Of a stretch of DNA of 64,000 bases, positions 1 through 64,000 are shown piece by piece. The translations under genes were made by a program, and so were the position numbers. Position 1 is the first letter of the stretch; every line of letters starts with the position of its first letter. The stretch spans positions 1 through 64,000 of the forward strand of contig CAVZJB010000011.1 in assembly GCA_963775425.1 (NCBI GenBank). The letters run 5' to 3'. A model generated the notes under the pieces. The model was not told the origin of the DNA, did no database searches, and saw only the letters and a list, made by a program, of their open reading frames with translations. This DNA comes from an uncultured delta proteobacterium. Its GTDB lineage: Bacteria; Myxococcota; UBA727; VGSZ01.

Positions 1-216
1 CGCGAGTTGCACCCCCGCGTCGCGTCGCCGTGCGGACGGGCGCGGAGGGTCAGGTCACCGGTGACCAAAAGACGCTTCTTCCTACCGGCGTCGCCTGTTC
101 CTTCCGCGTGGATGACGGCGACGGTGCGATCGGCGTAGGCCGCGCTCGTCGATGTTCGCGGTTCGGGTCACGAGCAGGGGCATGGCGGCCGCCGCCGCGC
201 TTGATACTTTGCCGAG

Positions 217-1983
217 ATGACTGTCGATGGAGCCGTGGAATTCCTTGTAGCCCTGGAGGCGAAGCTTTCTCCTGGAGCCGCGTGCTTCGCTGTCGACTCC
301 GCGCTGCGCAACGCGCTCAAGGAGGTCGCGGCGGATGACGCACGGCTCCAGGCGCTGCGGCTGGCGCTGATGGTGCTCGACTACCGCCTTCATCCGCCGC
401 CGTTTCCTAAAGGCGTCGAGCCGCCGCTTGCGCCAATGTTCGAGAGCTACCCGCCGCCGGTCAAAGACCTGAAGGCTGAGCCTGCGGGACTCCTTGAGGG
501 GTGGCTCGATCGAACGCTCCTGCCGAGCGTGAAGGCGCGTGTCGGCGAGGTGCTCTGGGCGCTGAAGCGCGACCCGCGCTACGCGGCGGCGGCAATCGAT
601 GGCTACATCGCGTTTGTGGACGCGGCGCGCGGACGAGACCTCGTCGAGACACCGCCAGCGATCGCGCGAGCGGTTGGTCTCGTGCGGAAGACAAAGACGG
701 CACGACCTGAGCTTGTCCCGCTGTTTGAGAAGGTGTCAGTGGCCCTGCTCGACGCGGGCAACGGTGTTGCGCGCAAGTTTCTCTCAGCGGGAGCTCAGAT
801 CCTCGACGGCGAGGTCGAAGCTGGTCGGCGCATCGCAGCGGCCGCCGAACGCGCAGCCAACGCGAGTGCGAAGGAGGGCGGGCAAGCGCGCATCGCGGAG
901 CGCAGCTTCCTCGCTGCCGCAGACGTCGTTGCAGAAGCCGCAGGCGACACGGGCGCGCGCCGCTCGCTGTGTGAGCGGATCGCACGAAGCCACGAAGCGG
1001 AGGCGACGGAGCGCGCTGCGGAGGGCGGGGGCGTCCAGTCGGTGCTTTTGCAGCGGGCGCTCGAGGGCTTCGCCGAGCTTGGGCTCAGGGACGACGTCGA
1101 ACGCGTAAAGAAGTCGTTGCAGGCCGCGACGACGGCGTCGATGAAAGATTTGAAGGCCTACGGCGCGACAACCGAGATCCCGCGTGCGGAGATCGAAGCG
1201 GAGGTAGCGCGGCTCTTGGAATCGGTCGCGGACGAGGAAGGCCCGGCGCACATCGGTCTGTTCGCTCGCGACCCTGCCCTTTGGCCGGCGTGGTCCGACG
1301 TGAAGGCGAGAGCCGAGGCGATCCGCAAGGAGTTCCCGCTACAGCACCTTCTGCCCGTCGTGATGCTGACCGAGGATGGGCGACAGATCCCGCCTATCGA
1401 GGACGAGGCGCAGAGGCTGTTCATGGACGAGGCGCAGAGCCACAAGCGCGACCTTCAGATCTTGCTGAGCCTCGTGTTCGTGAAGATCGACATGCTGCGT
1501 GCGCGGGGAAAGTGGTCGGAGGACGTTCTCCTTGCGCACCTCGCGCGCGGGGCTCTGTTCGACGACATCGCCTTGTCGGCGATCGCGCCCGGCATCGAGG
1601 CGTTCGAAGAAGGTCGGATGTGGGAAGCGCTGCACACGCTTGTGCCACAAGTGGAGCGGGTCGTGCGAAGGCTGGCGGAGGGTGTCGGCACGCAGACGAG
1701 TCGGTTCGTTCCGAAGACGGGCGAACTTCACTGGTCGTCTCTGAAGGTGTTGCTCGAGAACGATGAGGTCAAGAAGGTGCTCAACCGGGTGGGAGAGGAC
1801 TTCGATGTGCACATGCGCCTTTGCCTGATCGACTCGCGCCACCTCAACATCCGCGACGACGTTGCCCACGGCATCCGCCACCCCACGAGCCGTGCGGAGC
1901 TGGAGGCGCTTATCGTGCTCTTGTTCCTGTTGGCGCTCGGCGACATCCGTGTCGCTGGCCCCGAAATCGCGGCTGCTCGGTGA
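217..1983 (+). CDS. DUF4209-domain protein (helical N-terminus, C-terminal HEPN-like domain)
   Basis: 588 aa. C-terminal ALHTLVPQVERVVR and LNIRDDVAHG (Rx4H) are typical of DUF4209. Confidence 0.75.
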   Translation: MTVDGAVEFLVALEAKLSPGAACFAVDSALRNALKEVAADDARLQALRLALMVLDYRLHPPPFPKGVEPPLAPMFESYPPPVKDLKAEPAGLLEGWLDRTLLPSVKARVGEVLWALKRDPRYAAAAIDGYIAFVDAARGRDLVETPPAIARAVGLVRKTKTARPELVPLFEKVSVALLDAGNGVARKFLSAGAQILDGEVEAGRRIAAAAERAANASAKEGGQARIAERSFLAAADVVAEAAGDTGARRSLCERIARSHEAEATERAAEGGGVQSVLLQRALEGFAELGLRDDVERVKKSLQAATTASMKDLKAYGATTEIPRAEIEAEVARLLESVADEEGPAHIGLFARDPALWPAWSDVKARAEAIRKEFPLQHLLPVVMLTEDGRQIPPIEDEAQRLFMDEAQSHKRDLQILLSLVFVKIDMLRARGKWSEDVLLAHLARGALFDDIALSAIAPGIEAFEEGRMWEALHTLVPQVERVVRRLAEGVGTQTSRFVPKTGELHWSSLKVLLENDEVKKVLNRVGEDFDVHMRLCLIDSRHLNIRDDVAHGIRHPTSRAELEALIVLLFLLALGDIRVAGPEIAAAR

Positions 1984-2228
1984 GAACACGCGCACGAAGA
2001 GGGAGGCGACGTGGCAAAGCAGAGCAAGCAGGTTGGCCGACGACTCCCAGCGACGGCGGAAGCCATCGCTCTACTCGACGAGGCGGAGAGTCGCGTTCAG
2101 TCGTGGGTTGCTGGGCTGCAGCCTGGCGTGACGTGGCCCGCATACGCGTACGCGTTGCTGGCGCTTCTCGACCGGCTCTGCGCGCGCTACGGCCGCGAGG
2201 AGCTTCCGACTGCGTGCGACGGCCCACC

Positions 2229-2400
2229 GTGAACGGGAAAATCGGCGGAGCGTGAACACCCGGATCGGCGGCGTGTGAACGCCAAGATCGGCATCGTGAA
2301 CGCGAAAATCGGCCATCGTGAACGCCGGAATCGGCATCGTGAACGCCGAGATCGGGGCCGTGAACGCCTGGACCGCCGGGCGTGAACGGCGAGGCTCGGG
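2229..2400 (+). repeat. Eight tandem 21-23 bp GTGAAC...ATCGG repeats (IS21 left-end transposase binding sites)
   Basis: GTGAAC at 2229, 2252, 2275, 2296, 2318, 2339, 2360 and 2382. Inverted copies at about 6465-6504. Confidence 0.9.
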
Positions 2401-3898
2401 CCACTTGGGCCGGGCTCTACGAGGCGACGCTGGACGACTCGAACCACACCCGCCCGCGGAGGGCGGATGTCGAACACGAGGCTGTCTATGCGCAAGGTCA
2501 GGGAAATTCTGCGGCTCACGCACGAGGTGAAGCTCTCGTGCCGCGAGGTCGCGTTGAGCGCCGGCGTCTCCGTCGGCGTCGTCAGCAAGGTCATCAACCG
2601 CGCGAAGACCGCGGGCCTGACGTGGGCGGAGCTCGCGCCGCTCGACGAGGCCGCGCTCGAAATGCGGCTCAACGGCCCCGTCGTCGAACCTGGTGTCGCG
2701 CGTGACGAGCCGGACCCGGTGTGGATCCACGTCGAGAAGATGCGGCCCGGCGTGACGCTCGAGCTGCTGCACATCGAGTACCTCGAGTCGCACCCGAACG
2801 GTCTCCGCTACACGGCGTTCTGCGATCGGTACCGCGCCTGGCTCGCGCGACGGAAGCTGACGATGCGCCAGGTCCACAAGGCAGGCGAGCGCGCCTTCGT
2901 CGACTACTCGGGCAAGCGGCCATCCATCATCGACAAGAAGACCGGCGAGCGCGTTCCGGTCGAGCTCTTCGTCGGCGTTCTCGGTGCGTCGAGCTTCACG
3001 TTTGCTGAGGCCACGCGGTCGCAGCAGGGCGTCGACTTCATTCAGAGCCACGTGCGCATGCTCGAGTACTTCGGCGGCGCCCCCGCGCTCGTCGTCCCGG
3101 ACAACTTGAAGAGCGGCGTGACGACGTCGTCTTGGTACGACCCGGAGATCCAGCGCACGTACGAGGAGCTCGCCGAGCACTACTCCACGGCGGTGTTGCC
3201 GGCACGGCCAAAGAAGCCTCGCGACAAGGCGAAGGTGGAGGTGGCGGTGCAGGTTGCGCAGCGCTGGATCCTCGCGCGCATTCGCAACGAGGCGTTCTTC
3301 TCACTCGAAGCCCTCAACGAGCGCATCGCCGAGCTGCTCGAGGTGCTCAACGATTGGCCGATGCGGGCGTACAAGAAGAGCCGTCGCGAGCTCTTCGAGC
3401 TTCTCGACAAGCCGGTGCTGAAGCCGCTGCCCGTCGAGCGCTTCGTCTACTCGGAGTGGGGCAAGGCGCGCCTCAACATCGACTACCACGTGTCCTTCGA
3501 CGGCAACGCGTACTCGGCACCGTACGCGCTCGTGCACGAAGTCCTGGAGGTGCGCGCGACGGCGACGACGGTCGAGCTGTACTTCAAGAGCCAGCGCGTG
3601 GCGTCGCACGTGCGCAGCTACGGAACGGCGCGGCTCGTGACGACGACGGCGCACATGCCGAAGGCGCACCAAGAGCACCTCGAATGGCCACCGTCGCGCG
3701 TGATCGATTGGGCCGGGAAGATCGGGCCGAACGTGAAGGCGCTGATCGAGGCGCTCATCGCTGAGCGGAAACATCCCGAGCAGGGCTACCGACCGAGCCT
3801 TGGCATCATCCGACTCGCGAAGACGTACCCCCCTCTGCCAACAAGCGTGAGAAACCGGCCCGTTCCGAAATTACTGAGGGAGCGGCAAGGTCGAAGCC

Positions 3899-4324
3899 AT
3901 GGAGAACCACCCGAGCGCCAAGTCCAACGGCAAGGCGCCTGACCCCGAGGTGAGCACCCGTCCTCGTCGACGAGCGTTCACCGCCGACTACAAGATGCGC
4001 ATCCTCGCCGAGGTTGACGCCGTCAAGGACAAGGAACCTGGCGCGGTCGGCGCGGTCCTTCGTCGAGAAGGCCTGTATTCGTCGCACCTCACCGAGTGGC
4101 GCCACGGCCGCCAGCGAGGCACGATGGCCGAGTTGTCGAAGAAGCGCGGCCGCAAGTCCAAGAACGACCCTCTCGCCGACGAGAACGAGAAGCTCCGCCG
4201 CGAGAATGAGAAGCTGAAGAAGCAACTCGCGCAGGCCGAGCTCATCATCGATGTTCAAAAAAAAGTCTCCTCGCTCCTGGGCATCCCCCTGAAGAGCCCA
4301 GACGACGACGAGAACGACTCATGA
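3899..4324 (+). CDS. IS3 transposase OrfA
   Basis: RRRAFTADYKMRIL, LRREGLYSSHLTEW, leucine zipper, IIDVQKK on an A8G slippery run at 4257-4265. Confidence 0.9.
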   Translation: MENHPSAKSNGKAPDPEVSTRPRRRAFTADYKMRILAEVDAVKDKEPGAVGAVLRREGLYSSHLTEWRHGRQRGTMAELSKKRGRKSKNDPLADENEKLRRENEKLKKQLAQAELIIDVQKKVSSLLGIPLKSPDDDENDS

Positions 4325-5451
4325 GCGCGGCGGTCGAGGTCATGCCCGCAACCGGCGTCGTCGCCATCCTGACGGCGCTCGGCTTGTCGGTGGCCACCTT
4401 CTATCGAGGACGCAAGTCGAAGGCCCCCGTCGCCGCGAGGCCGACACCCGCCCGCGCGTTGTCGCCGGTAGAGCGGCAGAAGGTTCTCGACGTCCTGCAC
4501 GGAGAGCGCTTCCGGGATCGTGCGCCCGCCGAGGTCGTCGCCGCGCTCGCTACCGAGGGCACGTACCTGGCGTCGGAGCGCACGATGTACCGCGTGCTCG
4601 CCGCGCAGGACGAGGTCAAGGAGCGCCGCCGCCAGCTCGTGCATCCCGAGTACGCGCGACCCGAGCTCGTCGCCACCGCCCCGAACCAGGTGTGGTCGTG
4701 GGACATCACGAAGCTGCTCACCTTCGATAAGTTCGTCTACCTGTACCTGTACGTCGTCATGGACATCTTCAGCCGCTATGTCGTGGGCTGGATGCTCGCC
4801 GCCCAGGAGAGCGCCACGCTGGCGAAGCTGCTCATCGAGGAGACGGTGGCGAAGCACGACGTCGCTCCGGGCGAGCTCACGCTGCACGCCGACCGCGGAG
4901 CGCCGATGCGCAGCAAGTTGCTCGTGGAGCTCTTGGCCAAGCTCGACGTCGCCCGCAGCTTCAGTCGGCCGCACACGTCGAACGACAACCCGTTCTCCGA
5001 AAGCGGCTTCAAGACGATGAAGTACAACCCGAGCTTCCCGAAGAAGTTCCACGGCGACGTCGACGCGCGCGCATTCTGCAAGCCCTATTTCGACTGGTAC
5101 AACAACGAGCACCACCACAGCGGCATCGCCCTGCTCACGCCCGCAGACGTGCACTTCGGGCGGGCGTCAGCCGCCCTGCAGCGCCGTCATGAGGTGAAGC
5201 TCGAGGCTTACCACGCGCACCCAGAGCGCTTCGTGCACGGCCCGCCGCGCATCGAAGAGCTCCCCGGCGCGGTCTTCATCAACCCGCCCACGACGCTCGT
5301 GGCTACGCCGGAGACGGGGTCGGAGCCAGCCCTTGGGCTGGCGACCCCGTCGACGGCCTCCACGCCATCGACGGCGTCACTGCTCGCCACTCTCGACACG
5401 CCGTTCAGTTCGACGGCCGCGTTCACGAACACAGGAGGCGTTGCTCACTAA
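4321..5451 (+). CDS. IS3 transposase OrfB (DDE integrase core), -1 frame relative to OrfA
   Basis: PNQVWSWDIT, DIFSRYVVGW, HADRG, SNDNPFSESGFKT. The -1 frame is open from the A8G site to ATG 4321. Confidence 0.93.
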   Translation: MSAAVEVMPATGVVAILTALGLSVATFYRGRKSKAPVAARPTPARALSPVERQKVLDVLHGERFRDRAPAEVVAALATEGTYLASERTMYRVLAAQDEVKERRRQLVHPEYARPELVATAPNQVWSWDITKLLTFDKFVYLYLYVVMDIFSRYVVGWMLAAQESATLAKLLIEETVAKHDVAPGELTLHADRGAPMRSKLLVELLAKLDVARSFSRPHTSNDNPFSESGFKTMKYNPSFPKKFHGDVDARAFCKPYFDWYNNEHHHSGIALLTPADVHFGRASAALQRRHEVKLEAYHAHPERFVHGPPRIEELPGAVFINPPTTLVATPETGSEPALGLATPSTASTPSTASLLATLDTPFSSTAAFTNTGGVAH

Positions 5452-5684
5452 ATTCCGTCACGCCGATTCTCAGACTCGTTGACAGGTTCCGTACGGCAAC
5501 GAGCGCGTCGACAGGGCGTGCAAGCGCGCGCACCTGGCCGGCGCGCGCAACTACCGGCACGTCGCCGCGATCCTCAAGAACCGCCTCGATGAGGCACCGA
5601 TGCCCGACGCCGTCGACGACAACGGGCCGCCCGTCGACCACGAGAACATCCGCGGCCCTGGCTACTACAACTGAAGGAGAGACC

Positions 5685-6425
5685 GTGTTGACCGAACCAA
5701 CGATTGACAAGCTGAGGAACATCTGGCTCTACGGAATGGCAGACGCGTACGTCGAGCAGCAGAAGAGCAAAGAGGTGGCGAGCATGGACTTCGACGACCG
5801 CTTCGGCCTGCTCGTCGACGCGGAATGGCTGCTTCGGCAGAACCGGCGAACGAAGCGGCGCATGAAGGAAGCGAAGCTGCGGCTCACGCAGGCCTGCGTC
5901 GAGGACGTCGACACCGGCGCCGCTCGCGGCATCGAGAAAGGCGTTCTCATGCGCTTGGCGACGTGCGCCTTCGTCGACGAACACCTGAACGTGATCATCA
6001 CCGGCCCCACCGGAACGGGGAAGACGTACCTGGGCTGTGCGCTCGCTCAGGCCGCCATCCGGAAGAACCGGAGCGCGGTTTACCGGCGCGCATCGAGGCT
6101 CTACGAGGAGCTGGCGCTCTCCCGCGTCGACGGAACGTACGCGAAGCTGCTCACGCGGCTTGCGCGCGTCGACGTGCTCATCATCGACGACTTCGGCCTT
6201 GCTGCGATGAAAGACCAAGACCGCCAGGGCCTCCTCGACGTACTCGAGGACCGCTACGGCAACCGATCGACGATCATCACGACCCAGCTTCCCACCAAGG
6301 CCTGGCACGACTACATCAACGACCCGACCGTCGCGGATTCGATCTGCGACCGGGTTGTGCACAACGCCCACCGCATCGAGCTCAAAGGCCCGTCGCGGCG
6401 GAAGGAGAAGGCCACCAAGGACTGA
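5685..6425 (+). CDS. istB: IS21 helper ATPase IstB
   Basis: GPTGTGKT Walker A, LIIDDFG Walker B, ADSICDRVVHNAHRIELKGPSRR. AAGGAG RBS before GTG 5685. Confidence 0.95.
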   Translation: MLTEPTIDKLRNIWLYGMADAYVEQQKSKEVASMDFDDRFGLLVDAEWLLRQNRRTKRRMKEAKLRLTQACVEDVDTGAARGIEKGVLMRLATCAFVDEHLNVIITGPTGTGKTYLGCALAQAAIRKNRSAVYRRASRLYEELALSRVDGTYAKLLTRLARVDVLIIDDFGLAAMKDQDRQGLLDVLEDRYGNRSTIITTQLPTKAWHDYINDPTVADSICDRVVHNAHRIELKGPSRRKEKATKD

Positions 6426-7927
6426 ACACCGTCGGAAAGCGTCGCTTCGCTCCGATCACGATCGCCGATCCGAGCGTTCACGCCGTCCCGATTTCGGCGT
6501 TCACGATGGCCGTGACGCGCATCCGACCGCGCATGAAGCCCTGCGCACCGACATCTTCTCCTGTTCATGGGCGCTGCGAATGGCGCGTACGGGATGCGTT
6601 GCTTCGGAAACAGCTCCTTCACCCCAGCAGGTGCGGATCGACGCCGCTCGTCTGGGTGATCGCGCAGTCGAGTTCCTGGAACACGGTCAGCGGTACCACT
6701 ATTGGCGCGACATCACCTTCTCTGCAAGGCAGCGCGGGTACGAGGTCGCGATGGACGGCGACACGCTTGAGTTCAAGGATGCGGTGGAGTGGCCGGGGGG
6801 GTGCGACGCGGCCGATCAAGACATCGCTCATCTGATTGACCGTGAAAGCGCCCGCACGTTCGAGGACGGCGACGAACCGCGCGTTCATCGTGACCTTCTC
6901 GAGACCGACGATGAGTTCCCTCGCGGGCTGGCGACAGAGAGAATCACAAGCGATGAGTTTGCGAAGCTCTGGCAGGCGCTCCGAAAGCTCGTGATGCCTG
7001 GCACGCGTGCGGAGATCGGCGCGCTCTTTGAGCAAGGTCCCGTCACGGTCTCACGCTCGCAGCTCGTCGTCATGCTCTGCGCGGAAGCCGAGGTGCGGCG
7101 AGTTGCCGTTGAGACGTTCGTATCGTGGCACACGTTCACTGCAACAACGCCGCCGAAGTTCTGCCTCTTCCACGTGCCGCTGGTCGACGTCGGTAGCGAC
7201 GAACTGTTCGTTGCGAGGACCCCTCTCTTGATGGCGAACGCGGCGCCCCTGGCTCGGCGTCACTTCTCACACGCGGAGAAGAAGTCATACGACGCTTGGT
7301 CCTCCGCGCACGAGGCCGCGCAGCTGAAGACGCTTACCGAACACCTAAAGCGCAACGATCTGTTGGTGAAGCTCAACCGCGATCTTCCCGGCGGGGATGG
7401 CGAGATCGACGTCGCCTGGTACGAAGAGCGAACGCGAACGCTCGTCGTTGCGCAGACGAAGTTCAACATCGGCTGCGACAGCCCTTCCGAGGTCGAAGCG
7501 GCCAATGCGGACATCGACAAGGCCCTCAAGCAGACTGCGACGACTCGTCGCTACGTCGAAGGTCACGATCGTGCGTGGCTGGCGCAGCATGTTTTTGGGA
7601 GGGAGCTTCGCGTCGACAAGATCATCTGGGTCGTCATTCCCACGAACACGATCGGCGCGGACTATCTGGATATTCCAACCGACGTCGACATCGTGCCGTT
7701 CGGCTGGTTCCTTCTCCGCGCGCACCACGGTCAAGAACCATCTGTGCTCGTTGAGAAGTTTCGAACTCTGCTCCGTAAGACGCTCAGCGACGTGCAGCGA
7801 GGTCAGAAGATCGTGACGGTGACGAACTCGCTCGGCGACCTTCGTTGGCGCGCACCGTACTACGCGTTCGGCACTCCGACCGGGGAAGGCTGAGCGCTCG
7901 CACCACCGCCGCCACGCTCTGTTGCGG

Positions 7928-8890
7928 TTAGCCGGAGTGCCACGTGGCGGCGCGCGCAAGAAGTTCCCCGACGGACAGAAGGCGTGCGGCGTCCTTGCTG
8001 CCGCTCTGCGCAAGATGCGCGACCAGCTTCTTCTCTTCTGTGATGATGAAGTCGGCTACGGCGAGCATGGACAAGAGTTTGATGTCGAGCATGTCGTTTT
8101 GACCGCGCTCCTTCGCCGGAAGGTACTGTGAGCCCTTCGTAAGGTTGAGCGACACGAAGCGAGCGATCGCGCGCACGTATGCTTCGTATTTCCAGACACG
8201 CGCCTCCCCACCGGGGAAGTTCCCGCGCGCATCGGCGAGAATCGCGTCGAAGACCTCTTGCGAGGATGGCTTCAGCCCGCGCTTCGCGAACTCCGCGGAC
8301 ACCCGCTCTATGTAGCCGGCCCACTTCGCTTGGTGGTCGTCGCGCAAGCGCTCTTCTGTGTCAGCCTGGCGAAGCGCGCCTTGTTCGACGAGCACAGGTC
8401 CGATCTGCATCGCGAAGGGAGCGATGAACGCCGCGAGCGTCGGCGATGTCGTGAGCCGCCGCCACGACACCTGCCGCTCCGCGCGGGCAACAGCTGGATG
8501 CTTGGGCTCGGCACGCGAGAAGGGGTCCTCCGCGTGGATCACCGGTTCGTCGTCGTCGATCACAGCGACGAGCGCGGGACACGCCTCCCGCCACGCTTCG
8601 AAGTCGATTGTTCCTCGCGCGACTTGGAGCGTGATCTCAAGGAGCGACGTGTCGGAGAGATGAATGGATACGACGTCCTTGAACGCCGCGAGCTCGTGGA
8701 AGCGCGGACCTGACCGCGTGCCGTCGACTACGTCACGAATCGCGTTTGTGTCGACGACGACTCTCTTTTTCACGAGGCCCGTCGCACGGGCGATTCGCTC
8801 GTCGCGCCTGAGCGCCTTCTTGCCCGGCGACGCAACAGCGGTGGCGGAGACGCCGCGGCGTGCAAGGCGCTTGTCAGAATTCCGTCCCAC
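7928..8890 (-). CDS. PIN-like domain protein
   Basis: RVVVDTNAIRD, SLLEI, NDMLDIKLL, FIITEEKKL match the PIN acidic-residue pattern. Confidence 0.65.
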   Translation of the reverse strand: MGRNSDKRLARRGVSATAVASPGKKALRRDERIARATGLVKKRVVVDTNAIRDVVDGTRSGPRFHELAAFKDVVSIHLSDTSLLEITLQVARGTIDFEAWREACPALVAVIDDDEPVIHAEDPFSRAEPKHPAVARAERQVSWRRLTTSPTLAAFIAPFAMQIGPVLVEQGALRQADTEERLRDDHQAKWAGYIERVSAEFAKRGLKPSSQEVFDAILADARGNFPGGEARVWKYEAYVRAIARFVSLNLTKGSQYLPAKERGQNDMLDIKLLSMLAVADFIITEEKKLVAHLAQSGSKDAARLLSVGELLARAATWHSG

Positions 8891-8989
8891 GGGTCACTCC
8901 ACTCGCGCTCGCGGTTGACCGCAGCAGCGTGCTCGGACGCTCAGATCTCGCTCGAGATTCCAGCGGATCGCGCGAACGAGGCGTGATGT

Positions 8990-10936
8990 TCACAACGGTT
9001 CGAGCGTCTCCCGGAGCGCCCTGCGCGTTGCGTCTGGCTCCGTGTACCACCGGCGGCCAATCTGGTCGGTGACGCCGATGCGATCGACCTCGTCTGGGTC
9101 GAGCTTTGCTAACGACCTCGCGCCGACTTCCAGCGAGTGACGTTGCCCCGGGTTCAGCGTCTTCTCCGCGGTGGGAAGGCCGTAGTAGTCGCGCGAGAAG
9201 AGAAAGCCAGATCCGTCCTTCTTCAGCAGCGAGAAGGCGACGGAGGGAAGGTAGATCGGGATCGCGTCGTGATTCTCCACGGAGATCACGAGGACGCGCT
9301 CCTTCTCTTGCGGAACGACGTCGCCGGGTACACGTGGAACGGTCATCGAGACGAGACTCGTCGCCTCGATGACGACCTTTGGGAGGGACGTGGATGGCGT
9401 GCTCGCCGTCGTTCCGCGCGTCGGCGTGGTGCGATCGATGCCGACGACGAGGTTCGGCAGGGCAGCGACAAGCTCAGCGATCGATGCGAAGCGCTCGTCC
9501 GGCTTGTGGCGCGTCGCACGGCGAATCACGTCATCGAGCGCGGCACAGGCCTCCTCGGAGAGGAGGTGTCCTCGCGGCACGGGACGTGGGTCGAGCAAGT
9601 CAGGTGTCTGCCGCGTCAGCAAGAACTCAAGGACGCGGCCGAGCGCGTAGATGTCGCTCCGCTCGGTGGCTTGTGAAAGGCCCCCCTGGCTCACTTCCGG
9701 TGCCCGGTAGTTCTCCGTGCCGCCCGCTTCCCTCAGACCGGTCAGCGCCTCGCCTTGTGCGGGCGTCTCCGCGCCACGCTTCGCGAGGCCAAGGTCAGCG
9801 ACGACAACGCGATTTGCTTCTTCGAGAACGAGGAGGTTTCCAGGGCTGATGTCGCGATGGAGAATCGACTGCGCGTGCATCGCGCCGATGCCGGCACATG
9901 CTTCCCGGAAGTAACGCAAGACGCGGGTCGGGCTGTCGCTCGTGAGGGACAGCTCCTTCAGGCTTCCGTGTGCACGGTCCATCACGAGGAACGCGCACTC
10001 TGGCAGGTCCTCGCCGCGGAGCGTCCAGTCCAGCTCCGCGTCGTGAATTCCGACGATGTACGCGTCGCCTTTGAGCAACGTGAGCAGCTCAACCTCTCTG
10101 CGAAAGCGCTCACGCGCCTTCGGGTCAGCTTGAAACGAGAGCTTGATCGCGCGCGGGATTGCGTGCTTCTCGTCGATCGCGCGTGCTTCCCACACTTCCC
10201 CTTGGCCGCCGCGGTTCAGAGGGCGAACCAGCCGCCATTGGCGGAGCTCGTCATCGGGATTGAAGACGTATTCGGGATATCGCTTCTTCTTCGCCTTCTT
10301 CTTTGGCGGTGGGCTCTGCGACGCGGGCTGCGGCTCGACGCGCGTCGGAAAAGAGGCCTCCGGCTCTCCTCGCGTAGAGCGCAGCCGGAATCCATCGCGC
10401 GTCAGGTGCGCGCGCGTTGTCGGCCAAGGACCCATCACGTGCTGCACGTCGAGGACGCCGGCGGCCTCCAGGCCTGCGAGCGCGGTGGCGAAGAGGCCCA
10501 CGTCGTCACCGACGAGCTCCTTGAGGTCCTTCTCTTCGTATTCCTGTTTCGCCTCCTTGAACGCGGCAAGGATGTCGTGCCGCTTCTTGTTCACCGCGAT
10601 TCGGCTGTCGACGCTGAGGACGCTCTCAAAACGAAGGACCCCCGCGGGCTTGATCATCCCCGAGAGTCCGCCCGCCATCGCGTAGTCGCTGTGCTCGAGC
10701 TCATCGAGCGCGACACGCAGTTCCTCCTCGTCGAGCGACGGGAGTGCAGCCACCAACTGCGGCTGCTGCACGAGATTTCCGTGCCCCGCCCGATACGCGA
10801 CATAGAGCGCGCCGAGCACGCCGAAGGTCTTGGCGTCGAAGTCGTTCACCCCTTGATCGATGAACGTCTGCGGCGGTGGTGCCCCGCGCATCGCCTCGAC
10901 CAATTCGTCGTCTGGTAGTTCTTCGCGGTGCGCCAT
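8990..10936 (-). CDS. Hanks-type Ser/Thr kinase with N-terminal wHTH-like region and C-terminal beta domain
   Basis: RGGQGEV, AIK, HRDISPGN, DLGLAK, GTENYRAPE, SDIYALG. Confidence 0.92.
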   Translation of the reverse strand: MAHREELPDDELVEAMRGAPPPQTFIDQGVNDFDAKTFGVLGALYVAYRAGHGNLVQQPQLVAALPSLDEEELRVALDELEHSDYAMAGGLSGMIKPAGVLRFESVLSVDSRIAVNKKRHDILAAFKEAKQEYEEKDLKELVGDDVGLFATALAGLEAAGVLDVQHVMGPWPTTRAHLTRDGFRLRSTRGEPEASFPTRVEPQPASQSPPPKKKAKKKRYPEYVFNPDDELRQWRLVRPLNRGGQGEVWEARAIDEKHAIPRAIKLSFQADPKARERFRREVELLTLLKGDAYIVGIHDAELDWTLRGEDLPECAFLVMDRAHGSLKELSLTSDSPTRVLRYFREACAGIGAMHAQSILHRDISPGNLLVLEEANRVVVADLGLAKRGAETPAQGEALTGLREAGGTENYRAPEVSQGGLSQATERSDIYALGRVLEFLLTRQTPDLLDPRPVPRGHLLSEEACAALDDVIRRATRHKPDERFASIAELVAALPNLVVGIDRTTPTRGTTASTPSTSLPKVVIEATSLVSMTVPRVPGDVVPQEKERVLVISVENHDAIPIYLPSVAFSLLKKDGSGFLFSRDYYGLPTAEKTLNPGQRHSLEVGARSLAKLDPDEVDRIGVTDQIGRRWYTEPDATRRALRETLEPL

Positions 10937-10987
10937 GCACGACTCCTTTCTCTCTCTCGTGGTTCACGCGCTCAGCGGAGCACGCTG

Positions 10988-12235
10988 TCACGTGCCTTCG
11001 CGTCCCGTCACCGTCGGCGTCGCCCTCGCCTCGGCGGGGCGCGCCGGCGGCGTCCCCGAGCCTGAGGCGGAGCCCTCACGCTCGCTGCTGGCGGGGGACC
11101 CGGACGGCGTCGCTTGTTTCCAAGCAGCTCGTGTCGAGTCGGTGAGAGCTGCGGCAGCGAGGCGTTCCTTGATCGGTTGATCTTGAAACGTCGCGGCCGG
11201 CTCGAAGGGCGCGGATCCCGGCGCAAAGCCGGCAAAGCTGTGCGGAGGCGTGGGCAGCACATCCTCGCGCCATTGCTTGAGCGCGGGCTGCTTCAGGAGG
11301 CTGGGCTGCTCTCTGCGCATCGCCCAGACGACACGAAGGAGATGGCCGAGCTCCTCGATGACGTTGGTCGCGGCTTGGAACAGGCCGTCCATGGTGGTGG
11401 CCGTCTTCTCATCGAGTACCGGGGTCCCGTCAGGCGCGCGCTGGAAGCTCTGCAAGTCGCTCAGCGCCGGCTCGGCCGGCATGCGGTGGATAACGTCTTC
11501 AACGACGACGTCGCCATCGCGGTCGAGGTCGTCCGCGCACTTGATGCCGGTGATGTCCACGAGGCCCGGGCGATGGATGAACGTGTTTCTCAGGTCGCTG
11601 AACCAGCGATGCCAACCTGTCGGCCCTGCGCTGGTGATGACCCGCGCGACGTTCTCGAGGATCTCGCGCTGCAGCCGCGCGTCGTTCGACTGGCCTTTCG
11701 GCCAGCGATCCTCCTCGAGGACCATCGGCATGTCGGCCTTCTTGATGTCCTTCGGCAGCGCGGCGATCCCGACGACGGCTGCCGCTGCGCAGTCGAAGGC
11801 CGTGCCGAGTGCGCGCACAAGCGCTTTGATGTGGGCCTTGGCGGCGAGCAGCGGGAGATGATCTTCGAAGTGTCGCTCGTGCGAGTACGTGGTCGCCTTC
11901 AAGCCAACATGGCGCTTCGCCTCATCTTCGTGCGCCTGATGCAGCTCCAAGAGGTGGTAACGCGCCTCGATGAGCGACCACGGAACGCATTGCACGGCGC
12001 TATAGAGGTGATCGGCGATCGAGGCGCGACGCGGGTGCGTGAGCTCGTCGTCAACGGGCCACCAAGGAAAGCCCCATGGCGCTTCCTTTGCCAAGTCCAG
12101 GCGCAGGTCGACGTAGAGGCAGCGCCAGCTCGGCACGACAACGTCCATCGCCTCGAGCAATTTTCGATCGGGTGAGCGATCACTCGGCGCAGCGTCGTAG
12201 GCGTTGCCGATCCGTCGAGCATCCTCACTGCGCAT
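10988..12235 (-). CDS. HEPN-like domain protein (Cthe_2314-like)
   Basis: Helical protein with ALGTAFDC and WFSDLRNTFIHR (Rx4H). Confidence 0.6.
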   Translation of the reverse strand: MRSEDARRIGNAYDAAPSDRSPDRKLLEAMDVVVPSWRCLYVDLRLDLAKEAPWGFPWWPVDDELTHPRRASIADHLYSAVQCVPWSLIEARYHLLELHQAHEDEAKRHVGLKATTYSHERHFEDHLPLLAAKAHIKALVRALGTAFDCAAAAVVGIAALPKDIKKADMPMVLEEDRWPKGQSNDARLQREILENVARVITSAGPTGWHRWFSDLRNTFIHRPGLVDITGIKCADDLDRDGDVVVEDVIHRMPAEPALSDLQSFQRAPDGTPVLDEKTATTMDGLFQAATNVIEELGHLLRVVWAMRREQPSLLKQPALKQWREDVLPTPPHSFAGFAPGSAPFEPAATFQDQPIKERLAAAALTDSTRAAWKQATPSGSPASSEREGSASGSGTPPARPAEARATPTVTGREGT

Positions 12236-12252
12236 GTAAATCTCCCGCGTCG

Positions 12253-13124
12253 TCAGTCGGCTTCGTTCGTGTTGTTCGGCCGTGTCCTCTTCGCGGACGC
12301 TGAGCTCGCGGCGTTTGAGAGACGCGCAGCAAGCTCGTCGACGGGGATCAACTTCGCGATGGTCATGCGGTGCATGCGCAGCGCCACGGGGACGGCCAGC
12401 CCGTACTTCTTGCCGAGCAGCGCACGCCGCGGTCGATCATTCTGTGGAGTCGGCGCGCGCGGGCCGACGTAGTCTTCGAGCGTGAACGCGTCTCCCTTCG
12501 CGACCTCGTGCGGCGGATCGACGACGCCCGGCGCAAACGCAGCGACGAGCGCGGACTTACGGAATTGATCAGCGCGGTGCGCTTGCGGGTTGATGAGCAA
12601 ACGCGCGTTGCCCTCGTGCGCGGCGACGAGAGCATTCAGCTGCGGGTGATCGAAACACTCGGTTCTGTCGAAAAAGTAGCAAGGCTGACCGACGCGACGC
12701 CCGTCGGACTTGGTCACCGGGACCGTCACGCTCCCGAACCAGGTCGCGACGATTTCATCGACGATGTCTTTGCCGAAGGGACCGATGGCTTCCATCCAGA
12801 GGACGCCGAAGCCGCCGGTGCTGCTGGCGCGCACCTGCCGCTTCTTGTTGCGGAGCCGCTCCTTGATGGTGCTGCTGTGTTGCTCGATGCGATCGGCTTC
12901 GGCGGTGCCTGTCGTTTTGAGTGCTTGGTCGAATTCACCGTCGTCGTTCTTCGTCGTTACCTCGACCGTGTGTCGCTCCTCGCCCTTTCGACGAGGAGGT
13001 CGGCGGTTCGTTGCTCGTTCGACCTTGGGATGGGCGTGACGGTGAAGCCCATGTCCTCGAACGCGAGCACGGCGGTGTCCTCGACGGCCTTGTGGATCTT
13101 CGCGAGCGCGGCGTTCTTCGTCAT
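12253..13124 (-). pseudogene. Frameshifted PD-(D/E)xK nuclease-like protein (~290 aa restored)
   Basis: ATG 13124 with GGAGG RBS gives MTKNAAL...RTADLLVE. Adding one A at 12986-12988 continues KGEERHTVEVTTK into the listed ORF. Confidence 0.7.
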
Positions 13125-13306
13125 CCGGTGCCCTCCCGTGCGCTACGTCGACGCGCGAGAACGCCTCGACCATCGTGTTTCTTTACACCAGAGCGTAGCC
13201 TGCTCACGCGTTCAGGTCGACCAGATCCGACCAACGTTGGCCGGATCCTGCGCGGGCGTGGCTCGAACCGCTTGTCGACGTGATCTTCGTGGAGACGCGC
13301 GATTAA

Positions 13307-13363
13307 ACCTCACCAAGATCGCTACCTCAGTGTTTTTATGAGGTATGATCCTTTCATGAGGTA
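13307..13363. promoter_or_regulatory. Nested inverted repeats, probable AbiEi operator
   Basis: ACCTCA at 13307 and 13324 mirrored by TGAGGT at 13339 and 13357, in AT-rich DNA just before the antitoxin start. Confidence 0.7.
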
Positions 13364-13366
13364 CGC

Positions 13367-14377
13367 GTGAAGCCCGTTCAGACCGGAGTGGGACGCCGCA
13401 TCGTCGAAGCGTTGCGCGCTGTGTTGCCGCCGGCGGTTGCTGTCGAGCATCAGGTGACGCGCGAGGATGCGACGACGGTGTCGATCGGCTCGCGCAAGGT
13501 TCGGGTCGCATGGGCTGGCGCGGGTGGTCTTCGTCAGGTGCGGCCGTTCATCGAGAGCGACGATCGGCCGGACATCGTGGTCGCGCGTCTGATGTCGGCA
13601 GGCGCGCGCGACGCCCTCTCGAAGGCGCGCGTGGGTTGGCTCGACCAAACTGGTGCGGCGGAGATCGCGATCGGGACCCTGATCGTGTCGCGCACGGGGA
13701 AGGCGCCGCCGAAGGAAGAGCGCAAAGCGACCTGGAGCCCTGCAGTCTTTGCCGTCGCGGAGGCGGTGCTGTGCGGCACCGCCCCGACTCTGTCGGCCAC
13801 GGCGAAGGCGACCGGCTTGTCGTCGGGAAGTTGCACCCATGCGTTGCGAACGCTCGCAGAGATGAAGCTGCTCACAAGCACACAAGCGCGCGGACCGCGC
13901 TCCGCTCGACGTGTGGTCGACCCCGACGACTTCCTCGATGCATACGCGGCGGCGGTCGCTGGCGAGACCGCGAAGCTGTCGCTGGTGGTCGGCGTGACGT
14001 GGCAAAACGCAGTGCCGGGGCTGCGCGTCGAAGGCCCGCGGTGGACCGCCGCCGGCCTTGAGTGGGCGGCGACGGGATTGGTGGCGGCGTCGGTGCTCGC
14101 GCCACTCGTGACGAACGTCGGCAGTGCGGAGGTGTACGTGGATGCAAAGACACCCGCTGAGCTTGACGCGTTCGCAGCCCGCGCGGGCCTCACGCCGATC
14201 GAAGGCGGACGACTGACGCTCAAGCCGTTCCCTACCGTCACAGCGCGCCGGATGGCGATGATCACCGATGACATCCGCGTGGCGCCGTGGCCACGCGTCT
14301 ATGCTGACGTGAAGCTCGTCGGCGTTCGTGGCGAGGAAGCGGCCGAGCATTTGCGGGAGGTGACTCGTGGTGGATGA
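13367..14377 (+). CDS. Type IV toxin-antitoxin antitoxin, AbiEi-like
   Basis: Central wHTH and C-terminal PWPRVYADV...GVRGEEAAEHLRE. Overlaps the downstream nucleotidyltransferase. Confidence 0.8.
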   Translation: MKPVQTGVGRRIVEALRAVLPPAVAVEHQVTREDATTVSIGSRKVRVAWAGAGGLRQVRPFIESDDRPDIVVARLMSAGARDALSKARVGWLDQTGAAEIAIGTLIVSRTGKAPPKEERKATWSPAVFAVAEAVLCGTAPTLSATAKATGLSSGSCTHALRTLAEMKLLTSTQARGPRSARRVVDPDDFLDAYAAAVAGETAKLSLVVGVTWQNAVPGLRVEGPRWTAAGLEWAATGLVAASVLAPLVTNVGSAEVYVDAKTPAELDAFAARAGLTPIEGGRLTLKPFPTVTARRMAMITDDIRVAPWPRVYADVKLVGVRGEEAAEHLREVTRGG

Positions 14378-15200
14378 GCTCGAGAGGTCGCGGGCGGCGC
14401 GCGAGATCGCAGAGGCTGCACTCGTGCGTGTGGTGCACCACTACGGAGGCATTCCGGAGATCGTCGTCCTTGGTGGCCTCGTCCCGGAGCTTCTGTGCAG
14501 CGGGAGCGACTCGATGCACGCGGGCACGACCGACGTCGACGTGCAGGTGAACCTCGAGCTCGAGAGCGGCTCCGTGAACGCCGCTCGCTTGGAGGCCGCA
14601 CTCTTGAAGGCCGGCTTCTCGCCGACGAAGAAGGATGTGTGGCGGTGGGCAACGGTCCATGGCGACAAGCGCATGGTGGTGAAGTTCGAGCTGCTCGCCG
14701 ATGACGACAGTCAGCCCGCCGAGGTCGTGTTCAAGTTCAACGACTGCGCGGAGCTTGGGGCGGTGAACTTGCGCGGCACGGGGTTCGCGTCGCGCGACCT
14801 CGTGGTTCGCAAGATGCGTGGCGAGGTCGACGGCGCAATGCGCGAGGTCGACGTCAACGTCGCGGGGCTCGCCGGCTTTCTGCTCGCGAAGGCAGCGGCG
14901 GCCCGTGCGCGCGGTAAGCGGAAGGATTGGTACGACGTCGCGTTCGTGCTCCTTCACAACAACGCGGGCGGGGTTGAGGCGGCCGCGCGAGCTGTGCTCG
15001 CGAAGTTCAAGGGCGACCTGTCCGCAATGCGGCGGACCCTCGACGAGCTCGAGTCGAACTTCCGCGGCCCGAGCGACCAGGGTGCGGAGGCGTACGCCGA
15101 GCAGATGCTGCTCGACCACCCGGATCGCGACGAGGCGACATTGCGCGCCGATGCCGTACTCGCGGTCGCGTCCTTCCACCGAACGCTCTACGCCATGTGA
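14367..15200 (+). CDS. AbiEii-like nucleotidyltransferase toxin
   Basis: VVLGGLVP, HAGTTDVDV, LAK, KRKDWYD motifs. Confidence 0.8.
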   Translation: MVDELERSRAAREIAEAALVRVVHHYGGIPEIVVLGGLVPELLCSGSDSMHAGTTDVDVQVNLELESGSVNAARLEAALLKAGFSPTKKDVWRWATVHGDKRMVVKFELLADDDSQPAEVVFKFNDCAELGAVNLRGTGFASRDLVVRKMRGEVDGAMREVDVNVAGLAGFLLAKAAAARARGKRKDWYDVAFVLLHNNAGGVEAAARAVLAKFKGDLSAMRRTLDELESNFRGPSDQGAEAYAEQMLLDHPDRDEATLRADAVLAVASFHRTLYAM

Positions 15201-15241
15201 TTGCGCGCTCTGCTGCTGACGTGACGGGCACTGGCGTTTGG

Positions 15242-16168
15242 TCAGTGGGACTTGCGTGTGGCGCGGACGCTGTCCGCAACTCGAAGAACGGTTTCGGCGA
15301 TGACACGGCGTGAGCAGTAGACCTGCGTCTCGGCGCCGAAGACGACAAGCCGGTTGATGCGGTCGACGTGAGGCGCCACGTGTAGTGCGGGCGTCTCGCA
15401 CTGCTCATTGTCGAGACAGCCGACGAAGACGCTGCGCGGGCTCAGCGGAAAGACAGCGTGGAGCTTCCTACCCGCGCTTGCCTCCTTCAGCTCGGTGCCC
15501 TGCGGTGTCACGAGCATCGCTGGGTGGTCGCTCGTCACGTATTCGAATCCAGTCGGCGCGTCGAAGTGGAACCAGCTTGCTTTTACGAGCTTTGGCAAGA
15601 GGTCGCGCACTGGCCGCAGGACGGTATTCAGCAGCGCGGCATCTGGGCTGGTCGGGTTGGCCTCAAGATGGTGCGCGAGCGTGAGAAGCCTGTGTAGAAG
15701 GGGATCTTCGACGTCGCCCGGAGCAACGAGCGGCACGCCGATCGGCGCGAGTGAGGGCGTCGTACGCTCGCGCGTGAGCTGGTACTGCATCGTGCGGCGG
15801 GCGAGGGGCGTACGCGCGATCTGCATCGCGATGAACATCAGCAAGGGAAAGATGTTCGGCTTGGCAGCGATCGGCTGGTCGAGCGCGCGCAAGACGGGCG
15901 CGGCCTCGTCCTCGATCAGCTTCATGAGGGGCTCGATGCGTGGCACCGTCGACGTCGTGTCCGTCTGCTCGTAGAAGTGATGCGCCTTGGCGATACTCTT
16001 GGGGCTGCGCCGGTACACGCGCTTGGCATCGAGATCCGCAACCCACACCTCTTTGTTTGCCTTTGCGGGTCGATCGACAGCGACGAACTTCGCCAAGTAG
16101 AAGCGAGGCGCCCAGTGCTGCTCGGCCTCCGGCGGAGATGCCTGGTTGGTGTGGTTGTCGTCGGCCAT
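15242..16168 (-). CDS. DUF4238-domain protein
   Basis: QHWAPRFYLAKF, HFYE, QIARTP, VTSDHP, FPLSPR. Confidence 0.85.
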   Translation of the reverse strand: MADDNHTNQASPPEAEQHWAPRFYLAKFVAVDRPAKANKEVWVADLDAKRVYRRSPKSIAKAHHFYEQTDTTSTVPRIEPLMKLIEDEAAPVLRALDQPIAAKPNIFPLLMFIAMQIARTPLARRTMQYQLTRERTTPSLAPIGVPLVAPGDVEDPLLHRLLTLAHHLEANPTSPDAALLNTVLRPVRDLLPKLVKASWFHFDAPTGFEYVTSDHPAMLVTPQGTELKEASAGRKLHAVFPLSPRSVFVGCLDNEQCETPALHVAPHVDRINRLVVFGAETQVYCSRRVIAETVLRVADSVRATRKSH

Positions 16169-16242
16169 CGACTCGAACCTCTGACATCGGCGCGGTGGCC
16201 GTTGCATGGAAGAGTACACGGCCACGCCGCGCGCGCGAACCT

Positions 16243-17106
16243 CTAACGCTCGATCGTGTGCTCAAGGAAGCGCTCGGCGGCGGCCGCCTCGCGTTGGCCG
16301 CGGAAGCCGTCGCAGTACGGGCACTCCTCGCGCTTGTCGGTTCGCACCGTCACGCGCGCGAGGTCGCCGCGATAGACGATCACGCGGCGCGTGACTGGCT
16401 GCCCCACGAGCAACATCATGAGCTCCGTGACGCCGAGCGAGGCGACGGTGCCGTTGATGGACACCACGGCGGGGCCGGTGCCGTTGAGCTTGCCCTTCTC
16501 GACGCCGTAGATCTTGTCGCGCGCCGCGCGCAGCGCCGGGTCGACCAGCTCGCGCGCCGCTTGGGCGGAGTCGATCTCGCCGAAGCAGTATGGGCAGCCG
16601 TCGCCGGTGGCGACGATGATGCGCCCGCCGAAGCGGATGCGCCCGTTGTCGTTCTCGGTGTCGGTGGCGAGGTCGATCCAGTTTTTCTCATAGGCGGCGC
16701 ACAGGTGCGTGAGCACAAGGCGCGCGCCGTCGTTGTCGACGCCGGCGAGGGTCCAGTCGGCGCTCTTGATCGCGTCGAACGCGCGCTTCGACTGCAGCGG
16801 CGCGCGGATCGGGTTCACATGCGTCTCGGGGCGGATCCGCTTGATGACGTCGGCGATCACCTCAACCTTGGGACGGCCGACGTCGGCGGGCACCGCGCCC
16901 ACGTAGCGGTTCATGTTCGTGTCGGTGACGTCCTCGTCGTCGATCGGCGTGATGGCGCCGACACCGAGGTAGGCGAGCTCGACGGCGTTGTGCGTGCCGA
17001 GGCCACCGACGCCGGCGAGGACGACGTGGGCGCGGCGGATGCGCTCGAACGCGTCCGCGCCGAAGAGCTGGATGGTTCGATCATCGCGAGTCGTAGCCGT
17101 ATCCAT
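16243..17106 (-). CDS. ThiF/E1-like Ubl-adenylating enzyme (BubD-like)
   Basis: DRTIQLFG, GVGGLG, DDEDVTDTNMNR, GVDNDGAR, two CPYC zinc motifs. Confidence 0.92.
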   Translation of the reverse strand: MDTATTRDDRTIQLFGADAFERIRRAHVVLAGVGGLGTHNAVELAYLGVGAITPIDDEDVTDTNMNRYVGAVPADVGRPKVEVIADVIKRIRPETHVNPIRAPLQSKRAFDAIKSADWTLAGVDNDGARLVLTHLCAAYEKNWIDLATDTENDNGRIRFGGRIIVATGDGCPYCFGEIDSAQAARELVDPALRAARDKIYGVEKGKLNGTGPAVVSINGTVASLGVTELMMLLVGQPVTRRVIVYRGDLARVTVRTDKREECPYCDGFRGQREAAAAERFLEHTIER

Positions 17107-17617
17107 GTCCTTCACCCCATGCGCGTGCGGAGCGGCCCGTGGGCGTGATGACGTCGTCGCCGACGCGCATGCCGACGAGCGTCGCGGGCGCGGTGTTCTT
17201 GTCGCTCCAGGTCAGGGCGTCGTACTCGCCGGGTGCCACGACGACTGCGACGTACGGCCTCTTCGGCAGGCGCCAGAGCACGTGCGGCGCGAATTCGCGC
17301 AAGCCGAGCTCGTCGGACCAGGAGAACGCGCCGCCGCCGTCGAAGGTGTGGCAGTGCACTTCGATGAGCACCGCGCCGAGATCGTGCGCGCGTTTGATCG
17401 CGTACGCGCGCGCGTCGTCGTTCACCTCGATGTGGTAGGCGGTCTGCACCGCATAGTCGGCGGGGGAGAGCAGTTTCTGCTCGATCACCTCCACGGCCGC
17501 GTTCGGCTCATCGAGCCGACCGAACAGGAACGCCGCCTGCTCCACGACGCCGTCGCCTTGGAACAGGTGGCGCATCAGCTGCTCGTGCAGCGCCTTCGCG
17601 ATCGCGAGCGTGTACAT
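17081..17617 (-). CDS. JAB/JAMM metallopeptidase (BubC-like)
   Basis: EQAAFL and EVHCHTFDGGGAFSWSD (HxH...SxxD). ATG overlaps the upstream stop (TGATG). Confidence 0.88.
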   Translation of the reverse strand: MYTLAIAKALHEQLMRHLFQGDGVVEQAAFLFGRLDEPNAAVEVIEQKLLSPADYAVQTAYHIEVNDDARAYAIKRAHDLGAVLIEVHCHTFDGGGAFSWSDELGLREFAPHVLWRLPKRPYVAVVVAPGEYDALTWSDKNTAPATLVGMRVGDDVITPTGRSARAWGEGHGYGYDSR

Positions 17618-18285
17618 CACGCTCCCTCCTGGAAGCGCTTCGCGAAGCTCAGGATCCAGTTGACGAGGTTCGTGCCGCTGGTCGGCGTCGCGCCGGGCTT
17701 CCACGACTCGGGTTGCCACGAGAGCAAGCCCCACTTGCCCGGGAACGGGCACTGCGGCGCGGACGCGGTGAACTTGCGGGGCGCGGTGCCGTTGAAGGTG
17801 ATGGTCGCGGGCACGAAGATGCCGTACGGCTGCGCTCCCGGGTACCCGTTCGGGATCTGGAACGCGATGTCGCACGTCGAGGGCGCCCACTTCTCGGGCA
17901 GCTTCTGGCCGGGGAGCAGCCCCCAGTCCTTGCCGTGCAGCTGCAAGCCCGGGACGACGGCGCGCACGAGCTCGAGCTCCTGCTCGATGCGGTCGCGCCC
18001 GCGCTTGAACTTGACCTTCTTGGCGAAGCCCATGCCGGGCTTGAGCTCGACCGTCTCGCCCGGTGCCAGCGTGCGCTCGTTGTTGTGGGCGTCGATGACG
18101 ATCACGCCCTGCGCGGAATCGAAGCCGCCGAGCGCGGCGATCTGCTCAGTGGTGATCGTCTTCGTCTGCCACGGGTGGAGCTCGCCTTCGACGTTCACGA
18201 AGAACGGCGGCCCCGTATCGTGATCGGGCGGCTTGTTGGGGTTGTCGGGCTTGTTCGGTTCGGCGGTTTGATTTTCCTCGGTCAT
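17617..18285 (-). CDS. Ubiquitin-like (multi-ubiquitin type) domain fused to prokaryotic E2-like domain
   Basis: Beta-grasp-like FFVNVEG...TITTEQIAALGG...LAPGETVEL...KFKRG, then E2-like LPEKW...IAFQIPNGYPGAQP...WGLLSWQP...WKPG...TNL. Confidence 0.8.
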   Translation of the reverse strand: MTEENQTAEPNKPDNPNKPPDHDTGPPFFVNVEGELHPWQTKTITTEQIAALGGFDSAQGVIVIDAHNNERTLAPGETVELKPGMGFAKKVKFKRGRDRIEQELELVRAVVPGLQLHGKDWGLLPGQKLPEKWAPSTCDIAFQIPNGYPGAQPYGIFVPATITFNGTAPRKFTASAPQCPFPGKWGLLSWQPESWKPGATPTSGTNLVNWILSFAKRFQEGA

Positions 18286-18447
18286 CGGTCTCTCTCCTGG
18301 TCGTGCCACTCGTCGTGGCGGTGAATTCAGGACGCACCTCCCCCATCGCGGAGGCGTGCCGTGGCATCCTTCGCGCGAAGACAGACCCGTCCCATCGATG
18401 GCGGCCTTGGCAGCCGCCCACTAGCCATAGTATCCACTCTGGAGCGT

Positions 18448-19629
18448 ATGACTACCGCGGATCCGGATCTATTCACCCTGGCGTCAAACCTTCGGCGGCT
18501 GCGGACGGGCGCAGGGAGGACCCAGGAGGAGCTGGCCGAGGAGGTCGGGCTGTCACGCGCCGGCTACCGGAACATCGAGCTGGGGGAGTCGTGGCCGAAG
18601 GAGGAGACGCTGCACCACATCGCGCGCGCGTTGGGCGTGTCGGTGCACGGACTGCTGGCGGCGCCCACAGTCCTGAAGCACGTGCGGTTCCGGAGTCTCA
18701 AGCGGCTCAAGCGGCGCGAAGACGTGCTCCATCAAGTTGGGCAGTGGCTCAAGGACTACCGCGAGCTCGAGATACTGCTGAACGAGCCGCCGAAGATGAA
18801 CAAGCTGAAGGAGCTCGAGCCACGCGTACGCGAGCTCCGTAAGAAAGGCATGCCCGCCGTGGCCGCGATGGTGCGGAAGGAATTCGGGCTCGACGCGCGG
18901 CTGCCGGTCGACGACATCTGCGGTGTGCTTGAAGCGCACGGCGTGAAGGTTCACTCGGTTGCGTGGGAGACGGACGCGTTCTTCGGGCTGTCGGTGTCGG
19001 AGGAAGACGGCGGCCCCGCGGTGATCGTGAACGTCTGGGATCGAATACCCGTTGAGGCCTGGATCTTCAGCGCCGTCCATGAGCTCTTCCACTTGCTCGC
19101 ACACATCGGGTCCTATCGTGTCGAGGACGATCAGGAGGTCGACGCGGACCATCGTGAGGGTGGTCAGGAGCACGAAGCCGACGAATTCGCGGGGCACTTC
19201 CTGATGCCGCAGGAGTACTTCAAGGAGAAGTGGGAGGAGCTTCGCGGTTTTGCGACCTACGATCGCGTGTTGCGGGTGAAGCGGATGTTCCGCGTGAGCT
19301 GGCGAACGGTGGTCTATCGGCTCGCGCTCGAGCTTCCGACAGAGCAGAAGAACGAGCTTTGGCGGTTCATGAACGGCGAGCACAAGCGCCGCACGGGTCA
19401 GTCGCTGACGAAGCACGACGAGCCTGAGGGCATCGACAAGAGCTGGTTTCAGCGCGGGCGCGGAGCCGAGCCGGCGAAACTCGACGAGCATGACTTCGAG
19501 GACAACCGCCTACGCGCGCTCGTACGGCGCGGCGTCGAGGAGGGCGTCATCTCTCTCGGGAGGGCGGCGGAGATCTTGTGCATCGAGCAAAAGGAGATGC
19601 GCGCCGTCGCAGCGGCGTGGTTTGGGTGA
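18448..19629 (+). CDS. XRE HTH fused to ImmA/IrrE (M78) metallopeptidase (CapH+CapP-like)
   Basis: NLRRLR...TQEELAEEVGLSR...IELG HTH, VRFRS, FSAVHELFH (HExxH), EHEADEFAGHFLMP. Confidence 0.92.
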   Translation: MTTADPDLFTLASNLRRLRTGAGRTQEELAEEVGLSRAGYRNIELGESWPKEETLHHIARALGVSVHGLLAAPTVLKHVRFRSLKRLKRREDVLHQVGQWLKDYRELEILLNEPPKMNKLKELEPRVRELRKKGMPAVAAMVRKEFGLDARLPVDDICGVLEAHGVKVHSVAWETDAFFGLSVSEEDGGPAVIVNVWDRIPVEAWIFSAVHELFHLLAHIGSYRVEDDQEVDADHREGGQEHEADEFAGHFLMPQEYFKEKWEELRGFATYDRVLRVKRMFRVSWRTVVYRLALELPTEQKNELWRFMNGEHKRRTGQSLTKHDEPEGIDKSWFQRGRGAEPAKLDEHDFEDNRLRALVRRGVEEGVISLGRAAEILCIEQKEMRAVAAAWFG

Positions 19630-19635
19630 GGCTCC

Positions 19636-20118
19636 ATGTTCTTCGTCGTCGCGGATGTGCTCATGGACTACGTGGGCGCCGACATCGGGCTGCTCGCCGC
19701 GGTGTCCCGCAGCGTTGGCGCAGTGCACGTTGCGTCCGTCGTCCTGCGGATCGTCGACGAGCTCGATCGACGTGCGTGCGGTGACCACGCGCTTGTCGTC
19801 GTCGATGAGCCCCTGGATGTACTGCGCGAGGCGTCGGGACAGCGAGGGCGCATCGCCTTCGAAGACCGCGTCTGCTTATCGCTCGCAGCAACCGCGGGGG
19901 GCGTTTGCGTGACAAACGATCGCGCCGTGCGCGATGCGTGTGCGGCGAAGGAAGTTGCATCGAAGTCCGGGCTTGACCTGCTTTTGGCGCTGCGGCTTGC
20001 GGACGCGGCGACGGAAGCAGAAATCGAGAAGACCGCGAAGAAGATGCGCGAGGGCAACAGGACGCATGTGACGGCTTCGATGCTCGACGAGTTCCTTGCG
20101 CTTCTCCCAAGGCGCTGA
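19636..20118 (+). CDS. Degenerate PIN-domain protein
   Basis: ADVLMDY, AFEDRVCLSLA, VTNDRAVR. Starts 6 bp after the XRE-peptidase gene. Confidence 0.7.
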   Translation: MFFVVADVLMDYVGADIGLLAAVSRSVGAVHVASVVLRIVDELDRRACGDHALVVVDEPLDVLREASGQRGRIAFEDRVCLSLAATAGGVCVTNDRAVRDACAAKEVASKSGLDLLLALRLADAATEAEIEKTAKKMREGNRTHVTASMLDEFLALLPRR

Positions 20119-20209
20119 ATCACGGCGAGGTTCGCGTGCCTGTGCAGCTTGTCGGTTCAACGTTCGTCGGGCGCCTTTACAGACGCGGCGGGCGCGCGAT
20201 GATCCGCGT

Positions 20210-20926
20210 ATGAAGCAGAAGAAGCCATCGAAGGCGACCGAGAAGCTGTTCGACATCATCAACTTCGAGGTCACAAACTTCACTTGGGACGTGATCGTAT
20301 GGCGCGATCTCTTCAACGAGGCGACGATTCCGATCCTCAACAGGCGGACCGGAAACCTGTTCACGATCTTCCAGCGTCGCCTCTTCGACGGGCACCACAT
20401 CCGCATCTTCCGGTTGCTCGATAAGTCGCGCGGCGATCAGAGCGCGTCGATGTACGCCCTCTCCGCCGCGGTGAGACGCGACGGGTTTGACGACGTTGCG
20501 AAGGCGATGAGCAAGCACCTGCGCGAGATGAAGAAGCTTGCAGTGGGCATCGAGTGGCGTCGGAACAAGCTCATCGGCCACGTCGATCTCGACGCGCGGC
20601 TCGGCGATGTGTCACCGCCCACCGAGCCGACCTTCGAGACCGTGGCCGAGATCTGTCGCTTGGCGTCCCGCGTGGTGAACGAGTACTCGACGACGCTGCG
20701 CGGGGAGAAGCCAGGGGAGAGGCCGACGATCGCGCACGACTTTGCCCAGTACCTCCTCGACAATGGGCAGGATCCGAGCGCATTCCGCCTCGACGAGACA
20801 CACGCGCGCGCGCTGGTTCACGAGCTTGAGCTCGCGCAGCGGTGGCGCGATGAGCACCCAGATCATTGGATGACGCCCGAGATGAAGGCCGCGAAGAGGC
20901 GCTGCGAGTCACTCAGCGACGAGTGA
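20210..20926 (+). CDS. HEPN AbiU2-like protein
   Basis: IFRLLDK...S and WRRNKLIGHVD motifs. Confidence 0.7.
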   Translation: MKQKKPSKATEKLFDIINFEVTNFTWDVIVWRDLFNEATIPILNRRTGNLFTIFQRRLFDGHHIRIFRLLDKSRGDQSASMYALSAAVRRDGFDDVAKAMSKHLREMKKLAVGIEWRRNKLIGHVDLDARLGDVSPPTEPTFETVAEICRLASRVVNEYSTTLRGEKPGERPTIAHDFAQYLLDNGQDPSAFRLDETHARALVHELELAQRWRDEHPDHWMTPEMKAAKRRCESLSDE

Positions 20927-21019
20927 CGCTGCGGTACAACGTTCGTCGCAAGGATGCGCAGACGGACGCACCCGGGCCACGTTACGCGTCAGCGCGAAGA
21001 CAACCGTTGTTCCAGAACG

Positions 21020-22091
21020 CTAGACGTGCATGCGGTAATGGCGCTCCACGATCGTGGCCATCTCGGGACCCTTCCAGTAGGGCTCGATCCACCGGAGATG
21101 TTGGTCGCTCCACGTTCCCGCCGGCCGGCGCCAGTGTCCCCGCACCATGAAGCGCGAGAAGAGCTGAGCGCTGCCGGCCCGTCGCTCGCTGTCCCGCGCG
21201 CGGCGCAGGCTGAGAGATCGGGATCTTGCCCGGAAGAAAGAACACGCTCTCGTTGGAGTGAGCCCGTCGCATGGCGCCGGCGCGGGTTGCCGCGCGCTGC
21301 CGCCGCTTCTTGCCGAACCGCGCCGCGCCGTTCTTGATGGCGCGCGCGGGAGACGGAAGCAGCGACCAGCTCTCGGCCGCCGACGTCGCGTAGAGGATCG
21401 CGTTCACGACGAGGTGCACCAGCTGCTCGAGCTCCGGCCCGCCGACGATGACGTTCATGTCGGGCGCGGCCGCGGGCCCAGGGTTCTGGTTCTGCAGGAC
21501 CGTGGCGAGGTCGTCGTCGGGCTCCGAGGGCAGGTCGCGCAGCTTGGTCAGCGCCTTGTCGATGCGCTTCTCCATCTCCGGGCGCTCGACGGTGTCGCGC
21601 CCGGGGAGCGGGAGCGTCCGCTGCTGCACGACGGGGGTCGCGGCGTGCGGCTTCTCGTCGCGCGTGCTGGGCGGACGCGGCTCGACCTCGAACTTGTCGA
21701 CGCGGATCTTGAGGTCGAGCGAGTTCTGGATCGGCGCGTGGCCGCGGATGGCGGAGAACAGCACGGCGTAGGCGCGGTGCTGACGCGTGCGCTCGGCGTC
21801 GCTGCCGTGGCCCTGCTTGTACGCCTCGATCGCCGTGCGCGTGAACCGCTCCCAGGAGCCCATCACGTGCTTCTCCTCGAGCGGGAACCGGCGGATCTTG
21901 CCGGCCATCGCGTAGGCGTCGTCGCGGGTCTCCTTCGACACGCCTTGCTCCTCGAGCTCCTTGAGGAAGCGGTACTGGATCTTCGGGATGCGCGTCTGTG
22001 TGCGGCGCTCCTGGCGCTCCATCCGCTGGTTCGTCTTGTCGCGCTCACGCTCTCGCTCGTTGTCTTGCTCGGGACCGGGTCGGTTGCGCAT
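21020..22091 (-). pseudogene. Frameshifted protein with C-terminal VRGHWR...WIEPYWKG motif
   Basis: After GKIPISQ (about 21208) a shifted frame reads LFSRFMVRGHWRRPAGTWSDQHLRWIEPYWKGPEMATIVERHYRMHV, stop at 21020. Confidence 0.65.
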
Positions 22092-22264
22092 GTCGGGCCT
22101 CCTGCGGCTGGGGATGCAAAGCCGCGAACTTCCTCCTCGGGGATCCGCGTGCGCCGTGACACATCGTGTCCGACGCCGGTGGTGACGGGGGTTCCTCGGT
22201 CGTGGTCGAACCGGCGGCCTGCGGCCGGTTCCCAGCTGGAGCGTGCGCGCGTAGATTGGACCAA

Positions 22265-23092
22265 ATGAACCAGCTGCCGTTCAACACCGCGATTGCGACC
22301 GCACTGGCGAACCTCGTCGACGCAGACCGAACGAAGCCGAGCCACAGCGACCTCGACATGTTGTTCGCGCGGACGAAATTGGCGCGCGCCGACCCGAGGC
22401 GAGCACCCGAGGAGAGAGTGGGCAAGATGAAGAGGCTGCGCGGCGTGTTGACCTACGCGCTTGAACAGGACGTCGCCGCGGGGAAGCAGCTGATGCAGGA
22501 GTTGCTCGGCGTGATCGCGGGTGCGCGTGGGTTCGACAAGGAGAGCGAATTCTTTGTTGGAGATGCCGCGTTCTCGTCGCTCCGCGCGGCGTTCGCTGCC
22601 GAAGGCTGGGAAGTGGACCGCGACGGAGCGTTAAGGCCCCGCGTGCTCGATGCCCTGAGCGGTGCCGCACTCACGAGCGCCCTCGACGCCTACGTGAAGC
22701 GTGCGCAGCGGGGCTCGCTCGATGCGGCACTTGTAACGGGGACCGGCAAGGACCTTGTCGAAGCGACGGCGCGGCACGTCATCGTCGAGCGAGGTGGAAG
22801 CTACCACGAGACGATGCCGTTTCCGGGCACGTTGCTGAACGCCTTTCTCGCCGTTGGGATGGCGCCCCTTGCGCCGAACCAACTGCAGTCCATCACGCAG
22901 ACGCTCGACGCCGACCCGACAAAGAGGCTGCAACAGCTGCTCTATCTGGTCGCAACGGTCGCGAACACGCTGCGCAACAAGCAGGGCACCGGCCACGGTC
23001 GGCCGTTCCCGCCGACGGTATCTGACGACGACGCGCATGCGGCTGTGGAAGCGATGGGGTTGGTTGCTGAGTCGCTGCTCCGGCGGCTCTGA
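22265..23092 (+). CDS. Abortive infection family protein (Abi_C)
   Basis: GTGKDLVEATARHV and LRNKQGTGHGR. Confidence 0.82.
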   Translation: MNQLPFNTAIATALANLVDADRTKPSHSDLDMLFARTKLARADPRRAPEERVGKMKRLRGVLTYALEQDVAAGKQLMQELLGVIAGARGFDKESEFFVGDAAFSSLRAAFAAEGWEVDRDGALRPRVLDALSGAALTSALDAYVKRAQRGSLDAALVTGTGKDLVEATARHVIVERGGSYHETMPFPGTLLNAFLAVGMAPLAPNQLQSITQTLDADPTKRLQQLLYLVATVANTLRNKQGTGHGRPFPPTVSDDDAHAAVEAMGLVAESLLRRL

Positions 23093-23114
23093 AAGCCCTA
23101 CGACGAGGTGCTGG

Positions 23115-24290
23115 TTGCCGAGAGGGAAGCGCACTACATCGCACCTGCTCCAGGAACTCCTTGCAGAGCGCGTTGTCGACCGCGTTTTGCTCGACGAGAT
23201 GTTCGCGGAGTTCCCGCGCGAGGATGTTCACCTCGAGTACAAGAGCGGCCGATTGCTCGATGACGTCGACGCCGCGAGGGTCGAAATTCGGCGGCAGATC
23301 TGCGGCTTCGCCAGCGCGGACGGAGGCGTTCTCGTGATTGGCGCGTCAGATCCGGAAGTCGACCGAGAAACAGGCGCACTTCTGAAGCCGCCCGCGGTTG
23401 TTCCCGCGCACACGCACGTCGGAGGACAGGAACTTCGCCACTGGATCCGCGACTTGCTGGTGTCGATGCACCACGCTTTCGGTCAAGCACCGGTCTTTCC
23501 AGAAGCTATCCCCGTCCCCGGCGGGTGCGTGCAGCTCGTCGTGGTGGCGAAGGCGCCGGCTGCGATCGCGGTGCACGAGGATCGTCCGCGCTACTACTTC
23601 CGCTTCGGCGATGCGACGCGTGAAGCAGACCCATGGCTGATCACTGATCTCCACCTCGGCCGCCACCGGCAGCCGCGCTTCGTCCCTCGGATCCCAGCGG
23701 AGTACCGCCACCCAAAGGGACCTGCGGAGTACCTCAAGGGAGACGGCGCAAGCGACGACAGAGGATTCTCGCTGCGCGTCGACGTCGAGAACGATTCGCT
23801 CGCCCACGCGCGCGACGTGCGGGCCGGTATTCTCGGCCTTTGCCGTCAGCCGAGCACGCGAGCCATCTCGACGGCTTTGCGCGAACGGGTCTCCATCGAC
23901 GAGAAACGCGGAGCAACGCTCTGCTATTCGCAGCTTGTTGTCTTCGACCCGAAGCGGGGCTCGCGCGATACCGCGGACGCGATCTACCCCTTTGACGTCG
24001 TCCACTACGCGATGACCGAGCGGTGGCTGCTCCCCGCAGTCTCTCCAACTCCCGAGCGCCTTGACCTTTGGTGGGGCGCGATGTTCCTGGTCGCGGCCGA
24101 GCGGGAACCGAGCTGGTTTCAGGTAACCATCCTCCACGGCCACAAGAAGCGCGGCGCTGCACAGGACTTCCACGTCGACATCTTTCCGACGTGGAACGAG
24201 CGGCCTCGCGTGGCTGTGGAGCAGGAGCCGCTGCCGCCCGACCACGTTAGAGCGACGGCTCGTGAGATGCGCGAGCGCGGTCGCCGGTAG
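23115..24290 (+). CDS. AlbA_2/Schlafen-like domain protein with unknown C-terminal domain
   Basis: REDVHLEYKSG, ICGFASADGGVLVIG, YYFRFGD. TTG start after GAGGTG is inferred. Confidence 0.78.
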   Translation: MPRGKRTTSHLLQELLAERVVDRVLLDEMFAEFPREDVHLEYKSGRLLDDVDAARVEIRRQICGFASADGGVLVIGASDPEVDRETGALLKPPAVVPAHTHVGGQELRHWIRDLLVSMHHAFGQAPVFPEAIPVPGGCVQLVVVAKAPAAIAVHEDRPRYYFRFGDATREADPWLITDLHLGRHRQPRFVPRIPAEYRHPKGPAEYLKGDGASDDRGFSLRVDVENDSLAHARDVRAGILGLCRQPSTRAISTALRERVSIDEKRGATLCYSQLVVFDPKRGSRDTADAIYPFDVVHYAMTERWLLPAVSPTPERLDLWWGAMFLVAAEREPSWFQVTILHGHKKRGAAQDFHVDIFPTWNERPRVAVEQEPLPPDHVRATAREMRERGRR

Positions 24291-24351
24291 GCGCGTGCGG
24301 CCGTGCTAGCGCAATGCGCGTTTGCGTTGCTGAGGTTTCACGTACGGCCAC

Positions 24352-25027
24352 TCATCGTCGCTTTCGACGTCGAAGGCGCACGGGCTTAGAGGGCCGCACG
24401 AGCCACGCTGACGCGAAGCGGCGCACGCCGTTAGCCACGATGATGCTCTCTATCTCCGCGCTGCCAAGGTGCCCGCCCCTGTTCACCGCTGACGCCACGG
24501 CGCGGACGGCGGCCCATGTCCGTGGTTCTCAGCGCATGTCTGACTGCGACCGCGGCCATGCGAATGCGGAATTCGACTCGATGGAGCGGAGGAGCAGATC
24601 GCTCCTTTGCAACGGCCTGGCGCCGAAGCAGGCGGGCCGCCTTGCCGAGATCGCCCCTCGGGTGGTCAAGGCCACCACCGCCCGGAAACAGCGCCTCGAG
24701 GCCCGATGCCCAAGCCCCTGTTGATCGGAGTCGTCTCCTCGCGAGTGGACCGGCCAGTAACGCAGCAAGCTCCGCGTCCACGTGCACGTCGGCGAAGTAC
24801 GCAGCAACGTCGTTCCCAAGAAGGTAGAGCAACTCGAACGACCACCGGCTCGCGCGTCCAAGCAGCATCGTGTGGCCGGCACTTCCGTCGAGCGGCGCGG
24901 GGTACACAACGATCTCACGGGGTCGCAGGCCGGCGCGCCAGGCGATGACTGCGTGCCCGGCTTCGTGGATGGCCGTGTCATAGCGCTCTGAAATGAAGCG
25001 GCATCGCCGCCTCCGACGGGTGGGCAC
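24352..25027 (-). pseudogene. M41-like (FtsH protease domain only) zinc peptidase, frameshifted near 24520
   Basis: TAIHEAGHAV, LLAGPLA, GDLGKA. Typical tail WAAVRAVASAVNRGGHLGSAEIESII is in another frame. Confidence 0.6.
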
Positions 25028-25290
25028 GCCGAATCATAACTCCGTCGCCTGCTACACGCTTCGCGCGCGCAGACTAGCCCTCGGGCTCAAGGTGTCGCCG
25101 GCCGCTTGGGCATCCGCGCGCGTTATGAGCGCCTGGCAGAGCAGGGCGACGTTCGTGACGTGGAGGGCGGACTCCGGTGTCCGATGTAGAGCGGAGGTAG
25201 CTGCGAACACCAGCCGGCTTTTCCAGAGCCGGTTCTCCGTGCCGTCGGAAGAACTCGCGCCACCTGCATCTACGGGACCAGGAGGTGCAG

Positions 25291-25569
25291 ATGAACGAAG
25301 AGCTGTCGGACGCCGGCGCGGTCGAGCGCGCGGTCCACAAACGCGCTGGCGAGCAGCCGAGCCCGGAGGCGCTCCCTGCGGTTCTCACCGTCGACGAGCT
25401 CGCCGCGTTCCTGCGCCTCAACCGCAAGACCGTGTACGCGGCCATCGCCCAGCGCGCGATCCCCGGCGCGCGACGCATCGGCGGAATCATCCGCGTCGAC
25501 CGCGACGTGGTGCTAAAGTGGCTCGCAGGTGAAGGTCGCGTCTCGTCGCCGTCGCGGAGGAATCCATGA
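25291..25569 (+). CDS. Excisionase-like HTH_17 protein
   Basis: VLTVDELAAFLRLNRKTVY...IPGARRIGGIIRV. GGAGG RBS, overlaps the integrase start. Confidence 0.88.
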   Translation: MNEELSDAGAVERAVHKRAGEQPSPEALPAVLTVDELAAFLRLNRKTVYAAIAQRAIPGARRIGGIIRVDRDVVLKWLAGEGRVSSPSRRNP

Positions 25570-26771
25570 CGGTGAGGAGAGAGAAGCGGATCGACCCGGG
25601 AACGGGAAGCGTCCGTGAGTTTTGGATGGTCGACGTCGACGTGGAGATGCCCGACGGGAAGCGTCAGCGAGTGCGCAAGACTTCCCCGGTGCAGGCGAAA
25701 CGCGACGCCGAGAGATACGAGCTGGAGCTTCGTCGAGCGATCCTCGACGGCAGCTACATGAAGGAAGAAGAGGTTCCGAAGGTCGTGCCGCTCGTGAAGG
25801 AGTTCGTCCCTGTGTTCATCGAGGGCCACTGCAAGGCGGAGCAGTTGAAGCCGTCTTACGCGGCGTCGATGAAGCACGTCCTCAACCACCGCATCGTGCC
25901 GCGGATGGGGGACAAGCGACTGAACGAGGTCACGGCGAGTGACGTGCAGAAGATGAAGGGCGAGCTCGCGTCGCTCTCCCCAAAGACGGTGAACAACGCG
26001 CTCGCGGCGTTGCGCGTGATGCTGAGGAAGGCAGCCGAGTGGGACGTCATCGACGACGTCCCTTGCAGGATCAAGCTGCTCAAGGTGCACAAGGAGGAGA
26101 TGAAGTTCTACGACTTCGACGACTACGAACGGCTCGTCGAGGCCGCAGGACAGGTCGACGCGCGTCTCCAGCTCGCTATCCTGCTCGGCGGTGAGGCCGG
26201 GCTGCGCATGGGCGAGATGGCTGCGCTCGAGTGGGGACGGATCGTGTGGGCGCGAAACACGATCGTTGTCGCGGCGTCCGACTGGCGCGGGCACGTGACG
26301 AAGACGAAGGGCGGCAAGGTGCGTGAGGTGCCGATGACATCGAGGCTCGCTGCGGCGCGGCGCGCGCACAGCAAGGTTCGACGCATCGACAAGGACAGGG
26401 ACCTGGTGTTGATGCTCGACAACGGCAAGCCGTTCCATCGGGACGCCTTCCGCAAGGGCATAATGCGCGTGGAGCGAAGGGCGGGGCTCGAGGTGACCGG
26501 CAGGGTCCACGTGCTTCGCCACACGTTCTGCGCGCATCTGGCGATGCGTGGCGCGCCTGCGAAGGCGATCCAAGAGCTCGCCGGGCACGCGGACCTCAGC
26601 ACCACCATGGGGTACATGCACCTGACGCCGACGGCGCGCGCAGCCGCCATCGCGCTGCTCGAGCCTCGTCGAGAGCAGCAGAGTTACGGCAACCTGACGG
26701 CAACGGAAGCCACCGACGCGGTGGTGGTGGCGATCGGAGAAAAGAAAACCCTCGGCGGACCGAGGGTTTAG
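25566..26771 (+). CDS. Tyrosine recombinase/integrase
   Basis: GLRMGE, TKTK, HVLRHTF, LAGHADLSTTMGY catalytic set is complete. Confidence 0.96.
   Translation: MTVRREKRIDPGTGSVREFWMVDVDVEMPDGKRQRVRKTSPVQAKRDAERYELELRRAILDGSYMKEEEVPKVVPLVKEFVPVFIEGHCKAEQLKPSYAASMKHVLNHRIVPRMGDKRLNEVTASDVQKMKGELASLSPKTVNNALAALRVMLRKAAEWDVIDDVPCRIKLLKVHKEEMKFYDFDDYERLVEAAGQVDARLQLAILLGGEAGLRMGEMAALEWGRIVWARNTIVVAASDWRGHVTKTKGGKVREVPMTSRLAAARRAHSKVRRIDKDRDLVLMLDNGKPFHRDAFRKGIMRVERRAGLEVTGRVHVLRHTFCAHLAMRGAPAKAIQELAGHADLSTTMGYMHLTPTARAAAIALLEPRREQQSYGNLTATEATDAVVVAIGEKKTLGGPRV
26740..26769 (-). terminator. Intrinsic terminator downstream of tRNA-Asp
   Basis: Perfect stem AAACCCTCGG-CGGA-CCGAGGGTTT with a U-rich tail on the minus strand. 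Confidence 0.75.
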
Positions 26772-26784
26772 AAGAACCTAAAGC

Positions 26785-26861
<77 letters not shown>

Positions 26862-26983
26862 AACGGCGACGACTCGTATCGGCACTCGGAGAACGCGTCA
26901 AGGACGATCACCGCCCGCCGGCGATTCAGCGCGGCGCGCGCCCCCCGGGCCGCGCCCCACGATGAGGCGTCGGGCGCCGAGAG

Positions 26984-27874
26984 TCAGGCGCGGCGGCGGG
27001 AGCGCTTGGCGGCCTTCTTGGCCACCTCGGCGTGGCGCCGGGCGCGCTTCTCCGGCGAGGGCTTGCGCCCGATGAGCGCGGGCTGCTCCTCGTGGTGCTC
27101 GTCGAACGCCCCGGGCGCCGCGCCGAGCTCGAAGACGGCCACCTCGCGCTTGGCCCGCTCGCCGATGCGGAAGGGGACCATGGCCGCGCCGATGCCCGCG
27201 CCGACGTAGACGGCGCCCTCGCCCCGGCGGGCGCCGTAGAGCCCGTGCACGTAGCGGTGGCCGGCGACCCGGCCCACGCTCAGCTCGTGCAGCCGGGCCA
27301 CCGTGATCTGCCCGGCGTGGGTGTGCCCCGAGAGCACCAGGGGCACCCCGTGCTGCCAGAGGGGATCGGCCTCCTCGGCGATGTGGGAAAGCCCGAGCGA
27401 GGGCAGCCCGGGCCTGAGGCCGCGGACGGCGCGGGCGATGTCGGCGTGGCCGGTGTACGCGTCGTCGAGCCCCACGAGCTGCAGGCGCTGGTGACGCACC
27501 GTCAACGTCGTCGACGAGTTGCGCAGGACGCAGGCCCCCGCGCGCACCAGGGTCTTCACGACGTCCTGCGCGCCGCACCAGTGATCGTGGTTGCCGAGCA
27601 CCGCCACCACCGGCGCGTCGAAGGCCTCGATGATCTCGCGCAGGTCGTCGAGCCAGGCCTGGCTGTGGCAGACGAAGTCGCCCGTGAGCGCGACCACGTC
27701 GGGCTTGGCCGCGTTCGCCTGCGCCACCGCCTCCATCTGCGCCTCCATGGGCGTGATGCGGCCGACGTGCTGGTCGGTGAGGTGCGCGACCACGAGCGGC
27801 TCGTCGAAGAGCTCCGAGTGCGAGATGTGGCCCGCGAAGCGGCGCGTGATGACCCGGGAGGGTTGTGCGATCAC
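26984..27874 (-). CDS. Calcineurin-like metallophosphoesterase
   Basis: TDQHVG, GDFV, GNHD, SGHTHAGQ. Start is estimated. Confidence 0.88.
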   Translation of the reverse strand: MIAQPSRVITRRFAGHISHSELFDEPLVVAHLTDQHVGRITPMEAQMEAVAQANAAKPDVVALTGDFVCHSQAWLDDLREIIEAFDAPVVAVLGNHDHWCGAQDVVKTLVRAGACVLRNSSTTLTVRHQRLQLVGLDDAYTGHADIARAVRGLRPGLPSLGLSHIAEEADPLWQHGVPLVLSGHTHAGQITVARLHELSVGRVAGHRYVHGLYGARRGEGAVYVGAGIGAAMVPFRIGERAKREVAVFELGAAPGAFDEHHEEQPALIGRKPSPEKRARRHAEVAKKAAKRSRRRA

Positions 27875-27909
27875 ATCAGGAGCATAGCGATGCTCCGACG
27901 GGCGAGCGA

Positions 27910-29874
27910 TCACGGATCGGGAATTTCGAACGCGGACCGGTACGCCCCGGTGGCGATGGCGTGGTCGAACAGCGCCCGCCAGCGCTCGTCGGAGGAGAGC
28001 GTTGCCGAATCGCCCACCACCACGAGCTTTCGCCGCGCCCGCGTGATCGCCACGTTCAGCCGGCGCTCGTCGGCGAGGAAGCCCACGGCGCCGTCGGCGT
28101 TGCTCCGCACGGCGGAGAACACGATGGCCTCCTTCTCCCGCCCCTGGAAGCCGTCGACCGAGTCGATCTCCAGGCCCTGGTCGACGAGGTCGGCGAGCGC
28201 CGTCTGGAGCCTCGCCACCTGCGCGGAGTAGGGCGAGACGATGCCGATGTGCCCCGGCGCGAGCCCGTGCTCGACGAGGTCGCGCACGATGCGCTCCACG
28301 ATGGCGGCCTCGCCCGGGTTCTCCTTGCTGTCGCTCCCCTCGGGCGCGAGCTCCTCGTGGCCGGTGCCGGCGGTGTCGACGACGTCGAGCACGCGCGCCG
28401 CCGCCGCCACCGGGGTGTCCGCCACGCCGAGATCGGCGAGGGTGTGGCCGGCGACCGCCGGGTGCGCCGTCAACCGGCCGTCGTAGAAAGCGCCCGACGA
28501 AAACCGCATCAGGAGCTCGTGCATGCGGTGCTGCACCGTGAGCATGTGCGAGCGCCTGGCTTCGGCGTCGTCTTTGGCGAGCACCTCGAAGGCCGTGGTC
28601 GCGAGGCCCTCGCGCGCCGCCTTGTCGGAGATGATGGTCGGCGGCAGTTGGCGGTGATCGCCGGCGAGCACCACACGCTTGGCCCGCAACACGCCGAGCA
28701 TGAGCGCGGGCGTCAACGCCTGCGATGCCTCGTCGACGACGAGGACGTCGAAGGGACCTTCGGCGAGGACGTCGTCGCGCAGCCCCGTGAGGGTGCCGCA
28801 CAGGACGCGGGTGTGGTCGAGGACGTCGGCCGCGGCCTGGCGCTCGAGGCGGCGGGCGTCGGCGAAGAGCTTGCCGGCCTCGACGCGCGCCTCCCGCTCC
28901 TTCTGCCACGCGTCGCGCCCGCGACTCGAGCGGCGACGCGCCGAGCGCAGGAGGGTGAACGCCTGCTCCACGAGGCTCTTGGCGAGCTGCCGCCGCTCGT
29001 GGGCCTCGGTGAGCGCGACCAGCGTGTGCTTCTCGAGGGCGGGGTGCACGCGGGCCGGGTGGCCGATGCGGGCGAGCGCGAGGTCGGGGTCGGCCTCGAG
29101 CAGGGAGAGCGCGAGGTGGTCGACGGCGGCGTTGCTGGCGCACAGCGCGAGGACGCGCTCACCGTGCTCGACGCAGCCGCGGATCACCTCGACGAGGACG
29201 CGGGTCTTCCCGGTGCCCGGCGGCCCGTGGATGAGCGCGATGTCCTCGGAGAGGATGCCGTGCAACGCGGCCGTCCTCTGGTCGGCGTTCAAGACCTCGT
29301 CGACCTTCACCCGCTCCGACATGCGCGTGGCCCGCGGCTCCACGGCGCCGAGCAGCATCTCCACGAGCCGGGCGGGGCGCCCCTCGACGCGCGCGGCCTC
29401 GTCGAGGCCTTCGCGCATGCGGCGCAGCGTGACCTCGTCGAAGGCGAGCAACACGTCGATGTTCTCGTCGACGTCGGCCACCTGCTCCGACGACTCGAAC
29501 ACGATCTCGATGGCGCCGCGGCGGCGGCGGGAGACGACGCCGTCGGCCAGCGCCTGCATGCGCGTGCCCCCGGACGTGTCCGACGGGTCGCGCTCGATGA
29601 GGGAGACCACCGCACCCGGCCGCGCGTCGAAGCGGTCGACGTGGCCGGGGCGCGACGGGTCGTCGCCGACGGTGACGCGCACGCGCCCGAACAGCGCTGC
29701 GCTGACGTCGACCACGCGGGCCTTCCGCAAAAGGACGCCCTGCGCCTCCAGCTCCTTGGGGCTCTTGTCGACGAGCAGGGCGTCGGCGCGGGCGCGCACC
29801 TCGCGCTCCTCCTCGGTGAGGAGGGCGCGCAGCTTCTCCAGCCGCGCTTGCGCCTCGGGGATGAGCCCGCTCAT
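27910..29874 (-). CDS. SF1 Upf1/IGHMBP2-like helicase
   Basis: GPPGTGKT, DEASQA, GDHRQLPPT, QHRM, DGFQGREK, NVAITRAR. Confidence 0.93.
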   Translation of the reverse strand: MSGLIPEAQARLEKLRALLTEEEREVRARADALLVDKSPKELEAQGVLLRKARVVDVSAALFGRVRVTVGDDPSRPGHVDRFDARPGAVVSLIERDPSDTSGGTRMQALADGVVSRRRRGAIEIVFESSEQVADVDENIDVLLAFDEVTLRRMREGLDEAARVEGRPARLVEMLLGAVEPRATRMSERVKVDEVLNADQRTAALHGILSEDIALIHGPPGTGKTRVLVEVIRGCVEHGERVLALCASNAAVDHLALSLLEADPDLALARIGHPARVHPALEKHTLVALTEAHERRQLAKSLVEQAFTLLRSARRRSSRGRDAWQKEREARVEAGKLFADARRLERQAAADVLDHTRVLCGTLTGLRDDVLAEGPFDVLVVDEASQALTPALMLGVLRAKRVVLAGDHRQLPPTIISDKAAREGLATTAFEVLAKDDAEARRSHMLTVQHRMHELLMRFSSGAFYDGRLTAHPAVAGHTLADLGVADTPVAAAARVLDVVDTAGTGHEELAPEGSDSKENPGEAAIVERIVRDLVEHGLAPGHIGIVSPYSAQVARLQTALADLVDQGLEIDSVDGFQGREKEAIVFSAVRSNADGAVGFLADERRLNVAITRARRKLVVVGDSATLSSDERWRALFDHAIATGAYRSAFEIPDP

Positions 29875-29938
29875 CGCACGTCTTCTACCGCATTATCCCC
29901 GTCGACGCGGCGCGTTCGCGCCCGGGCCCGCGCTCAGC

Positions 29939-32900
29939 TCAACCCTGCTTGACGATCATGGTCTGCTCGCTGGCGGCGGCTTCGCGGTGCTCCTTCAGGA
30001 GGATGAGCGCCTTCCTGTGCTTGTCCGCGAGCTCCTTGTAGGCGCCGTCGATCTTCTTGTTGAGCTCGGCCTGCGTCTTCAGCTTCTGCACCGCCTCGTT
30101 GTACTTGACCGTGAGCTGCTCCACGCGCGCCTTGAGCTCGGCGTCGCCGCCGGTGCGCATGCGCTCGCCAAGCTCCTTGAGCTTCTCGATGGCCTCTTTG
30201 GCCCTCGCGCGCATGGCAGCGTACTCGTGCTGCGCCTGCTTGAGCTTGTCGTCCTTCTCGCGCACCTGCGTGCGCAGCGACGTGAGCTCGATGTCGTTCT
30301 GGTTCATGGCCTGCGTCGAAAGCGCCGAGAGCTGGCCCTGCAGCTTCTCCTCGAGGGCCTTGAAGTTCGCGTTCTCGCGAGCGCGCATCTCCTTCTCCGA
30401 CCGCAGCTCGTCGGCGAGCCGCTCCACCTTCTGGTCCGCCGACGTGCCGCGCTCCGCGTGCTGCGCCTCGAGCTCGCGGTACTTGCGCATGAGCGCTTCG
30501 GCCTTGCGCCGGATGTCGAGCGCCTGGCTGCGCGCGTCGTCGCGCTCCTTGGTCACGCGGGCGAAGTCGTCTTTGACCTTGTTGCTCGCCTCCATCGCCG
30601 AGTGCTTCACATCGTCGATGCGCTTCACCATGGTCTGCTCTTCGGCGCGGAAGCGCTCCTCGACGGAAGCGCGATCCTTCTTGGCCAGGAGGGTCTCCTC
30701 CTGCGCGCGCTTGAGCGCCGTCTTCAGGCGCGTGATCTCGTCGGTGAGCGCCTCGGCCTTGGCCTGCGCTCCCTCGACCTCCTCGTCGAGGACGCTGGCC
30801 TTGTCGCTCATCGCCTGGCGCTCACGCTGCTCGCGGTCGAGGGCGGCCTCGAGCTTGGCGCCCTTGTCCTCGGCGCGCGCCAGGCGCTCGCGCGTGGCCT
30901 GGAGGTCCGCGCTGTTGGCGCCGAGCTCGGCGCGCAGCTTCTGCACGGCGTCCTGGAGCTTCTCGATGCGCTCCTTGGCCTGCTGCGTGGTCCGGTCGAG
31001 GGCGCCCGAATGCGTCTGCAGGTCCTGGGCGTGGTTGGCCCGCTCCTCGCCGAGCTCGGCCTCGACGAACGCGGTGCGCTCCTTCTGCTCGTTGTACAGC
31101 CGCGTCAGCTCCTCGTTGCGCTCGTTGGCGACGGTGAGCTCCTCGCCGACCTGGGTGGCCCTGGTCTCCGCGCGCTTCAGCTCCCGCGACAGATCCGCGA
31201 TCTTGCCCTTGCTGTCCTCGAGCAGCGCCTCGAGCTCGGCGCCCTTGGCGCGCGAACGGTTGAGATCGCGATCGAGCTCGTCGCCGCGGGCGCGCTGCGC
31301 GTCGATGTCGAGGGTGAGCTCGGCCTCGCGGGTCTTGGCCGCGCGCTCCGTCTCGTGGACGAGCGAATCGAGCTCGCGGATGCGCTGCTCGTGGTCGCCG
31401 ATGCGCTGGTCGCGCTTGAGGATGTCCTTCTGGCGGCCGACGCGCTCCGCGTCCCACTCGCGGGTCTTCTCCTCGAGCCGCATCTGCGTATCGCGCAATT
31501 GGCTCTCGAGGATGCCGGCGTTGTCGACGCCCTCGCGGACCTTGTCCTCGAGCTCGACGATGTTCTCCTTGAACCCGGCGATGCGGGCCTCGAGCTCGCG
31601 CACCTGCGCGGCGTCGCGCTGCTTGGTGTCCTCGAGCTCGCCGCTCAGCTCCGCGATGCGCTCGGCGCCGGCGGACACCTCTTTGCTGGTCTCGTAGAGC
31701 TTCTGCTCGAGCCGGTGCTTCTCCTGGCTCAGCTCGAGCGCGTGCTGCTGCACCTCAGACAGCTCGTTGGTCAGCTCGGCCGCGCGGGTCTCGCTGTGCG
31801 AGAGCTGGCTCGAGATATCGGTGAGCTTGCCCTGCGTGTCGGCGAGGTCGGCCTCGAGGTCGGTGATGCGGGAGTTGCCGTCGGCGATGCGGCTCTCGCG
31901 CTCCTGCAGCTCGGCGGCGGTGCGGTGCAGGTCGGCCTCGACGCCGTCCTTGTCGAGCGAGAGATCGCGGATGCGCCCCTCGAGCTCCTCGACGAGGGTG
32001 CGCGCGCGCTCGTCATCCTGCAGCTTCTCGGTGCGCAGCGTCTGCAGCTCGCGCTGGAGCGCCTCGCCGTCCTTTTGCGCGTCGACGAGCGTGCCGCGCA
32101 GGTTCTGGCCCTCGGCCTCGAGGCCCGCGATCTTGCCGAGGAGCTCGGCCTCCTGGCTGCGGGCGCCGGCGTCGCGTTCGTTGAACTCGGCCTCGGCCTT
32201 GGCCATCTGCTGCCGCAGCGCCTCGACGTCATTGACGAGGTCGTGGATCTCGGCGGCGCTGCGATCATTCTCGTCGGCGCGCGCGGACTGCTCGCCGCGC
32301 AGGGCCTCCTCGAGCTGCTGGCTGCGCGCCTGCAGTTGCATGAGGTTGCGCTCGAGCTCGTTGGTGACGTTCTCGAGCTCGTCCGACAGCGCCTTCTTCT
32401 CGCGCTCGAGGCGCTCGCTGCGCTCGGCCGCGAGCTCGACGTCGAGCCGCGCGGCGGCGACCTTGTCCTCGGTGGCGGTGAGCTGGGCGAGCAAATCCTC
32501 GCGGCTCTTGCGCGCGCGCTCGAGCTCGCGTTCGCGCAGCTCGAGCACCTCGGTGAGCTGGGCGAACTCGCGCTCACGGGTGCTCCACAGCTCGCGGGCG
32601 CGGCCGATGTCCTGCTCCTTCTGCCGCAGGCTGTCGCGCAGGAAGGAGAGCTTGGCCTCCGGCCCCGCCGCGTTGCTCGGCGGCTGCGCCGGAGCCTCCG
32701 CGCGCCCCTGTGCGATCAGCTCGTCGAGGCTCGGCCCCGGTCCCCGCCCGGCGTCGCGCGGCCGCAGATCGGCGGCGGAGCGCTCCCGCCGGGGCAGGCT
32801 CGGCGGCGCCTTCTGCTGCGCGCCCTGCTCGGCCGGAGGCGGCATGACCGCCGCGCCCTCGCCGCTGACGTTGGCGCCGTCCGCGCCGCCGCCCGTGCCC

Positions 32901-33334
32901 GGCGCCCCGACCATCTCGTTGTCCGCCGCGGGCATTCCGTTCGGAAACGCGTCCGGGATCAAACGCCCCACCGCGTCGACGAGCTGATCGACGCTGAAGG
33001 GCTTGCGCATGTACGCGTCCGCGCGGGTGGCGGTGCGCTGGTGCTGGGCGAAGGCCTCCTCGGTCTCCTGTCCCGACGTCAGGATGATGGGGATGCGCTT
33101 GAGATCCTGCTGCTTCTTCAAACGGTTGCAGAACGAGTAGCCGCTGCCGCGGGGCAGCTCGACGTTCAAGAGGATGACGCTCGGGGCCTTGCTGCGGACG
33201 AATTCGACCACGTCGCCTTCGCCGAGCACGTGTGCTTCGAACCCGAGCCCGGTGAACGTGGCCTCCACCGTGCTCGCGACGTTCATGTCGGGCTCAATGA
33301 TCGCAACACTTAGTCCGGACAAGTGATCACCCAC
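29939..33334 (-). CDS. aglZ: AglZ-like pseudo-receiver plus long coiled-coil gliding motility protein
   Basis: N-terminal receiver lacking the phospho-Asp (LLNVELP, FAQHQ...ADAY), LPRRER linker, PEAKLSFLRD...ELWSTRERE, about 900 aa coiled coil. Start is estimated. Confidence 0.7.
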   Translation of the reverse strand: MGDHLSGLSVAIIEPDMNVASTVEATFTGLGFEAHVLGEGDVVEFVRSKAPSVILLNVELPRGSGYSFCNRLKKQQDLKRIPIILTSGQETEEAFAQHQRTATRADAYMRKPFSVDQLVDAVGRLIPDAFPNGMPAADNEMVGAPGTGGGADGANVSGEGAAVMPPPAEQGAQQKAPPSLPRRERSAADLRPRDAGRGPGPSLDELIAQGRAEAPAQPPSNAAGPEAKLSFLRDSLRQKEQDIGRARELWSTREREFAQLTEVLELRERELERARKSREDLLAQLTATEDKVAAARLDVELAAERSERLEREKKALSDELENVTNELERNLMQLQARSQQLEEALRGEQSARADENDRSAAEIHDLVNDVEALRQQMAKAEAEFNERDAGARSQEAELLGKIAGLEAEGQNLRGTLVDAQKDGEALQRELQTLRTEKLQDDERARTLVEELEGRIRDLSLDKDGVEADLHRTAAELQERESRIADGNSRITDLEADLADTQGKLTDISSQLSHSETRAAELTNELSEVQQHALELSQEKHRLEQKLYETSKEVSAGAERIAELSGELEDTKQRDAAQVRELEARIAGFKENIVELEDKVREGVDNAGILESQLRDTQMRLEEKTREWDAERVGRQKDILKRDQRIGDHEQRIRELDSLVHETERAAKTREAELTLDIDAQRARGDELDRDLNRSRAKGAELEALLEDSKGKIADLSRELKRAETRATQVGEELTVANERNEELTRLYNEQKERTAFVEAELGEERANHAQDLQTHSGALDRTTQQAKERIEKLQDAVQKLRAELGANSADLQATRERLARAEDKGAKLEAALDREQRERQAMSDKASVLDEEVEGAQAKAEALTDEITRLKTALKRAQEETLLAKKDRASVEERFRAEEQTMVKRIDDVKHSAMEASNKVKDDFARVTKERDDARSQALDIRRKAEALMRKYRELEAQHAERGTSADQKVERLADELRSEKEMRARENANFKALEEKLQGQLSALSTQAMNQNDIELTSLRTQVREKDDKLKQAQHEYAAMRARAKEAIEKLKELGERMRTGGDAELKARVEQLTVKYNEAVQKLKTQAELNKKIDGAYKELADKHRKALILLKEHREAAASEQTMIVKQG

Positions 33335-33491
33335 GCCTTCCGACGACGCACCGCGCCGAACGTAGCATGGCTCCGGGGGGCCCTTCATCTTCGGCGCCGA
33401 TCCCGAAAAGGTTGCTCAGGCCAATTCCGGATGGGTTTGTCAGCGGCGCTTCGTTGAGGTGTGGCGAAACGTGTGGCATCTCACGGGGACC

Positions 33492-35240
33492 ATGAAGCCG
33501 CTCATCCGCCTTCTCCCCATCTTCCTCCTGCCCGCCCTCGCAGACTGCAACTGTGGCGTGGAGGCGCCCCACGCCATCGCGCCGCAGATTTATCTGGACG
33601 TGTGCAAGACGCCGCAGCGAAAGGTCAACGGCATCCTCATCGGCGGCTTCGACGACTGCGCCGTCGACTTCGGGACGCGTGACATCAGCGTGAAGGTCAC
33701 CCGGGCCATCAAGGTCACCAACCCCTCCATCATCGAGCTGCACCTCGAAAACGTCGTCGTCACCGGCAATCCGTCGTTCAACGTGGAGCTCGCCCCCGAG
33801 ACCATCGGCCCCGGCCTCTCCGGTGACATCGTCGTCAGCGTGAGGCCCAACACGGAGACGCTCATCGAGAGCACCCTGACCATCCTCTCCGACGCGAACA
33901 ACACCGAGCAGACCCCGGACGGCAAGAGCGACATCGAGATCCCGCTCACCGCCACCGGCGTCGACAACGGCATCCCCGACATCGAGGTCACGCCCCTCGC
34001 CTGCGACTTCGGCAACACCGCCGTCGGCGGCGTGCAGCTCTGCCCGGTGCAGATCGCCAACCGCGGCAACCGCGGCCTCGTGCTCGACTCGGTCGACTTC
34101 GTCGCGCCCACCGACGAGGACGGCGCGCCGCTGTTCGACGTGCCCCCCGACAGCGCCCAGACGCCCTTCGCGTTCTCCGGCCGCCCGCCCACGCCCGACG
34201 AGGAGATCCCGCCGACGGTGGCGCCGGAGCAGCCGGTGACGCTCCAGGTGCGCTTCACCCCCGACGTCCTCGGCAACTACCAGGGCAAGTTCCGCATCCT
34301 CAGCAACGATCCCGACGAGGGATCCATCGACGTCACACTCTCCGGCATCGGCGTCACCCCGCCCACCTGCACGGCGCGCGTGAAGACCATCAACGGCCAG
34401 GACGTCCCCGCGGGCTCAAACCCCGAGGTCGAGCCGCTCGACAACGTCGTCGTCACCATGGAGGGCTCCGAGCCCTCCACCCCCGGCGGCTCCATCGCCT
34501 CCTACGCCTGGCAGGATCCCCCTGGGCGGCCGGCGGGCTCCACCATCCGCATCGCCAACCCCACCGGCGTGGACACCGGCTTCACCTTCGCCGACACCGT
34601 CGGCGTCGACCTCGCCGGCGACTACAAGATCTGCGGGCAGGTGTTCGACGGCAACGGCACCGGCAGCGTGAACGAGTGCTGCGCCGAGTTCTCCGCCATC
34701 CCCAAGCAGCACTTCCTCGTGCAGCTCTCCTGGGACACGGACGTCAACGACATCGATCTCCACGTCACCAAGAAGGGCGCGGACGGCTTCTGCGTCAGCG
34801 CCACCACCTCCGGCACCGACGTCACCGGCACCGTCGGCGAGAGCGACTGCAACGACGGCCTCGACTGCAACTACTCCGACTGCAAGGCCACCTCGTTCGG
34901 CAACCCGCCGGACTGGGACGGCGTCGCCGGCCGCAGCTCGGGCGACCCCTCGCTCGACATCGACGACCTCGACGGCTTCGGCCCGGAGAACATCAACGTC
35001 GACGTCATGCCGGGCGGTGACTACCTGGTGAGCGTCAACGCCTACTCCACCTCCATCCCCTCCGGCTGCACCGTGCGCGTCTTCGTGTTCGGCCAGCTCG
35101 CCGGCGAGTTCTTCAACGAGCTCGAGCGCCCCGACTTCTGGGAGGTGGCGCTCGTGCACTGGCCCGACGACATCTCCACCGATCAGCCGTGCGTGGAGGA
35201 CCTCACGGACGGCGACCCAACCGACGAGTGCGGCCCATGA
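33492..35240 (+). CDS. Exported lipoprotein with Ig-like (choice-of-anchor D/ASH) domains and YfaP-like C-terminus
   Basis: Signal peptide ending CNCG, DFG...I.N.G motifs, SNDPDE, LSWD...DIDLHV, LDIDDLDGFGPENI. Confidence 0.75.
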   Translation: MKPLIRLLPIFLLPALADCNCGVEAPHAIAPQIYLDVCKTPQRKVNGILIGGFDDCAVDFGTRDISVKVTRAIKVTNPSIIELHLENVVVTGNPSFNVELAPETIGPGLSGDIVVSVRPNTETLIESTLTILSDANNTEQTPDGKSDIEIPLTATGVDNGIPDIEVTPLACDFGNTAVGGVQLCPVQIANRGNRGLVLDSVDFVAPTDEDGAPLFDVPPDSAQTPFAFSGRPPTPDEEIPPTVAPEQPVTLQVRFTPDVLGNYQGKFRILSNDPDEGSIDVTLSGIGVTPPTCTARVKTINGQDVPAGSNPEVEPLDNVVVTMEGSEPSTPGGSIASYAWQDPPGRPAGSTIRIANPTGVDTGFTFADTVGVDLAGDYKICGQVFDGNGTGSVNECCAEFSAIPKQHFLVQLSWDTDVNDIDLHVTKKGADGFCVSATTSGTDVTGTVGESDCNDGLDCNYSDCKATSFGNPPDWDGVAGRSSGDPSLDIDDLDGFGPENINVDVMPGGDYLVSVNAYSTSIPSGCTVRVFVFGQLAGEFFNELERPDFWEVALVHWPDDISTDQPCVEDLTDGDPTDECGP

Positions 35241-38200
35241 CCTTCCGCTCCTTCCTGATCCTCTTGGCCGTGGCGGTCTCGGCGGCGTGCCCCAAGGACC
35301 CGGGCCAGGTCGTCGATCCAGCGAACGTCCACAAGAACTGCGAGGCCAGCTCCGAGTGCCCCACGGGCGACATCTGCTCGCAGGGCAACTGCGTCATCGG
35401 GACGTGCGATCCGGTGATCGAGACCGATTGCGACAACGGCACCGTCGCGGACTCCGAGCAGTCCTTCTGCTGCAAGCCATGGGAGCTGTGCAACGGCGTC
35501 GACTTCCAGTGCAGGAACGACCCGAGCGTCCACGGCATCGGCTGCGATCAGAACGATCCGGGCTGCACGCCCTGCGAGACGCAGGAGGACTGCGCCGCCG
35601 GCCAGTTCTGCTCCGGCGCGGCCTGCTTCAACGCCGCCGGCCGCGAAGACTGCACGTCGTCGTTCCAATGCAACTCGGGCGAGCGCTGTGATCGCAACGT
35701 CTTCCTGTGCGTCCCCGACCGCGGCGGTTGCACCTTCTGCCAGGACTTCCCCGAGCTGTGTTGCGAGGCCGGCCAGGCCTGCTCGCAGGAGAGCGGCTTC
35801 TGCGTCGACGTCGGCGAGCCCGAGTGCGAAAACCCCGGCGTCCAGGACTCGTGCGCCAACGGCCTGTTCTGCAACGACAACCGCCAGTGCGTGCAGTGCG
35901 TCACCGACGCCGACTGCGGCCCCGGCCTCGCCTGCGACGGCGGCACCGGCCACTGCTTCTCCCTCATCGATCAGTGCCAGAGCGACGGCGACTGCAGCGG
36001 CAACAAGCGCTGCTCGGTCGAAGCGCAGACCTGCGTGATCCCGCAGTGCACCAGCGACGCCACCTGCCACTCCGAGGACGCGCGCGAGCTGTGCAACCTC
36101 TCGAGCTTCGAGTGCTTCCTGCCGCCGGCGGAGTGCGACGAGACCGACGAGCCCAACAACAGCACCGCGGCCGCCACCCCCATGACCGACGGCGTTTCGT
36201 ACGCGGGCACGCTGTGCCGCGGTGACACCGACGTCCTCTCGTTCCCCGTCATCCCGCACAAGCGCTACACCGCCACCGTCGACTTCCACGGCAGCGGTCA
36301 GCCCGGGATCGGCGTGCAGATGTTGAACACCACGCTGGCCATCGAGAGCTTCCAGACCTTCACCACCACCCAGGCGTCGGTGCAGGTCACGGGCGTCACC
36401 GGCGACAGCGAGACGGGCAACTTCTACATCAAGGTCGAGGGCGCCAACCAGGCCCGCGACTCGTGGACGTACTCGGTCACCATCCGCGAGGACGAGCCGA
36501 GCCAGACCGCGGACTGCTCGGCGGCCGGCCAGCCCGAGGAGCCCAACGACGACTTCGCCACGGCCACGCCGCTCACCATCGGCGAGACCAAGACGTTCTC
36601 GCGCTGCGGCACCGACGACGTCGACTTCTACTCCATCCCCCTGAGCCCGCTGCACTCCGTCAAGCTCATCCTGGGCGGCTTCTTCAACGCCGAGGGCAAC
36701 CTCAACGTCGATCTCTTCGACGGGGCCAGCACCAGCGACCGCGTCTCCGGCGCCGGCGGCAACACCGTCAACGACTTCGAGCAGGTGACCGGGCCCGAGG
36801 GGCCGGGCACGTACTTCGTCAAGGTCGCGCTCGCCACGGTGAACGGCGCCGTGCAGAACCAGACCTACAACGTCACCGCCACCGAGGTGCCGCGGCCGGG
36901 CTTCTGCGCCACGGTCGCGGACTGCCCGAGCGACGCGCTCGGCAACCCCGCGGACGCCTGCACCGCCGGCGTGTGCACCCTCGGCGGCGCGCCGCTCGGC
37001 GCCTGCGTCCCCAATCCCACCGAGGACGACGGCACCGTGGTCAACGCCGCGGCGCTCACGCTCGTCGCCGACAACAGCGGCGGCGATCCCGACCACAACC
37101 TCGGCGTCTTCCTCGCCGACGGCAAGGCCGCCGACGGCACCGCCGACGCCACCGCCGTCGGGCCGCTGCGCTGCAACCCGCAGGACATCGATCTGTTCAC
37201 GTTCACCATGCCGCCCAACCTCCAGGGGAGCGCGCTCATCCGCTTCAACCAGAGCGAGGGCAACATGGCGCTCGATCTCCTCGACGCGTCCGGCAACCAG
37301 ATCGCCACCTCGAACTCCTCGAGCACGAGCAACCCCGTGGAGCAGGTGGCCATCCCCGGCAGCACCCAGGCGGAGAGCTACGTCGTGCGCGCCCGCCTCT
37401 CAGGAAGCAGCGGCGGCATCACCGGCCAGCACTACGCGCTCGAGGTCCACACCTTCGACGCCGCGCAGTGCATCGCCACGGAGCCGGACGGCGGCGACGA
37501 CAGCTTCGCCACCGCGCGTTGCGTCGGCGCCGTCGGCGACTACGCCGGCTCCGGCTTCCCCTGCGCCTCGTTCGTACCCGAGCCGTTGGCCCCCGCCGAC
37601 TGCAGCACTGCGGCGTCCGGCACGGCAGGCTGCGGGCGCACCTGCGGCAACGACGACAAGGACTTCTACCGCGTCGGCGCCCTCGCCCGGGAGCAGACCG
37701 TCCACGCCCGGCTGGAGTTCGATCCGGCGCAGGGCGATCTCAGCGTCGTGCGCTCGTCGGCCACGCTGGGCACGGCCACCTCCAGCGACAACCGTACGGA
37801 AAACGACACCGACAGCGACGGCATCATCGACGTCTTCTTCACCGAGTTGAGCACCACGCAGCACGAGTTCGCGTTCCGCGTGAACCCCCGCGGCACCACG
37901 GGCCACCAGCTCCAGCCGTACACGTTCAACCTCGAGGTCGGCGCCGCGTGCACCGACGACGACAACGACGCGGGCACCGCGTCGAACAACCTGCCTTCGA
38001 CGTCCACCTTCGTGCCCAGCCTGCCGGCGTCTTTGGCGGAGAGCCTGTGCACCACCAACGACGTCGACGTCTACGAGGTGATCCTCGGCGCCAGCCAGAC
38101 GCTCCGCGTGCAGATCGACCAGGACGATCACACGCCCAGCGGGATGGAGGCCGAGCTCTACGCCCGACCCGAGAACGCCGGCATCCTCCCGGACCTGGCG

Positions 38201-38341
38201 GACGCGCTCGCGATCGCCGTCGACAACGGCGGCCCGGTGACGTTCCAGTCCACGGAGCCCGCGGCGTCCACGTTCTACGTGGTGGTGCGCACCGCCGACG
38301 GGACACCCGTCACGGGGCCGTACACGCTCTCGTTGCAGTGA
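35237..38341 (+). CDS. Large Cys-rich lipoprotein with repeated PPC-like domains
   Basis: Lipobox SAAC, many C-x4-C-x5-C repeats, EPN(N/D) and D.D.Y motifs. Confidence 0.75.
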   Translation: MTFRSFLILLAVAVSAACPKDPGQVVDPANVHKNCEASSECPTGDICSQGNCVIGTCDPVIETDCDNGTVADSEQSFCCKPWELCNGVDFQCRNDPSVHGIGCDQNDPGCTPCETQEDCAAGQFCSGAACFNAAGREDCTSSFQCNSGERCDRNVFLCVPDRGGCTFCQDFPELCCEAGQACSQESGFCVDVGEPECENPGVQDSCANGLFCNDNRQCVQCVTDADCGPGLACDGGTGHCFSLIDQCQSDGDCSGNKRCSVEAQTCVIPQCTSDATCHSEDARELCNLSSFECFLPPAECDETDEPNNSTAAATPMTDGVSYAGTLCRGDTDVLSFPVIPHKRYTATVDFHGSGQPGIGVQMLNTTLAIESFQTFTTTQASVQVTGVTGDSETGNFYIKVEGANQARDSWTYSVTIREDEPSQTADCSAAGQPEEPNDDFATATPLTIGETKTFSRCGTDDVDFYSIPLSPLHSVKLILGGFFNAEGNLNVDLFDGASTSDRVSGAGGNTVNDFEQVTGPEGPGTYFVKVALATVNGAVQNQTYNVTATEVPRPGFCATVADCPSDALGNPADACTAGVCTLGGAPLGACVPNPTEDDGTVVNAAALTLVADNSGGDPDHNLGVFLADGKAADGTADATAVGPLRCNPQDIDLFTFTMPPNLQGSALIRFNQSEGNMALDLLDASGNQIATSNSSSTSNPVEQVAIPGSTQAESYVVRARLSGSSGGITGQHYALEVHTFDAAQCIATEPDGGDDSFATARCVGAVGDYAGSGFPCASFVPEPLAPADCSTAASGTAGCGRTCGNDDKDFYRVGALAREQTVHARLEFDPAQGDLSVVRSSATLGTATSSDNRTENDTDSDGIIDVFFTELSTTQHEFAFRVNPRGTTGHQLQPYTFNLEVGAACTDDDNDAGTASNNLPSTSTFVPSLPASLAESLCTTNDVDVYEVILGASQTLRVQIDQDDHTPSGMEAELYARPENAGILPDLADALAIAVDNGGPVTFQSTEPAASTFYVVVRTADGTPVTGPYTLSLQ

Positions 38342-38357
38342 ACGCTCTTCGGGAGCG

Positions 38358-38897
38358 TCACTGCGGCGTGCGCGCGAACTTGCGCAGCAGCTCGACGAAG
38401 CGCTCGGGCTCGAAGACCTGAAAGCTGCAGGCGCCGAAGCGCACCTGCGTGCCGTGCTCGAGCGGGCGCTCGTCGTTGTGGGCGAGGCGATTGCCGTTGA
38501 TGCTGGTGCCGTTGGAGGAGCCGGCGTCGCTCAAGTACAGCTTTCCGTCGTCCGTGCGGCGAATGCGGGCGTGGAGCTTGCTCACGCTGGAGTGGGCGAC
38601 GCAGACGTCGTTGGTGCGCGATCGTCCCACCAGGATGGTGGAGGCCCAGGGACCCGCCTGTTGCTTCTTGAGCACGTACACGACGTAGGTGTCGTCGAGC
38701 ACCGCCTCGATTTCGCCGCGCGCGTCGCGCACGGTGCGCGCCGACAAGGTGCGGAAGCTCCACTCGTTTTCTTCGCTGGAGGGCGGCGGTCCTACGAGCA
38801 CCCACGCGCCGAGCTCCTTGGTGAGGGCGGACGGGTCCGACGTCGCTCGGCCCACGAGCGGGCCCACCGTCAAAGGGGTCGAACCAGCGAGCACCAT
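38358..38897 (-). CDS. FHA domain protein
   Basis: VGRSRTND, SVSKLHA, DAGSSNGT. Confidence 0.88.
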   Translation of the reverse strand: MVLAGSTPLTVGPLVGRATSDPSALTKELGAWVLVGPPPSSEENEWSFRTLSARTVRDARGEIEAVLDDTYVVYVLKKQQAGPWASTILVGRSRTNDVCVAHSSVSKLHARIRRTDDGKLYLSDAGSSNGTSINGNRLAHNDERPLEHGTQVRFGACSFQVFEPERFVELLRKFARTPQ

Positions 38898-38936
38898 CGC
38901 GCGCACTGTATCAGTGTCCGGTGCTAGGCTGCCTCC

Positions 38937-39578
38937 ATGGCACGCCTCCTTCTGCTCGCCGTCGCCGCCGCCATCCTCCCGCTCGCCTGGTCCACCGCCG
39001 CAGTCGCTCAGGCCGCCGAAGGTGAAGGCGAGGGAGAAGGCGAAGGCGAGGGCGAGGGAGAAGGCGAAGGCGAGGGAGAAGGCGAAGGAGAGGGAGAAGG
39101 AGAGGGAGAAGGAGAAGGCGAAGGAGAGGGCGAAGGAGAGGGCGAAGGCGAGGGAGAGGGAGAGGGAGAGGGAGAGGGCGAAGGCGAAGGCGAAGGTGAA
39201 GGCGAAGGCGAAGGCGAAGGTGACATCGGCGAAGGCGAAGGCGAAGGCGAAGGCGAAGGCGAAGGCGAAGGCGAAGGAGAAGGAGAAGGAGAAGGCGAGG
39301 GCGACATCGGCGGCGAGGGCGAGGGCGACTGCGTGCCCGGCTGCTCCGACGACCACAACGAGATCGTGTGCAACAGCTCCAACACGCCGCTCACGCTGCC
39401 CTGCGGCGAGGGCGAGACCTGCAACCCGGGCATCGGCAGTTGCACGCCGCTCGACGACACGCCCGCGGGTGGCTGCAACTGCGCCAACGCACCCGAGGCC
39501 ACGGTGGGGACATTCGCGCTCGCGGGCCTGCTGTTCGCGCTGCGTCGCCGGCGCCGTCGCGCCGACGGGCGGGAGTGA
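38937..39578 (+). CDS. Secreted (Gly-Glu)n protein with MYXO-CTERM anchor
   Basis: Signal peptide, about 100 aa GE tract, Cys-rich module, GGCNC...hydrophobic...RRRRR. Confidence 0.8.
39018..39326 (+). repeat. Hexanucleotide GGNGAR repeat encoding (GE)n
   Basis: Directly visible, with synonymous variation between units. Confidence 0.95.
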
Positions 39579-39581
39579 ACC

Positions 39582-40871
39582 GTGACCGGCGTGCGGCGCG
39601 TCCTGCTCCTCGATGACGAGCCCGCGGTGCTCGGCGTGCTCGCGGACTATCTCGTCGCGCCAGGCATCGAGATCATCACGTGCCGGGAGATCGAGGCGGC
39701 CGAGGCCATCCTCGAGCACCACCGCTTCGACGTCGTCGTCACCGATCTCCGCGTGTCCGAGCTCGGCGGCCTCGAGGGCATCCGCCTCATCCGCTACGTC
39801 TCCACGCACTTTCCGGAGACCACCGTCCTCGCCATGAGCGGCTACGTCAACGACGACGTCCACGCCCTCGGCCGCGCGGTGGGCGCCGTCGCCGTGCTCG
39901 AAAAGCCCATCGATCTGCGGCGGCTGCGCCGCTACGTGCACGGCGAGCAGGGGCTGCCGCCCGCGGAGGGCGAGGGCAGCGTCAGCGAGGTGGACCTCCT
40001 CGACGACTTCCTCGCCACCGGCGCCATTCGCGCGGTGCTGCAACCCATCGTCGACGTCGCCAGCGCGGGGACCGGCGGAAACGGTCCGTTCATCGCGCAC
40101 GGCTACGAGAGCCTTGCGCGCGCGCCCAAGACCAGCCCGCTCAGAAACCCCGAGATCCTCTTTGCCTATGCGTCGCGCAAGGAGCGCCTCTTCGAGACCG
40201 ATCTGCTGTGCATCAAGGCGGCGCTCTCCGAGGGCAAGAAGCTCGGCCTGCGCGGGGCCAAGCTGTTCATCAACTCGCAGCCACGGTCGCTGACGAGCCC
40301 CGAGTTCGCCCCGGTGGTCGCCGACCTCGTCGCCGCCGCGGGATTCAAGAACAACGACATCGTCTTCGAGCTCACCGAGCAGCAGACCATCGTGAACCCC
40401 AAGGCGTTCGCGGACACGCTCGGCAAGCTGCGCGCACAGGGCTTCCAGTGCGCCCTCGACGACTACGGCGTCGGCTTCGCCAACCTCCGCCTGGTCCAGG
40501 ACCTGCGGCCCGAGTATCTCAAGCTCTCCGGCTACTTCTGCCGCGACATCCACCTCGACCCGTTCAAGCAGCTCATCGTTCGCTCCACCGGCGATATGTG
40601 CCGCCTGCTCGGCATCCCCGTCATCCTCGAGAGCGTCGAGACCGCCGAGGAGCTCGAGGTGGTGAAGTCCCTCGGCATCCAGTACGGGCAGGGCTACTAC
40701 TTCGCGCGCCCGGCGCCCGCCGACGACTTCCTCGTCGGCGAGCGCTTCCACTGGGGCGACCCGCCCGCCTCCGGCGCCACCGCGAACGCGAACGCGGAGG
40801 CGGAGGCGGAGTCTCCGGAAGAGTCGGCTGAAAAAAAAAGTGACCACCCCATAGCCCCCGGCGCCGAATGA
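39582..40871 (+). CDS. Response regulator with EAL phosphodiesterase domain
   Basis: LLDDE/TDL/EKP receiver; ESLAR, FELTE, DDYGVG, ESVE, QGYY. Confidence 0.9.
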
Positions 40872-40899
40872 TTCCGGCCGGCGCCGCCCCCCACCAGCG

Positions 40900-42216
40900 A
40901 TGACCGTCGACGAGGCCGCGCGCAAGGAGCGGCGTGCCCGCGTCGCCGCCGACGCCGCCTTCTGGGACCTCGAGGCCGCCCTCGTCCTCCGGCGCGACGC
41001 GCGGGACGCCGGAGCGGCGCTCGACAAGGCCCTCGCGCGGCCGGCGCTCGCCGCCGCCGACAAGAGCGCGTTCGCCGCGCGCCGCGCGCAGCTCGACGCG
41101 GCGCTCGGCGCCGGCGACCGCGACGCGGCCCTGCGCGGCTACGCCGAGGAGCACGGGATCGGCGGCGCGCGCCTGTGGACGACGTCGTCGGGGACGCGCA
41201 TCTACCGCGTGGTGACCGAGAGCTTCCCGCGCCACGTGAACTACGTGTACTTCCTCGACCTCGGCGACACGCGCGTGATGTGGGACTGCGGCAGCGGCCT
41301 GCACCGCGCGCGCGCCATGATCCTCGACGGCATGAAGCTGCTCGAGCCCGCCTTCGGCGCGCGGCTCGAGCCGGACGACGTCGACGTCCTGCTGGTGAGC
41401 CATGGCCACTACGACCACTTCGGCGACGCAAAGTGGTGGAAGCAGGCGACGGGCGCGCCGCTGTGGATCCACGAGCTCGACGCGCGCGTCCTCGAGAACT
41501 TCGCGGAGCGCACGGTGCTCACCGGGCGCGACATGGCCGTGTGGCTCGCCTCTGCCGGTTGCTCCGACGACGAGGTGCGCGAGCTCGTGGGCATGTACCT
41601 CGCGTCCAAGGAGATGTTCTCGTCGGTGCCCGTGGATCGCCGGCTGCGCCATCGCCAGACGCTGTTCGGCGGCCGCGCCCGGGTCATCCACACGCCCGGG
41701 CACTGTCCCGGTCACGCGTGCTTGCGCATCGACGACGTCCTCCTCGTCGCCGATCAGGTGCTCTCGCCCATCACGCCGCACCTGAGCCCCCAGGCGCTCA
41801 ACCCGCACAACGGCCTCGACCGCTACATCACCGGGCTCGGCCGCCTCATCCTCGAGTCGGGCGTGGTGCACACGCTGCCGGCGCACTACGACCCCATCCT
41901 CGACCTGCGCGCGCGGATCCGCGAGATCGCCGAGGACCACGTCGAGAAGCTGCGCCAGACGCGCGCCGCGTGTGGCCGGGGGGCCACCGTCGCCGACGTG
42001 TCCACCGCCCTCTTCGGCAAGCAGGAGGGTTACAACGTGCTGCTCGCGCTCCTCGAAGCGGGCACGCACGTGGAGTACCTGCACCAGCTCGGCGCCCTCG
42101 CCGTCAGCGACCTCGAGGCGCTCGTCGAAGAGCCTCGCCTGCCGTTTCGCTACGTCGCCACCGACGTCCCCCACGACGACGACGCGCCGTTCGGCGTGGT
42201 CCTCGGCGGCGGTTGA
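40900..42216 (+). CDS. MBL-fold metallo-hydrolase
   Basis: SHGHYDHFG, HTPGH, ADQ, PAH. Confidence 0.88.
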   Translation: MTVDEAARKERRARVAADAAFWDLEAALVLRRDARDAGAALDKALARPALAAADKSAFAARRAQLDAALGAGDRDAALRGYAEEHGIGGARLWTTSSGTRIYRVVTESFPRHVNYVYFLDLGDTRVMWDCGSGLHRARAMILDGMKLLEPAFGARLEPDDVDVLLVSHGHYDHFGDAKWWKQATGAPLWIHELDARVLENFAERTVLTGRDMAVWLASAGCSDDEVRELVGMYLASKEMFSSVPVDRRLRHRQTLFGGRARVIHTPGHCPGHACLRIDDVLLVADQVLSPITPHLSPQALNPHNGLDRYITGLGRLILESGVVHTLPAHYDPILDLRARIREIAEDHVEKLRQTRAACGRGATVADVSTALFGKQEGYNVLLALLEAGTHVEYLHQLGALAVSDLEALVEEPRLPFRYVATDVPHDDDAPFGVVLGGG

Positions 42217-42231
42217 TCGGCGCGCCGCCCG

Positions 42232-43437
42232 TCAGAGCTTGAGCTGCGCCTGGGTGCGGACGCGGACGTCGGGGACGTTGTCGACGAGCACGGTCCCCGC
42301 TTCGACGCCCCACTCCACCTGGCGGCCGAAGAGGAGCACCAGGGCGTTCACCAGCACCTCCTGCCCGGTGGTGCCGTCCTGCTGGAAGAGCCCCGCGTAG
42401 CGCACGCCGACGTGGACGCGATCCATCAACAGGACGCCGGCCTGCACGTGGCCCCCGAACGCCGCGAAGTCCTGCCCGGCCTTCGCGGGATCGGCCTGCG
42501 CCGCGGACGCGTAGAGCGCGCCGCTGACGTCGAAGTGCTCGGCCTTGGCGATGGCGTCGACGTCGATGTCGGTGGCGCCGGCGCCGTTGCCGGCGATGTC
42601 GACGGCCTCGACGGCGCTGACGCCGATGCCGAGGCGGAAGGGGCCGCCGTCGTCGTCGATCTCGTCGTAGCCCTTGACCTTGCCGAGGTTGAAGCCGACG
42701 CGGCCGGCGAAGGTCGGCGTGAAGAGCTTCTGGAAGTTGCTGACCTTCACGTTCTCCAGGTGATCGCCCTTGTCGGGGTCCGTGACGACGTCGCCGGTGA
42801 TCCTGGGCTTGTCGGTGGCGCCCGAGAACACGCCGGCGGCCCACTCGAACGGCGGTGACTTCTGGTAGCCGTCCTGCACGGCGACGCCGATGTCTCTGCC
42901 GCTGGCGAAAGCGGCGTCGGTGATGGCGCGGTCGAAGAACGCCAACTTCCACGCGGGGGTCATGAACTGGCGGCTGAAGGGGAGCTTCCACTGGCCGGCG
43001 CGCACGGTGACGAGGTCGTTGAACCTCTCCTGCAGGTATGCGTCGCGGATGAACACGTTGCCCTGGCCGAATTCGGTGTGGAGCTTGAAGCCGAGATCGC
43101 GGTCGAGGATGGAGCCCGACAGCGTGATCTGCGCGCGCTGCACGAGGAAGCTCGCCTTCCAGGTCTTCACGTCGGGGTCGGCAGCGACGAGGGCGAAGCG
43201 CGGCTGCACCAGCCCGCGGATCACGAGCTTGTCGTCGCCATCGGGCGATCGGATGAAGAAGCCGCGCTGGTAGCCCGCGAGCGCCGACGGGGGCGGTGCC
43301 GACGGGGGCGGCGCCGACGGGGGCGGCGCCGACGGGGGCGGCGCCGACGGGCGCGGCGCCGGCGCCGACGCAGGGGTGTCGGTCGGAGGGGGGTCGGACG
43401 AAAGCGCGAGTGTGGCGACGACAAAGAGGAACATCAT
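42232..43437 (-). CDS. OprO/OprP-like anion-selective porin
   Basis: GYQRGFFIRS, FLVQRAQI, IRDAY, GQWKLPFS, GRDIG, terminal beta strand. Confidence 0.8.
   Translation of the reverse strand: MMFLFVVATLALSSDPPPTDTPASAPAPRPSAPPPSAPPPSAPPPSAPPPSALAGYQRGFFIRSPDGDDKLVIRGLVQPRFALVAADPDVKTWKASFLVQRAQITLSGSILDRDLGFKLHTEFGQGNVFIRDAYLQERFNDLVTVRAGQWKLPFSRQFMTPAWKLAFFDRAITDAAFASGRDIGVAVQDGYQKSPPFEWAAGVFSGATDKPRITGDVVTDPDKGDHLENVKVSNFQKLFTPTFAGRVGFNLGKVKGYDEIDDDGGPFRLGIGVSAVEAVDIAGNGAGATDIDVDAIAKAEHFDVSGALYASAAQADPAKAGQDFAAFGGHVQAGVLLMDRVHVGVRYAGLFQQDGTTGQEVLVNALVLLFGRQVEWGVEAGTVLVDNVPDVRVRTQAQLKL
43283..43357 (-). repeat. Five 15-bp tandem repeats encoding an SAPPP linker
   Basis: GCCGACGGGGGCGGC units. 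Confidence 0.9.
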
Positions 43438-43606
43438 GGTGACTCCGCACCTCGCTTATCGGGGCAGTCCACGACGACGTTCAACAAAACGGGCACCGGT
43501 CGCGGAAAAATCATGGCGTGGCCACGCGCGTGCCACGACGGTGACACGAGGCCCCTTCGACGCGCGCGCTACGATTGGACCCGATCGATCGAGAGGAAGA
43601 GCAGGA

Positions 43607-44644
43607 ATGTCACGGAAAGGAACGAGGGCGCTGTCGTCGAGGATCGCCGTGTGTACCGTCGCCGTCGTCGCCGCGGCGGGGTGCCCGAAGTCCACCGCAC
43701 CGAGCGACAGGCCGACGGTCGACAAGGCCGCCCCCGACAAGCAACCCGTGAGCGTGCTCTACGCCGGGTCTCTCGTAAGCCTCATGGAGAAGGATCTCGG
43801 GCCGGCGTTCGAGAGGGCCACGGGGTACCCCTTCCGCGGCGAGGGCAGGGGATCCACCGCGCTCGCCAACATGATCAACGAGAAGCTGCGCACCCCCGAC
43901 GTCTTCATCAGCGCTTCGTCCAAGGTGAACGAAAGGCTGATGGGCACGGATAACGGGAACATGGTCTCGTGGTACGCCGTGGTGTTCGGGAACGAGATGG
44001 TCCTCGCCTACAGCGAAAAGAGCGCCTTCGCCCCCAGGTTGGCGCAGGTGAAGGCGGGGTCCACCCCGTTTTACGAGGTCCTCCAGTTGCCCGGTCTCAA
44101 GCTTGGCCGCACGGATCCGGCCCTCGACCCGAAGGGCTATCGCACCCTCCTGCTCTTCGACCTCGCGTCGGGCTTCTACCGGCAGCCCGGGCTGCGCCAG
44201 AAGCTCCTCGGCGCCGATGACAACCCCGCCCAGGTGTTCCCCGAGGAGCAGCTCGTCGCGCGCCTCGACACGGGACAGATCGACGCCGGGATCTTCTATC
44301 GGAACGAGGCCGCCGAGCGCGGGTTGCCGTACGCGACGCTCCCCAGGGAGATCAACCTCTCGGATCCCGCCATGAGCGATCGCTATGAGAAGGCGACGTG
44401 GACAGACGCCAAGGGAAAGACCCTCCGGGGGAGCGCCATCGTGTACACGGTGACGATCCCCTCGACCGCCAAGAACACCGCGGGCGCCGAGGCCTTCGTG
44501 CGCTTCATGCTCTCCGCCGACGGCAGGAAGCTCCTCGACAGCCACGGCCTGCCGCCGGTGGCGCCGGCGGTGAAGGGCGACCCCGCAGCCGTCCCGGCGT
44601 CGCTCAGGCCCGTGGTCGGCGTCAGCGCAGCGGTGTCGCCGTGA
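43607..44644 (+). CDS. Molybdate/tungstate ABC substrate-binding lipoprotein (WtpA/ModA type)
   Basis: YAGSL, GRGS, DVFISA, RTDPALDPKGYRT, INLSDP, IVYTVTIP. Confidence 0.85.
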   Translation: MSRKGTRALSSRIAVCTVAVVAAAGCPKSTAPSDRPTVDKAAPDKQPVSVLYAGSLVSLMEKDLGPAFERATGYPFRGEGRGSTALANMINEKLRTPDVFISASSKVNERLMGTDNGNMVSWYAVVFGNEMVLAYSEKSAFAPRLAQVKAGSTPFYEVLQLPGLKLGRTDPALDPKGYRTLLLFDLASGFYRQPGLRQKLLGADDNPAQVFPEEQLVARLDTGQIDAGIFYRNEAAERGLPYATLPREINLSDPAMSDRYEKATWTDAKGKTLRGSAIVYTVTIPSTAKNTAGAEAFVRFMLSADGRKLLDSHGLPPVAPAVKGDPAAVPASLRPVVGVSAAVSP

Positions 44645-46599
44645 GCCCTCAGAGAGCCCCTCGCATCTTCCTCCTCCTCGGCGGGCTGCTGCTCGTCGTC
44701 GTGTCCTTGCCGCTGGTGGCCTTCGTGCCGCGGCTGTCCTCCGGTGGCATGGCCGCGGTCGCCGACCCCGACGTCGTCGGGGCGCTCCTCGTCTCCGTCG
44801 AGACCTCCACCATCGCCGTCGCGCTGCTGGTGCTCTTCGGGGTGCCCCTCGCCTACCTCCTCGCGCGGCGCTCGTCCCCGTGGACCGGCCTCGTCAACGT
44901 CGTCGTACAGCTCCCGCTCGCGGTGCCGCCGGTGGTGTCGGGCATCCTGTTGTTGATCGCCTTCGGCCCCTACACCGCCATCGGCAGCTTCCTCGCCGGC
45001 CACGGGGCGTCGCTCACCGAGGCGCGGCCGGCCATCGTGCTCGCCCAGGTGTTCGTCGCCTGTCCGTTCCTCGTCGTCGCCGCGCGCTCGGCGTTCGCGT
45101 CCGTCGACCCCACCCTCGAGCAGGTCGCGTCCACGCTCGGCAAGTCGCCGGCGCAGATCTTCCTGCACGTCGCGCTGCCGCTGGCGTGGCCGGGCATCCG
45201 CGCCGCCGTGGCGCTCGCGTGGGTGCGCGCCCTCGGCGAGTTCGGCGCCACCGCCGTCGTCGCCTACCACCCCCACACGCTGTCGGTGCTCACCTGGGTG
45301 CGCTTCTCAGGTTCCGGGCTCGACGCCACCTTGCCCGTCGTGTGCGTTCAGCTCGCCGTCGGCGCCGGCGGCCTGGCGCTCTCGCTCGTGGCTTCCCGGC
45401 GCTTCCGCCGCGCGCGCCGCGCCGTCGACGAGCTCCGCCCCGCGAGCGGCCGTGTTCGCTTGTCGTTCGACGGCGGCCGCGACGCCGCGGTGTCCAAGAA
45501 GAACCGCCGCCCGGGCCCCTCGCTCGAGGTGGAGGTGGCGGCGCGCGCCGGCTCGTTCGATCTCGACGTGTGCTTCGCTGCGCAGAGCCGCCGCCTGGCC
45601 ATCCTCGGCCCGTCGGGCTCGGGGAAGAGCCTGCTCCTGAAGTCGCTCGCCGGCCTGTCGCGCCCCGCGCGCGGGCGCATCCGCGTCTCCGGCCGCCCGC
45701 TCTTCGACGCCGACGAGCACATCTTCATCGACGCGCGGGAGCGGCGCGTGGGCTGGGTGCCGCAGGGCTTCGGGCTCTTCCCGCACATGACCGTCGCGGA
45801 GAACGTGCTGTTCCCCGTCGGCAACGACCCCGCGGACGAGCGGCGCGCGCGCGATCTGCTCGACGCGTTCGGCCTCGGCCGCCACGCCGACCGCTTCGCG
45901 GAGAACCTCTCGTTCGGAGAGCAACAGCGCGCGGCGCTCGCCCGCGCGCTCATGCTCGAGCCCGATCTGCTGTTGCTCGACGAGCCGTTCGCGTCCATCG
46001 ACGCGCCCATGCGCCTGAAGCTTCGCCGCGAGCTCGCGCGCCTGCTGCGCACCATGGACCTGCCCATCGTGCTCGTCACGCACGACCCGCACGAGGCCTA
46101 CGAGCTCGCCGAGGAGATCGTCGTCGTCGCCGGCGGCCGCGTCCTGCAGCACGGGCGGCGGGAAGAGGTCTTGAAGAGGCCCGCGTCGGCGCAGGTGGCG
46201 GAGCTCGTCGGCATGCGCAACGTGTTCAGCGGGACCGTGCTGTCGTCGGACGCGGAGGGCACCCTCGTCGACTACCAGGGCCGCGCGCTGGCGGGGCCGC
46301 CGTCGGGCCTCGAGGTGGGCGCGGCCGTGTCGTTCTCCGTGATGCCGCACGAGATCCGCGTGGTGCCGGCGGCCGAGCAGCCGCCCGCGGGCAACGGCGT
46401 CGTCCTCGACGCCACGCTCGAGGCGGTGTGGCCGCGCGGCGCGCGGGTGCACCTCGTGGCCTCCGTGGAGGGCGCGGCGCGCCGCGACTTCTGGGAGGTC
46501 GAGGAGCGCGAGGACCGCGGCGTGCGCGGGCTCGTCGAGGGCGACCGCGTCGCCCTCGTGATCCCGCAGAGCGCCCTGCGCATCCTGCCCTGCGCCTGA
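44641..46599 (+). CDS. Fused molybdate/tungstate ABC permease and ATPase (ModBC-like) with TOBE
   Basis: LPLAVPPVVSG, RALGEFGAT, GPSGSGKS, LSFGEQQR, LLLDEPF, VTHD. Confidence 0.88.
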   Translation: MSPQRAPRIFLLLGGLLLVVVSLPLVAFVPRLSSGGMAAVADPDVVGALLVSVETSTIAVALLVLFGVPLAYLLARRSSPWTGLVNVVVQLPLAVPPVVSGILLLIAFGPYTAIGSFLAGHGASLTEARPAIVLAQVFVACPFLVVAARSAFASVDPTLEQVASTLGKSPAQIFLHVALPLAWPGIRAAVALAWVRALGEFGATAVVAYHPHTLSVLTWVRFSGSGLDATLPVVCVQLAVGAGGLALSLVASRRFRRARRAVDELRPASGRVRLSFDGGRDAAVSKKNRRPGPSLEVEVAARAGSFDLDVCFAAQSRRLAILGPSGSGKSLLLKSLAGLSRPARGRIRVSGRPLFDADEHIFIDARERRVGWVPQGFGLFPHMTVAENVLFPVGNDPADERRARDLLDAFGLGRHADRFAENLSFGEQQRAALARALMLEPDLLLLDEPFASIDAPMRLKLRRELARLLRTMDLPIVLVTHDPHEAYELAEEIVVVAGGRVLQHGRREEVLKRPASAQVAELVGMRNVFSGTVLSSDAEGTLVDYQGRALAGPPSGLEVGAAVSFSVMPHEIRVVPAAEQPPAGNGVVLDATLEAVWPRGARVHLVASVEGAARRDFWEVEEREDRGVRGLVEGDRVALVIPQSALRILPCA

Positions 46600-46666
46600 C
46601 GAGGCGGGGGACATGCCCCCGCCGTACGGCCCGGACGAGGCGGGGGACGAGCCCCCGCCCTACGGC
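46598..46666. repeat. Two tandem REP-like hairpins (36-bp period)
   Basis: GGCGGGGG-N5-CCCCCGCC followed by GTAC or CTAC, between convergent genes. Confidence 0.7.
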
Positions 46667-47016
46667 GCGGCGCGCCGGCCTTCGTCGGTGCGGCGCATGG
46701 CCTCGAGGAGCAGGCCGGCGGTGGAGCAGGCGACGGTGCGCGCCGGCGTCACGGCGAAGGACACGCAGAAGCGACCGGCGCGCAACGCGCACATCGAAAA
46801 GAACGCGTCGCTGCCGCTGAGCGCCCCGAAGCGCGCGTGCACGACGGCGCCGCGCTCGACGAAGAGCACGCCCGCCGCGCCGTCGCTCGTCGCGAGGTCC
46901 ACGCGTGCGGTGCGCCGCGACATCTCCAGCGCCTGCACCAGCTCCACCACGCCCATCCACGAGAGGTTCCCGCTCACCCCCGGCTCTTCCCCCACCTCGA
47001 CGCCCCTTGTGTCCAT
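46660..47016 (-). CDS. DUF4388 (PatA_N) domain protein
   Basis: SGNLSWMGVVELVQALEMSRRT...GSDAFF...LLLEAMRR. Confidence 0.85.
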   Translation of the reverse strand: MDTRGVEVGEEPGVSGNLSWMGVVELVQALEMSRRTARVDLATSDGAAGVLFVERGAVVHARFGALSGSDAFFSMCALRAGRFCVSFAVTPARTVACSTAGLLLEAMRRTDEGRRAAP

Positions 47017-47160
47017 GCTCGCCCCCTGCGCCCAGCGCGCGCGCCGAGCGTTGCGAGCGGCGTGCCGCCACAGCGGGGCGGCGCGGCGGCGCGGGGCGCC
47101 GCAGCGCTTGCAGCCCAGCGCCACCGTCGTCGTCGCGCGCTGCAAAAAGCGCCTCGGCGA

Positions 47161-48213
47161 TCAACGACCGGAGGGAGCGGCCGCGCTGATCACGCGCGGA
47201 TGGGCGTCGAAGAACTTCCAGATCTCGTCGTCCGCGACGTAGTCCTGCGCGACCACGCCGACGACGCCCTTGGCCTCGTACTGCCACCCACCCGGCCACG
47301 TGTGGCCCGCGCCCTCGGTCTTGAGGAGCACGACGTCGCCGCCGTCGAGGCAGCCGCCGTGGGTCTCGCGCGTGGTGGTCGTGCCGTCGTCGACGGCGTC
47401 GTCGAGCGGCTCGGTGACGACGTCACCGAGGCAACCGTTCCGGTCGGCCCAGCCGTTCACGGTCTCCTCGACGCCGATCTTGATGCCCCCGTCATCCTGC
47501 AAGCACGCCCCGTCGCCCTGCTCGAAGTTCCAGCACGGGTCGGCGGTGCCGTGGATCTCGAGGATCGGCACCGGCCGCGTGTTGTTGCACCCCTGCACGA
47601 GGGCCACCTGCGTGCCCGCCGCCACAGGCGCCACCGCGGCGAAGCGCGTGGAGCGCTCGCACGCGAGCCGCTCGGCCATGGCGCCCCCGTTGCTGATGCC
47701 CGTGGCGTACACGCGGTCCTCGTCGACGACGACGGCGCGTTCGATCTCGTCGAACACGGCGTCGAGGTACCTCATGTCGTCGACGGCGTCCTTGCACGCG
47801 GCGCCGGAGACGCACTGGAAACCGCCGCTGCCGCCGCCCGCGTTCCAGGTGCGCACGTCCTCGAACGGGTCGCCGGGGACGCCGTTGGGCGCCACCACCG
47901 CGAAGCCCTCGCGGTCGGCGACGGCGGTGATGCAGCTCGGGTCGTTTTCGTCGCCGTCCTTGCAGGTGACCCTGAGGGCGCTCTCGTTGTGGGCGCCGCC
48001 GCCGTGCAGCGCGATCACCACGGGGATGGCCGTCTCGCCGTCGTAGCCGGGCGGCAGGTGCAGGAGGTAGCTCCGCTTGTCGAAGTGGGGGACGAGGAAT
48101 TCCCCGTCGATCTTGCCCGTGAGCGCGTCCGGACCGCCTTTGTCCGGCGCACGGTCTACGGCGCAGCCGAGCGACATCAGGAGCGACGCGGCGAGGGCGC
48201 AGAGGGGGCGCAT
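47161..48213 (-). CDS. PHB depolymerase/LpqP-family esterase lipoprotein
   Basis: ALHGGG, WNAG, GISNGG, HGTAD, GHTWPG. Confidence 0.87.
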   Translation of the reverse strand: MRPLCALAASLLMSLGCAVDRAPDKGGPDALTGKIDGEFLVPHFDKRSYLLHLPPGYDGETAIPVVIALHGGGAHNESALRVTCKDGDENDPSCITAVADREGFAVVAPNGVPGDPFEDVRTWNAGGGSGGFQCVSGAACKDAVDDMRYLDAVFDEIERAVVVDEDRVYATGISNGGAMAERLACERSTRFAAVAPVAAGTQVALVQGCNNTRPVPILEIHGTADPCWNFEQGDGACLQDDGGIKIGVEETVNGWADRNGCLGDVVTEPLDDAVDDGTTTTRETHGGCLDGGDVVLLKTEGAGHTWPGGWQYEAKGVVGVVAQDYVADDEIWKFFDAHPRVISAAAPSGR

Positions 48214-48291
48214 CGGTGAACATTGACCCGGCCGGGCGCGCGGGTGGAAATGCCGATCCGCCGGGTGACACAATGGCCCACGGAGGTCCTC

Positions 48292-48963
48292 ATGCTCGGC
48301 CGTCTGATCATCGCCGCCCTCGTGATCTGCTCGGCCGCGTTCGTCGTCTGGCAGCGCCAGAAGTCGGAGACCGTCACCGTCAGCGCCTCGGTCGACGCCC
48401 ACAAGGCGGAGGCCGCCGAGGCCCGCGCCGCCGCCGCCGAGAAGCGCGCCGCCGACGCCGAGGCCGCCGCCGCCGAGGCAGCGGTGAAGGCCGAGGTGCT
48501 CCAGGAGCAGCTCGATGATACGCGCGCGAAGCTCGACGACGCCGTCGACGCCCAGCTTTCGCCGCACATCGCCGAGGCGCGCTACCTCGGCATCGGCCGC
48601 GACGTCGTCGGTCCGGTCACGAGCCTCGCCGACGGGAGGGGCGACGCGCACATCGCCCTCACCCTGGCGGGTCCGCCGGGGAAGATCCGGCGCGTCCGCG
48701 CGTTCACGAGCGATCGGGACGGCCGCCCCATGTGGTCCGAGGCGTGGGACACGCAGACCGGCCCGCATCCGCTCGCGCTGCTCGAGGGGCACAAGCGGCT
48801 CGACCTGCGGCGGACCGGCGGCCTCTTCACGAGCGGCGGCGTCACCCACCTCGACCTCGGCTGCAGCGACACCGGCTGGTTCACCCGCGGCGGCACCGTC
48901 ACCATCGAGCTCACGCGCGGCGACGGGCACACCATGCGGGCCACCGTCCCCATCGACCGCTGA
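48292..48963 (+). CDS. Hypothetical membrane-anchored protein with coiled coil
   Basis: GGAGG RBS, N-terminal TM helix, Ala-rich helix. Confidence 0.65.
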   Translation: MLGRLIIAALVICSAAFVVWQRQKSETVTVSASVDAHKAEAAEARAAAAEKRAADAEAAAAEAAVKAEVLQEQLDDTRAKLDDAVDAQLSPHIAEARYLGIGRDVVGPVTSLADGRGDAHIALTLAGPPGKIRRVRAFTSDRDGRPMWSEAWDTQTGPHPLALLEGHKRLDLRRTGGLFTSGGVTHLDLGCSDTGWFTRGGTVTIELTRGDGHTMRATVPIDR

Positions 48964-48969
48964 GCGCCG

Positions 48970-50514
48970 TCAGCGCTTGCCGAGATCCGAGAGCGCACGC
49001 CTGGCGGCGTTGTGGCCGCCGCAGCCGATGACGCTCCCGGCGGGGTGGGTGCCCGCGCTGCAGGAGTACAGGCCGTCGACGGGGAGCGCGTAGGGCATGC
49101 GCTCGTCGAAGGCGAAGCCGTTGTCGACGTGGTGGATGTGGCCGCGCGTGATGCCGAAGTGCTCCTCGATGGCCGCGGGGTGAAGCGGCATCATGTCGAT
49201 GACGAGGTCGCTGGTTCCGGGAGCGAAGCGATCGCAGAGCGACAGCAGGTGCCGCGCGTACCTCTCCGCCTCCACGTCCCACGTGCTCTCGGCCAGGGCG
49301 TAGGGCACCCACTGCACGAAGAGCGCGCTGTTGTGGTTGCCCTCGGCGTCTTTCATCGACGGATCGATGGTGGTGTGGATGTACCACTCGATGGTCGGGA
49401 ACTGCGGCAGCCGGCCGTTCTTGACGTCGTCGAAGCCATCCTTGAGCGACGCGAGCACGCGATCTTCGTCGGGGAGCAGGTGGATGGTCGGGCCGTACTG
49501 GCCGCGGTCCTCCGGCAGGCAGGTGAACTTCGGGAGCCCCTTGAGCGCCAGGTTGACCTTGAAGGTGCTGCCGTCGCGGCGGAACCGCTCGAGCTTCTGC
49601 AGGAAGCTCCACGGCAGGTTCTGCGCGCCCGCGAGCTTCACGGTGCGGAACGGGTCCGCGTTCACCAACACGGCGCGCGCGCGGATCTCGTCGTCGCCGA
49701 CGACCACGCCGCGGGCGACGCCGCCTTCGACGACGACGCGGTCCACCTTCATGTCGCACTCGATGGTGACGCCCAACGCGCGCGCTCTCTCGGCGAAGAG
49801 CTGCGGGATGGTGCCCATGCCGCCCTCGACGATCATGAAGGTGCCGTCGCTCCCCGGCAGCCGACACATGTTGTGGACGAGGAAGTTGTGGCCGGTGCCG
49901 GGCGTGTCGTAGCTGCCGTACAGGCCGGAGAAGCCGTCGGTGACGGCGTACATGGCCTTCACGAGGTCGCTCTTGAAGTCGAAGCGCTCGATGTACGCGC
50001 CGACGCTGCCGCGCACGAGATCCACGAACGTGCGCCGCAACGAAGGCCGCACGTAGCGCTCCGCGGTGGCCTCGACGGAGAGCGGCTCCTCCATCCAGGT
50101 CTTGGCGATGTCGTCGCGCATCGCGTGGACCTCGGCGAGCATGGCCTCGTTGGCCCGCCAGTCCGCCTCGGAGAAGAACGAGAGGAACTGCTCCTTCATC
50201 GACGCCTTGTCGGAGCCGAACAGCAGGTAGCGCGTGTCGCGCGTGGGGAGGAAGTAGTGCGGGTCGCGGCGGCGGATGGGGATGTCGACGCCGGTGGCCT
50301 GCATGATCTCCGGCGGCATCACGCCGAGGAGGTACGCGCCGGTGCTGGTGGCGAGGTGGGGCGCGTTCTTGAACGGCTTCTCGGTCTTGGTGGCGCCGCC
50401 GATGGTGCTCTTCTCCTCGAGCACGAGCACCTTCAAGCCCGCCTGCGCGAGCATGATGGAACAGACGAGGCCGTTGTGGCCTGCGCCGACGATGACGGCG
50501 TCGAACGAACGCAT
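48970..50514 (-). CDS. Phytoene desaturase-family FAD-dependent oxidoreductase
   Basis: GAGHNGL, GGMG, GHIHH, AGTHPAGSVIGCGGHNAA. Confidence 0.9.
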   Translation of the reverse strand: MRSFDAVIVGAGHNGLVCSIMLAQAGLKVLVLEEKSTIGGATKTEKPFKNAPHLATSTGAYLLGVMPPEIMQATGVDIPIRRRDPHYFLPTRDTRYLLFGSDKASMKEQFLSFFSEADWRANEAMLAEVHAMRDDIAKTWMEEPLSVEATAERYVRPSLRRTFVDLVRGSVGAYIERFDFKSDLVKAMYAVTDGFSGLYGSYDTPGTGHNFLVHNMCRLPGSDGTFMIVEGGMGTIPQLFAERARALGVTIECDMKVDRVVVEGGVARGVVVGDDEIRARAVLVNADPFRTVKLAGAQNLPWSFLQKLERFRRDGSTFKVNLALKGLPKFTCLPEDRGQYGPTIHLLPDEDRVLASLKDGFDDVKNGRLPQFPTIEWYIHTTIDPSMKDAEGNHNSALFVQWVPYALAESTWDVEAERYARHLLSLCDRFAPGTSDLVIDMMPLHPAAIEEHFGITRGHIHHVDNGFAFDERMPYALPVDGLYSCSAGTHPAGSVIGCGGHNAARRALSDLGKR

Positions 50515-51075
50515 TCAGGTCTCCTCGGTCTTCGGGGCGAACACTTTCTCGATCGCCTTCTCGAGGCGGCGCGCCTGCGCGTCGGCGTCGAAGGGGTCGG
50601 CGATGAGGAGCTCCGTGCCGTCTTGCAGCTTGGCGTAGAGGCTGAAGCTCTTGGTGACGAGGAGCTTGCCGCCGCGCGTGGAGCTCCTGTTCTCGAAGCT
50701 CTTCACGTGGAAGCTGAGCACGTCCTTGGTGGTGAGCTCGCGGCTGCCCGCGCGCCCGATGGGACCCACCCGCACGGACAAGGATCCGGGCGTGACGACG
50801 ACGTGGGTGCTGTTGAGCCCGCGCTTGAGCGCGCCGACGACGAGCCAGCCCCACAGCGGCGACGCGACCGCGAGGCCGACGCCGGCGCCGAGGAGGTCGA
50901 AGATCTTGCCGCCGATGCCGCCGGCGAAGAGGACGACGATGATGCCGAGGAACGTGAGGGCGAAGATGTCGCCGGGGTCGCGGTGCTTGTTCACGAGGAC
51001 GACGCGCTCATCGGAGGCCTCGAGCGTGAAGCCCTCCGGGAGTTGCACGTCAGCGACGGGATCCGGAGCCGTCAC
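50515..51075 (-). CDS. Hypothetical membrane protein (2 TM plus PH-like domain)
   Basis: Two hydrophobic segments, GTG start overlapping the upstream stop. Confidence 0.65.
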   Translation of the reverse strand: MTAPDPVADVQLPEGFTLEASDERVVLVNKHRDPGDIFALTFLGIIVVLFAGGIGGKIFDLLGAGVGLAVASPLWGWLVVGALKRGLNSTHVVVTPGSLSVRVGPIGRAGSRELTTKDVLSFHVKSFENRSSTRGGKLLVTKSFSLYAKLQDGTELLIADPFDADAQARRLEKAIEKVFAPKTEET

Positions 51076-51926
51076 AGGTTCACCTCGTAGGGAATGCGAA
51101 TGTGGAGTTGCAGGAACGGTCCGCCGAGGTGCCACAGTGAGTCCTCGACGGGCGTGATCTCCCAGGGCGGTCTCCCGAACGGTTGCGGGATGAAGAGGTC
51201 GCTGGACCACCCTGCGGAGATCACGAAGCTCCTGGTGACGGGCACCTCGAGGATGAGGGCCGCGTTGATGCCCGGGCGCAGAAAGTGCGTGATGCTGTTT
51301 TGCGAGAGGGAGCCGCCGCCGAGCGACGCGCTGTGGATGAAGATGTACGCGACGTCGACGGCGCCGTTCAGGGAGATGTTGGCCGCGCGCGTGTCGAGGA
51401 GCGTGACGCCGAGGCCGAGGGGGCGCCACACGGCGCCGTACATGCCGGTCCTGGCGCCGAGGTCGAGGACCTGCGGCGAGATGATGAGCCGCTCGGGGAC
51501 GAGCGCGACGAACCAGGGCCGGTAGCGCACCTCGGACAGGCCGCGGGCGGCGCCGCGCAGGCCCGCCGGGATCTGATCCCGGTGCGCGTTGATGAGCGCC
51601 TTGTCGATGACGGCGGCGAGCGACAGCTCGAGGCCGGTGAAGACGGCCTGGTCCTGCAGCGCCGGCGGGTTCGGGAACATGACGACGGGCCCGACGCCGA
51701 CGTCGATGGGGACGGTGACGGGCCCCGCCGGTCTCCGCCGCGCGGGCGCCCGCCGCCCTCGTCGCGGCCGCGGCCGCCCGCGCAGCGCCGCGGTCCTCGC
51801 CGCCGCCGCCGGGGGGGACGCGGCGGCGACGACCGGGGCCGCCGCCGCGTCGTCCGACTGTGCCCCGCCCTCGTGCGGCGCGAGCGGCGCCGCCGACAGG
51901 GCCAGGGCGACGAGCGGGAGGATCAC
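51072..51926 (-). CDS. Hypothetical exported beta-rich protein
   Basis: Signal peptide, amphipathic beta strands, coupled to neighbours. Confidence 0.65.
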   Translation of the reverse strand: MILPLVALALSAAPLAPHEGGAQSDDAAAAPVVAAASPPAAAARTAALRGRPRPRRGRRAPARRRPAGPVTVPIDVGVGPVVMFPNPPALQDQAVFTGLELSLAAVIDKALINAHRDQIPAGLRGAARGLSEVRYRPWFVALVPERLIISPQVLDLGARTGMYGAVWRPLGLGVTLLDTRAANISLNGAVDVAYIFIHSASLGGGSLSQNSITHFLRPGINAALILEVPVTRSFVISAGWSSDLFIPQPFGRPPWEITPVEDSLWHLGGPFLQLHIRIPYEVNL

Positions 51927-52427
51927 TCAGCCGAGCTGGGTGAGCATGGTCTCGGCGGTGCTCGCCTCGAACTTGCCGGGCTCCTCGACGTTCACCTTCT
52001 TCACCACGCCGTCGTCGACGAACATGGAGAAGCGCTTCACGCGCAGGCCGAGGCCGGCGCCGCCGAGGTCGGTCTCGAGGCCGAGCTTCTTGGCGAGCTC
52101 GGCGCTGCCGTCGCCCAGCATGCGGATCTTGCCGAGGGCCTTCTCGCTCTGGCCCCACGCGGCCATGACGTAGCCGTCGTTGACGGCGACGCACCACACC
52201 TCGTCGACGCCCTTCTTCTTGAGGTCGTCGAGGTGCGCGACGAAGCCCGGGACGTGCTTGGCCGAGCAGGTGGGGGTGAACGCGCCGGGCACGCCGAAGA
52301 TGACGATCTTCTTGCCCTTGCTCGCCTCCGCCACGGACACCTTGCCGGGCGCTACGGGGCAGAACTCACCGATCTCGGTGGACTCGAACAGGGTGGCGTC
52401 GGGCAGCTTGTCTCCAGCTTGGATCAT
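51927..52427 (-). CDS. Peroxiredoxin (Prx5/type 2)
   Basis: PGAFTPTCSAKHVP, VNDGYVM, KRFSM. Confidence 0.93.
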   Translation of the reverse strand: MIQAGDKLPDATLFESTEIGEFCPVAPGKVSVAEASKGKKIVIFGVPGAFTPTCSAKHVPGFVAHLDDLKKKGVDEVWCVAVNDGYVMAAWGQSEKALGKIRMLGDGSAELAKKLGLETDLGGAGLGLRVKRFSMFVDDGVVKKVNVEEPGKFEASTAETMLTQLG

Positions 52428-52846
52428 GGTCTTTCTCCGTATGTGAACGTCATCGAGACGTCGACGTCGCCGAGGGACAACGCGACAGGACAGGTGCGGG
52501 CAATCTCCTCGAGGCGCGCGCGCTGCGGAGGCGAGAGCGCCGCAGGCAGCTCGAGCGTCAACGAGAGCCCGGCGATCTTTCGCGGCGGCGCCGCGGACAT
52601 CTCCTTGCGCACGCGGCCGCGCATGGAGCCGGCGGGCAGCTCGATGCCCTCCCTCGGCGCCTTGATGGCCATGGTGGTGACCGCGCACGACAACAGCGCG
52701 GCGCCGACGAGGTCGGTGGGCGAGAAGCGCTCACCCTTGCCCATGTTGTCGACGGGGGCGTCGGTGCCGATCTTCGTGGAGGACGGCTCGTGCGCGACGT
52801 CGCAGCGGAGGTCGCCGGCGTACGTCAGGGACATCAACACCGCCAT
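52424..52846 (-). CDS. OsmC family protein
   Basis: TDAPVDNMGKGERFSPTDL...C, CPVALSL. Confidence 0.92.
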   Translation of the reverse strand: MAVLMSLTYAGDLRCDVAHEPSSTKIGTDAPVDNMGKGERFSPTDLVGAALLSCAVTTMAIKAPREGIELPAGSMRGRVRKEMSAAPPRKIAGLSLTLELPAALSPPQRARLEEIARTCPVALSLGDVDVSMTFTYGERP

Positions 52847-52848
52847 CG

Positions 52849-53928
52849 TCAGCCGAGCCCCCGCTCGTCGAGGTCTTCCTCGTCGAGACCGAGGTAGTGA
52901 CCCACCTCGTGAAGCAGCGTGGTGGACACGAGGTCGCGCAGCTCCTCCTCGGTGGCGCACGAGATCTCGATGTTCTTGCGGAACAGCGTGATGCAGCTCG
53001 GGAAGTGGCCCCACGGGTCCGTGCCCTCGGCCAACGACGGCGGCGTGCCCTCGTACAGGCCGAGCGACCCGGGCGACAGCGGCGGATCCGACTGCTGCAG
53101 TCGCTCCATCGGCGGCACGTCCTCGACGGTGACGGCGACGTTCTTCAGGTAGTCGCGGACCTGTTGCGGCAGCTCCTCGAGGCCCTCCTCCATCAGCTTG
53201 GCGAAGGCGTCCTCGCTGGCCCGGAACGGGGGACGGAAGCGCTCGTCGTCGAGCTGGACGGCTCTGGCGAACGCCTTGTCGGCGCCCTTGTCGTCGCCGC
53301 GCGCGGTGAGGATGCGGCCGCGAAGCCAGAAGGCGTCCGCGCACCGCGGGTCCCTGTCGACGGCCTGCGCCACCGCCTTTTCGGCATCGTCGAGGCGGCA
53401 CACGTCGAAGAGCGCGGCGCCGAGCGCCACGCGCGCCATGGGGTCCTCGGTCGCGAGCTTGCTGGCGCGCTCGGCCGCCTCGAGAGCGCCGTTTTGGTCG
53501 TGGTCGGCGGCGCGGGCGTCGCTCAGCGTGAGGAGCACCTCGAGCGCGAAGTCCTCGCGCGCCTCCGCCTTGGCCTCGCCGTCGACGCCGCCGACGTCGG
53601 GCTCCTCGCCCTTGTCGATGCGCGCGACGAGCTCCTCGAGGAGCGGCCGCGCGCCGGGGACGTCGTCGTAGACGTCGAGGAGCAGCGTGGCGAGCTTCAG
53701 CCGCAGGAGCATGCTCCCGGGCATCTGCTCCACGGCCTCCTCGGCCGCCGTCACCGCCTCTTCGCTTTGGCCCTCGGCGTCGAGCAGCTCGATCTCGAAC
53801 AGCCGCACCTCCGCGGACCTGGCGTCGATGCGCCGCGCCTTGTCGAGCGCGGCGCGCGCCGCATCGAGGCGTTCGTCGTAGAGGGCCTCGTAGGCCTCGT
53901 CGAGAGCTGTGGCGAGCGCGTCGGACAT
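52849..53928 (-). CDS. TPR plus zincin-like metallopeptidase
   Basis: TPR helices, LGLYEG, ITLFRKNI, TLLHEVGHYLG. Confidence 0.88.
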   Translation of the reverse strand: MSDALATALDEAYEALYDERLDAARAALDKARRIDARSAEVRLFEIELLDAEGQSEEAVTAAEEAVEQMPGSMLLRLKLATLLLDVYDDVPGARPLLEELVARIDKGEEPDVGGVDGEAKAEAREDFALEVLLTLSDARAADHDQNGALEAAERASKLATEDPMARVALGAALFDVCRLDDAEKAVAQAVDRDPRCADAFWLRGRILTARGDDKGADKAFARAVQLDDERFRPPFRASEDAFAKLMEEGLEELPQQVRDYLKNVAVTVEDVPPMERLQQSDPPLSPGSLGLYEGTPPSLAEGTDPWGHFPSCITLFRKNIEISCATEEELRDLVSTTLLHEVGHYLGLDEEDLDERGLG

Positions 53929-53968
53929 GCGCTCCGGGTGCCCAATCCGCGGGCGCACCGCAAGGGGG

Positions 53969-55345
53969 TCAGCGACCCATCTTGCGGATGGGGTCCATCG
54001 CCATCTCGTTCATCTTGTTGATGATCTCCGACATGGCCTGCATGATCTGTTGATACTGATTCATCATCAGGTTGATCTGCTGGAACATCACCTGACGTGA
54101 CGTCGGGTCGATCTGCGCGGGCAGCGGCTTGAGCTTCACGTCCGGGAGCTCCTTTTGGACGTCCTCGGGCAGCATGGACTTCACGGCGCCGAGCTCGGCC
54201 TGGAAGTCGTGGGCCTGGTCCATCAGGTGATGCAGCTTGTCCTCGCCGAGCGAGTCGACGTCGGCCGAGCCGAGGGCGCGCTTGATGTTCTCTGCGGAGT
54301 GCGCGGCCTTGAACACCGCCGCCCACTCGCGCACCTCCCTGCGGTCGCTCTTCTCCATGGCGGAGACGACCGAGTTGTCGATGGGCGGAAGGCTCCCGAG
54401 CAGGTCGTCGTGGCCGTCGGAGGCGGCGGGGTTGGCCTTCACCTGCGACAGGAATTGCTTGAGCTCCGGCGGGCCGTCGAAGTCCGGGTTGTCCTTCACG
54501 AAGGCGGCGATCTGCGCCGCCACCTTGGCCTTGCCGTCGGGGCTGATGCGGTCGGCCTGCGCGAGCAACTGCTTGATGTTGTCCTTCATCAGGCCGCGCA
54601 TCTCGTCTTCGCGCTTGGGGTCGTCGAAGGTGGAGAGCTTCTCGTTCATCTCGTTCATGAACTTGAGCGAGCTCCTGCCGAGCGCGGCCATCAGGCGGTC
54701 TTCGAAGAACGGTGAGCGCGCGTACTTGTCGAACAGCGCCATGGTGGGGTCGCCGTTGTTGCGCTTGGCGCTGGTCTCTACGTAGGCCTTGCGGCCGCCG
54801 TCCGGGTCCGCCTTGACGTCGCCGTCGCTGAACACCGACTGCGCCGCCTTGTGCATCTCGCCCGCCAGCGCTTCACCCGCCTTGCCCCCGCCGGCGGCGT
54901 TGGCGGCGGCGTCGATGAGGCCGTCCGCCTCCTTGATGTGCTTGGCCGACGCCGTCTTGGGCGCCGTGGCCGCCTCGATCTTGGCGTCCGCGACGCTGCG
55001 CACGCGCCCGGACACGTCGATGGGCGCGGCGGTCTTCGGGACGAAGTCGAGCAGCTTCTTCCTGGCCGCCTCGTCGGAGATCTCGAACTTGTCGCGGAAC
55101 AGGTCGAGCACCTGCACCGCGTCGGCGCGGTCGGCGGCGGGCAAGCCCTCGACGTGGGCGAGCAGGCGGTCGACCTCGGGGCCCTTGAGCGAGATCTTCT
55201 TGTCGGGGTCCGTGAGGGAGTCCGCGATCTGCAGGCCCTTCGACTTCAGCCCCGCGCCCTCGTTGGCCGTTTTGCCCGCGGCGTCGCGGAACAGGCGGCT
55301 CAGGTAGGTGTTGGCGTTCTGCGGGTTGAGCGAGAGACCTTGCAT
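53969..55345 (-). CDS. Hypothetical helical protein with Met/Gln-rich C-terminal helix
   Basis: Host-like codon usage. C-terminus MFQQINLMMNQYQQIMQAMSEIINKMNEMAMDPIRKM. Confidence 0.7.
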   Translation of the reverse strand: MQGLSLNPQNANTYLSRLFRDAAGKTANEGAGLKSKGLQIADSLTDPDKKISLKGPEVDRLLAHVEGLPAADRADAVQVLDLFRDKFEISDEAARKKLLDFVPKTAAPIDVSGRVRSVADAKIEAATAPKTASAKHIKEADGLIDAAANAAGGGKAGEALAGEMHKAAQSVFSDGDVKADPDGGRKAYVETSAKRNNGDPTMALFDKYARSPFFEDRLMAALGRSSLKFMNEMNEKLSTFDDPKREDEMRGLMKDNIKQLLAQADRISPDGKAKVAAQIAAFVKDNPDFDGPPELKQFLSQVKANPAASDGHDDLLGSLPPIDNSVVSAMEKSDRREVREWAAVFKAAHSAENIKRALGSADVDSLGEDKLHHLMDQAHDFQAELGAVKSMLPEDVQKELPDVKLKPLPAQIDPTSRQVMFQQINLMMNQYQQIMQAMSEIINKMNEMAMDPIRKMGR

Positions 55346-55353
55346 GTGGGGCC

Positions 55354-56112
55354 CTATTCCGGTTTCTCGTCGACGGGCACGAGGCGGTTGCCGACGACGG
55401 CGTACGTGGTCTTTTCCTGATGGGTGCGGTCGCGCTCGACGATGACCTCGTCGGTCAGGTGCGTGAACTGGCGCTTCTGGGTGGCGCGTCTGTCGTCGCG
55501 GAGGCTCTGGGCGGCCTTGTCGTCGAGCTTCTCCCTGTGGTGCTCGATGCCCTTCTCCATGCGGTCTTCCGCGACCATGAGCGCCGTCTGGTACGCCAGG
55601 AAGCGCCCGCTCTTCATGAAGCGCTGCGCACCGTGGCTCAAGAAGCGCCCGTGGACGATGTGCTTGTCGAGGAGCGGCCACGCCTTCTTGATGTCGGCGT
55701 CGCTGAACTGCTTGCGCAGCCCCGCGATGTCGTGCTCGTCGAGCTTGACGGCGCGCAGGTCGTCGAGCGTGAACAGCCGCCCCTCGCTGGCGGCGTGCGC
55801 GCGCGCCTTCTGGCCCATCAGGCGGTAGAAGGACGTGAGGACGTTGCCCTGGACGCTGCACCCCGGCTTGGGGCTCCAGTCCTCCTGGGAGCAGATCATC
55901 GCGGCGTAGTCGTGCGCGCGCTCGAGCGCCGCCGCCTTGAATTCCGCGTCGAGGGCCTTCCTCGCCTGCGGGGTCCGGGCCTTGCCCAGGGCGGCGTTCT
56001 CCCGGGCCTTGAAGGCGTGCTCGCGCAGCTTCATCTGATCGCGCAGGGCGGTGCCGCCCGCCCTGTCAACGAGCTGAGGCAGGCCTTTTTGCGAGACAGC
56101 AGAGACAGCCAT
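55354..56112 (-). CDS. Hypothetical protein
   Basis: Open frame with host-like codon usage, 8 bp from the next gene. Confidence 0.65.
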   Translation of the reverse strand: MAVSAVSQKGLPQLVDRAGGTALRDQMKLREHAFKARENAALGKARTPQARKALDAEFKAAALERAHDYAAMICSQEDWSPKPGCSVQGNVLTSFYRLMGQKARAHAASEGRLFTLDDLRAVKLDEHDIAGLRKQFSDADIKKAWPLLDKHIVHGRFLSHGAQRFMKSGRFLAYQTALMVAEDRMEKGIEHHREKLDDKAAQSLRDDRRATQKRQFTHLTDEVIVERDRTHQEKTTYAVVGNRLVPVDEKPE

Positions 56113-56262
56113 GGCCACCGTTCTATCCGAAGGAGGGACCCTTTGGCCTGTATCGGCGCAGAGGTAGGCCAAGGTGCGCCGATCCCCCATAGATGTGGGT
56201 CACAGCGCGTCGAACCGGTCTGCGGAGGGCCTCGTATCCCCGGACACCACCAGGGGATCCAC

Positions 56263-57348
56263 ATGAAGAAGCTCGTGCCGCTGTTCGTGACCTTCTCTCT
56301 CGCCGGCCTGCTGGCCCCGACCCTCGGCTGCCCGCCCGTGGGCGAAGGAGAGGGGGAGGGTGAAGGAGAGGGAGAGGGAGAGGGAGAGGGAGAAGGTGAA
56401 GGAGAGGGCGAAGGCGAGGGCGAGACCATCTTCGACCGCATCGGCGGCGATCAGGGCGTGTCCGACCTCGTCGACGACTTCGTCGGCGTCGTCCTCGTCG
56501 ACCCCAACATCAACGGCTACTTCAGCAACGACAGCCTCGACGCCGACCGGCTGTTCTCCTGCTTGAACCACGAGGTTGCCGCCGCCACCGGCAAGGCAGG
56601 CGAGACCTACCCGGGGATCACCGACGCCAACGACACCGACGACCTCCCGTCGACGGTGAACGCCGGCGGCACCGTGACCTGCCGCAGCATGCTCACCGCG
56701 CACCAGGGCCTCGGCATCTCGCAGAACGACTTCGACGACCTCATCGCCGACTTCGCGCAGGCCATGGTCGACCGCGGCGTCGCCGACGCCGACCAGGCCG
56801 CCATCGCCGGCGTGCTCGGCGGGCTCAAGACCGACATCGTCGAGGACGAGACCAACGACGCCACCATCTACCAGCGGCTCGGCCGAAAGCCCGGGATCCT
56901 GACGGCCCTGGCGGGCACCGACTGCGACCCGACCAACGCCGGGGATCAGGACTGCTTCGTCGCCACCGTCCTCGCGGACGCCGAGATCAACGGGTTCTTC
57001 ACCAACGACGCCAACCTCGACGCCTCCCGCCTGGTGACGTGCCTCGAGCGGCAGGTGACGCAGGCCACCGGCGGGCCCGACGTCTACGACCACGACAACG
57101 GCCTCGTCGACGGCGACTCGCTGGGGGGCGACAACCTCGTGCAGTGCCGCTCGATGCTCGAGACGCACCAGAGCCTCACGGACGGGAGCGGCGCCAGCAT
57201 CAACATCGACGACTTCAACGCGCTGGTCGTCGACCTCAACACGGTGCTGACCACCCTCGGCGTCGCGGACGGCGACATCGCCACCATCGACGGCGCCCTC
57301 GGCGGCACCTGCGGCGACATCGTGACCGGCGGGACCGGGTGCCAGTAA
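56263..57348 (+). CDS. Lipoprotein with GE linker and two group I truncated hemoglobin domains
   Basis: Lipobox TLGC. TIFDRIGG...DPNINGYF...RSMLTAHQGLGISQNDFD, repeated as TIYQRLG...RSMLETH...DDFNALV. Confidence 0.85.
   Translation: MKKLVPLFVTFSLAGLLAPTLGCPPVGEGEGEGEGEGEGEGEGEGEGEGEGEGETIFDRIGGDQGVSDLVDDFVGVVLVDPNINGYFSNDSLDADRLFSCLNHEVAAATGKAGETYPGITDANDTDDLPSTVNAGGTVTCRSMLTAHQGLGISQNDFDDLIADFAQAMVDRGVADADQAAIAGVLGGLKTDIVEDETNDATIYQRLGRKPGILTALAGTDCDPTNAGDQDCFVATVLADAEINGFFTNDANLDASRLVTCLERQVTQATGGPDVYDHDNGLVDGDSLGGDNLVQCRSMLETHQSLTDGSGASINIDDFNALVVDLNTVLTTLGVADGDIATIDGALGGTCGDIVTGGTGCQ
56341..56424 (+). repeat. (GE)14 coding repeat
   Basis: Directly visible. Confidence 0.9.
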
Positions 57349-57358
57349 GCTGCGGCGC

Positions 57359-58153
57359 ATGAAGCGCGCCGCCGTCATCGCCGTCGCCGTGGTCGCCTTC
57401 CTGGCGGCCGCGGCGTTCGGCGTTCGCAGCTACATGGTGTGGGACCGCCGGCGCGACAAGCTGCCGGCCTTCACCGAGATCCCGCCGGGACAGCGCGCGC
57501 CCAAAGGGCAGACCATCCTGTTCGGGCTCGACGTGGGCCGCTCGACGCTGACGAACGTGGAGGCGTGGGAGGCCGCGCGCGGCCTCAAGTGCGTGAACAC
57601 GTCGATGCGCGCGCTGATGGAAGAAAAGCGGCAGGAGATCAAGCGTCAGATGAAGGAGGCCAAGGCGAACGGCGACGACCCCGACGGCGTCACTGGCGCC
57701 TCGCTCGCGGACTATCACTCGCGGAAAGAGCAGAACCCGCAGGTGCGCCTCTCGTGCGAGGACGTGGCCGGCGCCGCCCTGGCGGATCGCCCGCGCGACG
57801 ACGAGAAGGGGCGCGTGCTCATCGTGCTCGACAGCGACAAGCTCCCGGTGCGCCACATCTCCTTCGCGCCCAAATTCACCGATCCCGCGCTGGCGCTCGA
57901 AAAGCTGAAGGCGGCCACGGCGGCGATGACCGCGCGCTTCGGCCCGCCCACCAAGAGCGTCAACGGCGCGCCCGACGGCGACGAGCCGTTCCCGCCGCTC
58001 AAGATCTTCAAGCGCGAGTGGCGCTTCACCGATCTGCGCGCCGAGGTCTCGGCCATGAGCTTCGGCAAGCGCGGCGTCGAGGTGAAGGAGACGCTCGAGG
58101 TGCCGTGGCCGGTGCGCTCCGACGCCCCCACGCGCCCCGACGCACCGCGCTGA
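57359..58153 (+). CDS. Hypothetical membrane-anchored protein
   Basis: N-terminal hydrophobic helix, host codon usage. Confidence 0.65.
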   Translation: MKRAAVIAVAVVAFLAAAAFGVRSYMVWDRRRDKLPAFTEIPPGQRAPKGQTILFGLDVGRSTLTNVEAWEAARGLKCVNTSMRALMEEKRQEIKRQMKEAKANGDDPDGVTGASLADYHSRKEQNPQVRLSCEDVAGAALADRPRDDEKGRVLIVLDSDKLPVRHISFAPKFTDPALALEKLKAATAAMTARFGPPTKSVNGAPDGDEPFPPLKIFKREWRFTDLRAEVSAMSFGKRGVEVKETLEVPWPVRSDAPTRPDAPR

Positions 58154-58157
58154 CGCG

Positions 58158-58514
58158 CTACGCGAACAGCGGCGCGGTGTCGACGTGGACGAGGTACTCG
58201 TCGATGGCGTCGCCCTTCATGCGGAAGACGTTCACGAAGGGCACGGTCACGTTCTTTTCGTCCTTGCGGGTGTAGGTGACCTCGCCGTGGATGGCGACGT
58301 CGTCGCCGTCGTTCCACAGGTGGATCATGCGGTGCTTGCTGCCGGCGATGGCGCCGAAGAAGCCGGCCACAGCCTCGTGCACGGCGGCGCGGCCCTTCAC
58401 CGCCGGCGCGTTGGCGAAGCGGAAGGTGCCCTCGGGCGTGAGGAAGGAGACGAACGCGTCCGCGTTCTGCTCGTCGATGGCGCGAAAGAGGCGCGCGGCC
58501 TGATCGGGTTGCAT
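58158..58514 (-). CDS. SnoaL-like/NTF2 family protein
   Basis: LFRAID...F.FANAP...GR...GEVTYTRKD...IDEYLVHVD. GGAGG RBS. Confidence 0.85.
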   Translation of the reverse strand: MQPDQAARLFRAIDEQNADAFVSFLTPEGTFRFANAPAVKGRAAVHEAVAGFFGAIAGSKHRMIHLWNDGDDVAIHGEVTYTRKDEKNVTVPFVNVFRMKGDAIDEYLVHVDTAPLFA

Positions 58515-58535
58515 GCGAAGACCTCCGTTTGTTTG

Positions 58536-58553
58536 GTTCAAGACATCTTGAAC
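58536..58553. promoter_or_regulatory. Palindromic operator candidate
   Basis: GTTCAAGA-CA-TCTTGAAC just upstream of the SnoaL RBS. Confidence 0.6.
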
Positions 58554-58716
58554 GGTCAGAACCATACAGACGCCCCGCGCCTCGCACAAGGCGAAAGCCG
58601 GCCGCGCGCGCCGCGGCGACCGACGGTCTCGGACCGCGCGGGGGCAAAAACTCTTGCGGTTCCCGGCGTCCGGCGGATCCCCCATGCTGGGCGCCGACAA
58701 CCCGGGAGGACCCACC

Positions 58717-59553
58717 GTGCACAACATGGGCAAGACGCTGGCCGTGATCGCGTTCGTGACCTTTTCGCTGACGTCCGCGGCCGCGCGGGCACAGACCTGC
58801 GGGCCCGGCAACCCGCTCGATCACATCTGCCAGTCGCAGGCGGCGGTCGCGGACACGCTCACCGACATCCAGGCGAGCGTCGGCGAGTGCACCGCGCTCG
58901 ACACCGGCGTCGCCGACCTGCAGTCGAGCGTCGACGGCTTGCAGTCGAGCGTCGACGGCTTGCAGTCGAGCGTCGACGGCTTGCAGACGAGCGTCGACGG
59001 CTTGCAGACGAGCGTCGACGGGCTGCAGACCCGCGCCGACGGGCTGCAGACGAGCGTCGACGCGCTGTCCGGCCGGGTCGGGGAGATCTCGCAGGCGCTC
59101 GAGGCGCACGCCGCGGCCGCGCACCCGTTTTGGACCTCGCCGCTGTGGCTGGTGCACGAGGGCGCCAGCACGACGTCGGTGAACGCGCTGAACCTCGGGG
59201 CCGACGAGGTCGAGGTGGTCTTCGCCTTCTTCAACGCCGACGGCACCGTCAACAGCACCTTCAGCACCAGCCGGCTGGTCGCCCCCGGCGGCGACAGCAC
59301 CATCTTCCTCGACGACCGCGGCGTCGACCCGGCGCAGCACGGCTGGTTCGCCGTGCTCTCCTCCGGGCCCATCCAGGTCGACGGCTACGTGGACTTTGGC
59401 CGCGGCGACGCCGCCCTGTCGCGCGAGTACGGGATGCGCACGCTGTCGTTCACCCCCGTCGGCTGCGAGGAGGACCCGTCGACGTGGCCGAAGACCAACG
59501 CTCCGTTCCTGTGCTCCTTCATCGACCGGGAGCTGACCCGCCTGTGGCCGTGA
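58717..59553 (+). CDS. Secreted protein with heptad coiled-coil stalk and beta-sandwich C-terminus
   Basis: GGAGG RBS, signal peptide, LQ(S/T)SVDG repeats. Confidence 0.72.
   Translation: MHNMGKTLAVIAFVTFSLTSAAARAQTCGPGNPLDHICQSQAAVADTLTDIQASVGECTALDTGVADLQSSVDGLQSSVDGLQSSVDGLQTSVDGLQTSVDGLQTRADGLQTSVDALSGRVGEISQALEAHAAAAHPFWTSPLWLVHEGASTTSVNALNLGADEVEVVFAFFNADGTVNSTFSTSRLVAPGGDSTIFLDDRGVDPAQHGWFAVLSSGPIQVDGYVDFGRGDAALSREYGMRTLSFTPVGCEEDPSTWPKTNAPFLCSFIDRELTRLWP
58918..59064 (+). repeat. Seven 21-bp tandem repeats (LQSSVDG heptads)
   Basis: (T/C)TGCAG(T/A)CGAGCGTCGACGG(C/G) units. Confidence 0.92.
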
Positions 59554-59554
59554 C

Positions 59555-62500
59555 CTAGCCGGCGTCCTCTTCGTCCATGCGGCGCATGGCTTCGAGGAGC
59601 AGGAACGTCGTCTGGTGCTCGATGTTCACGTCGGGCGGCTTGTCGCCGTAGTGGATGCGGAAGAAGCCCTCTTTGTGGCGGGCGAGCTGGTAGAAGGCGT
59701 CGTCGCCGCGGAGGGCGCCGCACTCCGCGTAGCGGATCTGGCCGGTCTCGAAGGCGATCATGCCCTTGTCGCCGTCGGCCGGGACCAGGTCGACGCGGGC
59801 GGTCTTTCGACCCATCTCGAGGCTCTGCACGATCTCCGGCAGCGCCATCTGCCGCAGCGTCCCCATCACGCCGGTCGGCATCGCCGGCGGCGTCTGCGGG
59901 GCCTGCTCCTCGCCCGCGAAGTCCGGCGGCAGCTCGGGCAGGTCGTCGAGCGACGGGATCGCGATGTTCTCGAGGAACGCCGGCTCCGTGCGCTTCACCA
60001 GCGGCGGCTGCGGCGGCAGCTCGAACGCGTGCACCGGCGTCTGCTCGTCGATGGAAGGCAACTGCACGCTCGGCATGCTCGGGTCGTTGACGCCGCCCTC
60101 GCCGCGGGCCCGGCGCGCGGCCCGGCGCACCTTGGACAGCAGCACCTCGAGCTTGAGCGGCTCGGTGAGGAAGTCGTCGGCGCCGAGATCGAGCAGGCGG
60201 GTGGCGAGCTGCTCGTCGCCCCGCGGCCCGTAGACGAAGAAGGGCATCTCCGCCGTGCGCAACTGCTCCCGCGCCGACAACAACAGCGCCGCGACGTTCA
60301 CGCCCGGGAGGTCGTGGGCGCAGATGACGACGTCCGGCGGGCGGTTCTGCAGGATCTCCTTGGCCACGCCGCCGTCGACGACGTGCTCGATGCCCATGCC
60401 CTCCTGCGCCAGGCGGGCGCCGATGCGCGCGGCCTTGTTCTCGTCGGCGGTGCACAAAAGCACCGTCACGCCACCGGCGGCGTGGGGCACGCCGCCGATG
60501 CCGAGGCTCTTGTACGCCTCCACCGCCGCCGCCGTGACCGCGGCGCGCGCGCACACGAGCGCCTCGACGTCGTCGGCGCCGAGGAGGTTCTTCAGCTCTT
60601 CGAGCGTGGGGTGGTCGAAGGGGTCGGCCAGCGCGACGACGAGGTGCCCGGCGTCGAGGGAGAGCGGCAGCACGCGCCGCGCGAGCACGTAGGTCTGCGG
60701 CAGGCGCCGCACGAGGGCGGGCGGCGGCATCCGCGCCCGCAGCGCGTCGTCGCTGAGCCGCGGCCGCCCCGACGCCGCGGCGAGCGCGTCCGCGACGGTG
60801 GCGTCGGTGAGCGCGCCGCCGGCGACGAGGATCTCGACGACGCGCCCGCCGCGCAGCGTGTGCTCGTCGATGGCCGCCTTGAGCGCCTGCTCCGCGACCA
60901 CGCCCTGGGCGACGAGCGCGCGCACCGCCGGATCCTGCCGGGCCTGCGCCGCGCGGGTGCTGCGCTGCTCGGGATCGGTCTGATCGCGGGTGCGCTCCTC
61001 GAGGGCGGCGTTCGCGGTGGCCGTCGACATCGGCGGCGCCGCCGTCGCCCCTGCCGCGCGCGCGGGATCGGGCGCGACGTTGGTGGCGGGCACGGCGAGC
61101 TTCGGCGCGGTGGGCGGCGCGGCGAGGTCACCGGGGCTCGGCACGGGTGCCGTCGAGGCCGGCCCGGGCGCCGCGGGCTGCGCGCCCGACACCGGCCGCG
61201 GCGGCGCCTGCCGGGCGGGGGCCGCCGGCCGGGGCGGCGGCCTGGCGCTGGCGGCGCCGGGCTCGTCGGGATCGGCGAGCAGCAGGCGCTTCTGCGCCGG
61301 CCGGGGCGGCGGCTTGCGCGGCGGCGGCGGCGGCGCCACCGCCTCGTCCTCGAGGTCCGGGGGCAGGTCCGCGAAGCTCTGCGGGCTCGTCCGCGGCGCC
61401 TCGATGCGCGGGCTGACGGGCGCCGTGCGCGAGTCCGTGTGCGGCGGCGGCGCGAAGGGGTCGTCGTCCCCCGCGGCGGCGGGCGCGAGCGTCGGCGCGT
61501 CCGTGGCCCGCTCGGGCAGGAGCGCCGGCGGCTCGCCGAAGGCGTCCAGGTCGAGCGGCTCGTCGACGGGCGGGCGCAACAGCGGTGCGACGTCCTCGGC
61601 GCGCCCGACGATCGCCACGGCTTCGTCAGGCAGGTCCTCGAGCGCGCTCACCGTGGGCAGCGCCGCCGGGGGCGGCATCCGCGGCGGCGCCAACGGGGGC
61701 GGCATGGCCGGGGGCTGCGACAGGGGCGGCGGGCCGCCGGGCGCGCCCCGCGGCGGGGTGGCCGGGCGCTGCGGCGGCCTGCCGGCGAGCGGCGGCGGCG
61801 CGGGCGCCTGCGCGACGAGGCGCGTGGTGGCCTCGTGCTCGCCGCCGGGCCCGCCGACGGGGATGAGCTCGAGCATGGGCACCGGACCGGGCCCCGCGTT
61901 TTGCGCGCGAACGGGCGCGGGGCCGGAGAGCGGCTCGAGGGTCGGGATGCGATCCACCGGATCGAGCGAGGGGATGGAGTCGGCGGGCGTGCGTGGGCGG
62001 ACCGGCCCCTCCTCGGCGATGCGCCGCTCGACGGCGCGCACGGTCCGCCGCACGAGCTCGGCGAAGGCGGCGCGGTCGGGCTTCAGCTTCAAGACGGCGC
62101 CGGCTTCGCCGAGCCGCTCGACGAGCTCGGGCGAGCCAATCTGGGCCTCCGTGGGGCCGATGCCCAGCGTGCGCCGCACCACCCGATCGAGCGGCGGCGG
62201 CAGGGGCGGGCGGGCGCCGCCTCCGCGCAACAGCGGGACGAGGTCGTAGAGGAGGGCGCCGACGCCGGCCATGTCCCAGCGGGCCTCGGGCGGCCGGTCC
62301 GGCGGGTCGTTGCGCGGGGTGGTGAGCCCCGTGAGCCACACCTGGCCGTCGTTGCCCACGCGGACGTGGCCGATGCTGACGTCGCCGTGGCCGAGCAGCG
62401 TGCGCGCGACCGCTCCGTTGCGCCCCGGCACGCCGTTCGCGGGCGCGAAGCCGTGGAGGGCGCCGACGCCCGTCGCGAGGTCGGCGAGCACGAGCAGCAC

Positions 62501-62821
62501 GCTCTCGAGCCCGATCGTGACCCGGCGGTCCTTCAGCGACTTCGCCATCTCGCCCAGATCGAGCCCCTCGAGGTACGGGGCCACCACGAACGGCAGGCCG
62601 TCGACGACGCCGTGGCCGAGGTGCCGGGCGAGGTTCGGGTGGCTCTTGCCGATGAGCTGCTCGCAGCGACGCAACAGCTCGTCGTGGAGGGCGGCGTCGA
62701 GGCGCGAGTACACCTTCAGGAAGTACGGCCCTCCCTGCGTCGCGTGCGTCGCCTTGTAGCGATCGGCGACCTCGGACCGGCCCAATTCCTCGAGGAGGGT
62801 GAAGTCCCCAAAACGCGTCAT
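59555..62821 (-). CDS. Pseudokinase, Pro-rich linker, GSPII_N/MshEN-like, pseudo-receiver, DUF4388 multidomain protein
   Basis: FGDFTLLEELG, HGDVSIGHV, VALADPFD, LDLGADDFLTEP, GTLRQMALPEIVQSLEMGRKT. Confidence 0.8.
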   Translation of the reverse strand: MTRFGDFTLLEELGRSEVADRYKATHATQGGPYFLKVYSRLDAALHDELLRRCEQLIGKSHPNLARHLGHGVVDGLPFVVAPYLEGLDLGEMAKSLKDRRVTIGLESVLLVLADLATGVGALHGFAPANGVPGRNGAVARTLLGHGDVSIGHVRVGNDGQVWLTGLTTPRNDPPDRPPEARWDMAGVGALLYDLVPLLRGGGARPPLPPPLDRVVRRTLGIGPTEAQIGSPELVERLGEAGAVLKLKPDRAAFAELVRRTVRAVERRIAEEGPVRPRTPADSIPSLDPVDRIPTLEPLSGPAPVRAQNAGPGPVPMLELIPVGGPGGEHEATTRLVAQAPAPPPLAGRPPQRPATPPRGAPGGPPPLSQPPAMPPPLAPPRMPPPAALPTVSALEDLPDEAVAIVGRAEDVAPLLRPPVDEPLDLDAFGEPPALLPERATDAPTLAPAAAGDDDPFAPPPHTDSRTAPVSPRIEAPRTSPQSFADLPPDLEDEAVAPPPPPRKPPPRPAQKRLLLADPDEPGAASARPPPRPAAPARQAPPRPVSGAQPAAPGPASTAPVPSPGDLAAPPTAPKLAVPATNVAPDPARAAGATAAPPMSTATANAALEERTRDQTDPEQRSTRAAQARQDPAVRALVAQGVVAEQALKAAIDEHTLRGGRVVEILVAGGALTDATVADALAAASGRPRLSDDALRARMPPPALVRRLPQTYVLARRVLPLSLDAGHLVVALADPFDHPTLEELKNLLGADDVEALVCARAAVTAAAVEAYKSLGIGGVPHAAGGVTVLLCTADENKAARIGARLAQEGMGIEHVVDGGVAKEILQNRPPDVVICAHDLPGVNVAALLLSAREQLRTAEMPFFVYGPRGDEQLATRLLDLGADDFLTEPLKLEVLLSKVRRAARRARGEGGVNDPSMPSVQLPSIDEQTPVHAFELPPQPPLVKRTEPAFLENIAIPSLDDLPELPPDFAGEEQAPQTPPAMPTGVMGTLRQMALPEIVQSLEMGRKTARVDLVPADGDKGMIAFETGQIRYAECGALRGDDAFYQLARHKEGFFRIHYGDKPPDVNIEHQTTFLLLEAMRRMDEEDAG

Positions 62822-62978
62822 CCGCCCAGCCGTCTCCGTGCGCCTCGTTCGTCTCGTGATTACCACCGCAGACGCCTCCGCCGCGACCTTCGTCGCCGAT
62901 CGACCCGATCGAGCGCGGCCGCTCCCCCCGCTCGCTGATCTCCTTGCCCCTCGACCCCCGGCGGGTTACCGCACCCAG

Positions 62979-64000
62979 ATGCAGCGTCTCCCGCCCCCGC
63001 GCCTCGCGGGCGTCGCGGCCCTCCTCGTGGCCGCCGCGCCCCTCGCGGCCGGCGCCGGCGCGTGCCTCCCGGTCACCGCGGCCGTCCCCACCGACCACCC
63101 CGTCCTGCCCATGGGCATGGCGCTCAGCGCCGACGGCGACCACCTCCTCGTGGTGTCGTCGGACTTCGACCTCGCCTTCGGCCAGGGCGCGTTCCTGAGC
63201 GCGGACCTCTCGCTGGTGCGGCAGCAGAAGGCGGGCGAAGACAACACGCCCACGGTCGTCACGAGCGCCTACACCTCGGCCGTGCTCTTGCCGCCGCAGT
63301 CGGATCAGCCCGTGCTGTCCCCCCTGGGCGACCGCGTCTTCATCCCCGCCCGCGGCTTCTACGCGAGCGGCGCCGCCAACACCGTCGCCGTCGTCGACGT
63401 CGGCGCCGACGGCGCGCTCTCCTGCGGCAGCGACACGAGCCCGCAGACCTGCGGCGTGGCCCCGCGGGTGCTGCAGCTCACCCAGAGCGATCCCTTCACC
63501 GTCATCCTGCTCGCCGAGTCCCCCGACAAGGTGCGCGTGAGCGGGCTCGTGACGCTCGAGTCGTCCCCCGTCATCAGCTTCTTCTCCGACGACACCAGCC
63601 GCACCCCCGCCCGCCGCATGCAGCTCGATGGCACGCTCGATCTCGGCACCAGCATCGGCGGCGTGCGCGCGGCCGTGTTGCGGCCGCCGGTGGCGGGCAC
63701 CGATCAAGTCATCATCGCCGCGCTCGATCTGTCCACCGATGTCGGCCTCGCGGGCGCGCGCCTCGCCACGTTCCTGCCGCGCGCGGACACCAACGTGGCC
63801 AACCTCGACGTCACCGCCACCACCGGCTCCCTCTCCATGCGCGACCTCGTGCTCGTCCCCGGCGAGGACGGCGACAACGACGCCGTCGTCGCCGTGCTCA
63901 GGAACCCCGACGCCCTCGCGCGCTTCGAGATCGACGACGCGGGCTCGCTGCCCACCTTCCGCATGACCGCGCTCGTGCCCACCTGCCGCGCGCCGTTGTC
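62979..64000 (+). CDS. Lipoprotein, probable beta-propeller (partial, runs off the window)
   Basis: Signal ending AGAC, PMGMALSADGDHLLVVSSDFDL. Absent from the ORF track because it has no stop in the window. Confidence 0.65.
   Translation, partial: MQRLPPPRLAGVAALLVAAAPLAAGAGACLPVTAAVPTDHPVLPMGMALSADGDHLLVVSSDFDLAFGQGAFLSADLSLVRQQKAGEDNTPTVVTSAYTSAVLLPPQSDQPVLSPLGDRVFIPARGFYASGAANTVAVVDVGADGALSCGSDTSPQTCGVAPRVLQLTQSDPFTVILLAESPDKVRVSGLVTLESSPVISFFSDDTSRTPARRMQLDGTLDLGTSIGGVRAAVLRPPVAGTDQVIIAALDLSTDVGLAGARLATFLPRADTNVANLDVTATTGSLSMRDLVLVPGEDGDNDAVVAVLRNPDALARFEIDDAGSLPTFRMTALVPTCRAPL

Follow-up and report, generated by a model that had tools for sequence, protein, structure and literature searches.

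Type I Bub (formerly 6E.1 or DUF6527), described in Citrobacter sp. RHBSTW-00271 as BubAB, BubCD and BubE, is known from several structures (PDB 9ea4, 9ea5, 9ea8, 9eae and 9eav), and a fusion of the Ubl with the E2 is its standard BubAB (Ye, Gong, Chambers and Corbett, bioRxiv 10.1101/2024.11.21.623953). Type II Bub (6E.2) comprises BubA, an E2-E1 fusion called BubBD, and BubE, which is always present, and has no JAB. [quoted passage not shown]

In the 64,000-nucleotide stretch of DNA analysed here (the window), three overlapping genes on the minus strand, initially annotated as a Ubl/E2 fusion, a JAB peptidase and a ThiF/E1, are all present at the places assigned to them. The stop codon of the Ubl-E2 gene and the start codon of the JAB gene have one base in common (TGATG), and the JAB and E1 genes share 26-35 nt, an extent that varies with the choice of the E1 start codon. 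All 59 dereplicated relatives exhibit the same order of Ubl-E2, JAB and E1, in each case with distinct frames for JAB and E1, and DUF6527 (BubE) was not found beside any relative, nor in the source genome. We regard it as probable that the core of the locus is a three-gene, cysteine-free Ubl conjugation operon of the Bub lineage, with a DUF4238 gene and an XRE-IrrE/PIN-like pair as neighbouring, non-obligate modules. The operon represents a pared-down Bub-like layout, uncatalogued so far, and not canonical Type I Bub; the nearest solved relatives of its three products are Citrobacter BubA/BubB and BubCD.

[quoted passage not shown] It matches the Pfam families Multi_ubiq with 31 bits (E 2.8e-7) and Prok-E2_E with 20 bits, below the Pfam cut-off of 25. 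The AlphaFold2 model (pLDDT 85.9) exhibits two domains connected by a low-confidence linker (residues 92-95), and its best PDB folds are Citrobacter BubB (9eae_C, TM 0.69 on target) and BubA (9ea8_B, 0.66), with multi-ubiquitin proteins and eukaryotic E2s ranking next, in agreement with the beta-grasp and UBC folds anticipated earlier. Eighty-eight relatives of the fusion were found, and in all 29 that were aligned R95, G96, S189 and W190 are invariant. The Arg95-Gly96 codons (17998..18003, minus strand), which fall in the low-pLDDT linker, are predicted to mark the JAB cleavage site and the C-terminus of the mature Ubl. Of nine retrieved relatives that consist of a Ubl alone, eight have RG as their last two residues. 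Of 695 library representatives, the best 150 include 28 fusions, 87 E2-only proteins beginning just past the junction, and 26 Ubl-only proteins stopping there. Ser189 (codon 17719..17721, minus strand), in a Ser-Trp pair kept in 29/29 sequences, is the predicted E2 nucleophile forming an oxyester; via the second Bub-like E2 of the source genome it aligns with the WSRH stretch of Citrobacter BubB, which contains S333. Among the 29 aligned relatives, the E2 domain has neither a conserved Cys nor a conserved His, and no conserved His or Asp partner of the serine was found, a partner held to be important for oxyester reactivity according to the Bub preprint (bioRxiv 10.1101/2024.11.21.623953).

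The second gene encodes a stand-alone JAB/JAMM metallopeptidase (BubC-like, 178 aa; 17081..17617, minus strand), assigned by its family profile and active-site residues. The protein alone yields no Pfam match; 23 of the 38 family members match Prok-JAB, and the sole PDB match of the family profile is Citrobacter BubCD (E 1.4e-7). The residues E26, H88-x-H90 and S99-x-x-D102 are invariant (38/38). In a predicted complex of JAB with Ubl-E2 (ipSAE 0.84, against 0.00 for the best of three controls), residues 90-98 of the Ubl would lie on the JAB active site (E26, E86, H88 and 99-102). Of 80 solved complexes 58 attain the ipSAE mark, as do 2 of 110 mismatched pairs, the contact agreement from run to run is at least 64%, and the partner pLDDT is 90; because a BubCD-BubA complex has already been solved (9ea8), this pass may merely mirror that likeness.

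The third gene encodes a stand-alone E1 adenylyltransferase with a single domain (BubD-like, 290 aa; 16243..17115, minus strand; ThiF, E 2.6e-34), in which the G-loop, R70, D127 and two CxxC pairs are invariant among the 38 family members. Tyr203 in the crossover loop (codon 16507..16509, minus strand; Y203-G204 invariant in 38/38) is the predicted nucleophile and sits two residues off BubCD Y370 in the HMM alignment, while no Cys occurs in the crossover loop of the window's protein. As judged from sequence, the catalytic pattern is Bub-like and cysteine-free, with E1 Tyr203, E2 Ser189 and Arg95-Gly96 at the Ubl/E2 junction all invariant. The E1 retains the four-cysteine zinc site of the MoeB/ThiF type, which BubCD lacks at the aligned positions, and the family profile scores nearly equally against BubCD (101.6 bits, in an alignment that spans the crossover loop) and MoeB (101.7 bits). 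It is on account of this score and these zinc cysteines that a pathway for a sulfur carrier or a cofactor, in the manner of ThiS/MoaD with ThiF/MoeB, was considered, a reading we regard as hardly credible, given an E2 domain and a JAB in all cases, separate ThiF-family genes elsewhere in the source genome, and the location in a mobile defence island. Linkage to sulfur or cofactor biosynthesis, named in the initial annotation as an argument against a conjugation pathway, was looked for in 82 ORFs downstream of 41 loci (drawn from 51 dereplicated loci that offer 800 bp or more of downstream sequence) and in the conserved flanking clusters, and neither thiamine nor molybdopterin genes turned up.

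An affiliation with Bil systems, which are ISG15-like, is suggested by the order of genes, equal to that described for BilABCD, by the separate JAB and E1 proteins and the defence island, and by the many relatives in which Ubl and E2 are separate genes. We consider it extremely unlikely, as the system described here lacks both the E1/E2 cysteines and the large multidomain E1 of Bil: no Cys is conserved in its E2, its 290-aa E1 consists of one adenylation domain whose crossover loop is devoid of Cys, and its nearest folds are BubB and BubA. Of the two likenesses proposed at the outset, the one to Bub is supported, by the nearest folds and the cysteine-free residues.

Returning to the Bub lineage, the operon shares with Type I the fusion of the Ubl with an E2 of the Prok-E2_E type, the conserved junction Gly, a BubC-like JAB with the E/HxH/SxxD site, a short ThiF-like E1 with an invariant Tyr and no Cys in the crossover loop, an invariant E2 Ser in place of Cys, the frequent presence of CapH/CapP-class regulators, and the location in mobile or defence loci. 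It differs from Type I, however, in encoding JAB and E1 separately instead of as a BubCD fusion, in lacking BubE/DUF6527, in an E2 that scores below the Pfam family cut-off and carries Ser-Trp without His at +2 and without a conserved Asp partner, in the two CxxC pairs kept by the E1, and in its single beta-grasp domain. The initial annotation regarded the layout as a variant, which is correct for the split of JAB and E1, a real departure, but not for the Ubl-E2 fusion. Type II also exhibits cysteine-free Ubl conjugation and a Multi_ubiq-type Ubl, but apart from its different gene content its E1 is distant from that described here, separated in the tree by a branch length of 5.16 changes per column. 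In the E1 tree, the branch that sets the split JAB/E1 family apart has an SH-aLRT support of only 59%.

The Ubl operon, the DUF4238 gene and the XRE-IrrE/PIN-like pair share one integrase-bounded defence island, as had been proposed from the window. It contains AbiEii, HEPN_AbiU2, Abi_C, a PD-T4-6-like kinase, PDC-S39 and IS elements, its integrase (25566-26771) adjoins a tRNA-Asp (26785-26861), and G+C is reduced across 1-26 kb. Downstream of the operon, about 19 of the 41 scanned loci carry defence genes (restriction-modification, GmrSD, SIR2, Mrr, ThsB-TIR, Schlafen, HipA or Fic). Of the 49 dereplicated relatives whose upstream sequence reaches 800 bp or more, 23 have a CapP-like gene there, and one representative matches the PADLOC capP model at 1e-55. 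According to the authors of the Bub study, none of the Bub operons has so far conferred phage protection on E. coli (bioRxiv 10.1101/2024.11.21.623953), so that the support for a defence role of the operon is contextual.

Divergently from the operon, the plus strand encodes an XRE HTH fused to an IrrE/M78 metallopeptidase (18361..19629; HTH_3, Peptidase_M78), RmrA-like and combining CapH-like and CapP-like domains, with HELFH at residue 240; its true start may be ATG 18448. In PADLOC it matches RmrA (E 1.6e-29, best of 14 RmrA models), capP (7.9e-13) and capH (9.7e-6), and it scores 65 bits against the NCBIfam spr1629 repressor/antitoxin, far below the cut-off of 335. The region between it and the Ubl-E2 gene (75-162 bp) revealed no operator repeat. 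The second Bub-like locus of the source genome likewise carries an XRE-IrrE fusion. The following gene (19636..20118, plus strand) encodes a 160-aa PIN-like protein, a toxin-like candidate partner of XRE-IrrE. It is real and conserved, and in a language-model atlas it is placed (0.95) beside clusters with PIN (21-29% of members) and DUF3368 (12-41% of members), but it has no Pfam match and its AlphaFold2 model is unusable (pLDDT 56). The PIN identity is therefore merely a lead: both genes of the divergent pair annotated earlier are real, and the first is an HTH-metallopeptidase of the CapH/CapP class, while the PIN fold is unconfirmed.

In this phylum, XRE-IrrE precedes the PIN-like gene in 11 of 12 loci with a full-length PIN-like gene; among the sampled genomes the pair occurs without the Ubl operon in 10 further loci, and phylum-wide it adjoins the operon in just two genomes, the source genome and one other. 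As it forms its own two-gene module in these operon-less loci, a dedicated role in the Ubl system, as had been supposed, is not supported. It is an autonomous pair resembling the RosmerTA (RmrT/RmrA) and XRE-COG2856 pairs, with a match to 14 PADLOC RmrA models followed by a small toxin-like gene; it differs from RosmerTA in that the PIN-like gene matches no RmrT model, and its toxin or defence role here is putative. XRE-IrrE is a candidate antitoxin-like partner of the PIN-like gene and may also act as a CapH/CapP-type switch of the operon. A stronger version, in which it would be a dedicated switch with both domains in one protein and the PIN-like nuclease a co-regulated second effector arm of a five-gene system, is conceivable but doubtful. 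The whole block (PIN-like, XRE-IrrE and divergent Ubl-E2/JAB/E1) is kept at 48-64% amino acid identity in a genome from another family within the same taxonomic order, XRE-IrrE occupies the position of the CapP-like genes in the 23/49 relatives, matches both capP and capH, and recurs as a fusion at the second Bub-like locus, and CapH and CapP are reported beside 31% of 544 Bub operons (bioRxiv 10.1101/2024.11.21.623953). However, just one of the 11 XRE-IrrE/PIN-like loci has the Ubl operon, the other genomes with the pair have no match to the Ubl-E2 profile, the PIN-like gene was found in 0/80 metagenome loci, and the top PADLOC match, RmrA, is the Zn-peptidase antitoxin of RosmerTA.

On the other side of the operon, a 308-aa DUF4238 protein (15242..16168, minus strand; PF14022, E 4.7e-29) is encoded adjacent to, but separate from, the E1 gene. 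The gap of 74 bp given previously applies to a start at ATG 16168 and shrinks to 17 bp with GTG 16225. The gene had been proposed as an effector or substrate of the Ubl pathway within one integrated system, in line with its strand, its location 17-74 bp past E1 and the lack of any terminator-like site called in the gap. This is now very unlikely and largely refuted by the absence of co-occurrence, by which the initial annotation itself would have it incidental. A tblastn search found the gene in 0/59 dereplicated relatives, PF14022 occurs in none of the 82 downstream ORFs of the 41 loci, and the nearest relative has no DUF4238 within the 790 bp remaining past its E1. Conversely, none of the phylum's 23 other DUF4238 loci (from 22 other sampled genomes; 23 of 401 have the domain, including the source genome) has a Ubl, JAB or E1 within 1.5 kb. 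Since co-occurrence is lacking either way, DUF4238 is incidental to the Ubl operon; its third-position G+C also differs (0.80 vs 0.92 for E1 and Ubl-E2). Most likely it is a separate single-gene defence, similar to the lone full-length PF14022 protein encoded in a P2 hotspot, which is reported to defend E. coli against T7 (Rousset et al. 2022, PMC9122126), and likewise located in a defence island, although it is only 24-31% identical to the phylum's other DUF4238 proteins and matches no PADLOC-DB v2 model.

By analogy with the biochemistry of Citrobacter Bub, the operon would be expressed as Ubl-E2, JAB and E1, and JAB would cleave the pre-protein after Gly96 to yield a Ubl of about 96 residues ending in Lys-Arg-Gly and an E2 of about 125 residues. 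A homodimer-type E1 would then adenylate Gly96 with ATP, and the Ubl would pass via an oxyester with E1 Tyr203 to an oxyester with E2 Ser189 and on to target lysines; in the absence of BubE, JAB would be the sole peptidase available for reversing the conjugation. The divergent XRE-IrrE protein probably keeps expression of the operon off, and DNA damage or infection would release it.

Six real genes lie between positions 15242 and 20118 of the window, three of which make up the core on the minus strand: a Ubl-E2 fusion of 222 aa (17617-18285), whose ATG is preceded by AGGAGAGAG, a JAB protein of 178 aa (17081-17617) and an E1 of 290 aa (16243-17115) that consists of a single ThiF domain (Pfam ThiF, E 2.6e-34). 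The stop codon of the Ubl-E2 gene and the start of the JAB gene have one base in common (TGATG), and the JAB and E1 genes overlap by 26-35 nt, according to the E1 start codon chosen. The minus strand also carries a gene for a DUF4238 protein of 308 aa (15242-16168). Divergently from Ubl-E2, the plus strand encodes a fusion of an XRE-type HTH domain with an IrrE-type metallopeptidase (18361-19629; HELFH at residue 240, true start possibly the ATG at 18448) and, seven bases downstream, a PIN-like protein of 160 aa (19636-20118). We conclude that the core is a real, intact three-gene Bub-like operon for ubiquitin-type conjugation, which belongs to a branch devoid of BubE and with JAB and E1 split; its putative mechanism is read by analogy with the Citrobacter system. 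The ubiquitination-like operon of the initial annotation thus stands: Bub folds are matched by the Ubl-E2 protein, and BubCD by the JAB and E1 profiles.

At the sequence level, the Ubl-E2 protein matches Pfam Multi_ubiq (31 bits) and, below the cut-off of 25, Prok-E2_E (20 bits), while phmmer against the PDB returned chance matches only and a fold search was needed. An AlphaFold2 model built from 29 relatives (pLDDT 85.9) has two domains, one of the beta-grasp type and one with an alpha/beta, E2-like fold, between which runs a low-confidence linker (residues 92-95). Its top PDB folds are Citrobacter BubB (9eae_C, TM 0.69 on the target over 123 columns) and BubA (9ea8_B, TM 0.66), followed by bacterial multi-ubiquitin proteins and then by eukaryotic E2s and ubiquitin. 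Because Pfam, fold and profile matches were obtained for the core genes, the objection that no beta-grasp or UBC fold would be found does not hold; both are predicted in the model. The window's JAB protein has no match in Pfam, NCBIfam or PADLOC, and its identity was settled through a family profile of 38 members, 23 of which match Pfam Prok-JAB. The sole PDB match of this profile is Citrobacter BubCD (E 1.4e-7), in which the catalytic Glu, HxH and SxxD align. The E1 family profile, also of 38 members, scores almost equally against BubCD (101.6 bits) and MoeB (101.7 bits), but its alignment extends through the crossover loop for BubCD only.

In Type I Bub systems, which comprise BubAB (Ubl-E2), BubCD (JAB-E1) and BubE (DUF6527), the JAB domain cuts BubAB after a conserved glycine, as described in the Bub preprint (Ye, Gong, Chambers, Corbett; bioRxiv 10.1101/2024.11.21.623953). 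The window's fusion resembles BubAB in its Multi_ubiq-type beta-grasp and Prok-E2_E-type E2 and in a conserved glycine at the junction between them, where Arg95-Gly96 is invariant in 29/29 aligned sequences. A search of 1.84 billion representative proteins with the Ubl-E2 profile gave 695 matches at E <=1e-3, 324 at <=1e-10 and 62 at <=1e-30. The best 150 of the 695 include 28 two-domain proteins, 87 E2-only proteins that start just past the junction, 26 Ubl-only proteins that end at it, and 9 fragments. Eight of nine Ubl-only proteins fetched have exactly the ..RG end, and the ninth has a single extra residue; since they end at the same glycine, many relatives make the mature Ubl directly. 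Gly96, which JAB cleavage would expose, is the predicted processing site in the fusion, suggested by this conservation and by a modelled complex of JAB with fusion residues 24-222, in which residues 90-98 are placed on JAB residues 26, 86, 88 and 99-102. The ipSAE of the complex is 0.84, a value that 58/80 solved complexes and 2/110 mismatched pairs reach, while the best of three controls scores 0.00; at least 64% of contacts agree between runs, and the partner pLDDT is 90. As a like complex, BubCD-BubA, has already been solved, the high score may be due to this similarity and nothing more. The C-terminus of the E2 (window 17620-17640) is also conserved, as R-F-x-E/Q-G-x, and its nearly invariant penultimate glycine might mark another site of processing or of recognition. 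Five relatives of 341-367 aa (P0096, P0098, P0100, P0103 and P0104) carry extra N-terminal beta-grasp-like stretches ahead of the Ubl-E2 unit, so forms with more than one Ubl, as known among the published Bub Ubls, exist in this branch too.

To our knowledge, no ubiquitin-type cascade other than the Bub pathways works through Tyr/Ser oxyesters rather than cysteine thioesters. According to the preprint, the Bub E1 is without a crossover-loop cysteine and requires an invariant Tyr370, and catalysis by the E2 involves Ser333 together with His335 and Asp299 (bioRxiv 10.1101/2024.11.21.623953). The window's E1 is alike in having no cysteine in the crossover loop and an invariant tyrosine: Tyr203-Gly204 is found in 38/38 family members, two residues from BubCD Tyr370 in the HMM alignment. 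Unlike BubCD, the family retains two invariant CxxC pairs, as do MoeB and ThiF. In the E2, Ser189-Trp190 is invariant among the 29 aligned sequences, and Ser189 aligns, via a second Bub-like E2 of the same genome, with the WSRH stretch of BubB that holds Ser333. Both BubB (WSRH) and that second E2 (FSWH) have an S-x-H motif; in contrast, position +2 from Ser189 is Q/S/A/T/G/E/L in the window's family, and neither a cysteine nor a histidine is conserved in the alignment of the E2 domain. Tyr154 and Arg217, both invariant, are candidates for the role that the His and Asp partners play in BubB. A Bil (ISG15-like) pathway was rejected, as Bil enzymes have a catalytic cysteine in the E2 and another in the CYS domain of a multidomain E1, whereas here the E2 has no conserved cysteine and one ThiF domain makes up the whole E1 of 290 aa. 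A sulfur-carrier pathway, a link that the initial annotation had listed as evidence against conjugation, was likewise discarded: no thiamine or molybdopterin genes are seen around the relatives in the loci scanned.

The organization of the branch was examined in its relatives, of which a pattern scan of genome contigs gave only two and a metagenome scan the best 80 of 347. Together with three genome loci, the latter yielded 70 loci that contain both the fusion and E1; clustering at 95% nucleotide identity reduces them to 59 groups. Among these groups both domains of the fusion are covered by a single match in 58/59, and the order Ubl-E2, JAB, E1 is kept in 59/59, with JAB and E1 always in separate (in the window, overlapping) frames, unlike the fused BubCD of Type I. 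[quoted passage not shown] The published work uses it as a marker, stating that 'all Bub operons possess bubE' (bioRxiv 10.1101/2024.11.21.623953). The DUF6527 profile has no match above the cut-off in the window's 94.6%-complete genome, nor does this domain occur among 82 ORFs downstream of E1 (41 loci; 11 further Tn7-lineage loci were omitted as redundant) or in the conserved flanking clusters of relatives. The same search detected DUF6527 in 16/401 genomes of the phylum, next to JAB-E1 or E2-E1 fusions, so the search works and the absence is meaningful. Searches of the openly readable literature gave no account of a branch that lacks BubE and has JAB and E1 split; the supplements of the Bub preprint and subscription papers may list such operons. 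In an E1 tree of 54 rows (38 of the split family, 5 Type I and 6 Type II with BubE from the phylum, 4 fused forms in which BubE was not found and 1 MoeB-like outgroup) all split-family E1s fall on one side of a branch with an SH-aLRT of only 59%; Type II is far off, and the tree resolves neither the deep order nor the relation of the split family to Type I.

The genome contains a second Bub-like locus, on contig C9 at ~13.9-19.1 kb (L095:4882-10141). It encodes a 665-aa protein without family match, a Ubl-E2 fusion (Prok-E2_E 60 bits), a 480-aa BubCD-like JAB-E1 fusion (E 7e-34 to 9ea4) and, in convergent orientation, an XRE-IrrE fusion, likewise without DUF6527. A genome of the same family (G084, L120) has counterparts of all four genes at 59-89% identity.

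Among the relatives listed, nothing is conserved downstream of E1 save Tn7-like tnsA/B/C in one lineage, present in 12 of the 51 loci that have at least 800 bp there (best 80 of 347 relatives). These genes begin ~300 bp past the stop codon of E1, from which a conserved ORF of 92 aa separates them (L059:8032-12609; the other loci are L064, L066, L067, L069, L074, L076, L082, L084, L086, L087 and L088), and a Tn7-like element may have its attachment site in or at the 3' end of the operon. About 19 of the 41 loci scanned carry restriction-modification, GmrSD, SIR2, Mrr, ThsB-TIR, Schlafen, HipA, Fic or nuclease/helicase genes. Of the 49 groups whose upstream sequence extends over at least 800 bp (again from the best 80 of 347), 23 have a divergent CapP-like peptidase there, 16 a sigma-70-region-4-like protein, and 34 at least one of these; a representative of the CapP-like proteins has a PADLOC capP match of 1e-55. 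The sigma-like module consists of a ~220-aa protein with the region-4-like part at its C-terminus and a ~140-aa partner without family match, in some cases with a CapP-like M78 peptidase behind (e.g. L037:2147-3224, L053:1204-3072, L062, L065, L078), and looks like a protease-controlled sigma/anti-sigma switch.

The DUF4238 gene, proposed in the initial annotation as an effector or substrate of the operon, had to be dropped from it. The family is absent from every relative locus listed (best 80 of 347) and from the 82 downstream ORFs, and it is not found across the 790 bp that remain after E1 in G149, the genome of the same order with the nearest relative of the operon. PF14022, which the window's protein covers almost completely (positions 2-279 of 281), occurs in 23/401 sampled genomes of the phylum and a close relative of the window's Ubl-E2 in 2/401, with a Ubl, JAB or E1 gene within 1.5 kb of 0/23 other DUF4238 loci. 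Protection of E. coli against T7 is reported for one DUF4238 protein acting alone, from a P2 hotspot (PMC9122126). From this lack of co-occurrence and this precedent for a lone protective gene we conclude that the window's DUF4238 is most likely a separate neighbouring defence gene.

According to the Bub preprint, CapH and CapP accompany 31% of 544 Bub operons (bioRxiv 10.1101/2024.11.21.623953). These regulators are an HTH repressor and an M78 metallopeptidase, encoded divergently upstream of the operon they control. Both domains are present in the window, but fused in XRE-IrrE, which matches 14 RmrA models of PADLOC over the full length (best E 1.6e-29), and capP and capH at 7.9e-13 and 9.7e-6. 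RmrA is the Zn-peptidase antitoxin of RosmerTA (bioRxiv 10.1101/2022.05.11.491447), where it lies beside a toxin gene, RmrT; here an RmrA-like protein adjoins a PIN-like gene without PADLOC match. The latter gene is real, as the initial annotation held, but its PIN assignment was confirmed neither by Pfam (no match to E 10 except a chance-level NYN; none in NCBIfam or PADLOC either) nor by an AlphaFold2 model from three sequences (pLDDT 56), and rests only on a strong atlas lead to PIN and on the acidic residues D7, D11, E76, D77 and D95, conserved in 3/3 sequences. A word-indexed search found only the protein itself and one 89% copy; its profile has matches in 15/401 genomes of the phylum. 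Leaving the window aside, 12 loci are full-length; in 11 of them an XRE-IrrE gene lies immediately upstream on the same strand (40-64% identity), and the twelfth begins at a contig edge. The Ubl operon stands beside the pair in just one of these 11, G149, and the Ubl-E2 profile has no match in the remaining genomes with the pair, which is therefore an autonomous two-gene module.

The regulators proposed in the initial annotation do face the operon, with CapH- and CapP-like domains. As the pair stands where relatives have CapH/CapP, and as G149 retains all five genes as a block (48-64% identity), a regulatory link is possible, though in view of the autonomy of the pair we regard it as doubtful. 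The divergent intergenic region shows only scattered identity when aligned with the nearest relative, and promoter/terminator scans and an inverted-repeat search of it were uninformative. An even bolder scenario, which we consider improbable, is that a toxin-antitoxin-type module, made up of an RmrA-like repressor-protease and a PIN-like toxin, was recruited in this lineage by a Ubl pathway without BubE, to which it supplies the sensor and a further effector, and that the family as a whole is a third Bub type. Protein tagging and an RNase would then both be activated through a single proteolytic event, triggered by damage or phage, with one JAB serving Ubl maturation as well as removal and an E2 serine acting without a histidine partner.

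The defence-island setting claimed for the locus was borne out. The first 26 kb of the window have a lower G+C content (0.63-0.67) than the sequence beyond (0.67-0.79). They encode a PDC-S39-like protein (DUF7380/DUF4209; 217-1983), IS21- and IS3-type elements (2467-6425), a PD-T4-6-like Ser/Thr kinase (8990-10936), an AbiEii-like nucleotidyltransferase (14367-15200), HEPN_AbiU2 (20096-20926), an Abi_C protein (22166-23092) and a weak Schlafen AlbA_2 match (22854-24290). The island ends with a tyrosine integrase (25566-26771) adjoining tRNA-Asp(GTC) (26785-26861); G+C rises there from ~0.66 to 0.70-0.73. This boundary is likely the end of a mobile island carrying the whole defence cluster.

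The branch to which the operon belongs shows that BubE, the marker of all Bub operons in the published work, is dispensable, and that fusion of JAB to E1 is not obligatory; to judge from the alignments, the E2 serine can apparently manage without a histidine partner. As BubE is absent, a census based on DUF6527 will have missed this branch, which counts 62 library representatives at E <=1e-30 and 695 at <=1e-3. Made up of one pre-protein and two enzymes, or of four small proteins where the pre-protein is split, it is small enough to offer a convenient minimal system for studying oxyester reactivity and the targets of the tag.
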